A stretch of DNA of 64,000 bases from Usitatibacter sp. (GTDB lineage Bacteria; Pseudomonadota; Gammaproteobacteria; Burkholderiales; Usitatibacteraceae), in the NCBI GenBank assembly GCA_035308545.1, contig DATGGI010000161.1, positions 482 to 64,481 on the forward strand, given 5' to 3'. This document shows, piece by piece, positions 1-64,000 of the stretch (position 1 is the stretch's first letter; each line of letters starts with the position of its first letter). The notes under the pieces were generated by a model, which had not been told where the DNA came from, did not search any database, and saw only the letters and a program-made list of their open reading frames with translations. The position numbers and the translations under genes were made by a program.

Positions 1-2
1 AC

Positions 3-296
3 GTGATCGCGGCGAACCGGGGCAAGGCCGAGCGATTCACGAAGGCCGCGGCGCCGATCGCGGCGCATCCGGCGGCGCGCAATTTCCGCCACCTCGGGAT
101 GATCTGGGCTTTCGAGGCCGCGACCGGCGATCCCGCGTTCGCTTCGCGGGCATTCGCGCTCGCGTTGGAGCGCGGCGTGCTGCTGAGGCCCATCGGCAAT
201 ACGGTGTACTTCATGCCACCCTACGTGATCGACGACGCGCAATTCTCGATGCTCGTGGAAACCTCGGTCGAAATCCTGGACAAGCTCGCGCGATGA
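3..296 (+). CDS. bioA: adenosylmethionine-8-amino-7-oxononanoate aminotransferase, C-terminal fragment (5' end lies outside the window)
   Basis: The ORF is open at the left edge. The tail ...LLRPIGNTVYFMPPYVIDDAQF... matches the conserved RP-G-x-x-Y-x-MPPY end of BioA-type class III aminotransferases. The stop overlaps the next start (ATGA at 293-296). Confidence 0.7.
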   Translation: MIAANRGKAERFTKAAAPIAAHPAARNFRHLGMIWAFEAATGDPAFASRAFALALERGVLLRPIGNTVYFMPPYVIDDAQFSMLVETSVEILDKLAR

Positions 297-1699
297 AGGC
301 GTTCGCCGCGCTGCTGTTATGCCTCGCGCTGCCCGCGGCGGCGGCTTCGAGCTCGATGCCGCAACCGGTGCGCGCAGCGCTCGCGCGCGCGGGCGTTCCC
401 GAATCGGCCGTCGCGATCTTCGTCGAGCCCGTGGAATCGGGCGCGCCGTCCCTCGTGGTCCGGGCCGACGAGCCGATGAATCCCGCCTCCGTGATGAAAC
501 TCCTGACCTCGTCGGCGGCGCTGGACCTCCTCGGTCCGGCGTTCACGTTCCACACGGACGTGCTGATCGCGGGCGAGCTCTCGAGCGACGGCGTGCTCGA
601 CGGCGACGTCGTGATTCGCGGCGGCGGCGATCCGAAGCTCACCTACGAACGCATCTGGCAGCTCGCGCACGAGCTGCGCGCTCGCGGGCTTCGCGAAGTG
701 AAGGGCGACGTGATCCTCGACCGCGGCTATTTCGCTTCGTCCACCTTCGACCCGGGACGCTTCGACAACGAGCCGCGGCGCGGCTACAACGTGGGGCCCG
801 ACGCGCTGCTCGTGAATTTCCAGGCGGTGCAGTTCACCTTCACGCCCGACGGCGACAAGGTGCGCGTCACCGCCGAGCCCGACCTTCCTTCGATCGAGAT
901 CGCGAGCCGCATGCGCACGGTGAACGAGCCCTGTGGCTGGTGGCGAAGGAACCTCCAGTACGAGGTGCAGCAGAACGGCATGCTGGCCTTCGTGAGTTTC
1001 TCCGGAACGATGCCCGCCGAGTGCGGCGACAGGACCTTCACGCTCGCCGTGCTCGACGGGCCGGCTTTCACCGAATCGATCCTGCGTTGGACCTGGTCCG
1101 AAGCGGGCAGCGCGATCCGCGGCAAGGTGCGGCCCGGCAAGACGCCCGACAACGCGAGGCTCTTCTATCGCGACCCGTCGGAGCCACTCGCCAACCTGGT
1201 CCGCGACATGAACAAGTTCTCCAACAACGTCATGGCGCGGCACATCTACCTCGCGCTCTCGGCCGAGCGCGGCGCGCCGGGAAGCGAAGCGGCGAGCGAC
1301 ACCGTGGTGCGAGATTGGCTCAAGTCGAGGCTCATCGACGCGCCGGGACTCGTGATCGACAACGGCTCGGGCCTTTCGCGCGAGACGCGGATCACGGCGC
1401 GAACCCTCGCGGCGCTCCTTCACGACGCGTGGACGAGGCCGTACATGGCGGAGCTCACCTCGTCGTTGCCCCTCTTCGGGGCCGACGGCACGTTGAAGCT
1501 GAGGTCCGCGACGGACGCGACGGGGCGTGCGCACCTCAAGGGCGGCACGTTGAACGGCGTACAGGCCATCGCGGGCTACGAGCTCGACGCGAGGGGACGG
1601 CGCTGGATCGTCGTGATGATGGTGAACCACGCGAACGCGAATGCGGCGCAGCCCGCGCTCGACGCGCTCGTCCAATGGGTGCAGGCCGGCAAGCCATGA
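293..1699 (+). CDS. dacB: D-alanyl-D-alanine carboxypeptidase/endopeptidase, PBP4 (peptidase S13) family
   Basis: 468 aa with an N-terminal signal peptide (LLLCLALPAAAA). SxxK box SVMK, SxN box SNN, and a K-G-G-T box near the C-terminus. Size is typical of PBP4. Confidence 0.85.
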   Translation: MKAFAALLLCLALPAAAASSSMPQPVRAALARAGVPESAVAIFVEPVESGAPSLVVRADEPMNPASVMKLLTSSAALDLLGPAFTFHTDVLIAGELSSDGVLDGDVVIRGGGDPKLTYERIWQLAHELRARGLREVKGDVILDRGYFASSTFDPGRFDNEPRRGYNVGPDALLVNFQAVQFTFTPDGDKVRVTAEPDLPSIEIASRMRTVNEPCGWWRRNLQYEVQQNGMLAFVSFSGTMPAECGDRTFTLAVLDGPAFTESILRWTWSEAGSAIRGKVRPGKTPDNARLFYRDPSEPLANLVRDMNKFSNNVMARHIYLALSAERGAPGSEAASDTVVRDWLKSRLIDAPGLVIDNGSGLSRETRITARTLAALLHDAWTRPYMAELTSSLPLFGADGTLKLRSATDATGRAHLKGGTLNGVQAIAGYELDARGRRWIVVMMVNHANANAAQPALDALVQWVQAGKP

Positions 1700-3309
1700 G
1701 CGAAGAAGTCACGAACCAGCCGCCGCCCCTCGAAGGCTACGACGCGTTCACGGCGGATGCGTGGCTTGCGGATGCGGTGAAGCGCGCGAAGGCCGCCTGG
1801 ATCGAACCGGCCGCGACGGAACTCGGCGCCTACGTGGGCTCCGCGCAGGCGCAGGCGCTCGCGGTCACCGCGAATCGCAACACGCCGCAGTTGAAGACCC
1901 ACGACCGGTTCGGCAACCGCGTCGATCTCGTCGAATACGACGCCTCGTACCACGCGCTCATGGCGCGCGCGATCTCCTCCGGCGTCCACTCGCTCGCGTG
2001 GAAGCGCGACAGCGGCGGCTTCACCGGGCGCGCGGTGCTGTTCTACCTGTGGAACCAGCTCGAGGTCGGCACGTCGTGCCCGATGACGATGACGTTCGCA
2101 TCGATCCCCATGTTCGAGCACGCGCCGGAGATCGGCCGCGCGTGGAAGCCGAAGATCCTTTCCGATCGCTATGATCCGCGGCCGCTTCGCATCGACGAGA
2201 AGTCCGGCGCGACGGTCGGCATGGCGATGACCGAGAAGCAGGGCGGCTCCGATCTGCGCGCCGTGCAGACCGCGGCGACGAGATCGGGAGACACGTGGCG
2301 CCTCGAAGGCCACAAGTGGTTCTGCTCGGCGCCCATGAGCGACGCGTTCTTCACGCTCGCCCGCGCGCCCGAAGGCGTCACGTGCTTCTTCGTGCCCCGA
2401 TCGCTGCCCGACGCCACGCGCAACGACTTCGAGATCCAGCGCCTGAAGGACAAGTGCGGCAATCGCTCCAACGCCTCGTCCGAGATCGAATATCACGGCA
2501 CGCACGCGTGGCTCGTCGGAGAACCGGGGCGCGGCATCGCGACGCTGATCGAGATGGCGCACCACACGCGCTTCGACATCGTGGTCGGCGTCGCGGGAAT
2601 GATGCGCGCGGCGTTGAACCAGGCGATCCACCATGCGCGCCACCGGAGCGCGTTCGGCAAGCCCCTGGCCGACCACGCGCTGATGGCGAACGTGCTCGCG
2701 GATCTCGCGATCGAGACCGAGGCCGCGACGCTCCTCGCGTTCCGCCTCGCGCAGGCCTTCGACGCGTCGGCGGCCGACACGAACGAGCGCAACCTCCAGC
2801 GCATCCTCACGCCGATCGCGAAGTACTGGCTCTGCAAGCGCATGACGCCGCTGGCCGTCGAAGCGATGGAGTGCCTCGGCGGAAACGGCTACGTCGAGGA
2901 AGCGCCGCTCGCGCGCCTCTATCGCGAGGCACCGCTGAACGGCATCTGGGAAGGCAGCGCCAACGTGATCTGCCTCGACGTGCTGCGAGCCATCGACCGC
3001 GCGCCGGAGTCGCTCGCCGCGCTGGTGAAGGAGATGGCGCCCGAAGAGGGCGACAGGATCTACGAGCGCCTCTGGGACGTGAAGACGGCGCTTGCCGATC
3101 CCGCCGTCGCCGAAAGCCAGGCCCGCGCCATCGTCGAGACGCTGGCGAAATGCATGCAGGCGTCGTTGATGCGGCGCTACGCCGACCCTGTCGCCGCCGA
3201 CGCATTCATCGACTCGCGGCTCGGAGACGACGCGCATCGCGCGTTCGGAACGTTGGGTGCCACCTTCGATGCCCGGGCGATCGTCGATCGCGCGGCGCTG
3301 CGAATCTAG
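1696..3309 (+). CDS. AidB-like acyl-CoA dehydrogenase family protein
   Basis: ATG at 1696 overlaps the dacB stop (ATGA). 537 aa. MTEKQGGSDL motif and a C-terminal ACAD helical domain pattern (EGSANVICLDVLR), as in AidB-type ACADs. This is the last 537 codons of track ORF 319..3309. Confidence 0.85.
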   Translation: MSEEVTNQPPPLEGYDAFTADAWLADAVKRAKAAWIEPAATELGAYVGSAQAQALAVTANRNTPQLKTHDRFGNRVDLVEYDASYHALMARAISSGVHSLAWKRDSGGFTGRAVLFYLWNQLEVGTSCPMTMTFASIPMFEHAPEIGRAWKPKILSDRYDPRPLRIDEKSGATVGMAMTEKQGGSDLRAVQTAATRSGDTWRLEGHKWFCSAPMSDAFFTLARAPEGVTCFFVPRSLPDATRNDFEIQRLKDKCGNRSNASSEIEYHGTHAWLVGEPGRGIATLIEMAHHTRFDIVVGVAGMMRAALNQAIHHARHRSAFGKPLADHALMANVLADLAIETEAATLLAFRLAQAFDASAADTNERNLQRILTPIAKYWLCKRMTPLAVEAMECLGGNGYVEEAPLARLYREAPLNGIWEGSANVICLDVLRAIDRAPESLAALVKEMAPEEGDRIYERLWDVKTALADPAVAESQARAIVETLAKCMQASLMRRYADPVAADAFIDSRLGDDAHRAFGTLGATFDARAIVDRAALRI

Positions 3310-4094
3310 TTCACGCCCGCTTCCTCGATCGCCTCCACGCGGAGCACGCGCGAAGCGATCGCGCTCGTCGCGAGCGCAGCGGCGACGGCCGCCACGAATC
3401 CGCCCGCGATCCCCCATGCGACCAGTCCCGACGAGATCGTGAAGAAGAAGGCCGTGAATCCCGAGAGTCCCACGACGAATCCGCGCGTGAGGCGCGCGAC
3501 CGCATCGGCGCCATAGAGCGCGAGCGTGAAGGGCGGCATGATGGATCCGGTGACGGGCATCGAGAGCAGCAAACCGCTCACGACGGGGCCGAAGACGTTC
3601 GCGCCCCACAGGATCGCACCCGCGAGGGCGAGCGCGGCCGCGAGGCGCAGGCGCAGCTCCACCGGCGGAATCGAGGGCGGCGGCGCCTCTTCGCGCGGAT
3701 GCGGCAACGCGCGCCACGCGGTGCCGAGGCCGAGTGCCGCGAGGAGCAACGCGACCGGCGGCGAGAGCGGAACCAGGATCACACCGAATGCGCACGCGGC
3801 GAAGGCGGCCCATCCTCCCCCGAGCGCGACCGGCCATCGATGGCGTTGCGCGAGACGCGAGAACGTGACGAGATAGATTCCCTGCGCGAGGATCACGCCG
3901 AGCGTCACCGTCGCCGAGCGCGCCGCGAACTCCGTTCCGTGATCGAGCGCGAGATACAGCGTGAGCGGGCCGCCGATCAGCGGAAAGCCGCCGAGATAGC
4001 CCGAGACCGAGTGTCCCCACCTGCGCGCGGCGAGGCTCGCGAGCCACACCGCCATCGGGACCAGCGCGAGCCTGAGCAGCGTCTCGGCCGTCAC
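3306..4094 (-). CDS. multi-pass integral membrane protein, unknown function
   Basis: Hydrophobic product with about 7 predicted TM stretches (AVWLASLAA..., GGFPLIGGPLTLYLAL..., etc.). The start is taken as GTG 4094, which overlaps the upstream stop (GTGA). An alternative start is ATG 4055. Confidence 0.55.
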   Translation of the reverse strand: MTAETLLRLALVPMAVWLASLAARRWGHSVSGYLGGFPLIGGPLTLYLALDHGTEFAARSATVTLGVILAQGIYLVTFSRLAQRHRWPVALGGGWAAFAACAFGVILVPLSPPVALLLAALGLGTAWRALPHPREEAPPPSIPPVELRLRLAAALALAGAILWGANVFGPVVSGLLLSMPVTGSIMPPFTLALYGADAVARLTRGFVVGLSGFTAFFFTISSGLVAWGIAGGFVAAVAAALATSAIASRVLRVEAIEEAGVN

Positions 4095-5338
4095 CGCTTC
4101 GGTCGTGGCGCCGCGTGGGCCTTGGCCCCTGGCTTCGCGCGCTTGTCCTCGGGACGATTGCCGCCGCGGACCATGTGGTACTCGTACAGCCGGCATTCGA
4201 GCGCGCCGTTGTAGAGCACGGTCTTGCGCGAAGCGCTCAAACGAATGAGGCGCGCGAGCTCCGGATCGCCCGAGAAGATGAACGCCGTCCATCCCGCGAA
4301 TTTCTGCTTGAGCGCGTCACCCAGCTGCGGATAGAACTCCGCGAGCTTTTCCTTCTCGCCCAGGCGCACGCCATAGGGCGGGTTGGTCACGATGGATCCC
4401 TGGCCCGACGGGGCGGAGAGCTCCAGCAGGTTCACCTGCTTCAACGTGACGGCCTCCTCGAGCCCGGACTCGCGCAGGTTCAGCACCGCGTGGCCGAGCG
4501 ACCGGCCGTACAGGTCCGAGCCATAGATCGGCAACGGCTCGACGGCCTTCTCGGACTTCCTCGCGTTCGAAAGAAGCCGGTCCCAGGATTGCTCATTGAA
4601 GCGCGCGAGCTTTTCGAACGCGAAGGATCGCTCGCGCCCGGCGGCGCGGCCCAGCGAGATCTCGGCCGCTTCCGTGAGGAACGTGCCGGCGCCGCACATG
4701 GGATCGAGCAACGCGATTCCGGGGCGCCATCCCGCGATGCGGAGGATTCCGGCCGCGAGGTTCTTCTTGAGCGGCGCTTCGCCCACGTGGTCGCGGCGGC
4801 CGCGGCGGAAGAGCGAATCGCCGCTCGTGTCGACGTAGAGCGCGCACATCTTGTCGTCGAGGAACGCGTGCACGCGGATGTCCGGCTCGCGCGGGTCGAC
4901 GCTGGGCCGGCGCCCCGTCGCGCTGCGGAAATGATCGGCGACCGCATCCTTCACGCGCAGCGTCACGAAGTCGAGGCTCTTCACGGGGCTGCGGTGCGCG
5001 TTCGTCTCGACCTTGAACGTGCGGTCGGCCGTGAAGTACTGGTGCCAGCGCACCGAGGAGGCGGCCTGGTAGATGTCCTCTTCGTTCTTGTACGGGACCT
5101 TCGTCACGCGCCAAAGGATGCGGCTTGCGATGCGCGAGTAAAGATTCGTCACATAGACGAGATCGAAGGGGCCGTCGAAGGAAACTCCGGCATCGGCGGC
5201 GGCGCAATGTTGCGCGCCCAGGCCCGTGAGCTCCTCGGCAAGCGCGGGCGCAAGCCCCCTCGGGCAGGGAGCGAAGAAATAATGTGACCCCGTGTCCTGT
5301 TTAACGAGGATGCGGGGCGGAGGCCGCGTCTCGGCCAT
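4091..5338 (-). CDS. THUMP-domain class I SAM-dependent RNA (or DNA N6-adenine type) methyltransferase, COG0116/RlmL-like
   Basis: Starts MAETRPPPRILVKQ... at ATG 5338, which overlaps the hemJ stop (ATGA). Has an N-terminal THUMP-like region, a SAM-binding loop DPMCGAGTF and the catalytic NPPYG motif (VTNPPYG). Confidence 0.8.
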   Translation of the reverse strand: MAETRPPPRILVKQDTGSHYFFAPCPRGLAPALAEELTGLGAQHCAAADAGVSFDGPFDLVYVTNLYSRIASRILWRVTKVPYKNEEDIYQAASSVRWHQYFTADRTFKVETNAHRSPVKSLDFVTLRVKDAVADHFRSATGRRPSVDPREPDIRVHAFLDDKMCALYVDTSGDSLFRRGRRDHVGEAPLKKNLAAGILRIAGWRPGIALLDPMCGAGTFLTEAAEISLGRAAGRERSFAFEKLARFNEQSWDRLLSNARKSEKAVEPLPIYGSDLYGRSLGHAVLNLRESGLEEAVTLKQVNLLELSAPSGQGSIVTNPPYGVRLGEKEKLAEFYPQLGDALKQKFAGWTAFIFSGDPELARLIRLSASRKTVLYNGALECRLYEYHMVRGGNRPEDKRAKPGAKAHAAPRPKR

Positions 5339-5751
5339 CAGAAGGGCTTCACGACCGCGAGGATCACGATCGCCGCGAGCAGCACGAGCGGCAGCTCGTT
5401 GATCCAGCGGTAGAAGACATGGGTGCGGGTAGCGGCGCCGCGCGCGAAATCGGCCGCGATCCTGCCGAGCCAGAAGTGATAGGCGAGCAGCAACGCCACG
5501 AGGACCAGCTTCGCGTAGAGCCAGTTGCCGGTGATTCCGTACCCCAGCCACATCCAGAGGCCGAAACCGACCGTAAGCACCATGCAAGGCGTCATGATCC
5601 CGCGATAGAGCTTGCGTTCCATCACGATGAACCGATCCCGCGAGACGCTGTCAGTGGACATTGCGTGGTAGACGAACAGCCGAGGCAAATAGAACAACCC
5701 CGCGAACCACGCGACCATGAAGACGATGTGCAGGGACTTGATCCAGAGCAT
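5338..5751 (-). CDS. hemJ: protoporphyrinogen IX oxidase HemJ (CopD-like, UPF0093)
   Basis: 137 aa, 4-5 TM. The N-terminus MLWIKSLHIVFMVAWFAGLFYLPRLFVYH is the hallmark HemJ family sequence. Confidence 0.85.
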   Translation of the reverse strand: MLWIKSLHIVFMVAWFAGLFYLPRLFVYHAMSTDSVSRDRFIVMERKLYRGIMTPCMVLTVGFGLWMWLGYGITGNWLYAKLVLVALLLAYHFWLGRIAADFARGAATRTHVFYRWINELPLVLLAAIVILAVVKPF

Positions 5752-5768
5752 GAGCCTATAATTTTACA

Positions 5769-7907
5769 GTGATGCGCAAAACCACTCTTTCCTTCCTCTT
5801 CGCCTTCGCCGCCCTCGCCCTGGCGACGGCTGCCGGTGCCGCATCGACGTTCAAGACCGAGCACGTCGATGCCGAGCTCGTGAACGACGATGCGAGCGCC
5901 GTTCCCGGGAAGCCCACTTGGGTAGGGCTCAAGCTGCGCATGGCGCAGGAGTGGCACACCTACTGGAAGAACCCGGGCGATTCCGGCCTTCCCACGCGGA
6001 TCCAGTGGACGCTCCCCGAAGGCTGGACCGCGGGCGAGATCCAATGGCCGTATCCGCAGCGGCTGCCGGTGGGGCCGCTCATGAATTACGGCTACGACGA
6101 CGAGGTCGTGTTGCTCTCGGAGCTCACGCCGCCGGCGAACGCGCCCGAAAAGCCCGCGACGATCAAGGCGCACGCGGAGTGGCTCGTCTGCAAGGACATC
6201 TGCGTTCCCGAAAAGGGCGACCTCGACATCTCGCTGCCCGTCTCGAAATCGCCGCCGAAGAAGAACCCGATGTTCCAGGCGCACATCGATCGCGCGCGAA
6301 ACCAGCTGCCGGTTCCGGTGCCCGGATGGAAATCCGAAGCGTCGATGACGGCGCAGGCGCTCGTCGTGCGCCTCACCGCGCCGGAAGGCGCGGAAGCCCC
6401 GCCCGCCCTCTTCTTCCCCGACCAGGAAGGTTTGATCGAGCCCGCGGCGCCCGAGAAGGTCACGCGCGCCGGCCGCGTCCTCACGATCGAGATGAAGCTC
6501 GCCGATCCGCCGCCGAAGGAGGTGAAATCGCTCGCGGGCGTGGCGGTCTCGGATAGCGGCTGGAAGGGATCCGACGGAAGAAAGGCTTATGACTTCGCCG
6601 CGGCCGTCGGCGCGACGCCGCTCGCGGTGGGAGGAACGACCGAGACGCCCGTGGGCGGCAGCGTCGGCGGCAGCACGCTCGCCGCGCTCGCCTTCGCGTT
6701 CATCGGCGGCATCCTCCTGAACCTCATGCCGTGCGTGTTCCCCGTGCTCGGCATCAAGGTGATGGGATTCGTGCAGCATGCGCACGGCGAAGAGCGCGCG
6801 ATGAAGATGCAGGGCATCGTCTTCCTCGCGGGCGTCGTGCTCTCGTTCCTCGTCCTCGCCGGGCTCATGCTCGCGCTGCGCGCGGGCGGCTCGCAACTGG
6901 GCTGGGGCTTCCAGCTCCAGTCGCCGGTGTTCGTGACGCTGCTCGCGGCGCTCTTCTTCGTGCTCGCGCTCAACCTCTCGGGCGTCTTCGAGTGGGGCGC
7001 ATTCGCGCAGTCGATGACGTCGAACATCTCCGCGCGCGGCCGCTACGCCGACGCGTTCCTCGCCGGCGTCCTCGCCACCGCGGTCGCCACGCCGTGCACG
7101 GCGCCGTTCATGGGCGCCGCCGTCGGATTCACGATCACGCAGGACGCGCTGCACTCGCTCGCGGTGTTCGCGATGATCGGTTTCGGCATGGGGCTCCCCG
7201 TGCTGCTGCTCTCGTACTTCCCGGCGCTGCTGCGCATGCTTCCGAAGCCCGGCGCGTGGATGGAAACCTTCAAGCAGGTGCTCGCGTTCCCGCTCTACGC
7301 GACAGTCGCGTGGCTCACATGGGTGCTGGGCGCGCAGGCCGGCAACGATGCGGTGCTCGCGCTCCTCGCCGGGCTCGTGCTCGTCGCGCTGGGCGCGTGG
7401 CTGCAGGGCCGCTCGGTGAACGCGACCGGCATCTGGCGCACGGCCCTCGCCGCGGTCTTCGTCGCCGTGGGCATCGTGATCGCGGTTCCCACCGCACCCG
7501 GCGACCGCGAAGTGCCGATGGCGAGCGGCGAGAAGTGGCAGGAGTGGTCGCCCGAGAAGGTGAAGGAGCTCGTCGCGTCGGGACGCCCGGTGTTCGTCGA
7601 CTTCACCGCCGCGTGGTGCGTCACGTGCCAGGTGAACAAGCGCACGTCGCTCTACAACTTCCAGGTCGCGAAAGCATTCGCCGACCGCGACATCGTCACC
7701 CTGAAGGCCGACTGGACGAAGCAGGATCCGCGCATCACCGCGGAGCTCGCGTCGCTCGGGCGCAACGCGGTGCCCGTCTACGCGCTCTATGTTCCCGGCG
7801 AATCGAAGCCGCACCTCCTGCCCGAGGTGCTCACTCCGACGCTCGTCCTCGACGAGATCTCGCGGCTGCCCGCGGCGAAGGTCGCCGCAGTCACGCCACC
7901 GAAGTAA
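5769..7907 (+). CDS. protein-disulfide reductase, DsbD/ScsB-like (N-terminal DsbD-alpha-like domain, CcdA-type TM core, C-terminal thioredoxin)
   Basis: Signal peptide. YWKNPGDSGLPT and LVCKDICVP in the N-terminal domain. TM core cysteines in LMPCVFPVL and TPCTAPFMG. C-terminal thioredoxin box WCVTC. The start is GTG 5769 or ATG 5772. Confidence 0.85.
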   Translation: MMRKTTLSFLFAFAALALATAAGAASTFKTEHVDAELVNDDASAVPGKPTWVGLKLRMAQEWHTYWKNPGDSGLPTRIQWTLPEGWTAGEIQWPYPQRLPVGPLMNYGYDDEVVLLSELTPPANAPEKPATIKAHAEWLVCKDICVPEKGDLDISLPVSKSPPKKNPMFQAHIDRARNQLPVPVPGWKSEASMTAQALVVRLTAPEGAEAPPALFFPDQEGLIEPAAPEKVTRAGRVLTIEMKLADPPPKEVKSLAGVAVSDSGWKGSDGRKAYDFAAAVGATPLAVGGTTETPVGGSVGGSTLAALAFAFIGGILLNLMPCVFPVLGIKVMGFVQHAHGEERAMKMQGIVFLAGVVLSFLVLAGLMLALRAGGSQLGWGFQLQSPVFVTLLAALFFVLALNLSGVFEWGAFAQSMTSNISARGRYADAFLAGVLATAVATPCTAPFMGAAVGFTITQDALHSLAVFAMIGFGMGLPVLLLSYFPALLRMLPKPGAWMETFKQVLAFPLYATVAWLTWVLGAQAGNDAVLALLAGLVLVALGAWLQGRSVNATGIWRTALAAVFVAVGIVIAVPTAPGDREVPMASGEKWQEWSPEKVKELVASGRPVFVDFTAAWCVTCQVNKRTSLYNFQVAKAFADRDIVTLKADWTKQDPRITAELASLGRNAVPVYALYVPGESKPHLLPEVLTPTLVLDEISRLPAAKVAAVTPPK

Positions 7908-7920
7908 GAGGAGCCTCGCA

Positions 7921-8514
7921 ATGAAACGCCTCGCAGCACTCACGATCGCCGCGCTTTGCGACGCCGCGTTCGCATCCGCGCCTCCGGGACAACCCGCGCC
8001 CGGATTCACGATCACCGACCTCGAAGGAAAACCCGCGAGGCTCGAGGACTACAAGGGCAAGACAGTCGTGCTCGAGTGGAACAACTTCGGCTGTCCCTTC
8101 GTGCAGAAGCACTATCGCAGCGGCAACATGCAGGCGCTGCAGAAGCGCTACGCGAATGACGTGGCGTGGCTCACCGTGAATTCGACCAGCAGGTCGAGCT
8201 CGGACTACCAGGCGCCGGCGGTGCTCACGAAGGAGCTCGCGGGCTTCCACGCCGAACCCGCGCGCTACCTGATGGACGATCCGGGCGCGGTGGGCATGGC
8301 CTATGGCGCCAAGACCACGCCGCACATGTTCATCATCGATCCGTCCGGCAAGGTCGTCTACAACGGCGCCATCGACGACAAGCGCTCGACGGACCTCGCC
8401 GACGTGAAGACGGCGAAGAACTACGTGGTCGCCGCGCTAGAGGAGATGAAGCAGGGCAAGCCCGTGTCGGTCGCCTCCACCACACCCTACGGATGTTCAG
8501 TCAAATACCCATGA
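7921..8514 (+). CDS. secreted thioredoxin-fold / redoxin family protein
   Basis: Starts ATG 7921 (MKRLAALTIAAL... signal peptide). The APGFTITDLEGKP...VVLEWNNFGCPFVQKHY pattern is typical of TlpA/AhpC-TSA-like redoxins. It has a single Cys in CPFV rather than CxxC. Confidence 0.75.
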   Translation: MKRLAALTIAALCDAAFASAPPGQPAPGFTITDLEGKPARLEDYKGKTVVLEWNNFGCPFVQKHYRSGNMQALQKRYANDVAWLTVNSTSRSSSDYQAPAVLTKELAGFHAEPARYLMDDPGAVGMAYGAKTTPHMFIIDPSGKVVYNGAIDDKRSTDLADVKTAKNYVVAALEEMKQGKPVSVASTTPYGCSVKYP

Positions 8515-9119
8515 AACGATCGGCCGCCGCGTTTGTCATTACCGCATCGCTCCTTGCAGGAGGATGCGCTCCCATGTTCGTCCAGAGTCCCGGCCAGGGC
8601 CTGAGCCCGGTGAACGCCGTGAAGGACGGCGACGACGCCCACCTCTTCCTCTTCGGCTACGACGTGGTGAGCTACTTCACCGACCGCAAGGAAGCGAAGG
8701 GCTCGCCCGAGATCAAGAGCGTGTACAAGGACGTGACGTTCCGCTTCGCTTCCGCGGAGCACAAGAAGATGTTCGACGCGGCGCCGGAGAAATACATCCC
8801 GCAGTTCGGCGGCTATTGCACCGACGGCATCGTCTACGGCATTCCCTGGGGCGGCAACGCCGACACGTGGTCGATGATCGACGGCAAGGTCTACATCTTC
8901 GGCGGCCAGGGCGCCAAGGACGCGTTCTTCCTGCACCCGGAGCGCAACATGGCGCTCGCCAACAAGTACTGGAACGAGGAGATGAACGGATCCAACGCGT
9001 TCGTCCAGCGCGTCTATCGCCTCACGTTCCGCGTTCCGCACTACAAGAGCGGCAAGGAGCTCGCCGAGGAAGTGGACGCCGCGAAGGCCGCCGGGACGCT
9101 CAAGATTCCGCCGAACTAG
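8511..9119 (+). CDS. YHS-domain lipoprotein
   Basis: ATG 8511 overlaps the upstream stop (ATGA). Lipobox LLAGGC. GYDVVSYF and FGGYCTDGIVYG motifs of the YHS-domain (seleno)protein family; Cys rather than Sec here. Confidence 0.7.
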   Translation: MKRSAAAFVITASLLAGGCAPMFVQSPGQGLSPVNAVKDGDDAHLFLFGYDVVSYFTDRKEAKGSPEIKSVYKDVTFRFASAEHKKMFDAAPEKYIPQFGGYCTDGIVYGIPWGGNADTWSMIDGKVYIFGGQGAKDAFFLHPERNMALANKYWNEEMNGSNAFVQRVYRLTFRVPHYKSGKELAEEVDAAKAAGTLKIPPN

Positions 9120-9172
9120 CTTTTCAGCCGGCCGCGTGTGAGATATTCGCCATCCCTGGCGAATAACGCGGC

Positions 9173-9691
9173 ATGGCCCCTCCCGGCGAAGCACGCTTCC
9201 TCGCACTGCTGAACGAGCACCGCGCGATCCTGCACAAGGTCGCGTACGGCTATTGCCGCCAGCCCGAGGACCGCGCCGACCTGGTCCAGGAGATGGCGAT
9301 CGAGCTGTGGCGCTCGTTCCCGCGCTTCGACGGTCGCGTGAAGTTCTCGACCTGGGCCTACCGTGTCGCGATGAACGTCGCGATCTCGCGCTTCCGCGGC
9401 GAAGGCCGCCGCATCCGGGACACGGTGGCGATCGACGACCTCGGCACCGAACCGGGACGCGAGGATCCGTTCCTCGACGGCGCGAGCGACAACATGCGCG
9501 TGCTGCGCCGGATGATCGACGGCCTCGACGAGCTCAACCGCGCGCTGATCCTTCTCTACCTCGACGGACACACCTCCGACGAGATCGCCGAGATCGTCGG
9601 CATCACCCCCGGCAACGTCACGACCCGCGTGAATCGCCTGCGCCAAAGGCTGCAGGACGAGTTCGCGCGCCTCGAAAAGGAGAAACCATGA
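9173..9691 (+). CDS. RNA polymerase sigma-70 factor, ECF subfamily
   Basis: 172 aa. Region 2 (DLVQEMAIELWRSFPRFD, FSTWAYRVAMN) and a region 4 helix-turn-helix (SDEIAEIVGITPGNVTTRVNRLRQRL). Confidence 0.85.
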   Translation: MAPPGEARFLALLNEHRAILHKVAYGYCRQPEDRADLVQEMAIELWRSFPRFDGRVKFSTWAYRVAMNVAISRFRGEGRRIRDTVAIDDLGTEPGREDPFLDGASDNMRVLRRMIDGLDELNRALILLYLDGHTSDEIAEIVGITPGNVTTRVNRLRQRLQDEFARLEKEKP

Positions 9692-10371
9692 GCATGACAC
9701 TCGAAGACCTCCGCGACGAATGGGCCGGCCAGAGCCGCCGCCTCGACGAGCGCCTGCGCATCGCTTCCGGCGTCCTTCGCGACGAATGGATCGAGCGCCA
9801 TCGCGAGCGCGTTCGCAGGGCGAGCCAGTTCGGCGCGTTCAACATGGCCGTGTGGATCGCGACCCTGGCGATGCTGGGCTATTTCATGGTCGGCCATTCG
9901 GGCGAGCCCGCGCTCTTCGCGACCGCACTCTTGATTGACGCCTGGGTGATCGCCACGGGCGTGGCCGGCTTGCGCCAGCGCTTCGCGATGGAGAAACTCG
10001 ACTACAGCCAGCCGCTCGTGAGACTGCAGGCGCAGGTCGAAGCACTTCGCGTCGCGCGCATCCGCACGTTCAACTGGGCATTCCTCACGGGGCAGATCGT
10101 GTGGTGGATCCCGTTCGTGGTCGTCCTGTTCGCGGCGCTCACCGGCTTCGACCTGTATTCGTCGTCGCACTTCGTCACCTTCGCCGCCTGGAACGTGGCG
10201 GCCGGGCTCGCGTTCATCCCGCTCGCGATCGGGCTCGCGCGCCGCTACGGCGAGAGGCTGTCGAAGACCACGGCCGTCCGCCACATCGCCGACTCGATCG
10301 CCGGGCGCGACATCGCCGAGGCGCGCGCCTACCTCGAGAAGCTTCGCCGGTTCGACGCCGAGTCGGCCTAG
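9688..10371 (+). CDS. multi-pass membrane protein translationally coupled to the ECF sigma factor (candidate anti-sigma factor)
   Basis: ATG 9688 overlaps the sigma gene stop (ATGA). 227 aa with a charged N-terminal segment followed by about 4 TM helices. No ZAS HxxxCxxC motif is visible. Confidence 0.5.
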   Translation: MSMTLEDLRDEWAGQSRRLDERLRIASGVLRDEWIERHRERVRRASQFGAFNMAVWIATLAMLGYFMVGHSGEPALFATALLIDAWVIATGVAGLRQRFAMEKLDYSQPLVRLQAQVEALRVARIRTFNWAFLTGQIVWWIPFVVVLFAALTGFDLYSSSHFVTFAAWNVAAGLAFIPLAIGLARRYGERLSKTTAVRHIADSIAGRDIAEARAYLEKLRRFDAESA

Positions 10372-11024
10372 CGGACCCAGCGCGACACGATCTCGCGCAG
10401 GATGTGGAGCTTGCGATGGAAGAAGTGTTCGCCGCCGGGCACCACGACCACGGGAACGTCGCGCACCGTGGCCCACGAGATCGAATCCGACAACGGCACG
10501 GTCTCGTCGAGGTCGCCGTGGATCACGATCGTGTTGGCCGTGGTGTGGCGTCCGACGACTCCGAGGCTCGGATCGTGGGGATCGGGCGCCTCGCCGAAAC
10601 CCTGTCCCGTGAAACGCCGGAAGCCCGGCGCCACGAGGAAGAGCTGGTCGAAGTCGGCGCGCGAGCTGGCGCGCGCGGCCACCGCGCCGCCGAACGAGAA
10701 TCCCGCGAGCACCAGCGGCAGCGACTTCCACTCGCTCCTCGCATGCTCGATCACGCGAAGCATGTCGTCGGTCTCGCCGCGGCCCTCGTCGTGGGCGCCC
10801 TGGGTCGCGCCGACGCCCCGGAAATTGAAGCGGTAGGTCGCCGCGCCCGAGTCGACGAAGGCCTTCGCGAGCGTCGTGACCACCTTGTTGTCCATCGTTC
10901 CGCCGAAAAGCGGATGCGGATGCGCGATCACCGCGACCGCGCGCGTGGACTCCGGAACCTGGCTCGCGACCTCGATCGTGCCCGCGGCGCCGGCGACGTG
11001 CTGCCGCGCGATCGAGGCGGCCAT
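10368..11024 (-). CDS. alpha/beta hydrolase family protein
   Basis: 218 aa. VIAHPHPLFGGTMDNKV and GFSFGG (GxSxG nucleophile elbow). The start abuts the ferredoxin stop with no gap. Confidence 0.75.
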   Translation of the reverse strand: MAASIARQHVAGAAGTIEVASQVPESTRAVAVIAHPHPLFGGTMDNKVVTTLAKAFVDSGAATYRFNFRGVGATQGAHDEGRGETDDMLRVIEHARSEWKSLPLVLAGFSFGGAVAARASSRADFDQLFLVAPGFRRFTGQGFGEAPDPHDPSLGVVGRHTTANTIVIHGDLDETVPLSDSISWATVRDVPVVVVPGGEHFFHRKLHILREIVSRWVR

Positions 11025-11333
11025 CTAGATGAGCAGGCGCTCGACCACGCGGCCGTTCACGAGGTGCTCCTCCACGATCTCGTCGATGTCGGCCTTGTCG
11101 ACGTACGTGTACCAGGTGCCCTCGGGATAGACCACGACGCAGGGCCCTTCCTCGCACCGGTCGAGGCAGCCGGCGTTGTTGATGCGCACCTTGCCGGGCC
11201 CCGCGAGGCCGAGCGCCTTCACGCGGCCCTTCGCGTAGCCGCGCATGTCCTCGGCGCCATGGCGCGCGCAGCAGGCTTCCGGCGCGTCGCGGTGGTTGGT
11301 GCAGAAGAAGACGTGGTGTTTGTAGAAGCTCAT
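11025..11333 (-). CDS. thioredoxin-like (2Fe-2S) ferredoxin
   Basis: 102 aa starting MSFYKHHVFFCTN. Cys ligand pattern C-x8-CC ... CLDRCEEGPC, typical of thioredoxin-like 2Fe-2S ferredoxins. ATG 11333 overlaps the upstream stop (ATGA). Confidence 0.8.
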   Translation of the reverse strand: MSFYKHHVFFCTNHRDAPEACCARHGAEDMRGYAKGRVKALGLAGPGKVRINNAGCLDRCEEGPCVVVYPEGTWYTYVDKADIDEIVEEHLVNGRVVERLLI

Positions 11334-12379
11334 GGATTCGATTCTACCCTGCGCCCGCGCAGGAAAAGCGCGATGAGATAACCCACCGCCATGAACGGCC
11401 ACAGCTCGTGGAGAAATCGCGTGAGTGTCGCGAAATTCGCGAGCTGCCCGTAGGGCCAGCGGAAGACGCGCAGGAATTCGTCGAGCGGGCTGTAGGCGCC
11501 CACGATCTTCGAGAAGAGCGCTCCGGCGAGGACCAGCACGAGCGCGAGGTACGTGCGCGCCATGCGCCCGAAGCGCCGCGTGGGAACGAGGAGCAGCACG
11601 CCCACGAGGAGCCCGGCCACGCGCCCGGCGCTCACCCAGCCTTCGGAGAAATGCGGCTGCAGCATGAAGGACGCCGCGCTGAACTTGAGCCAGAGCGCCA
11701 CGGACAGCAGCACGAGCGTGACGCGCAGCCCTCCCTGGTCGCGCGCGAGGAGCACCGACACGAAGAGGCCGAAGCCCCAGACGCTCATGGCGACCGCGGC
11801 CGAGAGCAGGACGGTGAGGTCGTCCGTGTCGAGGCCGCTTCCCACGATGTTGCCCGCGCCGAAGAACGGCAGCGCGGGATTGAGCTGCGCGATGAGCCAG
11901 ATCGCGAGCAGCATGAGGCCCGCGTCGCCCCAATTGCCGGGGACCACGAACTCCTCGCGCTTCTCGCCGAGCGGTTTCGTGATGAGCGAGTACCACGGCT
12001 CCGCGAACGCGAACGCGCCCAGGGCCGTGCCCGCGGTGTTTGCGATTGCATCGTAGATCGAGGAGATCCTTCCCGGGATGAAGAGCTGCGCGGTTTCCAT
12101 GCAGACGCTGAACGCGGCGCCGAACGCGATCGCCTTCGCGATGGCCGCCTTGTGCGTGGATCCCCCGTCGAGGAAATAACGGCAGGCGAGCATGCCGAGC
12201 GGCGCGTACGCGACGACGTTCACAGTCACGTCGAACGCCTGCAGGTAGCGCAAGCCCCCGAAGACCCCGGCGATCGAATCCGGCGGAGGCATCCTCAACG
12301 GAACGAAGGGATAGAGGCTCGCGTAGGCGAGCAGCAGGATCCACACCGCCGCGGAGCCGCTGAAACGGCCGCGTGTCAT
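11330..12379 (-). CDS. VanZ-like family membrane protein
   Basis: Start ATG 12379 (MTRGRFSG...) overlaps the upstream stop (ATGA). Multi-TM protein. The N-terminal third (LLLAYASLYPF..., DVTVNVVAYAPLG, DAIANTAGTALG) resembles the VanZ domain. Confidence 0.6.
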   Translation of the reverse strand: MTRGRFSGSAAVWILLLAYASLYPFVPLRMPPPDSIAGVFGGLRYLQAFDVTVNVVAYAPLGMLACRYFLDGGSTHKAAIAKAIAFGAAFSVCMETAQLFIPGRISSIYDAIANTAGTALGAFAFAEPWYSLITKPLGEKREEFVVPGNWGDAGLMLLAIWLIAQLNPALPFFGAGNIVGSGLDTDDLTVLLSAAVAMSVWGFGLFVSVLLARDQGGLRVTLVLLSVALWLKFSAASFMLQPHFSEGWVSAGRVAGLLVGVLLLVPTRRFGRMARTYLALVLVLAGALFSKIVGAYSPLDEFLRVFRWPYGQLANFATLTRFLHELWPFMAVGYLIALFLRGRRVESNP

Positions 12380-12894
12380 CCGAGGCGCTTGAGGCCCTTG
12401 CGGTACATGGCGGCGCGCTCGACGTAATGCTCCGCGATCCATGTGTTCAGCGCGACCTCGTCGGGCGTGAGCGTGCGCATCACCTTGTTCACGCCGAGCA
12501 CGAGTGAGTTGTCCGGGATCACCTTGCCCTCGGTCACCATCGCTCCGGCCCCGACGAGGCAGTTCTTCCCGATGACCGCGCGGTTCAGCACGATGGCACC
12601 GATCCCGATCAGCGAGTTTTCCCCGACAGTGCAGCCGTGCAGCATCACGAGGTGGCCCACGCTCACGTTCTTCGCGAGCGTCACCGGAATGCCGCCGTCG
12701 GTGTGGACGACGGATCCGTCCTGGACGTTCACGTTCTCGCCCAGCGTGATGAGGTCGTTGTCGCCGCGGATCGTGACGTTGAACCAGACGCTCGCGCCCG
12801 GCTCCATCACGACCGAACCGATGACGGCGGCGTTGTCCGCCACGAAGTAGTCGCCCCTGAAGACGGGCTTGCGGTCGTCGAGCTGGTAGATCAT
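12376..12894 (-). CDS. gamma-class carbonic anhydrase-like / hexapeptide-repeat (LbH) protein
   Basis: 172 aa. FVADNAAVIGSVVMEPGASVWFNVTIRGDN... and repeated hexapeptide units, as in the YrdA/PaaY/CaiE family. Confidence 0.85.
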   Translation of the reverse strand: MIYQLDDRKPVFRGDYFVADNAAVIGSVVMEPGASVWFNVTIRGDNDLITLGENVNVQDGSVVHTDGGIPVTLAKNVSVGHLVMLHGCTVGENSLIGIGAIVLNRAVIGKNCLVGAGAMVTEGKVIPDNSLVLGVNKVMRTLTPDEVALNTWIAEHYVERAAMYRKGLKRLG

Positions 12895-12907
12895 TGCGAC
12901 AGGATTA

Positions 12908-13663
12908 TCACATTTGTTTGAACAAATGCGAGAAGGCGCGGCTCACTTCCAGGCGCTCGGGCCTTCCCTTGAGCGCGATCTCGCGGCGCCCGGTCTCGTC
13001 GACGCTCACGGACGCGATGGCGCTCACATTGACGAGGGTCCCACGGTGGACCTGCCAGAAATGGCGCGCGTCGAGCTGCGCGGCGAGCTCGCGCAACGGC
13101 GTCTTCACCAGCGCGTCGGAATCGTTCGTGACGACACGCGTGTACTTCATGTCGGACTGGAAGTAGAGGACATCGTCGACGTTGATCAGCCGGATCGTGC
13201 TGCCCAGGGAAGCCTGCAACCACTGCAGCGGCGGCGCGGGTGGCGCGATGCGCCGGGAGAGGTCTTCGATGAGATTTTCCAGCGACGCCGGCGTCTCCCG
13301 CAGCCGCCCTCGCAATCGGGCGGCGGTATCGGCCAGGCGCTCGGCCGACGCGGGCTTGAGCACGTAGTCCACGACGCCGCGATCGAAGGCCTCGATTGCA
13401 TAGCGATCGTAGGCCGTGACGAAAACGACGTGCGCGAGACCGCGCAACTCACGGGCCGCCTCGAGCCCGCTCATCACGGGCATCTCGATATCGAGGAACG
13501 CCAGGTCCGGGCGATGCTCGCGAACCGCATGGACCGCGTCGGCACCGTTGGCGGCCTCGGCGACGATGTCGAGCGCGGGCCACGCTTGCGCGAGGGCCGC
13601 GCGAAGACTCTCGCGCAGGAGCGGTTCGTCATCCGCGATGACGGCGCGCGCAGGCTCGCTCAC
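12908..13663 (-). CDS. LytTR-family two-component response regulator (pair 1)
   Basis: GTG 13663 overlaps the kinase stop (GTGA). Receiver domain (IADDEPLL, FLDIEMP, KP) plus a LytTR DNA-binding domain (YFQSDMKYTRVVT, FWQVHRGTLVN). Tail SRAFSHLFKQM. Confidence 0.85.
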   Translation of the reverse strand: MSEPARAVIADDEPLLRESLRAALAQAWPALDIVAEAANGADAVHAVREHRPDLAFLDIEMPVMSGLEAARELRGLAHVVFVTAYDRYAIEAFDRGVVDYVLKPASAERLADTAARLRGRLRETPASLENLIEDLSRRIAPPAPPLQWLQASLGSTIRLINVDDVLYFQSDMKYTRVVTNDSDALVKTPLRELAAQLDARHFWQVHRGTLVNVSAIASVSVDETGRREIALKGRPERLEVSRAFSHLFKQM

Positions 13664-14700
13664 GCCGGAACCTCGAGGCGGGCGATCGTGCCGCCCGGGT
13701 CGCCACTTTCCAGCGCGAGGCGCGCGCGATCGCCGAAGAGCGCCTTCAGGCGCTCGCGCAGGTTGGCGAGGCCCAGGCCCTGCCCCAGCGTTCCGCCGAA
13801 ACCGGCCCCATCGTCGATCACCTCGACGACGATGCGATCGCCGGGCTGCTTCGCCACGATCCGCACGCTGCCGCGTCCCCTCGGCACGATGCCGTGCTTC
13901 ACGGCGTTCTCGACGAGCGTCATGAGCATGAGCGGCGGAAACGCGCGCGCGGTGATTTCCGGCGCCACGTCGATGGCGACGGCGAGCTCTCCGCCCATTC
14001 GCACCTTCATGATCTCGAGATAGGCGCGCGCGAGCTCCACCTCGCGCCCCAATGTCGAGGATTCGCTGCGAATGTCCGGCAGCGCCGTGCGCAGGTAAGT
14101 GATGAGGTGGTCGAGCATCCGCAGGGAATCGGGTGAACCCGACTGCACGAGATGACGGACGTTGGCGAGCGTGTTGAAGAGGAAATGCGGCTCGACCTGG
14201 GCCTGGAGGAGTTTCAATTCGGCCTGCATGGCTTGCCGCTCGAGCCGCTCCTGCTCCGCTTCCGCGGCAAGGCGCGCGCTGCGCTGCCGCGCCTCCCACA
14301 GGCGCGCGCGCAGGATCGCGAGCGCAGTCGCCACGACGGTGACCGCCATGACCACGCCGACCGCGAAAGTCTTGGGGACGCTGCCCCCGGGCCATCGCTC
14401 CCAGCCGGGGCCGGTTTCGAGCGTGGTGACCGCGAGGCCGAGCAGGATCCCGAGCGCGAGGAGCGTCGCCACCGCGCTCTTGAACTTCCAGGGCTCGACG
14501 CGAAAGCGGCGATAGAGAAGATACGGCGGCGACACGATCGCGAGGACCCACAATCCGGCCGCCGTGGGAATGAATGCTTCCTCCGGCATTCCGATGGGGC
14601 GCCAGGCCATTCGCAGGAGCATGCTCCCCACGACGGCGGCCGTCGACCAGCCGGTGAGCATCCGGTAGAAATACGCGCGGGCTTCGAAGCTGATTTCCAT
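13660..14700 (-). CDS. LytS/YehU-type sensor histidine kinase (pair 1)
   Basis: 346 aa. N-terminal TM bundle, H-box LQAQVEPHFLFNTLANV (PF06580 type), and HATPase motifs (NAVKHG, DDGAGF, GLGLAN). Confidence 0.85.
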   Translation of the reverse strand: MEISFEARAYFYRMLTGWSTAAVVGSMLLRMAWRPIGMPEEAFIPTAAGLWVLAIVSPPYLLYRRFRVEPWKFKSAVATLLALGILLGLAVTTLETGPGWERWPGGSVPKTFAVGVVMAVTVVATALAILRARLWEARQRSARLAAEAEQERLERQAMQAELKLLQAQVEPHFLFNTLANVRHLVQSGSPDSLRMLDHLITYLRTALPDIRSESSTLGREVELARAYLEIMKVRMGGELAVAIDVAPEITARAFPPLMLMTLVENAVKHGIVPRGRGSVRIVAKQPGDRIVVEVIDDGAGFGGTLGQGLGLANLRERLKALFGDRARLALESGDPGGTIARLEVPA

Positions 14701-14761
14701 CGCGAAAGACTAACGCACGCGGCAGCGGGAATGGAGCCCGGGCGACGAACCTCGGAAAACA

Positions 14762-14792
14762 GCGACGGGCCGCCGGTTTTCGCGACGGGCCG
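14762..14792. promoter_or_regulatory. perfect 11-bp direct repeat GCGACGGGCCG x2 (20-nt phase) between TCS pair 2 and TCS pair 1
   Basis: gcgacgggccg at 14762-14772 and at 14782-14792. Located 4 nt downstream of the RR2 stop and about 60-90 nt upstream of the HK1 start. Confidence 0.4.
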
Positions 14793-14795
14793 AGA

Positions 14796-15551
14796 CTACA
14801 TCTGCTTGAAGAGGTGGGAGTAGATCCGCGAGACCACCAGCGATTCGTCCTTGCCCTTGATCTTCACGTGGGCCTGGCCGCGGAAGTCGCGCGTGACCGC
14901 CGCGATGGCGTTCACGTTCACGAGCGTCGAGCGGTGGATCTGCCAGAACTGGCCGGGATCGAGGCCGTCGAGGAGCTCGCGGATCGGCGTCTTGATGAGC
15001 GCTTCGCTCTCGACTGTCACCACGCGCGTGTACTTCTCGTCGGACTGGAAGAAGAGCACGTCGTTCACGGGAATGAGGCGCAGGTTCTGGCCGAACGTGG
15101 CCTTGATCCACTGCAGGCGCTCCTTCTTCCCGCCGAGATGCTCGCCCAGCTTCGAAAGCACCGCGTTGAGATCCGCCGGGGGCGCGGCGAGCTTCGCCTT
15201 CAATCGCTCGATCGTCACGGCGAGCCGCTCGTCGGCCGCGGGCTTGAGGATGTAGTCCACTGCGCCGGTCTCGAAGGCCTGGATCGCGTACTGGTCGTAG
15301 GCCGTCACGAAGACTATGTGCGCACGGGCTCCCACGTGGCGCGCGACTTCCACGCCCGTCATCTCGGGCATCTGGATGTCGAGGAACATGAAATCGGGAG
15401 TACGGTCCTCGAGCGCTTCGAGCGCCGAGGCGCCGTCCTCGACGGACGCGATGATCTCCAGCTCGGGCCAGAGCTTGCGCAGCTTCCCTTCGAGCTGGGT
15501 GCGCAGGATCGCTTCGTCTTCGGCGAGTATCGCGGTCGGCATGGCCGCCAT
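14796..15551 (-). CDS. LytTR-family two-component response regulator (pair 2)
   Basis: 251 aa. Receiver plus LytTR domains (FFQSDEKYTRVVT, FWQIHRSTLVN). Tail SRIYSHLFKQM. Confidence 0.9.
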   Translation of the reverse strand: MAAMPTAILAEDEAILRTQLEGKLRKLWPELEIIASVEDGASALEALEDRTPDFMFLDIQMPEMTGVEVARHVGARAHIVFVTAYDQYAIQAFETGAVDYILKPAADERLAVTIERLKAKLAAPPADLNAVLSKLGEHLGGKKERLQWIKATFGQNLRLIPVNDVLFFQSDEKYTRVVTVESEALIKTPIRELLDGLDPGQFWQIHRSTLVNVNAIAAVTRDFRGQAHVKIKGKDESLVVSRIYSHLFKQM

Positions 15552-15552
15552 T

Positions 15553-17511
15553 CTACGGGGACGGCGGGGGCGGAGTGTCCTTCGACTTGTTGCTGCGGCG
15601 AACGAGCCACACGATCGCGAGCACCAGCAGGATGAAGGGCGCGATCGCCGGCGTCATCGCCACGAGGATCACGATCGGGATGAAGATCGCAAGTCCCACG
15701 AAGAGGAAGCCGAGCCCGTACAGGACCGCGAGCACAGCCGCGATCGCGACGACGACGATGGCGAAGGCGGCGGCGATCCCGGCCGTGCCGATGAGCGCGC
15801 CCGTGGGGCCGCTCACCACCTCGTCGCCGATCTGCACCGGCAGCACCCCGGTGGCCACGCCGACGATGCCGAGCCCCGCGAACACCGCGGCGATCACGAC
15901 GAGCACGATGAACGTGAACGAAAGGCCCTTGCGCCATGCCCGCTCGGCCGTTCCCATGGCCGCGAGCGTGCGCATGGCCGCGGTCTTCGGGGCCTCGGGC
16001 ATCACGGGAACGTCCCCGCCGAATCCGGCCGCCTGCGCCGACACGGAGCGCGCTCCGTCGCGCGGCACCTCGATCGTCGCCACCACGCCGTGCGGCTCGC
16101 TCGCCTCGAGTGTGAGCTTGCCCTTGTCGCCGTAGAGCGCCGCGAGGCGCTCGCGGATGTTGGTGAGCCCCACGCCGGTGCCCAGCGAGTCGCCGAATCC
16201 GCGGCCCGTGTCCGACACCCTGAGGCGAAGCGTATCGCCTTCGGCCGACACGGCGATGCGCACGGTTCCGCCCTCGCGCAGCGGCTCGAGGCCGTGCTTG
16301 ATCGCGTTCTCCACGAGCGAGGGCAGCATGAGCGGCGGGAACGGCGCGTCCATGAGCTCCTGCGGCACGTCGATCTCGAAGGACAGGCGCTTGCCCATGC
16401 GCATCTGCAGGATGTTCAGGTACGCGCGCACCAGCTCCATTTCCTGCCCCACGGTGGACACCGACTCGCGCATCTTCGGCAGCGCGTTGCGCAGGTACTG
16501 GATGAGGTGGCCCGTCATCAGGTTCGCCTGCTGCGGATCGACTTCCGTGAGCGCCTGGACGCTCGCGAGCGTGTTGTAGAGGAAGTGGGGCTCGACTTGC
16601 GCCTGGAGCGCCGAGAGCTTCGCTTCCGTGACCTGCTGGCTCATGCGGTGGAATTCCGCCTCGCGCTTCTTCGACTCGGCCACTTCGAGCGATGCGCGCG
16701 AGCGGTCGATGTAGAACTTTGCGACGATCGTGATCGCGAGCAGCGGGATGAAGATGAGGATGAGGCCCGCGCCGACGCCCATGCGATAGAGGCCGCCGGT
16801 CACGCTCTTGTGGATCTCCTCGCGAAGCTCCGGGGGAAGCTGCACGGCGGGCAGCGGCGGCACGGCGGGATGCGCATCGGTATCCACCTGCACGGTCACG
16901 ATGGGCGCGCCGCCGGGACCATTGAGCTTCAGGTCGGGAAGCTTCGGACCCTTCGGGGCATCCGGCGCTTCGGGCGCCGGGGGCGGGACGGGGGCTTCCT
17001 GGACCGCCCTCTCGGCGTCTTCGGCCGCGGCGAGGGACTTGCTGAGGGACTTGAGGGCCTTCGCGTTCTCGACGCCCGCATCCTTCAGCGCGCGCTTGGT
17101 CTCACGCCTCGCGTCGGCGATGGAGCGCTGCGCATCCTTGATCGCTTCCGCGACGTCCTTCGCGGCTTGCTGCTTGGCGCGCGCGACTTCCTGGCCCGCT
17201 TCGCGCACGCTGTCGCGCGCCGCCTCGACCTCGCGCAGCGCGTCTTCCAGCTCCTCGCGCCGGGCCGGGTCCTTGGTGTGGGCGAGCATCTCCTTCAGGA
17301 CGCTGCGCCCGATGTTGAGCGCGCTGTCCGAGTAGGCCGATTCGATCTCCGCGCTGATGGCCCGCTTCTCCTCCGGCGTGGCGCCGCGCTTCTCCAGGTG
17401 CATCACGTTGAGCGGCACCGTGAACATCGCGAGGCCGATCAGCAGCGCGAACCCTCCGGTGAGCAGGAGCCACCAGGGGGTGTTGTGGAGGAAGTTGGAG
17501 ACGGGCTTCAT
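15553..17511 (-). CDS. atypical LytS-type sensor histidine kinase (pair 2) with a coiled-coil/Pro-rich N-terminal region and a C-terminal multi-TM extension
   Basis: 652 aa. Order: TM, about 200 aa of charged coiled-coil and PPPAPEAPDAP segment, TM, H-box LQAQVEPHFLYNTLASV, HATPase (NAIKHG, DTGRGF, GVGLTN), then about 170 further residues containing about 4 TM helices. Confidence 0.85.
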   Translation of the reverse strand: MKPVSNFLHNTPWWLLLTGGFALLIGLAMFTVPLNVMHLEKRGATPEEKRAISAEIESAYSDSALNIGRSVLKEMLAHTKDPARREELEDALREVEAARDSVREAGQEVARAKQQAAKDVAEAIKDAQRSIADARRETKRALKDAGVENAKALKSLSKSLAAAEDAERAVQEAPVPPPAPEAPDAPKGPKLPDLKLNGPGGAPIVTVQVDTDAHPAVPPLPAVQLPPELREEIHKSVTGGLYRMGVGAGLILIFIPLLAITIVAKFYIDRSRASLEVAESKKREAEFHRMSQQVTEAKLSALQAQVEPHFLYNTLASVQALTEVDPQQANLMTGHLIQYLRNALPKMRESVSTVGQEMELVRAYLNILQMRMGKRLSFEIDVPQELMDAPFPPLMLPSLVENAIKHGLEPLREGGTVRIAVSAEGDTLRLRVSDTGRGFGDSLGTGVGLTNIRERLAALYGDKGKLTLEASEPHGVVATIEVPRDGARSVSAQAAGFGGDVPVMPEAPKTAAMRTLAAMGTAERAWRKGLSFTFIVLVVIAAVFAGLGIVGVATGVLPVQIGDEVVSGPTGALIGTAGIAAAFAIVVVAIAAVLAVLYGLGFLFVGLAIFIPIVILVAMTPAIAPFILLVLAIVWLVRRSNKSKDTPPPPSP

Positions 17512-17547
17512 TCGTTTCCTGGAATCCGGCGCGCGGGGCGCCGGCGA

Positions 17548-17652
17548 TCAATAGTCCGCAAGCAGGGCGATTATCGCCGTGGTGAGGGAGAAAAGGACGA
17601 CGCCGACTACGATCAGGACCAGGTGCGGCCCGAGCGACTGGAGGGTGGACAT
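17548..17652 (-). CDS. possible 34-aa single-TM small protein upstream of kinase 2
   Basis: ATG 17652 is preceded by GAGG about 11 nt upstream. Product MSTLQSLGPHLVLIVVGVVLFSLTTAIIALLADY, with GC-rich third codon positions. It sits 36 nt upstream of the kinase start. No homology evidence. Confidence 0.3.
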   Translation of the reverse strand: MSTLQSLGPHLVLIVVGVVLFSLTTAIIALLADY

Positions 17653-17819
17653 GTTGTTTGGCCTCGTGGAAATGGGGTTCGACGGCTTCGTGACTGCATT
17701 CTGGGGACGCGCGCCCCGGCCGGCCACGGCCGAGCGGCGAACTGCAGAAATCGGGGGGTGAAATGGCCATTGGGGGGATGAAGGGAGGTTGGATGCGGGC
17801 CTGCGCCGGAGCGGAGCCG

Positions 17820-18584
17820 CTACATCTGCTTGAAGCGGTGGGTGAAGGCCCGCGAGACCACCAGCGTCTGGGCGTGGTCGCGGAGGCTGATCTCGGCCTG
17901 GTCCTTGAGCCCCTTCCGGACGGAAGCGATGAAGTCCACGTTCACGATCGTGGCGCGATGGATCTGCCAGAAGCGCGCGGGATCGAGCTCCTCCAGAAGC
18001 TCGCGGATGGGCTTGCGGATCAGCACCTCGGCTTCGCCCGTGACGACGCGCGTGTACTTCTCGTCGGACTGGAAGAAGAGCACCTCCTCGACCGGAATGA
18101 GCCGCACGTTCGATCCCACGGACGCCTTGATCCAGCGCAGGTGCTCGGCCCCCGCCTGGGGCGCGATGCGTGCCGCCAGCCGCTCGACCAGGTCGTCGAG
18201 GCTCGGCGGGCGCTCGCCGAGCCTCACTTTCAGGCGCGCGCACGTGAGCTGCAGGCGATCCTCGTTGAAGGGCTTCAGCACGTAGTCGATCGCGCCCTGC
18301 TCGAAGGCTTCCACCGCGTACTGGTCGAAAGCCGTCACGAAGACCACGTGGGCGCGGTCGCCGATCGCGCGCGCCGCATCGAGGCCGTTCACGCCGGGCA
18401 TGTGGATGTCGAGGAAGAAGAGCTGCGGCTCGTGGTCGCCGAGGACCTTCTCCACGTCCCTGCCGTTCTCCATCTCGTGCACGACCGAGAGCTCGGGCCA
18501 CACGCGCGCGAGGCGCGAGCGAAGCTGGGCGCGAAGCAGGGGCTCATCGTCGGCGATGACCGCGGTGATTGCCGCCGCGCTCAC
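17820..18584 (-). CDS. LytTR-family two-component response regulator (pair 3)
   Basis: 254 aa. GTG 18584 overlaps the kinase stop (GTGA). Receiver plus LytTR domains (FFQSDEKYTRVVT, FWQIHRATIVN). Tail SRAFTHRFKQM. Confidence 0.9.
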   Translation of the reverse strand: MSAAAITAVIADDEPLLRAQLRSRLARVWPELSVVHEMENGRDVEKVLGDHEPQLFFLDIHMPGVNGLDAARAIGDRAHVVFVTAFDQYAVEAFEQGAIDYVLKPFNEDRLQLTCARLKVRLGERPPSLDDLVERLAARIAPQAGAEHLRWIKASVGSNVRLIPVEEVLFFQSDEKYTRVVTGEAEVLIRKPIRELLEELDPARFWQIHRATIVNVDFIASVRKGLKDQAEISLRDHAQTLVVSRAFTHRFKQM

Positions 18585-19624
18585 GCGCCGCTCCCCGCGG
18601 GCACCTCGATCGAGGCGACGACGCCGTGGGGCGGACGCTCCTCGATCACGAGCTTGGCCGACGCGCCGTAGAGGGCCTTCAGCCTTTCGCGAATGTTCGC
18701 AAGGCCCACGCCGCCACCGCCCTTGGTGGGCTTGATGCCTTCTCCCGTGTCCTCGACCGACACGCGCAGCTTGCCTTCATCCTCGGCCGCGCGAATCGTG
18801 ATCGAGCCCGCTTCGCACGACGGATCGATCCCGTGCTTCACAGCGTTCTCCACCAGCGTGATCAGCATCATCGGCGGGAACGCGCGGCACTTGAGCGTGT
18901 CGGGCACGTCGATCGCGTAGTCGAGGCGCGTGCCCATGCGCACCTTGTGGATGTCGAGGAAGGCGCGCGCCATGTCGAGCTCGCGGCCCAGGTTCGTGTA
19001 GGCCTCGCGCATCTGCGGCAGCGCCGCGCGCAGGTACTGGATGAGGCTCTCCAGCATCCGCGACGCCTCCGGCGGATTGGTCTCCACGAGATGCTGGACG
19101 TTGGCGAGCGTGTTGAAGAGGAAGTGCGGCTCGATCTGCGCCTGCATGAGGGCGAGCTTCGCCTCGAGGAGGTTCTTCGCGAGCTGGTGGCGCTCGCTCT
19201 CGGCCAAGTGGTGGTGCGCCTGGTCGCGCGCATGCTTTTCGCGGAGCACGTACATCGCCACCACCACGCAACCGAAGCCGATGCCCAGGCCCATCGTGAT
19301 GAGCACGCCGAAGAGGCGCTCGGCGAACATCTGGCGGATGTCGCGGCCCTTCACGAGGCCCGCCACGATCGTGCCGACGAAGGAGCCGATCACGATCGCG
19401 CCCACCTGCATCACTTCGCGGGGCACGCGCGCCTGGCGGATGTTTCCCGCGACGGTGAACAACACCATGCTCGCATAGCCCACGCACAGCGCGCTCACCA
19501 GCAGGTCGCGGTAGGTATTGAGGAAGAGCCAGACCACCGAGGCCGTCGCAGCCGCGCAAACCGCGCTGACCACGAGCACTCGCTGGACTGTGAGGCCCTC
19601 GAACAGGTAGGCGTAGGACTTCAA
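18581..19624 (-). CDS. LytS/YehU-type sensor histidine kinase (pair 3)
   Basis: 347 aa. TTG start at 19624, 5-6 nt after GGGAGA. N-terminal TM bundle, H-box MQAQIEPHFLFNTLANV, and HATPase motifs (NAVKHG, DTGEG, GVGLAN). Confidence 0.85.
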   Translation of the reverse strand: MKSYAYLFEGLTVQRVLVVSAVCAAATASVVWLFLNTYRDLLVSALCVGYASMVLFTVAGNIRQARVPREVMQVGAIVIGSFVGTIVAGLVKGRDIRQMFAERLFGVLITMGLGIGFGCVVVAMYVLREKHARDQAHHHLAESERHQLAKNLLEAKLALMQAQIEPHFLFNTLANVQHLVETNPPEASRMLESLIQYLRAALPQMREAYTNLGRELDMARAFLDIHKVRMGTRLDYAIDVPDTLKCRAFPPMMLITLVENAVKHGIDPSCEAGSITIRAAEDEGKLRVSVEDTGEGIKPTKGGGGVGLANIRERLKALYGASAKLVIEERPPHGVVASIEVPAGSGA

Positions 19625-19724
19625 GTTTCTCCCTCGACGGCCGCAAAGTTACCGCCCCGGGGGCCATTGTGGCAAAGATGTTGCGACGAAACGCGCAATC
19701 GCGGGAATGGACGGGGGAAAACCG

Positions 19725-19757
19725 GAAAAGAAAAAGGCCCGGCGGGGTCGCCGGGCC
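19725..19757 (-). terminator. Rho-independent terminator downstream of the 85-aa ORF
   Basis: On the minus strand: a perfect 9-bp GC stem GGCCCGGCG / CGCCGGGCC (19736-19744 and 19749-19757) with a 4-nt loop, followed by TTTTTCTTTTC (19735-19725). Confidence 0.65.
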
Positions 19758-19798
19758 GAAGGAGCAAGCCCTGGGAGCGGGGGGCCGCCCTGATCGTT

Positions 19799-20056
19799 CT
19801 AGGTGGCCGAACGCCGCGCCGAGACGTAGATCGTGCCGAGCGCCTGGGGCGCCACGGCGACCCTGCGCAAATTCACCTCGACGTGCGCGGTCTTCACGGG
19901 CTCGGAGGCCACGAATTCCTTGCGCGTCGTATAGGGCGACGAGGGGTCGGAGAGGATCGCCGCTCCGGCGACGAGGAACCAGACCGAGGTGAGCACCGTG
20001 ACGCCGGAAGCGACTGAAGCGCTGCTCGGAAATGTCGGGAATGTGTAGTTGTTCAT
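19799..20056 (-). CDS. hypothetical small protein (85 aa) with an N-terminal hydrophobic segment
   Basis: ATG 20056 is preceded by AGGAGA 7 nt upstream. It has its own terminator (19725-19757). Product MNNYTFPTFPSSASVASGVTVLTSVWFLVAGAAILS... I recognise no family. Confidence 0.5.
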   Translation of the reverse strand: MNNYTFPTFPSSASVASGVTVLTSVWFLVAGAAILSDPSSPYTTRKEFVASEPVKTAHVEVNLRRVAVAPQALGTIYVSARRSAT

Positions 20057-20195
20057 GTTCGTTTCTCCTTTGGCGGTTCCTGCCAGTGGCGGATGCGGCA
20101 GGAAACATGCACGCAGGTTAGGGATGCGCGGCCGCCGGAGGAAGGCGAAAGCGACGAAATGCGGAAAAGGAGGAGTGAAACGCCGCGGAACGGGG

Positions 20196-21599
20196 CTACG
20201 CGCGACGAACGGGCAGTAACGAACCTGCAATGATCGCGATGAAACTCGCGAGGAAGCCCGCCAACGCGGGTGGAACGAGGGCATCGGGCATCGCGAGCTC
20301 GAGCGCGATCCACACCGCGAGCCCCGCCACGATGGATGCGATGCACCCGGTCGTGTTCGCGCGTGGCCAGAAGAGTCCCGCGGCGAGCGGGACGAACGAA
20401 GAAACGAGGACGACTTTCCCGGATTCGTTCACGAGCTGGTAGATCGACATGGAGGAGGTGAGCGCCATGACGGTCACGATGACGGCGAGCGCGGCCACCG
20501 TCGCCCGCATGAGACGAAGCACCGCGCGATCGTCCTTCGGTTTCGCGAGCGGCTTCACCACGTTCTCGGCGATCACCACCGCGGGAGCGAGGAGGATGCC
20601 CGCGGCCGTGGACAGGATCGCGGAGATCAGCGCGCCGAAGAAGAGCACCTGAACGGCGACCGGCGTCCTTTCGAGGATGAGCGTGGGCAGGATGAGCTGC
20701 GAGTCCTTGTCGATGAGGCGCTCGACCATCGGCCCGTCGATCACGAGCGTGGCGCAGATGAGCACGATCGGCAGCGACGCGATGAAGAAGTAGATCACTG
20801 CGCCGAGGAGCGCCGAGCGCGCCGCCGTGGCTTCGTCCTTCGCGCTCAACACGCGCTGGAGGACGTCCTGCTGCGGAATGGAGCCGAAGACGATGACCAG
20901 CGACGCCGTGATCCACGCGAGTATCGATCGCGCGTCGGCCTCGGGAAGGAACCGCATGCGATCCGACCGTGCCGCGGCCTCGAATGCTCGCGCGGGCCCG
21001 CCGGCGAGGTCCACGACCGCCCACGTCACATAAAGGAGTCCCGCGACGATCATCACGGCCTGGAAGAAATCCGTGAGCGCCACGGACCACATGCCGCCGG
21101 CCATGGTGTAGGCGAGCACGATCGCGGCCCCGACGATCACGCCGGCGCGCGTATCGATGGCGCCACCCGAGAGCACGTTCATCGCGAGGCCGAGCGCCAC
21201 GAGCTGCGCCGCGATCCATCCGAGGTACGAGAACGCGATGCACACCGAAAGCAGGATCTCGGCGGTGCGGCCGAACCGTTCGCGGAAATAGTCGCCGAGC
21301 GTGAGCACGTCGAGGCGGAAGAACGGGCGCGCGAAGACGAGCGCCACGAGCACGAGACAGGCGACCGCGGAGAAGGGATCGGCGACGAGACCGCGCAGTC
21401 CCTCCTTGAGGAACGTGGCGGGAATTCCGAGCACCGTTTCCGCGCCGAACCACGTGGCGAAGACAGTCGCCGAGACCACGGTCGTCCCGAAGCGATGCCG
21501 CGCCACCGCGTAGTCGCTCGACCCGCGCACGCGCGTCGCGGCGTACATGCCCACCGCGAGCGACGCAACGAGGTAGAGAACTACAAACCCGGCCAGCAC
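20196..21599 (-). CDS. sodium:solute symporter (SSS/SLC5) family transporter, copy 1
   Basis: 467 aa, about 13 TM. The N-terminal pattern ...YAVARHRFGTTVVSATVFATWFGAETVLGIPATFLKEGL... and overall layout are typical of the SSS family. Paralogous to 21771..23201. Confidence 0.85.
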   Translation of the reverse strand: MLAGFVVLYLVASLAVGMYAATRVRGSSDYAVARHRFGTTVVSATVFATWFGAETVLGIPATFLKEGLRGLVADPFSAVACLVLVALVFARPFFRLDVLTLGDYFRERFGRTAEILLSVCIAFSYLGWIAAQLVALGLAMNVLSGGAIDTRAGVIVGAAIVLAYTMAGGMWSVALTDFFQAVMIVAGLLYVTWAVVDLAGGPARAFEAAARSDRMRFLPEADARSILAWITASLVIVFGSIPQQDVLQRVLSAKDEATAARSALLGAVIYFFIASLPIVLICATLVIDGPMVERLIDKDSQLILPTLILERTPVAVQVLFFGALISAILSTAAGILLAPAVVIAENVVKPLAKPKDDRAVLRLMRATVAALAVIVTVMALTSSMSIYQLVNESGKVVLVSSFVPLAAGLFWPRANTTGCIASIVAGLAVWIALELAMPDALVPPALAGFLASFIAIIAGSLLPVRRA

Positions 21600-21610
21600 T
21601 CTGGACTACA

Positions 21611-21769
21611 GCCGGAAACACGGAGACCACGGAGTTCCACAGAGGGCACGGAAAAAATCAAATGCACAAGCGGGGGTTTCGTGCCATTCCCTGCCAACCG
21701 CGAAATTCCAGCAATCATTTGCCCTTGTCCGTGTCCTCCGTGGAACTCCGTGTCCTCCGTGTTCCCGGC
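21611..21769. repeat. MITE/REP-like inverted-repeat element, copy 1 (about 159 bp)
   Basis: The left arm 21611-21651 (gccggaaacacggagaccacggagttccacagagggcacgg) is the imperfect reverse complement of the right arm 21729-21769. The arms consist of 9-10 nt CAC(R)GAG sub-repeats. The element fills the gap between the two SSS genes. Same family as 53874..54033. Confidence 0.8.
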
Positions 21770-21770
21770 T

Positions 21771-23201
21771 TTAGGTCGTCGCTTCGCGCTGGTACGTACG
21801 GAACGCGAGCGAGCCCACGATCATGCCGCCGAAGCTCGCGATGAGGCCCGCCAGCTGCGGCGGCACCAGCGCGTCCGGCATGAACATCTCGCATCCGATC
21901 CACACGATGAGGCCCACCACGACGGAGAGCACGCCGCCCAGGTTGGTCGCGCGCTTCCAGTAGAGGCCGCACACGAGCGGCACGAAGGCGCCGACGAGCG
22001 TGACCTTGTACGCGTTCTCGACCATCGAGTAGATGCTGGAATCGGTGTGCAACGCGAAATACGTGACGAGGATCGTGAAGCCCACGATCACGCCGCGCAT
22101 GAGCTTGAGGAAGTCCTGGTCGCCGATGTGGGGCAGGAACGGGCGCAGGATGTTCTCGCTGAAGCTCACCGACGGCGCGAGCAGCGTCGCGCTCGCGCAG
22201 CTCTTGATGGCCGAGAGCAGCGCGCCGAAGAACATGATCTGCGCGAAGATCGGCACCACGGGCGACAGGATCAGGTTCGGCAGGATCAGCTGCGTGTCGC
22301 CGCCTTCCTTGAGCGCGGTCGCCACCATCTCCGGCTGGATCAGGCTCGCGGAGTAGGCGAGGAACATCGGCACGAACGCGAAGAAGAAGTACATCACGCC
22401 GCCCAGGATCGAGGAATTGGCCGCGGTGTTCTCGTTGTGCGCCGACTGCACGCGCTGGAACACGTCCTGCTGGGGGATCGATCCCAGCATCATCGTGATC
22501 CACGCAGTGAAGAAGACGAGCACCTCCTTCAGCTCCAGGGGCGGGAACATGTGGAACTTGCCCTGCGACGCCGCGTGCGAAACGACGGCCGTCACGCCGC
22601 CGGGAACGATGCCGCTCACTTCCCAGCCGATGTAGAGCATGCCCAGGATGATGATGATCATCTGGATGAAGTCGGTGATCGCCACCGAGAACATGCCGCC
22701 CAGCATCGTGTACACGAGCACCGTGGAGGCGCCGATGATCATGCCCCACTCCTGCGTGATGCTGCCGTCGCTCACGACGTTGAACACGAGCCCGAGCGCC
22801 TTGATCTGCGCGCCGACCCAGCCGAGGTACGAGATCACGATGCACAGCGACGTGAGCATCTCCACCGGGCGGCTGTAGCGCTTGCGGTAGTAGTCGCCGA
22901 TCGTGATGAGGTTCATGCGGTAGAGCGGGCGCGCGAAGAAGAGTCCGACCAGGACGAGACAGAGGCTCGAGCCGAAGGGATCGGCCACCACGCCCGAGAA
23001 CCCATCCCTGATGAACGTGGCGGGGATGCCGAGCACGGTCTCGCTGCCGAACCAGGTGGCGAATACAGTGGCCGTCACGATGTACATCGGCATGCGGCGG
23101 CCGGCCACCGCGAAGTCCTTGGTGTTGTGCACCCACTTGGCCGCGTAGATGCCGATGGCGACCGAGATGATCCAGTAGATGATCACGAACCAGAGGAGCA
23201 T
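21771..23201 (-). CDS. sodium:solute symporter (SSS/SLC5) family transporter, copy 2
   Basis: 476 aa. ...FAVAGRRMPMYIVTATVFATWFGSETVLGIPATFIRDGF... Collinear with copy 1 over the full length. Confidence 0.85.
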   Translation of the reverse strand: MLLWFVIIYWIISVAIGIYAAKWVHNTKDFAVAGRRMPMYIVTATVFATWFGSETVLGIPATFIRDGFSGVVADPFGSSLCLVLVGLFFARPLYRMNLITIGDYYRKRYSRPVEMLTSLCIVISYLGWVGAQIKALGLVFNVVSDGSITQEWGMIIGASTVLVYTMLGGMFSVAITDFIQMIIIILGMLYIGWEVSGIVPGGVTAVVSHAASQGKFHMFPPLELKEVLVFFTAWITMMLGSIPQQDVFQRVQSAHNENTAANSSILGGVMYFFFAFVPMFLAYSASLIQPEMVATALKEGGDTQLILPNLILSPVVPIFAQIMFFGALLSAIKSCASATLLAPSVSFSENILRPFLPHIGDQDFLKLMRGVIVGFTILVTYFALHTDSSIYSMVENAYKVTLVGAFVPLVCGLYWKRATNLGGVLSVVVGLIVWIGCEMFMPDALVPPQLAGLIASFGGMIVGSLAFRTYQREATT

Positions 23202-23258
23202 GGGGGTCTTTCCGGGGCCGGGAAATGGGGTGGCGCCATTTTAAGAGAAAATGCGGCG

Positions 23259-24236
23259 GTGTCGTCCATCCAGCTCGAAGGAATCTCAAAGCACTGGGGA
23301 GAGTCGCGTGCCCTCGACGGCATCGGCTTTTCGGCGCCCCAGGGCTCCTTCGTGGTCCTGCTGGGCCCGTCGGGATGCGGCAAGAGCACGACGCTGCGCA
23401 TCATCGCGGGGCTCGATGCACCCACCACGGGCACGATACGCATCGGCGGGCGTGACGTGACGGCGTTGCCTCCGGCCCGGCGGGGCCTTTCGATGGTGTT
23501 CCAGTCGTATGCACTCTTCCCGCACCTCACGGTGGCGGAGAACATCGTCTTCGGGCTTCGCGTGCGCAAGGTCGCCGACAGGGAAACGAAACTGAAACGC
23601 GTGGCTGGGATGCTCGGACTCGAGAAGCTCCTGGACCGCAAGCCCTCGCAGTTGTCCGGTGGCCAACAACAACGCGTGGCGCTGGGCCGCGCCATCATCG
23701 CCGAGACCCCCGTGTGCCTCATGGACGAACCCCTGTCGAACCTGGATGCGCAGCTGCGGGGCGAGATGCGGCGCGAGATCCGCGCGCTCCAGCAGCGCCT
23801 GGGCATCACCATGGTGTACGTGACGCACGACCAGACCGAGGCGATGACGATGGCCGACGTGGTGGTCCTGCTTCGCGGCGGGCGCATCGAGCAGGTCGGC
23901 ACCCCCGAGGAGCTCTACGCGAAGCCCGCGACGACGTTCACCGCGGGATTCATCGGCGCGCCGCCCATGAACCTCATGAAGCTCGACGGCGACGCCACGA
24001 TCACCGGCGTTCGTCCCGAAGACTTGCGCCTCGCGGGCGATGGACTCGCCGCCACGGTGGAGACCGTCGAATACCTCGGCGCCGATTCGCTGGTCGGCGC
24101 ACGCCTGGCGAGCGGACCGATCCTCGTACGCTTGCCGGGACGAGCCCAGGTGCGCACCGGTGACGCCATCCACATTCGCTGGGAAAAGAATCACGAGCAT
24201 CATTTCGACGCACAAACCGGAGGGAGGAAACCATGA
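23259..24236 (+). CDS. ABC transporter ATP-binding protein, CUT1 (UgpC/MalK-like)
   Basis: GTG 23259 is the first in-frame start before SSIQLEGISKHWG. Walker A GPSGCGKST, signature LSGGQQQR, Walker B CLMDEPLS, and a C-terminal MalK-type regulatory domain. This is the last 325 codons of track ORF 21495..24236. Confidence 0.85.
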   Translation: MSSIQLEGISKHWGESRALDGIGFSAPQGSFVVLLGPSGCGKSTTLRIIAGLDAPTTGTIRIGGRDVTALPPARRGLSMVFQSYALFPHLTVAENIVFGLRVRKVADRETKLKRVAGMLGLEKLLDRKPSQLSGGQQQRVALGRAIIAETPVCLMDEPLSNLDAQLRGEMRREIRALQQRLGITMVYVTHDQTEAMTMADVVVLLRGGRIEQVGTPEELYAKPATTFTAGFIGAPPMNLMKLDGDATITGVRPEDLRLAGDGLAATVETVEYLGADSLVGARLASGPILVRLPGRAQVRTGDAIHIRWEKNHEHHFDAQTGGRKP

Positions 24237-25513
24237 ACATCCAGAAGACATGGCGCGCGATCGCGGCATCGTTCGCGTTCGCGACGCTGGCCGCTGCAGC
24301 CGACACCGAGATCTCGTTCTACTACCCGGTCGCGGTGGGCGGCCCCATCACCAAGACGATCGACGGCTATTGCGAGCAGTTCGAGAAGGAGAACCCGGGC
24401 ATCAAGGTGAAGCCGATCTACTCGGGCACGTACCAGGAGACGATCGTGAAGGCGCTCACGGCGAACAAGGCCGGCACGCCGCCCACCACCGCGATCCTGC
24501 TTTCCACGGACATGTTCACGCTCATCGACGAGGATGCGATCGTCGCCTACGACGAGCTCGCGAATTCGGCGGACGACCAGGCGTGGATCAAGAGCTTCTA
24601 TCCCGCGTTCATGGCCAACAGCCAGACGGGCGGGAAGACCTGGGGCATCCCGTTCCAGCGCTCGACGATCGTTCTCTACTGGAACAAGGACCTCTTCAAG
24701 GACGCCGGGATCGATCCGAACCGCGCGCCCGCGAACTGGAAGGAGATGCTCGACTACGCGCAGAAGCTCACCAAGCGCAACTCCGTGGGCAACACGGTCC
24801 AGTGGGGCGTGCAGATTCCGTCGTCGGGATTTCCGTACTGGCTCTTCCAGGGCCTCACGACGCCCAACGGCGTGGAGCTCATGAATTCCGCCGGCACCGA
24901 GACCTACTTCGACAAGCCCGCCGTGATCGAGGCGCTCCAGTACTGGGTGGACCTCGGGCGCAAGCACGAGGTGATGCAGCCCGGCGTGATCGAGTGGGGC
25001 ACGACGCCGAAGGATTTCTTCGAGAAGAAGATCGCGATGATGTGGACCACCACGGGCAACCTCACCAACGTGAAGAACAACGCCAAGTTCGACTTCGGCG
25101 TCGCGATGCTGCCCATGGAGAAGCGGCGTGGCTCGCCCACGGGCGGCGGCAACTTCTACGTCTTCAAGAAGGCGGCGAAGGACCAGCAGATGGCGGCGGT
25201 GAAATTCGCCAAGTGGATGACGCAGCCCGAGCGCGCGGCGCAATGGGGCATCGACACGGGCTACGTCGCCGTGCGCCCCGACGCGTGGAAGACCGCGAAG
25301 ATGGAGGAGTACGTGAAGGGCTTCCCCGTCGCAGCCGTCGCGCGCGACCAGCTCCAGTATTCGGTCGCCGAGCTCTCGACGCACGACAACCAGCGTGTGA
25401 CGAAGGCGTTGAACGACGGAATCCAGGCGGCGCTTACGGGCGCGAAGACGCCCGAGCAGGCGATGAAGGACGCGCAGGCAGAGGCCTCGCGGATTCTCCG
25501 CTCGTACAAATAA
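24233..25513 (+). CDS. ABC transporter substrate-binding protein, family 1 (sugar / sn-glycerol-3-phosphate type)
   Basis: ATG 24233 overlaps the ATPase stop (ATGA). Signal peptide. 426 aa with the layout typical of CUT1 binding proteins. Confidence 0.85.
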   Translation: MNIQKTWRAIAASFAFATLAAAADTEISFYYPVAVGGPITKTIDGYCEQFEKENPGIKVKPIYSGTYQETIVKALTANKAGTPPTTAILLSTDMFTLIDEDAIVAYDELANSADDQAWIKSFYPAFMANSQTGGKTWGIPFQRSTIVLYWNKDLFKDAGIDPNRAPANWKEMLDYAQKLTKRNSVGNTVQWGVQIPSSGFPYWLFQGLTTPNGVELMNSAGTETYFDKPAVIEALQYWVDLGRKHEVMQPGVIEWGTTPKDFFEKKIAMMWTTTGNLTNVKNNAKFDFGVAMLPMEKRRGSPTGGGNFYVFKKAAKDQQMAAVKFAKWMTQPERAAQWGIDTGYVAVRPDAWKTAKMEEYVKGFPVAAVARDQLQYSVAELSTHDNQRVTKALNDGIQAALTGAKTPEQAMKDAQAEASRILRSYK

Positions 25514-25521
25514 GGCGTTGG

Positions 25522-25641
25522 AACCACGGATGAACACAGATGAACACTGATGGGCTTCAAGCTTTGAGAGTGTCGTATCCGTATCCACGCTCAGGCTCAA
25601 GTCCACAACTCATCTGTGTTCATCCGTGTTCATCTGTGGTT
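25522..25641. repeat. MITE/REP-like inverted-repeat element, variant copy 2 (about 120 bp), inside the ABC operon
   Basis: Left arm 25522-25552 (aaccacggatgaacacagatgaacactgatg) versus the reverse complement of right arm 25611-25641 (aaccacagatgaacacggatgaacacagatg) shows 3 mismatches. The arms are 10-nt CACNGATGAA sub-repeats. Confidence 0.8.
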
Positions 25642-25649
25642 AACCCTTC

Positions 25650-26519
25650 TTGAACCGGAGCGCAGCGCAAGGGTGGTTACTGTTGCTGCCGGCGGCGGCG
25701 TTGCTCGCGCTGTTCACGCATTGGCCGGTCCTCGGGACGATCTGGGCGAGCTTCCACGCGACGCCGAAGGGATCGAGGCCGGCGCCGTGGGTGGGGCTCG
25801 AGAACTACCAGGTGATGTGGGGCGACGAGGTGTTCTGGCGCTCGCTCACGAACAACCTCTGGTACGCGCTCGCGACGATTCCCGTGTCAATCGCGCTCGC
25901 GATCCTGATGGCGCTTTGGGTCAACTCCGCCATGCGCGGGCGCACCTGGCTTCGCATGGCGTTCTTCACGCCGACCGTGCTGCCGATGATCGCGGTAGCG
26001 AACATCTGGCTCTTCTTCTACACGCCGCAGTACGGACTGCTCGAGCAGCTCACCACCTCGCTCGGCATCGCGAGCCACAACTGGCTGGGCGATCCGTCGA
26101 CCGCCCTCGCGTGCGTGTCGATCGTCGCGATCTGGAAGGAAGCCGGCTTCTTCATGATCTTCTACCTCGCGGCGCTCCAGTCGATCCCGCCGTCGCTCGC
26201 GGAAGCGGCCGCGCTCGAGGGCGCTTCGCGCGCGTACTACTTCCGGCGCGTGGTCTTCCCGCTGCTCATGCCCACGACGCTCTTCGTGCTCGTGAACGCG
26301 GTGATCAATTCCTTCCGCCTCGTCGACCACATCGTGGTGATGACCCGCGGCGGCCCCAACAACGCGACGTCGCTCCTGCTCTTCCACATCTACCAGGTGG
26401 GGTTCAGCTACTGGGACACGGGATATGCGGCCGCGCTCACTGTGGTATTGCTCGCGATCCTCGCCGCGATCGCGCTCGCGCAGTTCCATTTCCTCGAGCG
26501 CAGGGTGCACTACCAATGA
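25650..26519 (+). CDS. ABC transporter permease (UgpA/MalF-like)
   Basis: TTG start at 25650. 289 aa, 6 TM. EAA loop EAAALEGASRAYYFRRVVFPLL. Confidence 0.85.
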   Translation: MNRSAAQGWLLLLPAAALLALFTHWPVLGTIWASFHATPKGSRPAPWVGLENYQVMWGDEVFWRSLTNNLWYALATIPVSIALAILMALWVNSAMRGRTWLRMAFFTPTVLPMIAVANIWLFFYTPQYGLLEQLTTSLGIASHNWLGDPSTALACVSIVAIWKEAGFFMIFYLAALQSIPPSLAEAAALEGASRAYYFRRVVFPLLMPTTLFVLVNAVINSFRLVDHIVVMTRGGPNNATSLLLFHIYQVGFSYWDTGYAAALTVVLLAILAAIALAQFHFLERRVHYQ

Positions 26520-27313
26520 GAAGGCTCGAGACAGGCGCGGCGTGGCTTCTCGGTGCGCTGTGGATCCTGCCGCTCGTGTACGCATTCTGGACGGCATTCC
26601 ATCCGCCGGAGTTCTCGACCCGCTTCGCGCTCGCAGCGCCCCTCACGCTCGACAACTTCCACCGCGCGTGGGAGGCCGCGCCGTTCGCGCGCTACTTCCT
26701 CAACAGCTTCCTGCTCGTGACGATGGTGCTCGCGGCGCAGCTGGTCCTTTGCACGCTGGCGGCATACGCCTTCGCGCGATTCGAATTCCCCGGCAAGGAT
26801 GTCGCGTTCGCCCTGGTGCTCGTGCAGCTCATGATCATGCCGGACGTGCTCATCGTGGAGAACTACCGGACGCTCGGAAAGATCGGGCTCCTCGATTCGA
26901 TTCCCGCGATCGGATTGCCGTACATGGCGAGCGCGTTCGGGATCTTCCTCCTTCGCCAGGCGTTCAAGACGATCCCGCGCGAGCTGGATGAAGCCGCGCG
27001 AGTCGAGGGGGCGAGCGCGTTGCAGATCCTGTGGAAGGTGTACGTGCCGCTCGCGCGCCCGGTGTACCTCGCGTTCGGGCTGGTCTCCGTGAGCTTCCAC
27101 TGGAACAACTTCCTCTGGCCGCTGATCGTCACGAGCTCGGTCACGTCGCGCCCCGTCACCGTGGGACTCCAGGTGTTCTCCTCGGGCGACCAGGGCATCG
27201 ACTGGTCCATCATCACCGCGGCCACCGTGATGACCTCCGCGCCGCTGCTTGTCGCGTTCCTGCTCTTCCAGCGTCAGTTCGTGCAGTCGTTCATGAGGGC
27301 CGGAATCCGCTAG
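26516..27313 (+). CDS. ABC transporter permease (UgpE/MalG-like)
   Basis: ATG 26516 overlaps the upstream stop (ATGA). 265 aa. EAA loop EAARVEGASALQILWKVYVPLA. Confidence 0.85.
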   Translation: MRRLETGAAWLLGALWILPLVYAFWTAFHPPEFSTRFALAAPLTLDNFHRAWEAAPFARYFLNSFLLVTMVLAAQLVLCTLAAYAFARFEFPGKDVAFALVLVQLMIMPDVLIVENYRTLGKIGLLDSIPAIGLPYMASAFGIFLLRQAFKTIPRELDEAARVEGASALQILWKVYVPLARPVYLAFGLVSVSFHWNNFLWPLIVTSSVTSRPVTVGLQVFSSGDQGIDWSIITAATVMTSAPLLVAFLLFQRQFVQSFMRAGIR

Positions 27314-28109
27314 GCAGCACGCCCGCTTCATCCAGGATCGCGCGCGTGATCGCGATGCGATCCTCGTAGCGCGTCTTCGCGGTCGGCTGGAAGTTCATCG
27401 CGAAATAGGCGCGCGGCTTTCCCTTGCGCTCGACCCAGCCCACCCACCAGTCGACGGGATGCTTCGGCGTCATGCCGGTGGATCCGGATTTCGCGTAGAG
27501 CGTGTACACGGGCGTTTTCTCGAAGACGAGCGCCTCGCGCACCAGGCGTTGCGAACGCTGGGTCATCGGCAACTCGCCCTCGGAGAGCTTGCGAAGGAAA
27601 TCGACCTGCTGGAAGGCGGAGATGCGGATGGCGCCTTGCAGCCAGAACTGGTCGATCCCTCCGCGCATGTCCTTGTTGCCGTAGTCGAGGCGCGTGAGCC
27701 ACTCCTTCATGCGCTCCTTGCCCGTGCGGCGCGCGATCTCCTGGAACATCCACACGACGCTGTACTTCATGCCGGTGTCAAGCGTCTGGTCGCGTTCCCA
27801 TTCGCGGCGGATCTTGGGCTTGCCGTCCCAGCGGAAGACCTCGTTCTCGTCGGCGATTGAACCCACCTCGAGTCCGATCAGCGCGTTGGGGATCTTGAAC
27901 GTCGATGCGGGGATGAAACCCTGCTTGGCCCGCGTCTCGTTCAGGACGAGATAGCGGTCGTTGGCGGGCTCGAGCAGCACGAACGTGCCGCGCGCGCCGA
28001 GGGCATCGAAATGCTTCTGCCAATCGGGACGCTCGACGATGTCGGCGGCGGAAGCCGAGAAGGTCGCGAGCAGCGCCACCAGCGGGGAGACGAATCGATC
28101 CATGGGCAA
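27291..28109 (-). CDS. class D (OXA-type) beta-lactamase
   Basis: 272 aa with a signal peptide. All class D boxes are present in order: S-T-F-K (PASTFK), S-x-V (YSVVW), Y-G-N (LDYGNKD), W (QFWLQG), K-S-G (AKSGST). Confidence 0.85.
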   Translation of the reverse strand: MPMDRFVSPLVALLATFSASAADIVERPDWQKHFDALGARGTFVLLEPANDRYLVLNETRAKQGFIPASTFKIPNALIGLEVGSIADENEVFRWDGKPKIRREWERDQTLDTGMKYSVVWMFQEIARRTGKERMKEWLTRLDYGNKDMRGGIDQFWLQGAIRISAFQQVDFLRKLSEGELPMTQRSQRLVREALVFEKTPVYTLYAKSGSTGMTPKHPVDWWVGWVERKGKPRAYFAMNFQPTAKTRYEDRIAITRAILDEAGVLPSGFRPS

Positions 28110-28156
28110 CCTCGGGGTCTTTGTCGAGACTCCACGGTGCCCGCCGATTCTGGCGG

Positions 28157-28187
28157 AATTCGGGCGCTCGCCCGCTCAATTCGGGCG
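28157..28187. promoter_or_regulatory. perfect 10-bp direct repeat AATTCGGGCG x2 (21-nt phase) upstream of the class D beta-lactamase gene
   Basis: aattcgggcg at 28157-28166 and at 28178-28187, which is 48-78 nt upstream of the ATG at 28109 (minus strand gene). Confidence 0.4.
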
Positions 28188-28210
28188 ATCGGCCGTCCTC
28201 GCGCGCGGCC

Positions 28211-28492
28211 TCAGGAGGCCTTTTTCGCGTCCACGGCGTCGTTCGCGGCCCCCTGGGGCAGCGTGCCGATCAGCTCGTGGAAGATCTCCGTGTTGGGCGC
28301 GACCTGGGCGGTGTCCAGCAGCGGAACGCCGAGCCCCTTGATGATCGCGTCGAACGTCGCGTGCGTGTCGGAAATGCGCAGGGTGTTCGTCTTCTCGTCC
28401 CAGTATTCGTACTTGTAGACGAGCATGTGTTTCGTCTTTTGCATGTGCGAATTGTCACAGTGGATGCCGCCTTCCACTGTGATCTGCGTCAC
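28211..28492 (-). CDS. hypothetical protein (93 aa or shorter)
   Basis: ORF with GC-rich third codon positions and a non-repetitive composition (...MLVYKYEYWDEKTNTLRISDTHATFDAIIKGLG...). The start is uncertain (GTG 28492, ATG 28444 or ATG 28426) and no clear RBS is visible. Confidence 0.45.
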   Translation of the reverse strand: MTQITVEGGIHCDNSHMQKTKHMLVYKYEYWDEKTNTLRISDTHATFDAIIKGLGVPLLDTAQVAPNTEIFHELIGTLPQGAANDAVDAKKAS

Positions 28493-28524
28493 ATTCCGGT
28501 TTACGAACGTAACGTAGCGCCGCG

Positions 28525-29802
28525 ATGTCCTATCACTCTACGATTCACCTTATCCCCATGGCGATCCGGTCCCGTTTCGACGACTTCGCGCTTGTAGGAC
28601 TGGTGGCTTCCGCGACAGCGATCCTCGCGCTTGCGGCGGGGGACTATTGGGCTTCGGAACGCCAGGTCCGGGCGGCCGACTGGGTCGGCCACACGCACGA
28701 GGTTCGCGCCAGCATCGCCAACGCGCGCACGAACGTGCTCGAGGCCCAGGGCCTTCGCGACGATCCTTCCGCGCAACGTGTCGCCGTGATGGCGCTCGAA
28801 TCGGAGCTCGCGAAGCTTCGCCAGCTCGTGGGCGACAATCCGGAGCAGGCGCGCCGCGTGGACGAGATCGGCGACTCGCTCCGCGCGCGCCTTCCCGACC
28901 TTGGCAAGGAAGGCGTCGCGAGCGCGATCACCGCACTCTCGTCTCTGGACGGCGAAGAGCTGCGGCTCCTGAGCGAGCGCATGCGCGACGAGAGGCGCAC
29001 CCTCACCTGGTTCCACCTCACCAGCGCGATCGGGATCGTCGTGATGCTGCTCGCGCTCGCGGTGGTCTACTCGCTCGAACAGCGGCGCCGCACGCAACAG
29101 GACACGCTCCTCGCCGCGGAGCAGCGCTTCCACCTCGACGCGAAACAGGCCGAGACGCGGCTCCAGGCCGAGATCGAGGAGACGCGCGTCGCGGAAGAAG
29201 CGTTGCGCGAGATGATCCTCTCCCTGGAAACCGTGGTCGCGGAACGCACCGAGCTTCTCGAGGCGGCGGTCGCGGCACTTTCGGATGCGAAGCGCGATCT
29301 CGAAAGCCAGGCCCAGCACGATGCGCTCACGGGATTGCCCAACCGGCGGCTGCTGATCGACCGCCTGAACCAGGCGACGAGCGCGGCGCGCCGGCGGGGG
29401 CGCTGCGTGGGAGTGCTCTTCGTGGACCTCGACCGGTTCAAGGAAGTGAACGACACCCAGGGACACGATGCGGGCGACAGCGTGCTCAAGCAGGTCGCGC
29501 AGCGCCTCCAGGCCTGCGTCCGCGAGGCGGACACCGTGGCGCGCGAAGGCGGCGACGAGTTCGTGATCGTCCTTCCGGACCTCGAGGTGCCCGAGGACGC
29601 GATGCGCGTCGCCGACAAGGTCCTCGTCGAGCTCGCCAAGCCCATCGACTTCGGGACGGCCAAGACACGCGTCACGCCTTCGATCGGAATCAGCCTCTAC
29701 CCTCGCGACGGGAGCGACATCGAGCTGCTCATCCGGCACGCCGACGAGGCGATGTATTCGGCGAAGAACGCCGGACGCAATACGATCCGCACGTTCACCT
29801 GA
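28525..29802 (+). CDS. diguanylate cyclase with N-terminal CHASE3-like sensor domain
   Basis: 425 aa. TM, CHASE3-like region (WVGHTHEVRASIANARTNVLEAQ...), TM, coiled coil, then a GGDEF domain (LTGLPNRR, REGGDEFVIVL). Confidence 0.8.
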   Translation: MSYHSTIHLIPMAIRSRFDDFALVGLVASATAILALAAGDYWASERQVRAADWVGHTHEVRASIANARTNVLEAQGLRDDPSAQRVAVMALESELAKLRQLVGDNPEQARRVDEIGDSLRARLPDLGKEGVASAITALSSLDGEELRLLSERMRDERRTLTWFHLTSAIGIVVMLLALAVVYSLEQRRRTQQDTLLAAEQRFHLDAKQAETRLQAEIEETRVAEEALREMILSLETVVAERTELLEAAVAALSDAKRDLESQAQHDALTGLPNRRLLIDRLNQATSAARRRGRCVGVLFVDLDRFKEVNDTQGHDAGDSVLKQVAQRLQACVREADTVAREGGDEFVIVLPDLEVPEDAMRVADKVLVELAKPIDFGTAKTRVTPSIGISLYPRDGSDIELLIRHADEAMYSAKNAGRNTIRTFT

Positions 29803-29866
29803 CGTCGAAGCCTGGCTTGCTTCTTTGGTACACTCGCTGGCTCTTCCGCCTGGGGAGCGCAAGCGC

Positions 29867-30799
29867 GTGCGGATCATCGAGCTGGACGGCCTGCGCGGCA
29901 TCGCGATCCTCGGCGTGCTTGCCGTCCATAGCTACGTCGGCATCCCCGGTGGCTGGCTCGGGATCGATCTCTTCTTCGTCCTGTCGGGCTATGTGATCAC
30001 CTCGGCCCTGATGCGGGATGCATCCATTCCGCGGTTCTACCGGCGCCGGATCCTCAGGATCCTTCCACCACTTGCGGGGGCCATCGCCCTGGCCAGTGTC
30101 GTCGCGCCCGGCTTCCGGCTCGAGCCGCTCACCTACTTCTACGCGAACTTCGTCGCACCGGAGACCCTGGGCTCGCTTGGACATACCTGGTACCTGTCGA
30201 TCGAGGAGCAGTTCTACCTTCTCTGGCCCCTTGCGTTCCTCTTCCTGCGCAGGGGCTTCACACTGGCCATCGTGATCGGCGTCGCCTGGACGCTGCACGT
30301 GTGGATGGCGATGAACGTAAGCGACCTCGACACGATCCATCGATCGACGTTCTCGAGGATGGACGCGCTGGCTGTGGGATGCGCCGTCGCGTTGGCCCGG
30401 CCCCACGTGGGAAAGCGCGTGGGGCAGGCCGCGTGCGCGCTCATCGTCGTCTCATTCTTCTTCGCGAAGCCGGCGCCGCTCACGCTCGCCGTGGGGCTCA
30501 TCCTGTTTCCCCTCGTGTGCGCGGGAGTGATTGCCGCAAGCCAGCATGTCGCATTCCTGCGGGATCCGTTGCTCGTCTATTTCGGAACGCGGGCGTGGGG
30601 GATCTACCTCTACCACTACCCCCTGTTTCTCTGGCTCGATCCGCTGCTGGACCCGTCACGGCCGGTCCAGTGGCTCCTGGTCGCAATGCTCAAGGTGGCG
30701 TTGTCCGTCGCCGCGGCCGAATTGTCGTGGCGCACCCTGGAGCAGTGGACATGGCGCATCGAGGATCTCGTGCGCCGTCGACGCTCGCATCCGGCGTAG
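29867..30799 (+). CDS. acyltransferase family 3 (OafA-like) membrane protein
   Basis: GTG 29867 is preceded by GGGGAG. VRIIELDGLRGIAILGVLAVH is the canonical N-terminus of acyltransferase_3 proteins. Multi-TM. The track ORF begins at TTG 29825. Confidence 0.75.
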   Translation: MRIIELDGLRGIAILGVLAVHSYVGIPGGWLGIDLFFVLSGYVITSALMRDASIPRFYRRRILRILPPLAGAIALASVVAPGFRLEPLTYFYANFVAPETLGSLGHTWYLSIEEQFYLLWPLAFLFLRRGFTLAIVIGVAWTLHVWMAMNVSDLDTIHRSTFSRMDALAVGCAVALARPHVGKRVGQAACALIVVSFFFAKPAPLTLAVGLILFPLVCAGVIAASQHVAFLRDPLLVYFGTRAWGIYLYHYPLFLWLDPLLDPSRPVQWLLVAMLKVALSVAAAELSWRTLEQWTWRIEDLVRRRRSHPA

Positions 30800-30808
30800 C
30801 GGTCCCTG

Positions 30809-31069
30809 TCAGGAGCCCTTCGTCCAGCTCGCGATGTCTTCGACGCCCAGCTTGAACGTGGGATCCTTGGGCAGGTTCTCCGCATTGAGGTCGTCCTGCA
30901 CGCGCAGGAACGATTCGGCGAGCATGAACGCGAGCTTGGCGACGTTCTCGGCGCTCACTGTCACCTTCACCCCGCCTTCCGCGAGCACGACGTTGCGCCC
31001 CATGAGGTCCACATAGATCCGCTCGGCGAGCGCTTTCGTTTCCAGCCTGAAGGGCTTTTCCTTGGACAT
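30809..31069 (-). CDS. hypothetical small protein (86 aa)
   Basis: Start taken at ATG 31069 (MSKEKPFRLETKAL...). Soluble-looking and non-repetitive. I recognise no family. Confidence 0.45.
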   Translation of the reverse strand: MSKEKPFRLETKALAERIYVDLMGRNVVLAEGGVKVTVSAENVAKLAFMLAESFLRVQDDLNAENLPKDPTFKLGVEDIASWTKGS

Positions 31070-31104
31070 GGCGGACTCCTGGAGCGGGATTCCCATTGGA
31101 ACAC

Positions 31105-31989
31105 ATGGGCGCGCGCTCGGCGGCGATATGGCAAAGTGACATTCCGTTGAAGCTCATCACCTGGAACCTGCAATGGGGCCGCGGCATCGACGGCCGCGTC
31201 GATCCCGCCCGCATCGTGAAGACCGCGCGCACGATCGCGGACTTCGACGTGCTCTGCGTGCAGGAGGTCGCCGACAATTTTCCGGGGCTCGAAGGCAACG
31301 ACGATCGCGACCAGTTCGCCGAATACGCGCGCCTCCTGCCGGGATTCGATCTCGTCGCCGCGCCCGCGGTCGATGTCGCGAGCGATGATGCCCGCCGCCG
31401 GCGCTTCGGGGTCGCGATCTATTCGCGCTTGCCCGTGATCTCCTCGCGATCCCACGCGCTGCCCTGGCCCGGGGACCGCGGCAAGAAGTCGATGCCGCGC
31501 ACGGCGGCCGAGGCGACGCTGCAAACGCCGTCCGGACCCGTTCGCGTGACGACGACGCACCTCGAGTACTACTCGGAGATCCAGCGCAACGCCCAGGCCA
31601 TTCGCCTTCGCGAGCTGAACGACGAGGCGAGCGGGCGCGTCGCGCAGCGCGGCGCGCGAACCCATGAAGGCGGCCCTTTCGACATCACCGCGCAAACGGT
31701 GTCGGCGATCCTCACGGGCGACTTCAACTGCAGGACCGACAGCGTGGCCTACGCCGAGATCCAGCGCGGCGCCTCTCCCTATCGCGACGCGTGGACCCTC
31801 GCGAACCCGGGCGCGGCCCACGTGCCCACGTTCTGCGTGCACGACCACAACTACTCCAAGGATCCGTACTGCTGCGATTTCATCTTCGTCACGGACGACC
31901 TCGCGCCCCGCGTGCGAAAGGTGTCGGTCGATTCCGCGACGCAGGACTCGGATCACCAACCCGTCTTCATCGAGATCGAGGAATCCTGA
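31105..31989 (+). CDS. endonuclease/exonuclease/phosphatase (EEP) family protein
   Basis: LKLITWNLQWG, DVLCVQEV, and C-terminal SDHQPVFIEI are the EEP catalytic motifs. The start is uncertain (ATG 31105 or TTG 31147). Confidence 0.75.
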   Translation: MGARSAAIWQSDIPLKLITWNLQWGRGIDGRVDPARIVKTARTIADFDVLCVQEVADNFPGLEGNDDRDQFAEYARLLPGFDLVAAPAVDVASDDARRRRFGVAIYSRLPVISSRSHALPWPGDRGKKSMPRTAAEATLQTPSGPVRVTTTHLEYYSEIQRNAQAIRLRELNDEASGRVAQRGARTHEGGPFDITAQTVSAILTGDFNCRTDSVAYAEIQRGASPYRDAWTLANPGAAHVPTFCVHDHNYSKDPYCCDFIFVTDDLAPRVRKVSVDSATQDSDHQPVFIEIEES

Positions 31990-32648
31990 TGTCCCGCCAC
32001 CTGCAAGTCGACGAGCGCCTCTACGAGTACATCGTGGATCATTCGGTGCGCGACCATCCGGCGCTCGCGGCGCTGCGGGAGGTCACGAAGGACATGAAGT
32101 GGGGCGGCATGCAGATCGGCCCGGACCAGGGGCAGTTCATGCAGTTCCTCGTGAAGTTGATCGGCGCGCGCAACTGCATCGAGGTGGGAGTGTTCACCGG
32201 GTACAGCTCGCTTGCCGTGGCGCTCGCCCTCCCGCCCGATGGAAAGATCATCGCCTGCGACGTGAACGAGGAGTGGACCGCGATCGCGCACAAGCACTGG
32301 AAGATGGCGGGCGTGGAGGACAAGATCGACCTGCGCCTCGCAGCTGCAACCGAAACACTGGACAAGCTGCTTGCCGGCGGCGGCGCGGGCAAGTACGACT
32401 TCGTGTTCATCGACGCGGACAAGCCGAACTACCTCGCGTACTACGAGCGGTGCCTGAAGCTGCTGCGCGCCGGCGGCCTCATCGCCATCGACAACACGCT
32501 GTGGTCGGGCGACGTGGTGAAGCCCGGCAAGACCGACGAGAACACGGTCGCCATCCGCGCGGTGAACGATGCGCTGCGCGACGACGATCGCATCGATCTC
32601 GCGCTCCTCGCCATCGGCGACGGCGTGACACTCGCGCGCAAGCGCTAG
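31989..32648 (+). CDS. class I SAM-dependent O-methyltransferase (caffeoyl-CoA OMT-like)
   Basis: ATG 31989 shares one nt with the upstream stop (TGATG). EVGVFTGYSSLAVALAL and DFVFIDADKPNY motifs of cation-dependent OMTs. Confidence 0.85.
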   Translation: MSRHLQVDERLYEYIVDHSVRDHPALAALREVTKDMKWGGMQIGPDQGQFMQFLVKLIGARNCIEVGVFTGYSSLAVALALPPDGKIIACDVNEEWTAIAHKHWKMAGVEDKIDLRLAAATETLDKLLAGGGAGKYDFVFIDADKPNYLAYYERCLKLLRAGGLIAIDNTLWSGDVVKPGKTDENTVAIRAVNDALRDDDRIDLALLAIGDGVTLARKR

Positions 32649-32731
32649 CTCCGCTCCCTCCCGAAGAGGCCCTTGCCGGGATCCGTGCGGCGGGTTATCC
32701 TGAATGCTAATCGTTCTCATTTGGATTGCTA

Positions 32732-33928
32732 ATGCGATTCACGATGGCGCGCCTGGCGCCGGTCCTCGCGATTGCCGCGTCGTTGCTCGGCGCGTGCGGC
32801 GGCGGGGGCGGCGCGTCCGCGTCGAGCGGAGGAGCCGCTCCGAAGGCGCTTTCTCCGGCGGCCGATCTCGGCCGGCGGATCTTCATGGACGCGTCTCTCT
32901 CCGTCTCCGGCAAGCTCTCGTGCGCGGGCTGCCACGATCCATCGCGGGCCCACGCGGGCAGCGACGGACTCGCGGTGCCCTTGGGCGGCCCCACCGGAAC
33001 GACGCCGGGCTTCCGTAACGCGCCCTCGCTCAACTACCTCGAGCGCGACACCTCGTTCTTCTTCGCGAGCGACGCCACGCCCACCGGCGGATTCGATCGC
33101 GACGGGCGCGCCAACTCGCTCGCCGAGCAGGCGGAGCGTCCGCTCCTCGCGCCGCACGAGATGGCGAACGGCGACCACGCGACAGTCATCTCCAGGCTCT
33201 CGCGCGCGCCCTACGCCGCGCAGTTCCAGCAGGTCTTCGGCGCCAACATCTTCGGCGATCCGGATACCGCTTTCGCGCGGCTGCAATACGCCTTGCAGCA
33301 ATACCAGGACGAGGACGATGCCTTCCATCCGTACGACAGCAAGTACGACGCGTTCGTCGCCGGCAAGGCGCAGCTCACGGCCCAGGAGCTTCGCGGCCTC
33401 GCGCTCTTCAACGATCCGCAGAAGGGCAATTGCGCCGGCTGCCATCCGAGCTCGAAGGTGAATGGCCAGCCCGCGCTCTTCACCGATTTCACTTACGACA
33501 ACCTCGGCGTGCCGCGCAACGAGAAGATCCCGGCGAACGCCGATCCCACGTACTACGACCTCGGGCTCTGCGGCCCTTTCCGGACGGACCTCGCCAATCG
33601 CGGCGGCCTCTGCGGCGCGTTCAAGGTGCCGACGCTTCGCAACATCGCCGTCACGGCGCCGTACTTCCACAACGGGCGATTCGAGAATCTCAAGGACGCC
33701 GTGCGCTTCTACGTGCGCCGCGACACGAATCCCGAGGAGTGGTATCCGCTCGCGGCCGACGGATCCATCGACAAGTTCAACGACCTGCCGCCGCAGTACC
33801 GCAACAACGTGAACCAGACCGAAGTGCCATACAACCGCAAGCCCGGCGATGCGCCCGCGCTGGACGACGCGGAGATCGACGATCTCATCGCGTTCCTGCA
33901 GACGCTCACCGACGGATACACGCCCTAG
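32732..33928 (+). CDS. di-haem cytochrome c peroxidase (CCP/MauG family) lipoprotein
   Basis: Lipobox LLGAC. Two haem c sites (CAGCHDP and CAGCHPS) and PTLRNIAVTAPYFHNG. The start is ATG 32732 or ATG 32744; the track ORF begins at TTG 32726. Confidence 0.85.
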   Translation: MRFTMARLAPVLAIAASLLGACGGGGGASASSGGAAPKALSPAADLGRRIFMDASLSVSGKLSCAGCHDPSRAHAGSDGLAVPLGGPTGTTPGFRNAPSLNYLERDTSFFFASDATPTGGFDRDGRANSLAEQAERPLLAPHEMANGDHATVISRLSRAPYAAQFQQVFGANIFGDPDTAFARLQYALQQYQDEDDAFHPYDSKYDAFVAGKAQLTAQELRGLALFNDPQKGNCAGCHPSSKVNGQPALFTDFTYDNLGVPRNEKIPANADPTYYDLGLCGPFRTDLANRGGLCGAFKVPTLRNIAVTAPYFHNGRFENLKDAVRFYVRRDTNPEEWYPLAADGSIDKFNDLPPQYRNNVNQTEVPYNRKPGDAPALDDAEIDDLIAFLQTLTDGYTP

Positions 33929-33938
33929 GAGTCATCGC

Positions 33939-35258
33939 ATGAGAAGGACACTGCTCGCGACGCTCGTCGCATCGACGTTCGCGACCGCCGCGAACGCAAC
34001 CGATCCCGCGGATCTCGAGAGGCGCGTGGATCAATTGTCGGGCGAGATCGCCGCGCTCAAGGCGGAGATCGCGCGCATGAAAGCGGAGAAGGCCACGGCG
34101 CCGGTTCCCGCTGCGGCCGCCACCCCTGCCGCCGTGCCCGCGAAGCCCGCGGCCATCGACATCGCGCGAGCCACCGGCGAAGCACCGAAGATGTACGAGG
34201 AAGCGGAGAAGACCACGTTCTTCGGTTATGGCGAGCTCAACTACTACCGACCGACGCACGACACCAGCAACACGACGGCGGACGCCGCGCGCGTCGTGCT
34301 GGGCTTCGAGCACCGGTGGAACGACCGCACGCGCCTCGTGACCGAGCTCGAATGGGAACACGCCGTGACTTCGTTCGACGACCAGGGCGAGTCCGAGGTC
34401 GAGCAGGCGTACGTCGAGTACCAGGTCAACCAGAACCTGTCGACGAAAATGGGGCTTTTCCTGATCCCCGTGGGATTGCTGAACGAGCATCACGAGCCCA
34501 CGCAGTACTACGGCGTCGCGCGCAATTTCGTCGAGACGGCGATCATCCCCACCACGTGGCGCGAGGGCGGATTGCTGCTCCACGGCAATCTCGACTCGGG
34601 GCTTTCGTGGGACGCGGGCATCAGCACCGGCTTCGACCTCTCCAAGTGGGACGCCACTTCGGCGGACGGCCGGGAGTCGCCGCTGGGCTCGATCCACCAG
34701 GAGCTGCAGCTCGCGAAGGCCAAGGATCTCTCCGGCTTCGGCGCGCTCAACTATCGCGGGGTGCCGGGCCTGCTCGTGGGCGCGAGCATCTTCAGCGGCG
34801 GCGCGGCGCAGGGCACTCCGGATTTCCCGTCGCCCGATGCGCGCGTCACGCTCTGGGACGTGCATGCGCGCTGGACACCTGGCGCCTGGGATTTCGCGGC
34901 GCTCTATACACGCGGCCACATCTCCGATACGGCCGCATTCAATCTCACCCTCGTGGGCAATCCCACGCTCGTGCCCGAGGACTTCTTCGGCTGGTATGTT
35001 TCCGGCGCGTACAAGTTGTGGAGCAAGGACGAGATGTCGCTCACGCCCTTCGCGCGCTACGAGCGGTACAACACGGGCTGGAAGTACGCGACGCTGCCCG
35101 CGGGGCTCACGCCGGATGCATTGCCGACCGAGGGCGTGTGGACCGGTGGCGTGAACTTCAATCTCAACCCGAGTGTCGTGATCAAGATGGACTACCAGAA
35201 GTTCAAGGAAGACACGACGCGGGACCGATTCGACCTGGGAGTGGGTTACCAGTTCTGA
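33939..35258 (+). CDS. outer-membrane porin-like beta-barrel protein
   Basis: AGGAG RBS lies 8 nt upstream of ATG 33939. Signal peptide (TAANA-TD), a short coiled coil (LSGEIAALKAEIARMKAEK), alternating beta-strand pattern, and a terminal aromatic residue (GVGYQF). Confidence 0.7.
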   Translation: MRRTLLATLVASTFATAANATDPADLERRVDQLSGEIAALKAEIARMKAEKATAPVPAAAATPAAVPAKPAAIDIARATGEAPKMYEEAEKTTFFGYGELNYYRPTHDTSNTTADAARVVLGFEHRWNDRTRLVTELEWEHAVTSFDDQGESEVEQAYVEYQVNQNLSTKMGLFLIPVGLLNEHHEPTQYYGVARNFVETAIIPTTWREGGLLLHGNLDSGLSWDAGISTGFDLSKWDATSADGRESPLGSIHQELQLAKAKDLSGFGALNYRGVPGLLVGASIFSGGAAQGTPDFPSPDARVTLWDVHARWTPGAWDFAALYTRGHISDTAAFNLTLVGNPTLVPEDFFGWYVSGAYKLWSKDEMSLTPFARYERYNTGWKYATLPAGLTPDALPTEGVWTGGVNFNLNPSVVIKMDYQKFKEDTTRDRFDLGVGYQF

Positions 35259-35803
35259 TGCCACGCCGCCTCGACAGCTCCGCCTGGTTCCTCGTGCCCG
35301 TCGCGCTGGTCGCGGCCGCGCCCGCGGGTGCGATGCAGTACCTTAAGGTGGAAGATGCGCGCAAGCTCGCGTTTCCGCAGGCCGACGCTTTCGAGCCGTA
35401 TGCGTACGCGCCGACCACCGAGCAGCGCGCGGCCATCGACAGGGCGGCCCACGCGCGCGCGACCGTGGGCGACCCGATGATCTGGCGCGTGAGCGCCGCG
35501 GGGCAGCCCGCCGGATGGTTCATCGTCGACAACGTGATCGGCAAGGTCGAACGCATCACCTACGCGGTGGCGCTGGGACGCGACGGCACCGTGCGCTCCA
35601 TCGAGATCCTCGACTACCGCGAGACCCACGGCTACGAGGTGCGCAATCCCGCGTGGCGGCGGCAGTTCGAGGGCAAGAGCGCGCGCGCGCCCCTCGAGCT
35701 CGGCGATGACATCAAGAACATCAGCGGAGCGACGCTCTCGTGCCGGCATCTCACCGATGGCGTGCGCCGCCTGCTCGAGATCCACGACGTGGTGCTCAAA
35801 TGA
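35258..35803 (+). CDS. exported FMN-binding domain protein (NosR/NqrC/RnfG-type FMN_bind)
   Basis: ATG 35258 shares one nt with the porin stop (TGATG). N-terminal signal MPRRLDSSAWFLVPVALVAAAPAGA. The flavinylation motif D-x-x-x-x-S-G-A-T is present (DDIKNISGATLS). Confidence 0.75.
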   Translation: MPRRLDSSAWFLVPVALVAAAPAGAMQYLKVEDARKLAFPQADAFEPYAYAPTTEQRAAIDRAAHARATVGDPMIWRVSAAGQPAGWFIVDNVIGKVERITYAVALGRDGTVRSIEILDYRETHGYEVRNPAWRRQFEGKSARAPLELGDDIKNISGATLSCRHLTDGVRRLLEIHDVVLK

Positions 35804-36597
35804 ATCTCCACCGGCGCGCCCGCCCCCTGCTCGGCACGTTCGTCGAGATCTCGTGCCGCGGCGAGGCATCGCGCTGCCTGCCCGCGATCGAGGCCGCGTT
35901 CGATGCGATCGCCCGCGTGCACGCGTTGATGAGCCCGCACGAGAAGGGCAGCGACCTTTGGCGCATGAACGAGGGCGCGCACCGCGCTCCTGTCCGGGTC
36001 GACGCCGAAACCACGTACGTGCTCGAAACGGCACTCGCGCTCCATCGCGAATCGGGCGGAGCGTTCGACGTCGCGGCGGGCTCGCGCGGAACGAGCGGCG
36101 ACATCCGCCTGCTCTCCGGAAACCGCGTGCGCTATTCGTGGCCGATGCGCGTCGACCTGGGCGGCATCGCGAAGGGCTACGCCGTGGATCGCGCGATCGC
36201 GGAGCTCGCGGCGCGGGGCGTCACGCGGGCGACCGTCAATGCCGGCGGAGACCTTCGCGTGCTGGGCGACGATGCGGAGCTGATCCACCTGCGCGACCCC
36301 GGCGCGCCCGCGCGCCTGCATCCCGCGCTCACGCTCGCGAGCGGCGCCATGGCGACGAGCGCCGGATATTTCTCGCGCGCGATCGTGGATCCGGCGACCG
36401 GCATCGCGAGCGAGGAGCGCGACAGCGCGAGCGTCGTCGCTCCCACCGCGATGCTCGCCGACGCGCTCGCGAAAATCGTCCTGCTGCGCGGCGCGGGGTC
36501 GAGGCCGCTGCTGGAGCGCTACAATGCGCACGCCCTCGTGCTTCGCGCCGCGTCCGGCGCGCTCCTGGCGCGGTGGCTTCCCCAATCGCCGGCCTGA
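35800..36597 (+). CDS. apbE: FAD:protein FMN transferase (ApbE family)
   Basis: ATG 35800 overlaps the upstream stop (ATGA). LLGTFVEI, GGAFD, DLGGIAKGYAVD, NAGGD, AMATSAGY, DPATG and MLADALAK follow the ApbE motif order. No signal peptide is visible. Confidence 0.85.
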   Translation: MNLHRRARPLLGTFVEISCRGEASRCLPAIEAAFDAIARVHALMSPHEKGSDLWRMNEGAHRAPVRVDAETTYVLETALALHRESGGAFDVAAGSRGTSGDIRLLSGNRVRYSWPMRVDLGGIAKGYAVDRAIAELAARGVTRATVNAGGDLRVLGDDAELIHLRDPGAPARLHPALTLASGAMATSAGYFSRAIVDPATGIASEERDSASVVAPTAMLADALAKIVLLRGAGSRPLLERYNAHALVLRAASGALLARWLPQSPA

Positions 36598-36600
36598 ACC

Positions 36601-37080
36601 ATGTCGAAATCCCACCAGCGCGCCGTCGAACTGCTGAGCGAGAAGATCGCCCTCGGGACGCGGCACCGGCGCTGGCTCTATGCGGCGCTCGCCTTCGCAT
36701 GGGCGACGGGCGCGCTCTGGGTCTTCGCGCACTTCGCCCTCACGGCGAACGCCGACGGCGAATCGCTGCGTCATCCGCTCGAGGCGTGGTCGCTCAAGCT
36801 GCATGGCGCCGCCGCGTTCGCCTTCCTGGTCGCGCTGGGATCGATGTTCGCGCAGCACATTCCGCGCGCCTGGTACCTGCGGCGCAACGTCGCTTCCGGA
36901 ATTGCGACGCTCGCCCTCGCCGCCTTCCTCGTGGCGACCGGCTACGCGCTCTACTACTTCGCCCTCGACGACGCCCACGCGATCGTGAGCACGCTGCACT
37001 GGACGGTGGGACTCGCCGCCATCGCGCTCTTCTGGATCCACGTCGCGATGGGCCGCCGCGATTCGGGCCGCGCCGCGTGA
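36601..37080 (+). CDS. small 4-TM membrane protein with conserved-looking histidines (possible b-type cytochrome, DUF4405-like)
   Basis: 159 aa, 4 predicted TM helices. His residues lie in or near the helices (FAHF, KLHGAAAF, AQHI, LHWTVG, WIHV). The start is 3 nt after the apbE stop. Confidence 0.6.
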   Translation: MSKSHQRAVELLSEKIALGTRHRRWLYAALAFAWATGALWVFAHFALTANADGESLRHPLEAWSLKLHGAAAFAFLVALGSMFAQHIPRAWYLRRNVASGIATLALAAFLVATGYALYYFALDDAHAIVSTLHWTVGLAAIALFWIHVAMGRRDSGRAA

Positions 37081-37081
37081 A

Positions 37082-38590
37082 TCAGCGCAACAGGTAGACC
37101 AGGGCGAGGCCCGCCAGCACGATCGCGATCGCGGCGAGCACCCGCGTCTGCCGCACCTGCGCCGCCTCGAGGCGTTCGATGGCGGCTTCGAGCCGGCGCG
37201 TCGTATCGTCGCCGAGGATCCGGTGCACGAGGCGCGGGACCTGCGGCAGCGTCGCGGTCCACAGGGGCGCTTCCTCGCGCAGGTGCCGCAGCAATCCGCG
37301 AAATCCCGACTGCTCGCTCATGAAGCGCTCGAGGATCGGCTGCGCGACCGAGCGCAGGTCGAGGTTCGGATCGAGCTGCCGCCCGAGGCCTTCCACCTGC
37401 AGGATCGTCTTCATGAGGAGCATCAGCTGCGGCTGCACTTGCATGCCGTAACGCCGTCCCACCTCGAAGAGGCGCACGAGGAGCTTGCCGAAGTAGATCT
37501 CCTTCAGCGGCCTGTCGAAGATCGGCTCGCACAGCGACCTCAGCGCGCCCTCGAATTCGGTGACGCGCGTGCCCTTGGGCACCCAGCCCGCGTCCACGTG
37601 GGCCTGCGCGGCCTTGCGATAGTCCCGCTCGAAGAACGCGCGCATGTTGGTGGCGAGGTAGTTGCGGTCCTCGTCGGAGAGCGTGCCCATGATGCCGAAG
37701 TCCACGCCGCAGTAGCGCCCGTCGCGCGCCACGAGGATGTTTCCCGGGTGCATGTCGGCATGGAAGAAGCCGTCGCGGAAGACCTGCGTGTAGAAGATCT
37801 CGACGCCGTCGCGCGCGAGCTTCGGGATGTCGACGCCGGCCGCGACGAGCTCGGCCTTCGCGTTCACCGGAATTCCGTCCACGCGCTCCATCACCATCAC
37901 GTCGCGATGGCACCAGTCCCAGCGGACCTCGGGAACCAGGAGTAGCCGCCCATCGGCGAAGTTGCGCCGGAGCTGGCTCGCGTTGGCCGCCTCGCTCATG
38001 AGGTCGAGCTCGTTCGCGACTGTGTGCTCGAATTCCGCCACCACCTCGCGCGGGCGAAGGCGCGTGCCCGACTCGAAGGTGCGCTCGACGAATCCGGCGA
38101 GCCGGTAGAGCAGCGCCACGTCCTTCGCGATCACCTCGCGGATGCCGGGGCGCAGCACCTTCACGGCCACCTCGCGCCCATCGGGCAGCGTCGCGAAATG
38201 GACCTGCGCGACCGAGGCGCTCGCCACGGGAACCGGGTCGATCGCGCGGAACATCTGCGCGTGCGGCCGGGAATAGGCGCGATCGAGCGTTTCCGAAATG
38301 TCCTTCCAGTCGACCGGCGCGACGCGATCCTGCAGGAGCGCGAGCTCCGCGGCGATGTCCTCGGGAATCAGGTCGGGCCGCACCGACAGGAGCTGGCCGA
38401 ATTTCACGAACACCGGGCCCAGGGACTGGAACGCGAGGCGCAGCCGCGCGCCGCGAGGGCCCGGCACGCGCGCACCGGCGCCGATGCATCGCAATGCGAT
38501 ACGTCCGGGCCATGCGCCGGGCGGCAGGAATTCGTCGAGCCCGTGGGTACCGAAGACTCGGAGGATCCGGAGGAAGCGCGTGGACTGCAT
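37082..38590 (-). CDS. ubiB: ubiquinone biosynthesis regulatory kinase UbiB (ABC1/ADCK family)
   Basis: 502 aa. FVKFGQLLSVRPD, ASVAQVHFA, HADMHPGNILV, DFG, and two C-terminal TM helices. Confidence 0.85.
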   Translation of the reverse strand: MQSTRFLRILRVFGTHGLDEFLPPGAWPGRIALRCIGAGARVPGPRGARLRLAFQSLGPVFVKFGQLLSVRPDLIPEDIAAELALLQDRVAPVDWKDISETLDRAYSRPHAQMFRAIDPVPVASASVAQVHFATLPDGREVAVKVLRPGIREVIAKDVALLYRLAGFVERTFESGTRLRPREVVAEFEHTVANELDLMSEAANASQLRRNFADGRLLLVPEVRWDWCHRDVMVMERVDGIPVNAKAELVAAGVDIPKLARDGVEIFYTQVFRDGFFHADMHPGNILVARDGRYCGVDFGIMGTLSDEDRNYLATNMRAFFERDYRKAAQAHVDAGWVPKGTRVTEFEGALRSLCEPIFDRPLKEIYFGKLLVRLFEVGRRYGMQVQPQLMLLMKTILQVEGLGRQLDPNLDLRSVAQPILERFMSEQSGFRGLLRHLREEAPLWTATLPQVPRLVHRILGDDTTRRLEAAIERLEAAQVRQTRVLAAIAIVLAGLALVYLLR

Positions 38591-38607
38591 GAAAGGCCGA
38601 TTCTAGA

Positions 38608-38640
38608 GGGTTACGGGAGGGTTACGAGGGGTTACGGGTG
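38608..38640. repeat. three tandem copies of GGGTTACG(R)G in the ubiB / phosphatase divergent intergenic region
   Basis: gggttacggga gggttacgag gggttacgggtg, read directly at 38608-38640. Confidence 0.8.
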
Positions 38641-38723
38641 TAATTCCTGCTTTATCAGTGTTCGATGATATTCTCGACTCGCCCACGAGGGGATACGTGG
38701 GAACGCTGAAGCGAGGGAGTGCG

Positions 38724-39314
38724 ATGAGTTACCTGGCCGACAGGCCGTTCACGCTCTACTTTGTCCGCCACGGCATCACGGAGCCCAACTTCAGGGGCTT
38801 CCGCTGCGGCGGCGACCTGGACCTTCCGATGATGGACATCGGCTGCGACCAGGCGTACCTGCTCGCCAAGCAAATCGAGAAGATGCATCTTCGGATCGGC
38901 GTGATCATCGCCGGTTCCCTCATTCGCACGCGCCAGACCGCCTCGATCATCAGCGGCGTGCTGGGCACGGTTCCCGTCGAGATCGAGCCGCTCTTCAACG
39001 AACGCAAGCTGGGCCAATGGAACAACCGGCCCATCGCGGAGACCGAGGAGCAGCTGCAGAAACGCGTCACGCCGCCGGGCGGCGAATCGGAAGAACAGTT
39101 CGAGGCGCGCATCGCGCTCGCGCTGGAGCACCTGCGCCCGCTGCTGGACCGGCGCCCGCTCGTCGTGAGCAGCAAGGGCGTTGGGCGCGTGATGAACAAC
39201 CTGCTCGGGGGCACCGAGCGAATGACTGTCGGCAACGGCGAGATCGTCGAGTTCGCCGTCGCGCCGCACTCCGGCACCGCGGCCCTTCGCGTCACCCGCC
39301 CGCACCAGGCCTGA
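38724..39314 (+). CDS. histidine phosphatase (phosphoglycerate mutase-like) family protein
   Basis: ATG 38724 lies 5 nt after GAGGGAG. The catalytic RHG motif is present (LYFVRHGITE). About 196 aa. Confidence 0.75.
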   Translation: MSYLADRPFTLYFVRHGITEPNFRGFRCGGDLDLPMMDIGCDQAYLLAKQIEKMHLRIGVIIAGSLIRTRQTASIISGVLGTVPVEIEPLFNERKLGQWNNRPIAETEEQLQKRVTPPGGESEEQFEARIALALEHLRPLLDRRPLVVSSKGVGRVMNNLLGGTERMTVGNGEIVEFAVAPHSGTAALRVTRPHQA

Positions 39315-39315
39315 C

Positions 39316-40434
39316 ATGTCCGCGCGCGCCAAGCCGCAGGTCGACGCGCGCCGCAAGCGGCACGGCCCCGATTGGGAGCCCCCGATTCCCGGCGCCCGCC
39401 GCGTCCTCAAGACGTGGGACGAATACATGTCGATGGCCCGGCGCATCATCGAGCGCTTCGACCACCAGTTCGACCTGAGGCACTTCGACTACATCCATCC
39501 GGTGCGCCTGCAGAAGTCCGCGAAGCGCTTCCGCAAGCCCTATCCCGTGAAGGTCGCCTACGCGGACTGGGGCGATCCCCAGGCGCCGATCGTGGTGTGC
39601 GTGGGCGGCGTGGCCAATACCGCGATGCGCTTCAACTACCTCGCCGCGGATCTCGAGAGCCACTTCCGCGTGGTCTGCATGGATTGGGTGGGACGCGGGC
39701 GCTCGGGCTGGATGTCGGACCAGGGCGACTACTCGCTCTCGACCTACGTGGAGCAGCTGCGCCAGCTCATCGCGCACCTCGGCGGCGGTCCCGTGATCCT
39801 GCTGGGTTCTTCGATGGGCGGCAGCGCCGCGATCGAGCTCACGGCGAAACACCCGGAACTCGTGGCCAAGCTGATCCTGAACGACATCGGCCCGTTCATG
39901 CCGAAAGCGCGGCGCAAGCGCCGCTCCGCGACGCTCGCGCGGTACTACGTTTTCCGCGAGCCCTCGGACCTGCTGCGCAAGATCGGCGCCTCGCAGAAGA
40001 ACGACGGGCCCGTTTCCGACGACATCCGCTTCAACGTGACCTTCCACCAGACGCGCTGGTCCGACGAGGAAGGCGGCCGCGTCTATCGCCACGACGTGCG
40101 CGCGCTGCAGGCCTACCGCGGGGACGCGCAGGAGAGCCTCGACCAGTGGCACCTGTGGAGGCGCGTGCACTGCCCGATCCTGCTCATTCACGGAATGATG
40201 TCGGACGCGCTGCTGCCGGGGACGATCAAGCGCATGAAGGAAAAGCACGTGGTGACCGTGATGCACGTGCCCGACACCGGACACACGCCGGTGCTCTCGG
40301 ACCGGAACCAGAACTGGTTCATCCACGAGTGGCTCATGGGCCGCAGCCCTTCGCGCGAATGGACCGTGCTGCATGCGCGCCTGCGCGACGAGCCGGAAGC
40401 GAAGCCGCCGCCCATGCGGCTGGTGAAACCCTAG
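39316..40434 (+). CDS. alpha/beta hydrolase
   Basis: 372 aa. Nucleophile elbow GSSMGG, C-terminal His in DTGHTP, and a typical alpha/beta hydrolase_1 layout. Confidence 0.75.
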   Translation: MSARAKPQVDARRKRHGPDWEPPIPGARRVLKTWDEYMSMARRIIERFDHQFDLRHFDYIHPVRLQKSAKRFRKPYPVKVAYADWGDPQAPIVVCVGGVANTAMRFNYLAADLESHFRVVCMDWVGRGRSGWMSDQGDYSLSTYVEQLRQLIAHLGGGPVILLGSSMGGSAAIELTAKHPELVAKLILNDIGPFMPKARRKRRSATLARYYVFREPSDLLRKIGASQKNDGPVSDDIRFNVTFHQTRWSDEEGGRVYRHDVRALQAYRGDAQESLDQWHLWRRVHCPILLIHGMMSDALLPGTIKRMKEKHVVTVMHVPDTGHTPVLSDRNQNWFIHEWLMGRSPSREWTVLHARLRDEPEAKPPPMRLVKP

Positions 40435-42761
40435 GGTTCCTTGTCGAAGCCGATGGACGCGCCGCGTCCCGAGCGCTCGCGCTCGCGCTGGCGCAGCACG
40501 TCGATCATCACGTTGAACGTGCGCGCGAGCTGCCCCACCTCGTCGGCGCTGCGCACCTCGATGTTGGCGTGGTCGTAGTCGCCGTTCTTCAACGCGTTGG
40601 CCGCCTCCGTGAGCCCCTGGATCGGGCGCACGATGGAGCGCGCGAAGATGAGCGCGAGCGCCACGAAGATCACGCCGGCGAGGACCACGCTCACCGCGAC
40701 CTTGTCGAAGAGGCGGTCGAGGGGCGCGGCGAAGTAGTCGCGTGATTCCGAAACGCCCACCGTCCAGTCGTTGAGGGGAACCGGGGCGAGGCCCGCGATC
40801 TCGTTGCGCTTCGTGATCCGCGACCGGTAGGTGACGTGCCCGCGCGCGCGGTTCTGGATCGCATCGCCCAGCTCGGGCTGGTTGATCGTCTCGATCCTGG
40901 GCTTGCGGAAGCGCTGGTCGGCCACGATCTCGGCCATGACCTCCTTCTTGAGCGGCACGACGCTCTTGAAGAGGAAGCGCTCGTCGGGGTGGAACACGAT
41001 CACGCCGTCGCCGTCCACGAGGAAGGGAACGCGGTCTTCGTCGACGCGCGCGGCATCGAGGATCCGCGCGATGGGCTCCGACTTCACGCGCATCACGACG
41101 ACGCCGACCACGGACTGGCTGTGCGCCGCGAACACGGGACGCGAGAAGAACACGCCCGATGCGCCCGCGACCGAGCCCACGACGATGCCCGTCATGTACG
41201 AGTGCCCCTCCATCGCCTGCTTGAAGTACTCGCGGAACTTGAAGTTCTTTCCCGCCACGTCGGGATCGGTCGACACGACGGCGGTCCCGTCGCGATCCAT
41301 GACCATCACGAACTGGATGTCGGAATTGGCGCGCGCGAGGCCCTGGAGCTTCGCGAGCGTCTCCTTGGTGCCCTTGGGCGTGGGATGCGAGAGGTAGTCG
41401 ACGAAATCGTCGTCGGTGCCCACGTAATCGGCGAGGCCGCGCATGTCGGCGATCAGCTGCGAGATGCGCCCCGCCGTGCTCTGGGCGAGCTGCTCGAGGT
41501 TGCGCAGCTCCACGCCCGCCACGTAATCCTGCGCGGCCGCGAGGTTGTAGTACGCGGTGATGATCATGGGCGCGAGCGCCGTCGCCACCATCGCGAGCGT
41601 CATCTTCGCGGCGATCGGCCACGACGCGGGACGCCGCAACGCGCGAGCGAATCCGCCGAGCCGGCCCTTCAACAGCCGCGGCGAGCGAAGCGTCTGCGCC
41701 CAGGTCTGCTCGGCGACCGCGAATCCATGTCCCTCGTCGGTCCTGCGAAGCGCCTCCTGGAGGCCCAGCGCGCCCGCGTGCGAAGCGAACAGCACGGAGC
41801 GCCACTCGGAAACGCTCTGCGGGCGGTCCGAAGGATGCATCTGGAGCGCCCAGTCGATCGCGCGCAGGAATTCGGCGCTGAAGCGGCCGCGCCCCAGCGC
41901 CTCGGCGGTGGGCATCGCCTCGGGATCGTCGAGGCGCGCGGGCGCATCGAGCGGCTTCCTTCCGCTCACGAGCCAGAAGAGCGTGGCCCCCATCGAGTAG
42001 AGGTCCGTCCACGGTCCCTGGCGGCCGCCGCCGGCGTACTGCTCGATCGGCCCATATCCCGGCGTCACGACGAGGCCGATCTCCGATTTCTCCACGGCGG
42101 TCTGGCGCGCGGCGCCGAAGTCGAGCAGCACGAGGCTGCCGTCGCCGTCGCGCACGTAGATGTTGTCGGGCTTGATGTCGCGGTGCAGGTAGCCCGCGCC
42201 GTGGACGACCTCGAGGCCGTCGAGCAGCGGCGCGAGCAGCGACACGATCGTCGCCTCGGGAATGTTCTCGTGGTGCCGGCGGAAGGACTTGAGCGACTGG
42301 CCGCGCTCGTACTCGAGCACCATGTACGCGGTCTTGTTCGCCTCGAAGAACCGCGCCACCCGCACGATGTTGCGGTGCCGGAAGGTCGCGAGCGTGCGCG
42401 CTTCCACGAGGAAGCTGTCCAGCCCGCTCTGGTAGAACTCCTGGTCGAGGTCGTCGCGCGCCGCGACAGTGTGGTCCTGCGTGCGGTAGGCGAATTGCTC
42501 GGGGAGGTATTCCTTGATGACCACCTTCGACGCGAGGTTCACGTCGGTGGCGGCGTACGCGATGCCGAAGCCCCCCTGGCCGAGCACGGCGTCGATGCGG
42601 TACTCGAGGAGGCGGTAGCCCGCGGGAAGGACGAGGCTCGCCGCGGCGGGCTTCGCGTCCAGTGCACGGCGCGGATCGTTTGGCGCCGCGAACGTGCCGT
42701 CGATGACCGTCTTGTCGGCGCTCCCGGCTCCCTCGCCGACCGCCTTATGGCTTTCCGCCAT
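40431..42761 (-). CDS. Hanks-type Ser/Thr protein kinase fused to a TM-flanked extracytoplasmic Cache-like domain and a C-terminal HAMP domain
   Basis: Strong RBS GGGAGGAA before ATG 42761. Kinase motifs GQGGFGIAY, VVIKEY, HRDIKPDNI, DFGAA. Then a TM helix, about 300 aa of Cache-like sensor, a second TM helix, and HAMP (RPIQGLTEAANALKNGDYD...DEVGQLARTFNVM) ending the protein. Confidence 0.85.
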   Translation of the reverse strand: MAESHKAVGEGAGSADKTVIDGTFAAPNDPRRALDAKPAAASLVLPAGYRLLEYRIDAVLGQGGFGIAYAATDVNLASKVVIKEYLPEQFAYRTQDHTVAARDDLDQEFYQSGLDSFLVEARTLATFRHRNIVRVARFFEANKTAYMVLEYERGQSLKSFRRHHENIPEATIVSLLAPLLDGLEVVHGAGYLHRDIKPDNIYVRDGDGSLVLLDFGAARQTAVEKSEIGLVVTPGYGPIEQYAGGGRQGPWTDLYSMGATLFWLVSGRKPLDAPARLDDPEAMPTAEALGRGRFSAEFLRAIDWALQMHPSDRPQSVSEWRSVLFASHAGALGLQEALRRTDEGHGFAVAEQTWAQTLRSPRLLKGRLGGFARALRRPASWPIAAKMTLAMVATALAPMIITAYYNLAAAQDYVAGVELRNLEQLAQSTAGRISQLIADMRGLADYVGTDDDFVDYLSHPTPKGTKETLAKLQGLARANSDIQFVMVMDRDGTAVVSTDPDVAGKNFKFREYFKQAMEGHSYMTGIVVGSVAGASGVFFSRPVFAAHSQSVVGVVVMRVKSEPIARILDAARVDEDRVPFLVDGDGVIVFHPDERFLFKSVVPLKKEVMAEIVADQRFRKPRIETINQPELGDAIQNRARGHVTYRSRITKRNEIAGLAPVPLNDWTVGVSESRDYFAAPLDRLFDKVAVSVVLAGVIFVALALIFARSIVRPIQGLTEAANALKNGDYDHANIEVRSADEVGQLARTFNVMIDVLRQRERERSGRGASIGFDKEP

Positions 42762-42962
42762 TTCCTCCCTCGCCCCTCTAGCTTTGCAAACCGCCTTCGC
42801 GGACCTGACAATCTACCACAAGGGGCCCCCGCCGGGTCTGCTTTCGGGGCCGAGGAAAACCCCTAAAGACAAATACTTAGGCGAAATACTTTAGGCTTTT
42901 GCCGAGGCTCCGTGGTACCATGGCAAAAAGGTGTTCATGCACCGGGGGAGCGGGGTTCCGGG

Positions 42963-43724
42963 ATGGGGACGATACGCGTCCGATTCATCATCGTCGCACT
43001 CGTAGTGAGCTTCTTCGCCGTTGGCATGGCGGCGTTCCTCAACTACTTCAAGTACAAGAGCACGATCTCCAGCATCGTGCGCTCGCGCGTGCTCGTCATC
43101 GGGCGCAACATCGAGAACAGCGTGCAGGCCTCGCTCTCCGTGGGCATGCAGTTCATGGAGCTGGGCACGATGAACCAGCTTCTCGCGCGCGAGAAGGCGA
43201 GCGACCGCCTCATCCGCAACATCGAGGTGTTCGACCACACGGGCCAGGTGATCTACAGCACCGACCGCCAGCGCGTGGGCGAGAAGGTTCCGCCCGCGTG
43301 GACCGAAGCGGCCGCGCGCTCGAAGACCACGGAGTGGGGCACCGAAGGCCCCGATGAATACGTCGCCGGCATTTCACTCAAGAACAACTTCGACCTCACG
43401 GTCGGCTACCTCGCGTTGCGATACTCCGCCGAGGAGGTCGAGCGGGCGGCCAAGGTCGCGGGACGCGAGATCCTGCTCGCCTCGATATTCTCGTTCCTCG
43501 GGATCGCCCTCATAGCACCGCTCGCACTCATCGTCGTGATCCGGAGGTTCGAGCGCGACCTGCGCGCGCTGGAAGCGGCCGCGAGCCACCTGGAAGACAA
43601 GACCGATCCGCCAATGCCCACGGGCAGCGCATTCGACGCGGCGATCGGAAACCTGCGCACATCCCTCAAGGATGCCAACGTCGCCCTCGACGACCTGCGC
43701 GCGAAGCTGGACACAGCGGCCTAG
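42963..43724 (+). CDS. membrane protein with a periplasmic sensor-like domain between two TM helices and no output domain
   Basis: Start ATG 42963 (MGTIRVRFIIVALVV...). TM, about 150 aa (IEVFDHTGQVIYSTD... PDC/Cache-like pattern), TM, then a short coiled-coil tail. Confidence 0.6.
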   Translation: MGTIRVRFIIVALVVSFFAVGMAAFLNYFKYKSTISSIVRSRVLVIGRNIENSVQASLSVGMQFMELGTMNQLLAREKASDRLIRNIEVFDHTGQVIYSTDRQRVGEKVPPAWTEAAARSKTTEWGTEGPDEYVAGISLKNNFDLTVGYLALRYSAEEVERAAKVAGREILLASIFSFLGIALIAPLALIVVIRRFERDLRALEAAASHLEDKTDPPMPTGSAFDAAIGNLRTSLKDANVALDDLRAKLDTAA

Positions 43725-43727
43725 GGC

Positions 43728-45854
43728 ATGCTCGAGAAGAATTACCTCTGGCGAATCTACTGGCGGCTCGCGGGCGTCATCATGGTCTGCGTCGTCGTGG
43801 CGCTCGCCGTGGTGTCGTACTTCTCGCACCGCGTCTTCGATCTCGAGCTCGTCCCCGAGACCGAACAGAAGGCCGCCACCGTGGGCGCCTCGGTGCGCGC
43901 GCTGGTGCTGAAGGCGACGGGCTACGGCATCGAGTTCTCCCAGCTCTACGGCGTGGAGCAGACCTTCGCCGAGGTGTTCGAGGAGAACCCCGAGTTCGCC
44001 TACATGGCGATCACCAACACCGACGGCAACGTGCTCTTCGCGCGGGGCACGGAACCCATCGGCGCCCGATCCCACTTCCGCAATCCCGTCGTGCTGCAGA
44101 TCGCGCACGAGCCCGGCGAGACCTCGAGGGCCGCGCGCGTGGGCCAGCAGTACATCGTCTCCGTGCCCATCAACGACAACGGCAAGCCGCTCGGCGTCCT
44201 TCACGTGGGCATCGACGCGGCGTTCGTCGACCACGTGCTCCTCGAAGTGCTGCTCGATGTCGTGGTCGTGCTCGTGGTGTCGCTCTTCTTCACGCTCGAG
44301 CTGCTGAACTTCATGGCCGGAGCGCGCCTCGCCTCGGGCCTCGGTGAGTTCGCGCGCCAGGTGGAGCGCATGCGCTCGGGTGACTTCACCGCCACGGCGC
44401 GCATCCGCGCGAACGATGAAATCGGCCGGCTGCTTCGCCGCATCGATTCGGCGATCGACCACCTCAACGTGCGCTACGAGTTCCTCGTGGGCGAGCTGCA
44501 GGACAAGCTGAGGACCGCCAACGCGGCGCAGCGCGAGAAACTCAAGCCCGCGCAACAGGCATTCGAGGCGCTGGCCAAGCGCCTTCGCTTCGGCAGCGCT
44601 CCCGAGGGCAGCGACCTCGACGAGATGAACCTGAACCGCATCCGGGCGCCGCTCTTCGCGTTCATCCTCGCGGAGGAGCTCACGCGTTCGTACCTGCCGA
44701 GCTACGTGAACCAGCTCCTCGTGGCGATCCCGGGGATTTCGCCGCAGGTCGTGATCGGCCTGCCGATCATGCTGTTCATGCTCATCGTGGCCCTCGGCCA
44801 GCCGTACCTCGGAAGCTGGAGCGAGCGCGTGGGACGCCGCCGCGCGATGCTGGTGGGCGCGATCATGGCCACCGTCGGATTCACGGGCACGGCGCTCGCG
44901 TACAACCTCTACGACCTCATCCTCTGGCGGTCGCTCTGCGCGCTCGGCTACGCGATGGTGTTCGTGGCCGCGCAGGGCTACGTGCTCGATCGCACCGGGC
45001 ACAAGAATCGCGCACAGGGCTTCGCGCTCTTCATCGGCGCGATCATGGTGGCGACCGTGTGCGGACCTTCAATCGGCGGCATCCTCGCCGACAACATCGG
45101 TTTTCGCGCCTCGTTCGGCGTCTCGGCCCTGATGGCGCTCGTGTCGATCTTCGCGATCAACCGGCTGCCCACTGTGGAAGCCACGGTCCCCGGCATCAGC
45201 AAGCCGCAGCGCGGCCCGCGCATGCGCGAGATCATGGCGCTCATCGTGAACCGCCGCTTCATGACGCTGACCGGATTGGCCGCGATGCCCGCGAAGGTCA
45301 TCCTCACGGGCGTCTGCTTCTACCTCGTGCCGCTCTACATCGTGTCCATCGGCAACACCTCCGCGATGGCGGGGCGGATGCTGATGGTGTACGCCGTGAT
45401 GATGGTGCTCATCGTGCCGCTCTCGGCGAGCCTGTCCGACGCGACGATGCGCCGCGACCGCTACGTGTCCGTGGGCCTCATCATCTCGGGGCTGTCGGGA
45501 CTGCTGCTCCTGCTGTCCGAGAGCTTCCTCGTGCTCTTCGGCGTCGTGTTCCTGCTGGGCCTGGGCCAGGCGCTCTCGATCGCCGCCCAGAGCGCCCTCG
45601 TGGCCGAGCACTGCCAGGAAGAGATCCGCATCTTCGGCAGCGACGCCGTGTACGGCGTGTATCGCCTGCTCGAGCGGCTGGGCAACGCGCTGGGCCCGCT
45701 CATCGCGAGCGTGTTCGTGATCCTGTGGGGCTACCAGGGCGCGTTCGTCGCGATCTCGGGGCTCGTGCTCTTCTGCGGCATCGCATTCACGATCGCGACG
45801 CACGGTTCCGAATGGCAGCATCCCGGGGCGCCGGCGGCGCCGGTACAACCATGA
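43728..45854 (+). CDS. fusion protein: N-terminal periplasmic sensor-like domain, HAMP domain, and a 12-TM MFS transporter
   Basis: 708 aa. TM, sensor-like region (MAITNTDGNVLFARG...), TM, HAMP (GLGEFARQVERMRSGDFT...NDEIGRLLRRID), coiled coil, then an MFS core with motif A (GSWSERVGRRRAMLVG). Confidence 0.8.
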   Translation: MLEKNYLWRIYWRLAGVIMVCVVVALAVVSYFSHRVFDLELVPETEQKAATVGASVRALVLKATGYGIEFSQLYGVEQTFAEVFEENPEFAYMAITNTDGNVLFARGTEPIGARSHFRNPVVLQIAHEPGETSRAARVGQQYIVSVPINDNGKPLGVLHVGIDAAFVDHVLLEVLLDVVVVLVVSLFFTLELLNFMAGARLASGLGEFARQVERMRSGDFTATARIRANDEIGRLLRRIDSAIDHLNVRYEFLVGELQDKLRTANAAQREKLKPAQQAFEALAKRLRFGSAPEGSDLDEMNLNRIRAPLFAFILAEELTRSYLPSYVNQLLVAIPGISPQVVIGLPIMLFMLIVALGQPYLGSWSERVGRRRAMLVGAIMATVGFTGTALAYNLYDLILWRSLCALGYAMVFVAAQGYVLDRTGHKNRAQGFALFIGAIMVATVCGPSIGGILADNIGFRASFGVSALMALVSIFAINRLPTVEATVPGISKPQRGPRMREIMALIVNRRFMTLTGLAAMPAKVILTGVCFYLVPLYIVSIGNTSAMAGRMLMVYAVMMVLIVPLSASLSDATMRRDRYVSVGLIISGLSGLLLLLSESFLVLFGVVFLLGLGQALSIAAQSALVAEHCQEEIRIFGSDAVYGVYRLLERLGNALGPLIASVFVILWGYQGAFVAISGLVLFCGIAFTIATHGSEWQHPGAPAAPVQP

Positions 45855-46903
45855 TCCGCGCACTCATCGCATTCCTGCTCGCGGCCGCGCTCCTCGCGGC
45901 CGACCACGACGCGGCGGCGCAGCTCCAGACGCGCCCCTACCGCATCTACGCGATCACCTTCCGCGGGATGACGGATGTCGAAAAGGGTTTCCAGGATTAC
46001 TTCGCGGCGCGGCACATCCCCGTGCAGATCACCTTCCGCGACCTGAACCGCGACAACTCGCGCATGGCGGGCTTCGTCGAGGAGATCCGGCGCACCAAGC
46101 CCGACCTCATCTACACGTGGGGCACGTCCGTCACGCTCGGCGTCGTGGGCGCCTACGACCAGGTCGATCCCACGCAGAACATCACCGACATCCCCGTCGT
46201 GTTCACGCTCGTGGCCGCGCCCGTGCTCGCGAAGATCGTGCGCGACCTCAAGAACCCCGGACGCAACGTGACCGGCGTCTACCACGTGGCGCCGACGGAG
46301 ACGCAGATCCGCGCGATGGCTTCCTACCGGCCGTTCAAGTCGCTCGGCATCCTCTACACGCCCACGGAGCAGAACTCCGTGGTCGTCGTGGAAGAGGTGC
46401 GCGAAGTTTCGAGGCGCCTGGGCTTCACCGTGGTCGCGAAGCCGCTCAAGCTCGACGCGAACAAGAAGGTCACTCCCGAGGGCGCGGCCGACATGGTCCG
46501 CGACATGAAGCTCACGTCGAACGTCGACTGGCTCTACCTTCCGCCCGATTCCTACCTCGGCACCATCACGCAGAAAGTCGTGATTCCCGCGGCGATGTCG
46601 GTGGGAATGCCGGCCTTCGCGTCGACGGAGCAGCTGATGGAAACGGGCGCGCTCACCGGCCTCGTGAGCCGCTATCACTCGATCGGACAGTTCACGGCGT
46701 ACAAGGCCGAGCAGATCCTCGTGAACAAGGTGCCGCCGTCGAAGATCCCCGTCGAGACGCTCACGCGTTTCGCGTTGCAGGTGCGCATGGACGTCGCGGA
46801 GGCGCTCAAGCTCCCGCCGCCGCTACCGATGTTCAATTACGCCGAGTTGATCGTCCCGAAGCCCGAGGACCGCATCCAGGCCACGATGGCCGCGCAGAAG
46901 TAG
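45851..46903 (+). CDS. periplasmic substrate-binding protein, ABC_sub_bind (PF04392-like) family
   Basis: ATG 45851 overlaps the upstream stop (ATGA). Signal peptide. YRIYAITFRGMTDVEKGFQDYF... and the overall pattern are typical of this orphan binding-protein family. No cognate ABC permease or ATPase lies adjacent. Confidence 0.75.
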   Translation: MIRALIAFLLAAALLAADHDAAAQLQTRPYRIYAITFRGMTDVEKGFQDYFAARHIPVQITFRDLNRDNSRMAGFVEEIRRTKPDLIYTWGTSVTLGVVGAYDQVDPTQNITDIPVVFTLVAAPVLAKIVRDLKNPGRNVTGVYHVAPTETQIRAMASYRPFKSLGILYTPTEQNSVVVVEEVREVSRRLGFTVVAKPLKLDANKKVTPEGAADMVRDMKLTSNVDWLYLPPDSYLGTITQKVVIPAAMSVGMPAFASTEQLMETGALTGLVSRYHSIGQFTAYKAEQILVNKVPPSKIPVETLTRFALQVRMDVAEALKLPPPLPMFNYAELIVPKPEDRIQATMAAQK

Positions 46904-47674
46904 CTACTTCATCAGCGCGGCGAGCAGCTCGCCCACGATCTCGCAGGTCTCTTCCGATTTCGACTTGAAGCGCAGCACCGTGTTGCCGACGGTGCGCTCG
47001 AGGCGGACGCCGTCGCTGTAAAGGTGGATCATCGCCTGCGGCCCGAACCGCACCTGCGCGATCTTGCCGTTCTCCAGCCGTATCACGAGACGCTTGTTGG
47101 TGATGACGAGGCTCGCGTCGCCCTGGGGCTTCGCGCCATCCTCGGGCATCGCGTGCATCTTGGCCGATCCCTGCTCGTAGGGCTTGGCCCATTCGGCGCG
47201 CACGCCGTCGTTCTGGCGCGTGGTGGGCAGGTCCTGGACCTCGACCGACACGCTGTAGTGGGCGGTCTCGTCGGGCTCGAGCTGCACGCCGCGCATCGAC
47301 GAGCTGTTGCCCGGCACCACGGGAAGGTTGCCGCGGCGGATCTCGGTGAGCGTGCGCAGCCGCTGCAGGTCCCATTTCGTCTTCTCGACCTGGTCGTCGC
47401 GAAGGGCGAGGAATTTCTGGATCTTCGCGAGCTCGTGTGCGTCGGTGCCCGTGAGCTCGCCGTCCTGCCTGGCCGCGGCGACGGCCTCGTTGTAGATCTC
47501 GCGCCGGAGCACGGTGCGATCGTCGGCCGCGCCGGTGACGCCGAGCTCCTGGCGCGCCTGCTCGATCTCCTTCAGGTCCCGCGAATCGAGCTTCCCGTCG
47601 GCCACGGCCTCCTTGATCTTGTCGCGGAACGCGGCCTTCTTCTTGTCTCCCCCGAACCAGTCCTTGATTCCCAT
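46904..47674 (-). CDS. hypothetical protein, paralog B (TerB-like helical N-terminus plus bacterial PH/GRAM-like C-terminus)
   Basis: 256 aa. Collinear with 47685..48449. Contains the block ELAKIQKFLALRDDQVEKTKWDL. The C-terminal LVITNKRLVIRL pattern resembles bacterial PH-like domains. Confidence 0.7.
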   Translation of the reverse strand: MGIKDWFGGDKKKAAFRDKIKEAVADGKLDSRDLKEIEQARQELGVTGAADDRTVLRREIYNEAVAAARQDGELTGTDAHELAKIQKFLALRDDQVEKTKWDLQRLRTLTEIRRGNLPVVPGNSSSMRGVQLEPDETAHYSVSVEVQDLPTTRQNDGVRAEWAKPYEQGSAKMHAMPEDGAKPQGDASLVITNKRLVIRLENGKIAQVRFGPQAMIHLYSDGVRLERTVGNTVLRFKSKSEETCEIVGELLAALMK

Positions 47675-47684
47675 CTTCGATCCC

Positions 47685-48449
47685 CTAGCGCATCAGTGCC
47701 GAGAGCAGCTCTCCCACGATCTCGGCGGTGTCGTGTGATTGAGACTTGAATCGTAGCAGCGTGTGGCCCACCGTGCGTTCGAGGCGCAGGCCCTCGCCGT
47801 AGAGGAAGAAATTGGCTTGCGGCGAGTACTCGACGGCCGCCGCGCGGTTCGGGCCCTTGAAGAAAAGGCGCTTGTTGGTGATGAAAAGATAGCCGTCGCC
47901 GACCTCTTTCGCGTCGTTGTCGGGGAATGCATTGCCGCGGGCCGAATTGATCGCGTAGGGCGTGCCCCATTTCACGCGCACGCCGTCGAGTCCGCCCGTG
48001 GTCGGCCGGTCCAGCATGTCCACCTGCACGCAATAGTGGGCGATCTCGCCGGGCAGCAGCTGCACGCCGCGAATCGCCGCGTTGTTGGACGGCACCACGG
48101 GAAGCTTGCCCTGCCGGATCTCGGTGAGCTGGCGCAGCTTAGCGAGGTCCCACTTGGTCTTCTCGACCTGGTCGTCGCGAAGCGCGAGGAATTTCTGGAT
48201 CTTCGCGAGTTCGGCGGATTCCACTTCCGTGAGCTTGCCGCGACCCCGGACGTTGCCCGCCGCCTTGTTGTAGATCTCCCGGCGCAGCATCGTCTTGTCG
48301 TCGGCGAGGTCCTCGCCCTGCTCCTTCACGAGCCTCGCGAGCGCGTCGGCCTTGCCCGGGGCGATCTTGCCCTCGGCCAGCACTTCCTTGGCCTTCTCGC
48401 GGACCTCCGCCTTCTTCTTGTTGCCGCCGAACAGGTCCTTGATGCCCAT
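47685..48449 (-). CDS. hypothetical protein, paralog A (TerB-like helical N-terminus plus bacterial PH/GRAM-like C-terminus)
   Basis: 254 aa. MGIKDLFGG... N-terminus, LLPGEIAHYCV and YLFITNKRLFFKG as in bPH/GRAM-type domains. Lies directly downstream of the cyclase-FHA gene. Confidence 0.7.
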   Translation of the reverse strand: MGIKDLFGGNKKKAEVREKAKEVLAEGKIAPGKADALARLVKEQGEDLADDKTMLRREIYNKAAGNVRGRGKLTEVESAELAKIQKFLALRDDQVEKTKWDLAKLRQLTEIRQGKLPVVPSNNAAIRGVQLLPGEIAHYCVQVDMLDRPTTGGLDGVRVKWGTPYAINSARGNAFPDNDAKEVGDGYLFITNKRLFFKGPNRAAAVEYSPQANFFLYGEGLRLERTVGHTLLRFKSQSHDTAEIVGELLSALMR

Positions 48450-48474
48450 GTGCCCCGCCTTTCGACCCCGTTAT

Positions 48475-49389
48475 CTATTCGCAGTAGAACTCTACGATTT
48501 CGGCGGTGGCCGCGCTCGATTGCCCGAGCGCGATCACGCCCTGGCTGCGCAGCAGCGCTTCCTCGCGGCGCAGGATCATCTCGCGATCGCCGTCGATCGT
48601 GAGGAACGTGCCGTTGGCGCTGCGGTCCGTGATGAAGAACTTGCCCTGGCGGAATTCGATCTCGCAGTGCGCGCGCGACGCTTTCGGATCGGCCACGACG
48701 AGATCCGCGGAGGCGTCGCGTCCCAGCACCACGGAGCGGCGCGAATTCCCGAGCGCAAGGGTGGTGGCCCGGTGCACGAGGCGAAGCGTCGCTTCGTGCG
48801 TCGCCGAACGCAGGATCGATCCCTGGGTGGGATCCCCGCGGCCCACGGTGACGGTCATCTGCGTCGCGTCGTCGGTATCCGACCACATGAGCTCGCAGAT
48901 TTCGACTTCCTTCTCGCGCCCCTTCACGGGAGTCGAATAGAGGCGCCTGCAATCCGTCCTGAGATTCGACGTGAGGCCTTCGACGGTTTCCAGCGACGTG
49001 ATGATCTGGCCGCGCGAGGCCATCTCCGTGAGGCGCGCCGCGAGATTCACGGTGTCGCCGAACACGTCGCCGTCGCGCTCCACGAGGGGACCCGCGTGGA
49101 ATCCGATCCGCACGCCGAGGCGCACGCGGTCCACCGGGGGCATCGCGTCCACTTCGGACTGGATGGCCTTGGCAGCCGCGGCCGCCTGGAACGGCTCCGG
49201 GAATACGGACATCACTTCGTCTCCGATCGTCTTCACGACGCGGCCGCCGTTCGCCAGCGTGATGGACGAGAACAGGCGCACGCAGCGGTCCACCGCTTCG
49301 TGCGCCATCGCGTCGCCAACGATCTCATAGAGCTTGGTGCTGCCGCTCACATCCGCGAACAGCACGCAGCCCTTCGTCTGGTCAGGCAT
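48475..49389 (-). CDS. class III adenylate/guanylate cyclase fused to a C-terminal FHA domain
   Basis: Start ATG 49389 (MPDQTKGCVLFADVSGST). Cyclase motifs FADVSGST, KTIGDEVM, GDTVNLAARL. FHA motifs LGRDASADLVV...SRAHCEI...ITDRSANGTFL. Confidence 0.8.
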   Translation of the reverse strand: MPDQTKGCVLFADVSGSTKLYEIVGDAMAHEAVDRCVRLFSSITLANGGRVVKTIGDEVMSVFPEPFQAAAAAKAIQSEVDAMPPVDRVRLGVRIGFHAGPLVERDGDVFGDTVNLAARLTEMASRGQIITSLETVEGLTSNLRTDCRRLYSTPVKGREKEVEICELMWSDTDDATQMTVTVGRGDPTQGSILRSATHEATLRLVHRATTLALGNSRRSVVLGRDASADLVVADPKASRAHCEIEFRQGKFFITDRSANGTFLTIDGDREMILRREEALLRSQGVIALGQSSAATAEIVEFYCE

Positions 49390-49455
49390 CGCGGGAATAT
49401 GCCACAACGTCCCGCGCCTTGCAGTGACTCCGTCCGCAGGGAAAGCAACCGCCCG

Positions 49456-49995
49456 CTACTTCTTCAGGCGCTCGAAATACTGCTTGCGGAACTTGGAGAC
49501 CTTGGGCTCGATCACGAAGCTGCAATAGGGATTGCCGCCGCCCACCCGCTGGAAATACTCCTGGTGGTAATTCTCGGCCACGTGGAACTGCGAAGCCGGG
49601 ACGATCTCCGTCACGATGGGCCGGCTGAAGACCTTGTCGGCCGTGAGTTTCGCCACCACTTGATTGGCAATGCGCTCCTGCTCGGGCGAGTGCCAGAAGA
49701 TCGCCGACCGGTACTGGGTCCCCACGTCGTTGCCCTGGCGATTGAGCGTCGTCGGATCATGGATGGAGAAGAAGATGCCGAGCAGGTCCTCGTACGAGAC
49801 CTCGGCGGGATCGAACGTGACGCGCACGACTTCGGCGTGCCCGCTCCCGCCCCCGCAGACTTCCTCGTAGGTCGGATTCGGGCTCTTGCCGCCCATGTAG
49901 CCGGACTCGACCGAATGGACGCCTTTCAGCTGGTCGTAGACCGCCTCGAGGCACCAGAAACAGCCGCCGGCGAGAGTGGCAACTTCGTGGGTCAT
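49456..49995 (-). CDS. msrA: peptide-methionine (S)-S-oxide reductase
   Basis: ATG 49995 lies 5 nt after GGAGGG. The catalytic GGCFWC motif is present. 179 aa. The track ORF begins at an upstream TTG. Confidence 0.9.
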
Positions 49996-50024
49996 TTGTC
50001 CCTCCAAGGACTAAGATATTCATC

Positions 50025-52862
50025 ATGGCACAGGCTCTGAGACCGAACCGGACCCGCGAGACCCTTCCCGAGCAGGCGATCTCGCGCGAGGTGCTGCTCG
50101 AGAAATACGCGAAAGGCGGCGAATCGGATGCGTCCCAGGTCCGCGCCCGCATCGCGCGCGCGCTGGCGCGGGCCGAACCGGAAGCCAGGCGCGGCCATTG
50201 GGAAAAGCGCTTCCTCGAGGCGATGGAACGCGGATTCATTCCCGCGGGCCGCATCAACTCCGCCGCGGGCACGTCGCTCACGGCGACGCTGATCAACTGC
50301 TTCGTGCAGCCCGTGGGCGATTCGATCACCGAGGTGATCGACGGCAAGCCCGGCATCTACACGGCGCTCGCGGAGGCCGCGGAAACCATGCGACGCGGCG
50401 GCGGCGTGGGCTACGACTTCTCCTCGATCCGCCCCGAAGGAGCGCTCGTCCGCGGCACGAATTCGCGAGCGAGCGGGCCGGTGTCGTACATGCGCGTGTT
50501 CGACCAATCCTGCGAGACCGTGGAATCCGCGGGCGCGCGGCGCGGCGCGCAGATGGGCGTTCTGCGCTGCGACCATCCCGACATCGAGCGATTCATCCAC
50601 GCAAAAGATGAGGGCGAGCTTTCCAACTTCAACATCTCCGTGGGCGTGACCGACGCGTTCATGCAGGCGGTCGAATCCGGCGGCGACATCGAGCTCGTGC
50701 ACAAGGCCGAACCCGCGGGCGATTTCAAGGCGTCGGGCGCATACCAGCGCGCGGACGGAATGTGGGTCTATCGAAAAGTGCATGCGCGCGAGTTGTGGGG
50801 CCAGGTGATGCGGTCGACCTACGATCATGCGGAACCGGGCGTGGTGTTCCTCGACCGCATGAATCGCGACAACAACCTCTACTACTGCGAGACGATCGAG
50901 TCCACGAATCCTTGCAGTGAACAGCCATTGCCCGCGTACGGATGTTGCTGCCTGGGCTCCATCGATCTGTCGCGATTCGTCGCCGATCCTTTCACCGAGA
51001 AAGCCTCCTTCGACTTCGAGGCCTTCGCGCACGTCGTCGACGCCTCGGTGCGAATGCTCGACGACGTCCTCGACGTGACGCCCTGGCCGCTCGAGCAACA
51101 GCACGCCGAAGCGATGGCCAAGCGCCGGGTGGGCCTCGGGTTCACCGGGCTGGGCGACGCGCTCATCATGCTGCGCCTGCGCTACGACACGAACGAAGCC
51201 CGCGCGATGGCCGCGAAGATCTCGGAGTTCATGCGCGATCGCGCATACCTCGAATCCGTCGAGCTCGCGAAGGAACGCGGCGCCTTTCCGATGTTCAACA
51301 AGGACCTGTATCTCTCGGGCGGCAACTTCGCCTCGCACCTGCCGGACGCGATCAAGCAGGCGATCCGGAAGCACGGCATCCGCAACTCGCACCTGCTATC
51401 CATCGCGCCCACCGGCACAATCAGCCTCGCATTCGCCGACAACGCCTCCAACGGCATCGAGCCGCCGTTCTCCTGGACCTACACGCGCAAGAAGCGCATG
51501 GCCGACGGCACGCACAAGCAGTTCCGCGTCGAGGATCACGCGTGGCGCCTCTATCGCCACCTCTTCGGCGAAGAGGCGAAGCTTCCGGAGTATTTCGTCA
51601 CGGCGCTGGAGATTTCGGCACAGGCGCACCAGGCGATGGTGGCCGCCGTGGCGCCCTTCGTCGACACCAGCATCTCGAAGACAGTGAACGTCGCCGAGGA
51701 CTATCCCTACCCGCTCTTCGAGAGCCTGTACCTCGATGCATGGAAGTCGGGCTTGAAGGGGCTCGCCACGTACCGGCCCAACAAGGTGCTGGGCGCGGTG
51801 CTCACGCCGGACACGCCGAAGGAGCCCGTCGCGCTCACCGTCGACGGCGCCAATCGCCGCCTCGAGATCAAGGCGCTACCGGTGCTCACGAGCCTTCGCT
51901 GGCCCGGGCGCCCCGAGATGCCGGAGGGCAACCTCGCGTGGACGTACATGGTGGACTCTCCCTTCGGGCGCTTCGCGCTTTTCGTGGGCCAGGTCGAAGA
52001 GGCCGGGCGCGCGTTCCCGTTCGAAGTGTGGGTGAACGGAGCGGAGCAACCGCGAGGCCTGGGTGCGGTGGCGAAGACGCTTTCGATGGACATGCGCGCC
52101 GACGATCGCGCGTGGCTCAAGATGAAGCTCGACATGCTCGCCGACACGGTGGGCGACGACGCGTTCGAGATGCCGTTTCCGCCGCACGGCGAACGGCGCA
52201 AGGTTCCGGGCGTCGTCTCCGCGATGGCGCAGGCGGTGCGCTATCGCTGCGAGCAGCTGAAGACCTTCGAGTCGCTCGGCCCCACGCCCGTGCTCGACCA
52301 CATGTTCAGCGTGGATGAGCCACGCACGGGAACCGACGGAACGCTCTCGTGGACCGTGGATGTCGTGAATCCCGCTTCAGGCGACGAATTCGTGCTCGGA
52401 CTGAAGGAGACCGTGCTGCCCGATGGCACGACGCGCCCCTATTCGATCTGGCTCTCGGGACACTACCCACGCGCGCTGGACGGCCTCACGCGAATCCTGT
52501 CGCTCGACATGCGCGTCATCGACCCGGCGTGGATCGGCATGAAGCTGCGCAAGCTTCTCGATTACTCGGAGCCGCTCGGCGACTTCATGGCGTTCGTTCC
52601 CGGCGAGCGGCGGCAGGAAAACTGGCCCTCGACGATCGCGTACCTCGCGCGCCTCGTGATCCACCGCTACGCGATGCTGGGCGTGCTCGACGAGCGCGGC
52701 TATCCCACGCGCGAGATGGGCATCCTCGAAGCTCCACGCGAAAGCGACGAGCCCGCGGTGATGAAGGGCGCGCGCTGCCGCGAATGCGGCAACTACACCG
52801 TCATCCGCAAGGACGGCTGCGATTTCTGCAGCGCCTGCGGGTGGACCGGCGTGTGCGGCTGA
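50025..52862 (+). CDS. nrdJ: adenosylcobalamin-dependent (class II) ribonucleotide reductase
   Basis: 945 aa. Active-site TNPCSEQPL, typical N-terminal EKYAKGGE. The Cys-rich C-terminal tail is [28 protein letters not shown]. Confidence 0.9.
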
Positions 52863-52882
52863 TCGACGATCTGACCCCGGCC

Positions 52883-53857
52883 TCAGCCCGGCGTGAGCCC
52901 CTTCTCCTTCAGCCACGCCGGGTTGAAGAGCCGCTGCGCATAGAGCGAGCCGCGGTCGCAGAGCAGCGTGACGATCGTGTGGCCGGGTCCCAGCTTCTTC
53001 GCGGTCTCGACCGCCGCGCACACGTTGATGCCCGTCGAGCCGCCGACGTAGAGACCTTCTTCGCGAAGGAGCCGATAGACCATGTCGACCATGTCCTGGT
53101 CACGGACCTGGATTGAATCGTCCACGGGCGTTGCCTCGAAGTTCGCCGTGATGCGCGTGGTGCCGATCCCCTCGCTGATCGAGCTGCCCTCGGCCTTCAG
53201 CTGGCCCGTGTGCACCCAGTTGTAGAGCGCGCTGCCCTGCGGATCGGCGAGCACGATGCGCGCGCCGGGCTTCTTCTCCTTGAGGAATCGCGCGGTGCCC
53301 GCGAGCGTGCCGCCCGTGCCCACCGCGCTCACGAACGCATCGACTTCGCCATTCGTGTCGCGCCAGATCTCCGGCCCCGTGGTCTCGTAGTGCGCCTGCC
53401 GGTTCACGACGTTGTCGAACTGCATCGCCCAGATCGCGTTCGGCATCGACTCGGCAAGGCGTCCGGCGATCTTCTGGTAGTTGTCGTTGTCGACGTAGGG
53501 TTTCGGAGGAACCGGACGCACCTCGGCGCCCAGCGTGCGCAGCAGGTCCATCTTTTCCTGCGACTGGTTGTCCGGGATCACGATCACGCACTTGTAGCCG
53601 CGCGCGGCGCAGATGTGCGCGAGCCCGATGCCGGTATTGCCCGCGGTCCCCTCGACGACAGTGCCGCCGGGTTTCAACCGGCCACTGCGCTCCGCGTCGC
53701 GAATGATGTAGAGCGCGGCGCGATCCTTCACCGATCCGCCGGGATTCAGGAACTCCGCCTTGCCCAGGATCTCGCAACCCGTCTCGCGCGAGAGCTTCGC
53801 GAGCCGTATGAGCGGCGTGTTGCCGACCGCCCCTTCGAATCCTTCCCGGATTTCCAT
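52883..53857 (-). CDS. PLP-dependent cysteine synthase (CysK/CysM family)
   Basis: 324 aa. GNTPLIRL, PLP-lysine motif NPGGSVKDR, glycine loop GTGGTLAG. Confidence 0.85.
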   Translation of the reverse strand: MEIREGFEGAVGNTPLIRLAKLSRETGCEILGKAEFLNPGGSVKDRAALYIIRDAERSGRLKPGGTVVEGTAGNTGIGLAHICAARGYKCVIVIPDNQSQEKMDLLRTLGAEVRPVPPKPYVDNDNYQKIAGRLAESMPNAIWAMQFDNVVNRQAHYETTGPEIWRDTNGEVDAFVSAVGTGGTLAGTARFLKEKKPGARIVLADPQGSALYNWVHTGQLKAEGSSISEGIGTTRITANFEATPVDDSIQVRDQDMVDMVYRLLREEGLYVGGSTGINVCAAVETAKKLGPGHTIVTLLCDRGSLYAQRLFNPAWLKEKGLTPG

Positions 53858-53873
53858 TCGTAATTAAAACACT

Positions 53874-54033
53874 AAAGCCATCAACACAGAGGACACGGAG
53901 GTCCACAGAGGACACAGAGGAAAGGCCAAAGCACTGATGGCGTTTCGTGCCCAAGCGAACTGGGTCACGAAGCACATATGGTTTTTTTTCTGTGTCCTCC
54001 GTGGACCTCCGTGTGCTCTGTGTTGATGGCTTT
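53874..54033. repeat. MITE/REP-like inverted-repeat element, copy 3 (about 160 bp)
   Basis: The left arm 53874-53920 (aaagccatcaacacagaggacacggaggtccacagaggacacagagg) is the near-perfect reverse complement of the right arm 53988-54033. The arms are four 9-10 nt ACAC(R)GAGG units. The central part shares gtttcgtgcc...cgaa with copy 1. Confidence 0.85.
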
Positions 54034-54045
54034 TGACTTAGTCAT

Positions 54046-57000
54046 TCACTTGAGCGTCCACCGGTACACGAGATCAAGCCCCGGCAGGTATCCCGCGCGC
54101 ACGAGGAGGTGGAATTGCTTCGTGATGCTCCACGTGACCTTGAGCGCGCCCTCGGCATCGGCGAATCCCTGCTCGTAGCTCATGCGCACGCTCGAGGTGA
54201 GCTGCGACCCGATCGTCACCACGTCGGTCGCGGCCGGCGCGCCCGTGCGGCCCGCGACGGTGCTCTGCGGCATGACGCCCAGCGGGCTTCCCGTGTCCGA
54301 GTGCCCGATGGAGATCTCGTCGATCCCGAGTCTCTTCTGCAGCCCGCCGCCGGGCTTGCCTTCGCCCATCAGGGCTCCCGCCGCCGTCGTGAGCATCGAG
54401 AGGTCGCCCGGCCCCGCGCCCGAGGCGCTGCGCCCCAGCACGAGCCACGAGAGTTTCTCCGACTCCGGCACGTCGGGCGTCGATACGAGGCGCACGCGCG
54501 GACGCGCGGACGTGCCCGTCACCTCGACACCGGGCTCCACCTGCAGGCCCTTGCGCGTGGCGAGGATGTTGAGCTTCGGATTGTCGATGGGTCCCGCGAA
54601 CGTGAGCACGCCGCGGTCGATCGTGAGCTTCTGCCCGTAACCTTCATAGGTTCCACGCACCGTGCGGATCGAGCCCGTCGCCCGCAGCGGCGCGCCGATC
54701 TCGCCCACGACGCGCATGTCCCCGGCGAGCTCCGTGTCGAGTCCGCGCCCCTGGAACGCGATGCCGTCGCCCAGCGATGCGGAGATGTCGATGCGGATCG
54801 GCTGCTTCGATTTCGTGTCGGCGGGTTGCGCCTGGGCGCGGATCACAACGATGTCGTCCGAAGGCGTGGGCGCCGCCTGCGCGAGCGCGCCGATCCATCC
54901 GCCGTCGGCCTTGAACGATCCCGTGATCGACGTGGCCTTGGGCTCGGCCACGATGCTCGCTTCGCCGCTCACCGAGATGAAACGCGAAGGCAGCTGCGTC
55001 ACCGGGATCCTGTCGATCTTCACGCGAATCGATCCGGCATGCGAGGAGAAATCCACGGAGCCGGCCGCCGTGAGCGTTCCGCCGTCGGGAGGAGCCTGCA
55101 CGTGCCTCATCGCGTCGCGGGCGCCGTCGGGAACATGCCACGGCGATTTCGCCGAGAAATCGTCGATGACGAGCGACTTGCCGTCGAGGCGAAGGGAGCC
55201 CGTTCCCTTCGTGAGCTCGAAGCCGCTGCGCGCCTCGCGAAGCGCGAGGTCCTGGAAGCGCGCCTTGCCCTCGACGCGAGGATCGGCGCCCGTGCCGGTC
55301 ACCGCGAGATCGGCGTCGAGCCGGCCGCCGACCTTCACCTCGTCGCCGATCCACGGCTGCAGCATGCTGAGATCCGGGATCGTGGCGACCACGCGCGCAT
55401 CGAGCGGAGAGGCCTTCGTGAACTCCCACGCATTGCCTTCGCGCCCGATCGCGCCGTGCGCTTCGCCGCGGATGTTGCCGATGCGCGTACCGGACACGTT
55501 GAGCGTGCCGTGCAGGCGGCCCCTCGATATCTCAACGGCAAGCGCCGCCTCCGACAATCCCATGGGAAGCTCGGGGTCGCCCGCGAACACGTCCCCCGAT
55601 TCCCGTTTCACGGTGACCGTGCCCTCGATCGTTTCGGCGGCGCGCAGGTTCCATCCGGCCGAGAACACGAGGTTCATGCGCGCGGGCTCCTCGAGATCGA
55701 GTGTGCGGGCGACGTTCTTCACGTTCACCGAGGGCGCGGAGCCCTTCAGCTCGAAAGCGCCCTTGGCCCATCGCGTGACCTCGAGATGCGCTTCGCCCCA
55801 GTCGCCGCGCACCGTCGCGTCGCCGAGGTCCACGTCGTCGCGTGCGATCGCGAGGGTTGCCGGCGCGACGAGCGTGAACGCGCCCGGCCCGGTCACCGAG
55901 AGGGCCTCCACACGCCCGGCCCACGCGAACGCATCACCCTTGCGCGCGATCGCTCCTCGCACCGACACCTTCGCCGTTCTCTTCGGATCCATCGCGGCCT
56001 GCGCATCGACATCGACCGAGCACGTCTCGAAGGGGCCCGCGAGCTTCACGTGCGAATCGAGGCTTCCCGACGCGCTGGCTCCGAACGGTTTCGCGAGCTT
56101 CGCGAGATCGGGCGCGTGGAGCGTCACGTCCATCGCGTCGCCGGCGCGCCCCAGGCTTCCCTTCACAGTGAGGCGAGCCTCGCCCCACGACACGTCGGCA
56201 TCGGCGCTCGCGATGCGATGGGCGTCTCCCGCGACTCGAACGTGTCCGGAAGTCGCAAGGCCCGAATACGTACCCGGCTTGATGTCGACCTTCACTTCGC
56301 CCGCCGGCGCGTCCCCGAGCACGCCATTCGCGGCGAACGCGAAGTTGAGGCTGCCTCCGGGCGCCTTCGAGAATGCGGACGGATCGAAGTCGCGCGCCTC
56401 GCCCTCGACGTGGAAATCCTTCTTGCCCGCGAGCGCGGCGGCGCCCGTCGCGCTCACGGTTCCTCCCCCGGCGCGGACCGTCGCGGATTGCACCTCGATT
56501 CGCTTGGCGGCAAGAGTGGCGCGCCCCTCGAGCGCGAAGCGCGGATCTTCCAGCGCCACCTCGAACTGCTGCGCATTGCTGTCGCCCGCGATCGCGAGCT
56601 TCCCGGCGAGCTGCGTATTGCGCAATCCGCCGTGCAACGTCGCGAGGTCCACGCCTTCGATGTGCAAGTCGGCCTGCGCGCCCGCGCTTCCGACGTGCAT
56701 CGTGCCGCGCACGGATCCGGCGGGGAGCTTCACGTCGAGCGCGGAGAGATCGACTCCGCCATTGGCGACGGCGAGCTGCGTCGATGCGGACACGAGCGGA
56801 AGGCGGCGCGCGTCCCAGGGTCCGGGCTCCGCGTTCGCGAGATGGAGCGATCCTGCGATTCCTCCATCGCGGGGCGTGAGCTTCGCCTGTAGCGTAAGGC
56901 GTGTGGATGGCATGGAGGCGATCCACCGCGCGAGATCGACGCCGCCGGCATCGACCGCGATCGACCCGACGACGGGCGCCGCGAAGGGCTGTATCGTCGT

Positions 57001-57714
57001 CTTCGCGCTGGCGCGGGCGCCAGCCGCCGCCGCTTCCACCTTCACCTCGATCGCCCGCAGCGTGCCCGTCGCCTTGGCTGTCGCATGCGCCGGCTGTTGC
57101 TGCACCTCGCCATCGAAGTCCGCGCCGGCATCGAGGCCGAAGGGTTCGACAGCGGCGATGGAGCCGGAGAGCTTTACCTTTCCGTACGGCGTGCCCGCGC
57201 GGGCTTCGGCGATCGTCCATCGCGCCGCATCGCCTTCGCCACGCAACACGACGTCGGTGAGGATCACGTCCTTGTCGTGGGAGCCGATGGCTCCATAAGT
57301 GAACGTGCCCACGCCGCCGTCACCGAGCCGAACCGGGAAGGGCGGCACGAATTGCGGCGGCGATGCCTGGGCCGCCTGGGGATGGGACGCGGGTGACGTG
57401 CGCACCTCGACGCTCCGTGCATGAAATCGATTGACGGTGAGGCGGCCGGTGTAGACCGGCGAGATGTCCGTCTCGAGATCCTCGATGCGTATGACGAGCT
57501 CCGGCCTCACGACCTCGAAGAGGCGGATCCTGAGCTGCCCGCCGATCGCTCCTTCCACGCCCTCGATCTTCGTCGCGGTCCCGAGCAGCTCCTGGAGCTT
57601 TCCGATCACGAATTCGGCGCCGCGCTGCGTCCCCGCGATCCAATAGATCGTTCCGGCGACGAGGACCGCGAGCCCGAGCACGGTGTAGACGAGGTAGCGA
57701 AGCGCGCGTCGCAT
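54046..57714 (-). CDS. tamB: translocation and assembly module subunit TamB (DUF490)
   Basis: 1222 aa. N-terminal signal-anchor, a long beta-rich body, and a C-terminal DUF490-like end (...LLVRAGYLPGLDLVYRWTLK). Lies 1 nt downstream of tamA. Confidence 0.85.
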   Translation of the reverse strand: MRRALRYLVYTVLGLAVLVAGTIYWIAGTQRGAEFVIGKLQELLGTATKIEGVEGAIGGQLRIRLFEVVRPELVIRIEDLETDISPVYTGRLTVNRFHARSVEVRTSPASHPQAAQASPPQFVPPFPVRLGDGGVGTFTYGAIGSHDKDVILTDVVLRGEGDAARWTIAEARAGTPYGKVKLSGSIAAVEPFGLDAGADFDGEVQQQPAHATAKATGTLRAIEVKVEAAAAGARASAKTTIQPFAAPVVGSIAVDAGGVDLARWIASMPSTRLTLQAKLTPRDGGIAGSLHLANAEPGPWDARRLPLVSASTQLAVANGGVDLSALDVKLPAGSVRGTMHVGSAGAQADLHIEGVDLATLHGGLRNTQLAGKLAIAGDSNAQQFEVALEDPRFALEGRATLAAKRIEVQSATVRAGGGTVSATGAAALAGKKDFHVEGEARDFDPSAFSKAPGGSLNFAFAANGVLGDAPAGEVKVDIKPGTYSGLATSGHVRVAGDAHRIASADADVSWGEARLTVKGSLGRAGDAMDVTLHAPDLAKLAKPFGASASGSLDSHVKLAGPFETCSVDVDAQAAMDPKRTAKVSVRGAIARKGDAFAWAGRVEALSVTGPGAFTLVAPATLAIARDDVDLGDATVRGDWGEAHLEVTRWAKGAFELKGSAPSVNVKNVARTLDLEEPARMNLVFSAGWNLRAAETIEGTVTVKRESGDVFAGDPELPMGLSEAALAVEISRGRLHGTLNVSGTRIGNIRGEAHGAIGREGNAWEFTKASPLDARVVATIPDLSMLQPWIGDEVKVGGRLDADLAVTGTGADPRVEGKARFQDLALREARSGFELTKGTGSLRLDGKSLVIDDFSAKSPWHVPDGARDAMRHVQAPPDGGTLTAAGSVDFSSHAGSIRVKIDRIPVTQLPSRFISVSGEASIVAEPKATSITGSFKADGGWIGALAQAAPTPSDDIVVIRAQAQPADTKSKQPIRIDISASLGDGIAFQGRGLDTELAGDMRVVGEIGAPLRATGSIRTVRGTYEGYGQKLTIDRGVLTFAGPIDNPKLNILATRKGLQVEPGVEVTGTSARPRVRLVSTPDVPESEKLSWLVLGRSASGAGPGDLSMLTTAAGALMGEGKPGGGLQKRLGIDEISIGHSDTGSPLGVMPQSTVAGRTGAPAATDVVTIGSQLTSSVRMSYEQGFADAEGALKVTWSITKQFHLLVRAGYLPGLDLVYRWTLK

Positions 57715-57715
57715 G

Positions 57716-59488
57716 TCAGAAAGCGATCGACACGGAGAAGGACAGGCGGAATTTCTTGTCGCGGTCCGCGTAGGCGACGTCGAGCGCGAAGGGCCCCGCG
57801 GGAGTCCGGTAGCGCGCGCCGATGCCGTAGCTCTTCAGCGCATCGAGCTGCTGCGGGGAATCGGCCGCGGTGCCCACGTCCATGAAGGTCGCCGCGCCCC
57901 ACGTATTGTCGAGCCAGTGGACGTACTCGATCGTTCCCGTCTCGAGATAGCGGCCCCCGACCACCGCGTCGCCCTGCTGCACGCCGAGGCTCTGGTATGC
58001 GTACCCGCGGTTGGAGCGCGAGCCGCCCGCGCGGAAGAGGAAGTCGTCGGGAATTCCCTCGCGGCTCGGCGCGAACGTTCGCCCCAGTTCGATGCGCGCG
58101 AGCAACTGGTCCATGGACCCAAGCGGAATCCAGTATTGGCCCTGCACGTACGCCTTCACGAAATCCTGGCCCGAGCCGAGCGATTTCGATCCGGCCGCGA
58201 GCTGCAGGTTCAGCACGCCTCCGCGCTTCGGATCGAAGAGACTGTCCACGGGCCGCCACGTGATCGTGAGAACGGGCGCGAGCGCCCTCGTGTAGTTCAC
58301 GGGCGCGCCGGTCGGGTATTGCTTCTCCACCTGGTAGGACAAGCCCGCCTGGAGCTCGAATTTCTCCTGGTACCAGTGCCGGTAGCCCGCGACCGCGAAG
58401 CGCGTGAAGTTGTCGTTCTCGATGATGCTGTGCTCGGTGAGGACCCCGAAGCTGTCCTTGTAGGGAAACTCGTCGAACCATCGGCCCGACCAGATTCCCG
58501 GCGGCAGGTACACGTCCGCGTAGCCGATCTGCTGCTTCTGGCTCGCCTGCACGGAGCTCTGCAGGTCGAAGGCGCGGCCGAGGAAATCGCGGTCGCGGTA
58601 CGTGGTCTCGCCGCGGATTCCGTCGTCGGTGCCGTAGCCGAACGACACGCCTGCATCGCGCGCCGCGCGCTCGATCACGGTGACCTTCACCGGGGCGAGC
58701 TTCGGTTTCGCGGTGTCGATCTCGGCCACCACGCTGGAGAACCACGGCGCCGACTGCACGAGCCGCTGCAACTGCTCGAGGCGCTCGCGGCTGTAGCGCT
58801 CGCCGGCCTTGATGTTCACGAGGCGCCGCACGACGCGCTCCGGATACCGCTCGAGGCCGACGACAGTAACCTCGCCGAACGTGAATGGCGGACCGCTCTC
58901 GAGCGCGATCTTCAGCTTCGCCTTCGCGTTCGCTTCATCCACTTCGGCGCTGGAGCGCACGAGCGTCCCCGCGGCGTAGTCGCGATCGGTGAGGGACTGC
59001 TCGAGGCGGGTCTTCGCGCTTTCCCAGTCGGCGCTGCGGAAGGCCTGTCCCGGCTTCATCGCGAAGCCCGCGCGCAGCCTTTCGCGCCGCCGCTCGCGCT
59101 CGGGTCCATCGCCCGCGATGTCTCCGTCGAACGCGATCTCGACCGTATCGACCACGGTGCGCGGCCCGGGATCGACGCTCACGACCGCGTGAGCCTGCGA
59201 ATCGTCGAAGCGGATCTCGAAGGTCGCCGAGAAATAGCCTTCGGCCGCGGCCATGTCGGGCACGCGCTTGTGCACGTCGCTGCTCCACTGGCGGCGCGCC
59301 TGCGCGGCCTGCCCTTCGGATTCGGGTGTCGGCGGCGGCAGGAATCGCTCGAAGAGCTCGCGCAGCTCCTTCGGCGCTTCCCACGTGACCGAAAAGGCGC
59401 GCCCCTCCTCGCCGCGATCGAGCGCCCCCAGCGCAGCCACCGGCATCGCGCACGCCAGCAGCAAGGTGGCGAGCGTGGCGCGAGTCAT
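57716..59488 (-). CDS. tamA: Omp85-family outer-membrane protein TamA
   Basis: 590 aa. Signal peptide, POTRA-like repeats, a C-terminal bacterial surface antigen (D15) barrel, and a terminal aromatic residue (SVSIAF). Confidence 0.85.
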   Translation of the reverse strand: MTRATLATLLLACAMPVAALGALDRGEEGRAFSVTWEAPKELRELFERFLPPPTPESEGQAAQARRQWSSDVHKRVPDMAAAEGYFSATFEIRFDDSQAHAVVSVDPGPRTVVDTVEIAFDGDIAGDGPERERRRERLRAGFAMKPGQAFRSADWESAKTRLEQSLTDRDYAAGTLVRSSAEVDEANAKAKLKIALESGPPFTFGEVTVVGLERYPERVVRRLVNIKAGERYSRERLEQLQRLVQSAPWFSSVVAEIDTAKPKLAPVKVTVIERAARDAGVSFGYGTDDGIRGETTYRDRDFLGRAFDLQSSVQASQKQQIGYADVYLPPGIWSGRWFDEFPYKDSFGVLTEHSIIENDNFTRFAVAGYRHWYQEKFELQAGLSYQVEKQYPTGAPVNYTRALAPVLTITWRPVDSLFDPKRGGVLNLQLAAGSKSLGSGQDFVKAYVQGQYWIPLGSMDQLLARIELGRTFAPSREGIPDDFLFRAGGSRSNRGYAYQSLGVQQGDAVVGGRYLETGTIEYVHWLDNTWGAATFMDVGTAADSPQQLDALKSYGIGARYRTPAGPFALDVAYADRDKKFRLSFSVSIAF

Positions 59489-59492
59489 CGGC

Positions 59493-60068
59493 CTACTCCA
59501 ATTTCTCGACGCGTTTCTGCAGTCGATCGACGGCGTCGCGAAACTCCGCGACCGCCTGCGCGAAGGAGGCGACCTTCACGCGCGAGGCGACCAGCGGGGA
59601 CTCCTCCGTCCAGTATTCGGCCGCGCTTTCGGCAAGGCGCTTGCCCGCATCGCGGCCCCATCGGCCGAACGAGCGCGCGGTCGTCACGATCCGGTGCGCG
59701 GCGATGTCGCCCACGACGCGCGACAGATCCTCCTCCACGTCCCAGTCGAGGTTGCGCGCGAGGAACGAGACGTCCTGGGCGAATTCCACGTCGCCTTCGA
59801 TGCGCACGCCACGCCATGCGTTCTCGTCGCGGCCGGCGAACTTCGGCAACGAGGCCGGGGGAATGTGCACCTCCAGGTCGCGCGCCGCATCGTCCCTCGC
59901 CGCCGACACCTCCCCGTTGGCCTGCACCGTGAACGCGAGCGAGAGCGGGCCCACGTTGAATCGTGCCGTGCGGCCCGCGTGCTTCGCGAGGCGCTCCATC
60001 GCGAGCGGCGCCGAACGCAGCAGGTGGTTCAGCGCCCGCGCGGCGGGCTGCGGGGCGAACGGCGTCAC
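59493..60068 (-). CDS. ubiJ: SCP2-domain ubiquinone biosynthesis accessory factor UbiJ-like
   Basis: GTG 60068 overlaps the ubiE stop (GTGA). 191 aa. It occupies the position directly after ubiE and has an SCP2-like N-terminal half plus a C-terminal amphipathic helix. The call rests on synteny and composition only. Confidence 0.6.
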
Positions 60069-60799
60069 GGCTTGTAGCCCCGGTGCAGCGCCACGACTCC
60101 CGCGGCGAGGTTGAAGTAATCCACGCGCGCGAGGCCCGCCGTCTCCATCATCGCCTTGAGCGACTCCTGGTCCGGGTGCATGCGGATCGACTCGGCGAGA
60201 TAGCGATAGGCGGCCTCGTCCCTCGCGACGAACTTGCCCAGCATCGGCAGCACGGAGAAGGAGTAGGCGTCGTAGGCCTTCGAGAGCGGTTTCCACGGCC
60301 GGGAGAATTCCAGCACGAGGACGCGGCCGCCCGGCTTGGCAACGCGGGACATCTCCGCGAGCGCGCGATCCTTGTGCGTCATGTTGCGAAGCCCGAAGGC
60401 CACCGACACGCAATCGAACGTGTTCGACGGGAACGGAAGCTTCTCCGCATCGCAGAGCGCGAGTGGCGTGAAGACGCCGGCGTCGATCAGCTTGTCGCGA
60501 CCGACGGAAAGCATCGCCGCGTTGATGTCGGTCATCCAGACCTGGCCCGTGGGCCCCACGCGGCGGGCGAAGGCCGCGGCGAGGTCGCCGCTGCCCGACG
60601 CGACGTCGAGCACGCGCGAGCCCTCGCGAACCCCGCTCATCTCGATCGTGAAGCGCTTCCACCAGCGATGCAGCCCCAGCGACATGAGGTCGTTCATCAC
60701 GTCGTAGTTCGTGGCGACCGACCGGAATACGTCGCCCACGCGCCGCGCCTTGTCCCCCTCGGGCACCTGGGTGTAGCCGAAATGCGTCTTTTCAGTCAT
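60065..60799 (-). CDS. ubiE: ubiquinone/menaquinone biosynthesis C-methyltransferase
   Basis: 244 aa. [30 protein letters not shown] and the SAM loop [10 protein letters not shown] are canonical UbiE sequences. Confidence 0.9.
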
Positions 60800-61161
60800 G
60801 GATCCCTGGAGGCGTGGGCCGCGCCGAGGCGCTCGAGATAGGAGCGCCAGTTGGCCTCTTTGTTCCGGCCGAGGTCGTAGAGATAGTCCCAGGAGTAGAT
60901 GCCGGTATCGTGGCCGTCGGAGAAGACGAACTTCACGGCATAGACGCCCACCGGGTCGATGGCCTTCACGGCGACGTTGCGCTTGCCCACCTGGAGCACT
61001 TCCTGGCCCGGCCCGTGGCCGCGGACCTCCGCGGAAGGGGAGTACACGCGCAGGTATTCGACGGGCAGGGAGAATTTCGCGCCATCGTCGAAGGCCACGT
61101 CGAGGACTCCGGATTGCTGGTGTAACGTGATGTCGGTAGGCCGGGGAGACTTGCGATCCAT
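60796..61161 (-). CDS. DUF971 (gamma-butyrobetaine hydroxylase-like N-terminal) family protein
   Basis: Start ATG 61161 (MDRKSPRP...). [15 protein letters not shown] and [19 protein letters not shown] are typical of DUF971. The stop overlaps the ubiE start (ATGA). Confidence 0.7.
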
Positions 61162-61183
61162 GGCGTCATTATAAGATTGCCGC

Positions 61184-61573
61184 ATGATCGGCATCCTCAT
61201 CGTCTCCCACGGCGCCTTCGGCGAATCGCTGATCCACTCCGCGAGCCACGTGCTGGGGCGCCGGCCCGTCTACCTGCGCCAGCTGGGCGTCACCGTGCAC
61301 GACGACCCCGAGGCGCTCATCCCGGTGGCCGAGGACCTCATCCGCTTCCTCGACCAGGGGCAGGGCGTGCTGGTGCTGACCGACATTTTCGGGGCCACGC
61401 CCTCGAACATCGCGGCGAAGCTGCTCAAGCCGGGAAAGGTCGAGGGCATCGCCGGCGTGAACCTGCCGATGCTGATCCGCGCGCTCACCTACCGCGAGGA
61501 GCCCCTGGAGGTCGCATTGGAGAAGGCCTTCTCCGGCGCATCCGAAGGCGTGATGCGCATGGGCGAGCCGTGA
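61184..61573 (+). CDS. PTS EIIA component, mannose/fructose (type 4) family
   Basis: 129 aa. MIGILIVSHGAFGESL carries the phospho-His of EIIA-Man. Confidence 0.8.
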   Translation: MIGILIVSHGAFGESLIHSASHVLGRRPVYLRQLGVTVHDDPEALIPVAEDLIRFLDQGQGVLVLTDIFGATPSNIAAKLLKPGKVEGIAGVNLPMLIRALTYREEPLEVALEKAFSGASEGVMRMGEP

Positions 61574-61839
61574 TCAGGCGCCCCGTGAAAGTCACGAACA
61601 AGCTCGGCCTGCACGCTCGCGCATCCGCGAAGCTCACGCAACTCGCCTCGCGCTTCCAGAGCGCGGTCTGGATCGAGCGCAACGGCCGCCGCGTGAACGC
61701 GAAGAGCATCATGGGCGTGATGATGCTCGCGGCCGGAATGGGATCCACGGTGGAGCTCGAGACCGATGGCGCCGACGAACAAACCGCGATCGACGAGATC
61801 GAAGCCCTCTTCAACGACAAGTTCGGGGAAGGGGAGTGA
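61570..61839 (+). CDS. ptsH: phosphocarrier protein HPr
   Basis: GTG 61570 overlaps the upstream stop (GTGA). 89 aa. His-15 region NKLGLHARAS and Ser-46 region NAKSIMGVM. Confidence 0.85.
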   Translation: MIRRPVKVTNKLGLHARASAKLTQLASRFQSAVWIERNGRRVNAKSIMGVMMLAAGMGSTVELETDGADEQTAIDEIEALFNDKFGEGE

Positions 61840-63590
61840 TGGACGGCGCGGCCTTCACGGTCTCGTTCACGATGCACGGCATCGGCGTGTCGGGCGGCAT
61901 CGCCATCGGCCACGCGCACCTTTTCGCGGGCATGTCCGCCGAGGTCGACCACTACGAGATCCCCGCGGGCGACATCTTCAAGGAACAACGCCGCTACGAC
62001 AAGGCGGTGAAGGAAGTGCGCGACGAGCTGACCGAGCTCACGACAAGCGTGCGCCACAGCGCCTCGGCCGAGCTCGCGCCCTTCGTGAACGTGCACCGCA
62101 TGCTCCTCGACGACGCGGCGTTCGCCGAAGCGCCGCGCGACATCATCCGCAAGCAGCATTGCAACGCCGAGTGGGCCCTGCGCCAGGAGCTGGACGAGCT
62201 CCTCGCCCAGTTCAGCGACATCGAGGATCCCTACCTCAAGCAACGCGAAGACGACGTCCGCCAGGTGGCCGAGCGCGTCCTCGGGGCGCTCGCCGGCACG
62301 CAGCGCCGCATCGCGACCAAGCCCGTGCGCGCGGACTCCTCGATCCTCGTGGCCCGCGACCTCTCGCCCGCCGACGTGATCCTCTTCCGCGAGCATCCGT
62401 TCGCCGCCTTCGTGACGGACCTGGGTGGGGCCACGTCGCACACGGCCATCATCGCCCGCTCCATGAACATTCCCGCGATCGTGGCGCTGCACCACTCGCG
62501 CACGATGATCCGGGAAGACGAGCTCATCATCGTGGACGGGACGCAGGGCGTGGTGATCGTGAATCCCGATGCCCACGTGCTCGCCGAGTACCGCCTCAAG
62601 CAGAACCAGGCCCGGCTCGAGCGCGACAAGCTGAAGCGCCTGAAGAGCGCGCCCGCCGCCACGCTCGACGGAACCGCGGTGCAGCTGCACGCCAACATCG
62701 AGCTGCCGGGCGACATCGATGCGGTGAAGGCGAGCGGCGCCACGGGCATCGGCCTTTTCCGCAGCGAGTTCCTCTTCATGAACCGCCGCGACCTTCCGGA
62801 CGAGGAGGAGCAGTACGAGGCCTATCGCGAAGTGGTCGAGCGCATGAAGGGCATGCCCGTCACGATCCGCACGCTCGACATCGGCGCCGACAAGCCGCTC
62901 GAAACCGGCGAGCACCCCCAGGCGGCGGTGAATCCGGCGCTCGGCCTGCGCGCCATCCGCTACTGCCTTGCCGAGCCGCAGATCTTCAACACGCAGCTTC
63001 GCGCGATCCTGCGCGCCTCGCGCCACGGCAAGGTGATGATCCTCATCCCGATGCTGTCCACGTGGAACGAGCTCACGCAGACGATGGCGGCCGTGGAGCA
63101 CGCGCGGCAGCAGCTGCGCGACGAGAAGGAGAAGTTCGACGAGTACACGCCGGTGGGCGGGATGATCGAAGTGCCGGCCGCGGCGATCGCGCTGCCCATG
63201 TTCATCCGCAAGCTCGATTTCCTCTCGGTGGGGACGAACGACCTCATCCAGTACACGCTCGCCATCGACCGCGCCGACGACCGCGTGGCGCACCTCTACG
63301 ATCCGCTGCACCCGGCGGTGCTGAACCTGCTCGCGGGGGTGATCCGCACCGCGCAGCAGCACGAGAAGCCGGTCGCGGTGTGCGGCGAGATGGCGGGCGA
63401 CGTGGACCTCACGCGGCTCCTGCTCGGATTCGGCCTCCGGCATTTTTCGATGCACCCCGCCCACCTCCTCGCGGTGAAGCAGCGCGTGCTCATGACGAGC
63501 CTGCCGGACATCGCGCCGGTGGTCGCGCGCATCCTGAAGACGGACGAGCCCGACCGCATGCAGTCCCTCATCGAGAAGCTTAACAGCTAG
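61836..63590 (+). CDS. ptsI: phosphoenolpyruvate-protein phosphotransferase (PTS Enzyme I)
   Basis: 584 aa. Phospho-His loop GGATSHTAIIARS, PEP-binding motifs GLFRSEFLF and CGEMAGD. The start is GTG 61836 or ATG 61839. Confidence 0.9.
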   Translation: MMDGAAFTVSFTMHGIGVSGGIAIGHAHLFAGMSAEVDHYEIPAGDIFKEQRRYDKAVKEVRDELTELTTSVRHSASAELAPFVNVHRMLLDDAAFAEAPRDIIRKQHCNAEWALRQELDELLAQFSDIEDPYLKQREDDVRQVAERVLGALAGTQRRIATKPVRADSSILVARDLSPADVILFREHPFAAFVTDLGGATSHTAIIARSMNIPAIVALHHSRTMIREDELIIVDGTQGVVIVNPDAHVLAEYRLKQNQARLERDKLKRLKSAPAATLDGTAVQLHANIELPGDIDAVKASGATGIGLFRSEFLFMNRRDLPDEEEQYEAYREVVERMKGMPVTIRTLDIGADKPLETGEHPQAAVNPALGLRAIRYCLAEPQIFNTQLRAILRASRHGKVMILIPMLSTWNELTQTMAAVEHARQQLRDEKEKFDEYTPVGGMIEVPAAAIALPMFIRKLDFLSVGTNDLIQYTLAIDRADDRVAHLYDPLHPAVLNLLAGVIRTAQQHEKPVAVCGEMAGDVDLTRLLLGFGLRHFSMHPAHLLAVKQRVLMTSLPDIAPVVARILKTDEPDRMQSLIEKLNS

Positions 63591-63602
63591 ACTGTCACGA
63601 CG

Positions 63603-64000
63603 ATGATCGTCGACCGCGACGAGAACAACCACCTCCGCGTCCAGGCGCAGCAGGCGGCATTGTTCGGCCTGCTGAAAGGCGGCATTCCGGTGGCCGAGCC
63701 CGCCGCGGCGTGGCCCGCGCTCACCGCGGCGCTCGCTTCGACGCTCGACATCCGGCGCGCCTCGGTGTGGCTGTTCAACGAAGACCGGTCCATCCTGCGC
63801 CTCGTCCACGAGCACGACTCGTCGGGCAACCCGCGCTCGCACGCGGAACTGGAAGCGGCCGCCTATCCCACGTACTTCAGGGCGTTGCTGGGCAACCGCA
63901 CCATCGTCGCGCCGGACGCGGCCACGGATCCGCGCACGAGCGAGTTCGAGCCCTACTTCAGCCGCGACAACGTGGTGTCGCTTCTCGACGCGGGCATCTG
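63603..64000 (+). CDS. GAF-domain-containing protein, N-terminal fragment (3' end lies outside the window)
   Basis: ATG 63603, with the frame open to the window edge. It is absent from the ORF track because no stop is reached. The translation MIVDRDENNHLRVQAQQ...IRRASVWLFNEDRSILRLVHEHD... has a GAF-like pattern. Confidence 0.55.
   Translation, partial: MIVDRDENNHLRVQAQQAALFGLLKGGIPVAEPAAAWPALTAALASTLDIRRASVWLFNEDRSILRLVHEHDSSGNPRSHAELEAAAYPTYFRALLGNRTIVAPDAATDPRTSEFEPYFSRDNVVSLLDAGI

Follow-up and report, generated by a model that had tools for sequence, protein, structure and literature searches.

A conserved operon of Usitatibacter and its possible role in iron redox chemistry at the cell envelope

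Which reaction is served by a gene cluster that combines a di-haem enzyme, an outer-membrane barrel, an exported flavin protein, an ApbE-family protein and a small membrane protein? The question was raised by positions 32732-37080 of the window, that is, the whole 64-kb stretch of Usitatibacter sp. DNA that was analyzed. The original prediction had read the cluster as a self-contained electron transfer chain ending in a peroxidase or oxidase. Here a different reading is proposed: we give a probability of about 50% that the five genes are one operon, probably under repression by Fur, for an envelope-spanning iron-redox module. This module is probably a periplasmic ferric reductase.

Gene order is conserved across genera

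Translation of the region yielded five in-frame genes on the plus strand, each starting with ATG, and confirmed the co-directional arrangement with intergenic gaps of 10, -1, -4 and 3 nt. The domain identities that had been assigned (CCP, porin, FMN_bind with an SGAT motif, ApbE, and a 4-TM protein) were upheld by the Pfam search and by details of sequences and models.

Gene neighbourhoods were compared in the best-scoring 80 of 302 loci, which are phylogenetically clustered, and co-occurrence was counted over the 62 related loci whose sequence extends 4.5 kb or more beyond the 4-TM gene on its upstream side. The 4-TM protein was present in all 62, FMN_bind in 60, ApbE in 57, a related porin in 39, and the di-haem CCP in just 20. 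The full set of five genes was syntenic in 18 of the 62 loci, which belong to different genera, and its order and strand were invariant; therefore, the arrangement is not due to chance. Independent gene calls of the metagenomes with precomputed Pfam annotation gave the same gene sets. The five genes thus are a genuine, conserved operon, and the conserved co-occurrence bears out the earlier view that they form one unit.

A CCP gene heads a cluster with the porin gene and the FMN_bind-ApbE-4TM triad in Usitatibacter, Ralstonia, Janthinobacterium, Undibacterium and Rhodanobacteraceae. In the Ralstonia solanacearum complex the apbE slot is occupied by an unrelated class-3 lipase gene, a point against the iron-redox reading. 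In the conserved core, an exported flavin protein and an enzyme for flavin attachment seem to be joined by a small membrane cytochrome with two haems; this core is invariably adjoined by an outer-membrane barrel, either Porin_O_P-like or DUF6662.

The 4-TM protein resembles two-haem b-type cytochromes

The last gene (36601-37080, plus strand) encodes a putative di-haem cytochrome b of 159 aa, for which Pfam and NCBIfam searches returned no family. A profile built for this new family matched 2,222 representative clusters at E <= 1e-3. The original prediction had placed His residues in or near each helix. Nine His are indeed present, but the conserved pairs are confined to TM2 (H68 and H86) and TM4 (H133 and H147); these four were invariant in 24 sequences with 31-86% identity to the window protein. 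The AlphaFold model (pLDDT 89.5, pTM 0.82) has four long helices and a short N-terminal one, and the charge distribution indicates an N-in/C-in topology. The top Foldseek match, with a weak E value, was the cytochrome b of E. coli hydrogenase-1 (4gd3_A, probability 0.99, TM 0.55, E = 0.13). Sub-threshold matches to DUF4405 were obtained for 16 of the 24 family members and to Ni_hydr_CYTB for 9; the DUF4405 E value was 2.9 for the window protein and 0.0011 for the best member. The protein thus has the features expected of a transmembrane b-type cytochrome with two haems and is remotely similar to DUF4405/b561, in line with the earlier assignment. It shares the four-helix membrane bundle with paired histidines with HyaC and prokaryotic cytochrome b561 (PF01292). 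Some family members match PF01292 weakly, whereas the window protein has no match, and unlike HyaC it is encoded without a hydrogenase or dehydrogenase partner.

The FMN_bind protein and the ApbE-family protein

The FMN_bind protein (35258-35803, plus strand, 181 aa; Pfam FMN_bind 9.2e-11) has a cleavable Sec-type signal peptide, with cleavage between APAGA and MQYL. Across the family the pattern AxA followed by (V/A)QY is kept and the RR is not. As had been expected for an ApbE target, the flavinylation motif DIKNISGATLS was found, in which SGAT occupies residues 156-159 and Thr159 (codon at 35732) is the predicted target. In 67 sequences, S156, G157, A158, T159, L160 and S161 were conserved to 97-100%. 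The motif D-x-x-SGAT-L-S is common to RnfG, NqrC and the window protein, and weak similarity to both was detected, far below their cut-offs. However, RnfG and NqrC are membrane-anchored in a complex, whereas the window protein is predicted to be soluble after cleavage.

The assignment of the next gene (35800-36597, plus strand, 265 aa) to the ApbE family stood (Pfam ApbE 5.8e-42; the subfamily is divergent), but it had been overlooked that the protein has neither a signal peptide nor the canonical catalytic His. The 72 homologues analyzed start 5-25 residues before a conserved RRA(R/Q)P(L/W)LGT and have no hydrophobic segment; a lipobox is also missing from the subfamily, and independent gene calls likewise lacked the signal peptide. 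It was unexpected that this protein lacks a signal peptide although its presumed substrate, FMN_bind, is Sec-exported. Canonical periplasmic ApbE and the window protein belong to the same fold family and share the motifs GIAKGY, NAGGD, ATS and ADAL. Two residues of the canonical triad, Ser187 and Asp221, are retained, whereas Ala194 is found where V. cholerae has His257, and in an alignment with T. pallidum Ftp it faces the His of HIIDP.

The di-haem enzyme and the outer-membrane barrel

The first gene (32732-33928, plus strand; alternative start ATG at 32744) encodes a di-haem c enzyme of 398 aa (Pfam CCP_MauG 9.7e-35). Its prediction as a lipoprotein with two CxxCH sites agrees with a lipobox-like LLGAC (Cys22) and with CAGCH at residues 64 and 234. 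The label of a canonical peroxidase did not hold, as the enzyme groups with the BthA/MauG type. The best solved relative was BthA of Burkholderia thailandensis (PDB 6nx0, E = 7.5e-83, residues 43-395; Rizzolo et al. 2019, PMC6405878), while MauG (about 1e-51) and canonical bCCPs (about 1e-20) were weaker. In NCBIfam, MbnH was the best match, and both MbnH and MauG were far below the cut-offs. BthA and the window enzyme share two CxxCH sites and a C-terminal Cys pair (Cys280/Cys294), and Tyr327 aligns with the haem Tyr ligand of BthA, the position that is changed to Met in 6v59. In contrast to BthA, which is reportedly encoded beside a purple acid phosphatase and restricted to Burkholderia (PMC6405878), the window enzyme is encoded at the head of a cluster that is preceded by a Fur-box-like site and includes a porin gene and the flavin/haem triad.

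The chain that had been proposed runs from quinol through the 4-TM protein and the flavinylated protein to a di-haem peroxidase that reduces H2O2, with the porin for substrate entry and peroxide defence or respiration as its purpose. It would explain the strict co-linearity of the five genes in 18 loci. A di-haem peroxidase also depends on an electron donor in the periplasm, and the cluster encodes neither a cytochrome c nor a cupredoxin. Given an electron donor, BthA turns over H2O2, but its class, with the Tyr haem ligand, is considered to do more than H2O2 scavenging (PMC6405878). Furthermore, the triad occurs without CCP in about two thirds of the loci, and therefore the chain does not appear to be built around the di-haem enzyme. 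The window FMN_bind protein is also no closer to homologues from CCP loci (44-54% identity) than to those from CCP-less loci (50-59%), and neighbouring genes and upstream sites indicate iron and Fur instead of peroxide stress. A self-contained peroxidase or oxidase chain is thus not supported as stated, and we regard it as unlikely. The di-haem enzyme looks like an optional add-on to the module; its gene accompanies the porin gene and occurs in roughly one third of the loci.

Wherever the CCP gene is present, the porin gene is directly downstream. In the window this gene (33939-35258, plus strand) encodes an outer-membrane beta-barrel channel of 439 aa that matches Pfam Porin_O_P (1.6e-6; 28.1 bits versus a cut-off of 20.9), with the profile covered only in part. 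The signal peptide ends with ATAANA, an N-terminal segment is Ala-rich and coiled-coil-like, and the C-terminus is GYQF, in agreement with the predicted terminal Phe. Sequence comparison with solved structures revealed no informative relative of the porin. The residues conserved in the porin family (n = 44) are rich in Glu and His (E136, E138, E140, H141, E151, E155, H185, E186, E199 and H309).

The similarity to the phosphate-selective Porin_O_P, the phosphatase gene next to Burkholderia BthA, and the MbnH match could point to a substrate other than iron, either in phosphate-related chemistry or in the maturation of a protein, because MauG and MbnH modify partner proteins; the iron neighbours described below would then be coincidental. 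However, the conserved porin residues are not the basic ones expected of an anion channel, and phosphate genes were found neither in the window flanks nor in the recurrent neighbour clusters. CCP-associated porins have no specifically conserved residues, contrary to a dedicated modification substrate, and the association with iron genes and Fur-like sites recurs across several phyla. A non-iron substrate is thus highly improbable.

Iron genes and Fur-box-like sites accompany the cluster

The iron context was absent from the original prediction and emerged from searches of neighbours and upstream regions. In related loci the cluster is neighboured by bacterioferritin-type ferritin (30 loci), by FeoB directly downstream of the 4-TM gene (19 loci), by an FTR1-Bfd fusion (8 loci, heading the cluster in 7-8), and by ExbB/ExbD and a TonB-dependent receptor. 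On a Cupriavidus plasmid, FTR1, the 4-TM gene and bfr are contiguous. Among the tested families, no iron transporter, bacterioferritin or TonB system was found in the 64 kb of the window, and this speaks against the iron reading.

A Fur-box-like putative operator (32700-32728, plus strand) lies within the 83 intergenic nt that precede the first gene. It comprises a 19-mer at 32700-32718, CTGAATGCTAATCGTTCTC, and a conserved 26-nt block at 32703-32728, AATGCTAATCGTTCTCATTTGGATTG. The block is identical in a second Usitatibacter locus (L001), where the surrounding intergenic sequence is divergent, and thus forms a conserved island. Boxes with a score of at least 13 of 19 preceded the first cluster gene in 27% of the related loci, compared with 2.8% of random windows (Fisher p = 5.6e-12), and the enrichment was 13-fold over background. 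The window 19-mer agrees with the E. coli Fur consensus in 13 of its 19 positions; when at most three mismatches were allowed, the search gave no match. This modest match and the presence of such a box in just 27% of the clusters weigh against control by Fur.

The same neighbours could also indicate the reverse direction of electron flow. Fe(II) that entered via the porin would be oxidised at the periplasmic face by the di-haem enzyme and/or the flavoprotein, Fe(III) would feed an FTR1-type permease, and electrons would pass via the flavoprotein and the 4-TM protein to the quinone pool, a route like that suggested for FtrB/FtrD in FtrABCD. The FTR1 loci of the preceding paragraphs are in line with this, and iron and sulfur lithotrophs (Thiobacillus, Sideroxydans and Sulfuriferula) are among the carriers. 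FTR1 goes with CCP/porin-type loci (7 of 8, counting the CCP of locus L043, which consists of only two tblastn pieces), whereas FeoB is confined to CCP-less DUF6662-type loci (19 versus 0); the FTR1/CCP correlation is, however, confounded by phylogeny. FeoB is an Fe(II) importer that needs no oxidase, and the 19 loci in which its gene immediately follows the 4-TM gene are easier to reconcile with reduction than with oxidation. In addition, a low-potential flavin would be an energetically unattractive carrier between Fe(II) and quinone. Oxidation is therefore a doubtful alternative, and we judge it quite improbable.

A putative pathway of ferric reduction

In the favored reading as a ferric reductase, the 4-TM cytochrome would take electrons from quinol or from a donor in the cytoplasm and pass them across the inner membrane, using one haem near the cytoplasmic face (His86/His147) and a second near the periplasmic face (His68/His133). 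The acceptor would be the soluble, Sec-exported FMN_bind protein with FMN bound covalently to Thr159. The ApbE-family protein may install this flavin, and its lack of both a signal peptide and the catalytic His counts against this step. The Glu/His-rich barrel would admit iron species, and the reduced flavoprotein would most likely convert Fe(III) or Fe(III) chelates into Fe(II) for uptake. FeoB or FTR1 could serve as the transporter; other genomes encode it within the cluster, and this one presumably at another place. The BthA/MauG-type enzyme would most likely be an accessory that uses H2O2 in one of two ways: it might draw electrons from the flavoprotein and clear peroxide arising from flavin and Fe(II) chemistry, or it might re-oxidise Fe(II) for an FTR1-type permease. 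Two further points weigh against an iron reductase. The direction of electron flow is not fixed by sequence, and the four haems that the module would need are odd for a response to iron starvation.

Comparison with known systems

A system with exactly this five-gene composition was not found in the searchable literature, as had been claimed, but the general kind, ApbE-associated transmembrane cytochromes tied to iron assimilation, has already been described (Meheust et al. 2021, PMC8238504; Huang et al. 2024, PMC10979944). These PepSY-like (FoxB, VciB), MsrQ-like and DUF4405 cytochromes have been suggested to reduce iron for assimilation, and PepSY-like clusters were reported to be controlled by Fur (PMC8238504, PMC10979944). 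ApbE, an exported FMN_bind protein and a small membrane protein are common to these clusters and the window, the four most-conserved His of the membrane protein are placed for two haems in both, both families are associated with iron transporters, and the role proposed for both is the reduction of iron by outward electron flow. In contrast, the membrane protein of the window, with its 4 TM helices, falls outside the Pfam families that define those systems, of which DUF4405 proteins are described as 6-TM (PMC8238504, PMC10979944). The window set also differs by an ApbE without signal peptide and catalytic His, by a dedicated outer-membrane barrel that is always adjacent, and by a BthA-type di-haem enzyme in a subset of loci. 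The main texts of both papers (PMC8238504, PMC10979944) do not mention a peroxidase or porin in such clusters.

The extended clusters (FTR1-Bfd, bfr, CCP, porin, FMN_bind, ApbE and 4-TM) can also be compared with two-step iron uptake. Yeast Fre1 is a flavocytochrome with two haems b that reduces external Fe(III), and Fet3, or the peroxidase EfeB of the bacterial EfeUOB, re-oxidises Fe(II) for a permease of the FTR1 family. The steps of Fre1/Fet3-Ftr1 and EfeUOB have plausible counterparts in the extended clusters, but the window itself, unlike Fet3-Ftr1 and EfeUOB, has no FTR1 gene in its 64 kb. The cluster proteins have no sequence relationship to Fre1, Fet3 or EfeB, and the flavin of the cluster would reside on a separate periplasmic protein, whereas Fre1-type flavin is on a cytosolic domain.

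Structure and surroundings of the operon

Translation of the predicted coordinates yielded five co-directional genes on the + strand that all start with ATG and are all in frame, and the intergenic gaps of 10, -1, -4, and 3 nt were reproduced. The first gene encodes a CCP_MauG protein (CCP; 32732-33928, 398 aa; Pfam, E = 9.7e-35). It is followed by the genes for a porin (33939-35258, 439 aa; Porin_O_P, 1.6e-6, above the gathering score), an FMN_bind protein (35258-35803, 181 aa; PF04205, 9.2e-11), ApbE (35800-36597, 265 aa; PF02424, 5.8e-42), and a 4-TM protein without a Pfam family at E <= 0.1 (36601-37080, 159 aa). The sequence details named in the original prediction are also present, i.e., two CAGCH motifs in the CCP, a lipobox-like LLGAC, a terminal Phe of the porin, and SGAT at residues 156–159 of the FMN_bind protein. 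None of the five proteins received an above-threshold name from NCBIfam.

The upstream neighbor is an O-methyltransferase gene on the same strand, 83 nt from the operon, and the downstream neighbor is a convergent gene for an ABC1/UbiB-type kinase, which ends 1 nt past the last stop codon of the operon. Both are unrelated to the five genes, which therefore form a discrete unit. The window has a GC content of about 67%, and its closest relatives are Usitatibacter MAGs. A promoter and terminator scan of 32300-37500 revealed nothing resembling a promoter, and its single terminator-like match, within apbE, was at or below chance level. The scan thus supports no internal transcription units, but is uninformative either way. 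An Rfam scan of 31500-38000 (E <= 1) gave no match, including the FMN riboswitch, and a repeat search detected only short, chance-level matches, as is usual for GC-rich DNA.

Conservation of the gene cluster

A pattern scan with one genome per species yielded 302 loci with relatives of the 4-TM protein, the best 80 of which were fetched. As these 80 loci are the best-scoring ones and are phylogenetically clustered, the counts do not represent independent events. The five window proteins were used for tblastn, and the counts were restricted to loci whose sequence extends 4.5 kb or more upstream of the 4-TM gene (62 loci). FMN_bind was found in 60 and ApbE in 57 of these 62 loci, the porin in 39 (23 upstream, 16 downstream), and the CCP in 20. 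The complete five-gene set was present in 18 loci, always with the order and strand of the window. Conservation of the gene neighborhood had been proposed as a check of the original prediction, and the set indeed recurs across genera, namely in Usitatibacter, Casimicrobiaceae and other uncultured betaproteobacteria, Ralstonia, Undibacterium, Janthinobacterium, and one Rhodanobacteraceae MAG.

Independent metagenome gene calls with precomputed Pfam annotations showed two architectures, one with CCP_MauG, Porin_O_P, FMN_bind, ApbE, and the 4-TM protein, and a second one with DUF6662, FMN_bind, ApbE, and the 4-TM protein. Taken together, the synteny counts and the two architectures show that the conserved core consists of the FMN_bind-ApbE-4TM triad and an outer-membrane barrel, and the CCP is accessory to this core. 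The CCP gene is always located immediately upstream of the porin gene, even in two loci in which the pair is separated from the triad (L013 and L067). In one MAG (locus L043, 3908-4967), the CCP homologue is recovered in two overlapping tblastn pieces (query residues 46–278 and 259–397) and the other cluster genes are intact, which points to a frameshift or a pseudogene.

Several culturable organisms carry variants of the cluster. All five genes are found in Ralstonia sp. R-29, R. mojiangensis, Undibacterium sp. TS12, and Janthinobacterium, the plant pathogen R. solanacearum has a version that lacks apbE, and Andreprevotia chitinilytica and Dyella silvae have CCP-less versions. Therefore, the system is accessible to genetic tests.

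The 4-TM protein as a putative two-heme cytochrome

The 38 relatives of the 4-TM protein found in a database search are all annotated as hypothetical, and a few of them carry precomputed PF01292 matches. An alignment of 24 sequences, with 31–86% identity to the window protein, revealed twelve invariant columns. These include four histidines, His68 and His86 on TM2 and His133 and His147 on TM4. The AlphaFold2 model is confident (pLDDT 89.5, pTM 0.82) and shows a bundle of four helices preceded by a short one at the N-terminus. The top Foldseek match of the model in the PDB was the E. coli hydrogenase-1 cytochrome b HyaC (probability 0.99, TM about 0.55, E = 0.13), followed by cytochromes b of bc1 and b6f complexes and STEAP, all of them weak. 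Basic residues are concentrated at the N-terminus, the TM2-TM3 loop, and the C-terminus. This distribution indicates that both termini face the cytoplasm (N-in/C-in) and that one His pair is located close to each side of the membrane, and the predicted placement of the pairs implies the classical geometry of a two-heme transmembrane electron wire. The earlier assignment as a b-type cytochrome is thus well supported, as far as the sequence goes.

The protein belongs to no named family of Pfam or NCBIfam. When the 24 sequences were scanned singly, 16 matched DUF4405 (PF14358) and 9 matched Ni_hydr_CYTB (PF01292), but all of these matches were near or below threshold. The best DUF4405 match (E = 0.0011) came from the Ralstonia solanacearum OE1-1 locus L081, with 16.9 bits compared to a cut-off of 26.7, and the window protein reached only E = 2.9. 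The best Ni_hydr_CYTB match had an E-value of 9.5e-7, the Ralstonia homologue scored 25 bits compared to a cut-off of 30.1, and the window protein gave no match. DUF4405 cytochromes have six TM helices and four central conserved histidines (PMC10979944). The 4-TM protein shares the four conserved histidines, but it has four helices and its family's PF14358 matches are sub-threshold. It also falls outside the other membrane classes described for flavinylation systems, i.e., the NapH-like, MsrQ-like (PF01794), PepSY-like (PF03929/PF16357), DsbD (PF02683), and NqrB/RnfD-like classes.

A profile search against 1.84 billion representatives yielded 2,222 clusters at E <= 1e-3, and the top 150 were all small stand-alone proteins. 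As it comprises about 2,200 clusters (50% identity) and occurs at 302 loci in several phyla, the family appears to represent widespread, unnamed small membrane cytochromes with two predicted hemes that are tied to flavinylation and iron, and it would extend the catalogue of extracytosolic electron conduits.

Iron genes and Fur-box-like sites at the related loci

All open reading frames of the 80 loci were clustered, and the recurrent clusters were annotated. One recurrent neighbor was DUF6662 (39 of the 80 loci), an uncharacterized outer-membrane family whose gene immediately precedes FMN_bind in loci that lack the CCP-porin pair. DUF6662 proteins are barrels of about 310 aa (e.g., L052, 711-1652, and L082, 4604-5497), and a literature search yielded no description of them. 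DUF6662 and the CCP-porin pair behave as if they were alternative outer-membrane partners of the same triad.

Iron genes were recurrent neighbors. A gene for a bacterioferritin-type ferritin was present in 30 loci, the feoB gene in 19, directly downstream of the 4-TM gene, and a gene for an FTR1 permease in 8, with a Bfd-like [2Fe-2S] domain in the one member scanned. Further recurrent neighbors in the 80 loci encode ExbB, ExbD, a TonB-dependent receptor, and a cation-diffusion facilitator. Several uncultured betaproteobacteria carry a single run of FTR1-Bfd, bfr, CCP, porin, FMN_bind, ApbE, and 4-TM genes. On plasmid pTMH.W2_1 of Cupriavidus sp. TMH.W2 (L067, 6902-9115), the genes for FTR1, the 4-TM homologue, and a bacterioferritin-type protein are contiguous. 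This run adjoins a two-component system and has no FMN_bind or ApbE gene, and the CCP-porin pair is located 5 kb downstream. Seven of the eight FTR1 loci are of the CCP/porin type, counting that of L043 with its CCP in two pieces, whereas feoB was found exclusively in CCP-less loci of the DUF6662 type (19 versus 0). This pattern is confounded by shared ancestry.

In the window, an AT-rich stretch is located just upstream of the first operon gene, in DNA that is otherwise GC-rich. A search of the whole window with the strict Fur consensus (at most 3 mismatches) gave no match. Instead of the strict search, Fur boxes were scored by a match-count scan with a background control. The 19-mer at 32700-32718 agrees with the E. 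coli Fur consensus at 13 of 19 positions, which is a moderate match. A 26-nt block at 32703-32728 is identical in a second Usitatibacter locus (L001), while the remaining intergenic sequence has diverged. The conserved block of this candidate site upstream of the CCP gene is AATGCTAATCGTTCTCATTTGGATTG. In the related loci, boxes that match at 13 or more of the 19 positions were found upstream of ccp, FTR1, DUF6662, feoB, and bfr, with the typical form AATGAGAATCATTCTC. Such a box is present between -250 and +60 of the first cluster gene in 18 of 66 loci, compared to 2.8% of windows drawn at random from these loci (odds ratio 13, p = 5.6e-12). The sites, which reflect consensus matching and are not proof of binding, agree with the iron-gene neighborhood.

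A possible role in iron assimilation

A compact conserved gene unit, its domains, His pairs resembling heme ligands, a flavinylation motif, an export signal, iron genes as neighbors, and Fur-box-like sites were observed. We hypothesize that the operon encodes a redox module for iron assimilation, and we assign this reading a probability of about one half. Electrons would pass from a quinol or a cytoplasmic donor via two hemes b to the covalently flavinylated periplasmic protein, which would reduce Fe(III) species let in by the outer-membrane barrel. The resulting Fe(II) could be imported by FeoB, or by FTR1 after re-oxidation.

Genes for bacterioferritin, FeoB, FTR1, ExbBD, the TonB-dependent receptor, the cation-diffusion facilitator, or DUF6662 were not found in the 64-kb window. 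A substrate other than iron seems very improbable in view of the recurrent iron genes of the related loci. The same redox partners might also operate in reverse, with oxidation of Fe(II) and the cytochrome as the electron sink. With feoB directly downstream of the 4-TM gene in 19 loci, this direction of flow is regarded as quite doubtful.

The di-heme enzyme and the porin

The closest solved relative of the CCP is BthA from Burkholderia thailandensis (7.5e-83), and MauG (about 1e-51) and canonical bCCPs (about 1e-20) are more distant. The CAGCH motifs are located at residues 64 and 234. Tyr327 aligns with the sole position at which the BthA entries differ (Tyr in 6nx0, Met in 6v59), and Cys280 and Cys294 align with the two cysteines that are linked by a disulfide in BthA. 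Judged by the two CxxCH sites, the Tyr at the place of the ligand of the six-coordinate heme, the C-terminal Cys pair, and BthA as the nearest relative, the enzyme is of the BthA/BthB type (SSN cluster IIIb; PMC6405878). It is not an equivalog of MauG or MbnH, as it scored 91 bits with TIGR03791 (cut-off 444) and 115 bits with TIGR04039 (cut-off 363) in NCBIfam, and no mau or mbn genes are present near the operon.

Like MauG, BthA reaches a bis-Fe(IV) state, and it is able to turn over H2O2, but its physiological function is unknown (PMC6405878). The enzyme was regarded as specific to Burkholderia and associated with phosA, a gene for a purple acid phosphatase (PMC6405878). The window enzyme differs from BthA in both taxonomy and neighboring genes: the cluster contains no phosA, and the upstream neighbor is the O-methyltransferase gene. 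An Exo_endo_phos gene is located at 31096-31989, and its family differs from purple acid phosphatases. For BthA-type enzymes, which have been studied in detail by spectroscopy and crystallography but still lack a known function, this provides a concrete and testable physiological context in iron.

The original prediction favored a peroxide-reducing envelope chain that ends in the di-heme enzyme. The turnover of H2O2 by BthA is in line with such a chain, and the enzyme is accessory to the core and was found in 20 of 62 loci. We consider this alternative unlikely. In the iron-assimilation reading, the enzyme could either remove H2O2 that arises from reduced flavin and Fe(II), with the flavoprotein as donor, or act as a peroxide-driven ferroxidase that serves FTR1.

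The porin scored 28.1 bits with the OprO/OprP family PF07396 (cut-off 20.9), and the best stretch covers only profile positions 229–348 of 370. The conserved residues across 44 porins are mostly Glu and His, unlike the basic (Arg/Lys) ladder with which phosphate-selective porins bind anions. In view of these residues and the flanking genes, a function as a phosphate porin was judged unlikely. The possibility that the porin is a protein substrate of the MauG-like enzyme was also considered, but it is unsupported because no residues are conserved specifically in the CCP-associated porins among the 44. No useful match was obtained when the porin sequence was compared with solved structures.

The FMN_bind protein and ApbE

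The SGAT motif of the FMN_bind protein is 97–100% conserved in 67 sequences. By eye, the alignment shows a conserved hydrophobic N-terminus ending with AxA|(V/A)QY, as in a cleavable Sec-type signal peptide. Tat export, suggested by an RR at the N-terminus of the window protein, was rejected, as the RR is not conserved and the homologues have ordinary Sec-type signal peptides. A flavinylation motif [S/T]GA[S/T] and a signal peptide on the FMN_bind protein or on ApbE are among the features used to define extracytosolic flavinylation clusters (PMC8238504), and the FMN_bind protein has both.

The fold assignment of ApbE is based on the PF02424 match and on ApbE/Ftp matches in the PDB down to 2.8e-13. 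In the window and in 72 homologous loci, the frame starts only 5–25 residues ahead of RRA(R/Q)P(L/W)LGT, which is the first conserved motif. An N-terminal lipoprotein or secretion signal is typical of bacterial ApbE, albeit not universal. Neither the window protein nor any of the 72 homologues has an N-terminal hydrophobic segment or a lipobox, and signal-less ApbE is also found in independent gene calls. A signal peptide hidden by a wrong start codon was rejected, because the upstream frame overlaps the FMN_bind gene and is Arg/Pro-rich in all loci.

Also the active site is unusual. Canonical ApbE has an Asp-Ser-His active site, in V. cholerae Ser241, His257, and Asp285, with His257 as the proposed general base (PMC12052999). 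In the window protein, the equivalent of His257 is absent. In an alignment to T. pallidum Ftp, Ala194 is opposite the His of the HIIDP motif, and the family sequences sampled mostly have Pro, or also Ala or Ser, at this position. Ser187 and Asp221 are conserved in all 73 sequences, and the C-terminal motif is ADAL(T/A)K.

Three options are conceivable for this protein. ApbE may flavinylate the unfolded FMN_bind precursor before export, and ApbE is able to modify tags as short as seven residues (PMC12052999). Alternatively, it may have a different role at the cytoplasmic face of the cytochrome, or a housekeeping ApbE may flavinylate the FMN_bind protein. In 134 megaplasmid records of the R. solanacearum complex, the cluster consists of genes for the CCP, the porin, FMN_bind, a 138-aa hypothetical protein, a class-3 lipase, and the 4-TM protein, without apbE. 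In strain OE1-1, the apbE slot is likewise replaced (L081, megaplasmid CP009763.1, locus coordinates 4251-9639, RSOE_03190-03215). The absence of apbE from these clusters fits the option of a housekeeping ApbE. The CCP of the R. solanacearum complex is annotated as 'diacylglycerol kinase' in some records. A signal-less, His-less ApbE homologue beside a Sec-exported substrate challenges the usual picture of where and how flavinylation takes place.

Comparison with known systems

ApbE-associated PepSY-like, MsrQ-like, and DUF4405 cytochromes have already been described, and several of them are linked to iron assimilation and Fur (PMC8238504, PMC10979944). The cluster would work like these systems, but it differs from them in several features: its membrane protein matches none of the profiles that define them and consists of four helices instead of six, ApbE has neither an export signal nor the catalytic His, an outer-membrane barrel is an obligatory neighbor, and a BthA-type enzyme is attached in a subset. 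The main texts of both articles do not mention a peroxidase or a porin in ApbE-cytochrome clusters. The original prediction stated that no characterized system has this five-gene composition, and in agreement, our literature searches, which included ApbE, FMN-binding, Fur, and peroxidase as well as combinations of FTR1, b561, and bacterioferritin, found no description of it.

A further, speculative extension of the iron-assimilation reading would be a modular bacterial counterpart of the reductive-oxidative iron uptake of yeast. The cytochrome and the flavoprotein would correspond to Fre1, and the BthA-type enzyme, as a ferroxidase that uses H2O2 and a bis-Fe(IV) state on behalf of FTR1, to Fet3 or EfeB. 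Flavinylation of the still unfolded precursor by the signal-less, His-less ApbE would take place in the cytoplasm, which provides FAD, prior to Sec export. We regard the whole of this scheme as improbable. If true, it would represent a previously undescribed yeast-like pathway in bacteria, provide BthA-type enzymes with their missing physiological function, and add a new route to periplasmic covalent flavoproteins.

Three further genes of the window were recorded. The gene at 27291-28109 (- strand) codes for an exported protein of 272 aa that has an STFK motif and the fold of penicillin-binding transpeptidases (Pfam, 6.1e-35). From its size and motifs, this protein looks like a homologue of class D (OXA-type) beta-lactamases. 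The gene at 28525-29802 (+ strand) encodes a GGDEF diguanylate cyclase, whose N-terminal sensor region weakly resembles CHASE3, and has no evident link to the operon. At 40431-42761 (- strand), a 776-aa fusion protein combines an N-terminal Ser/Thr protein kinase with a dCache_1 sensor and a HAMP domain, which is an unusual architecture.
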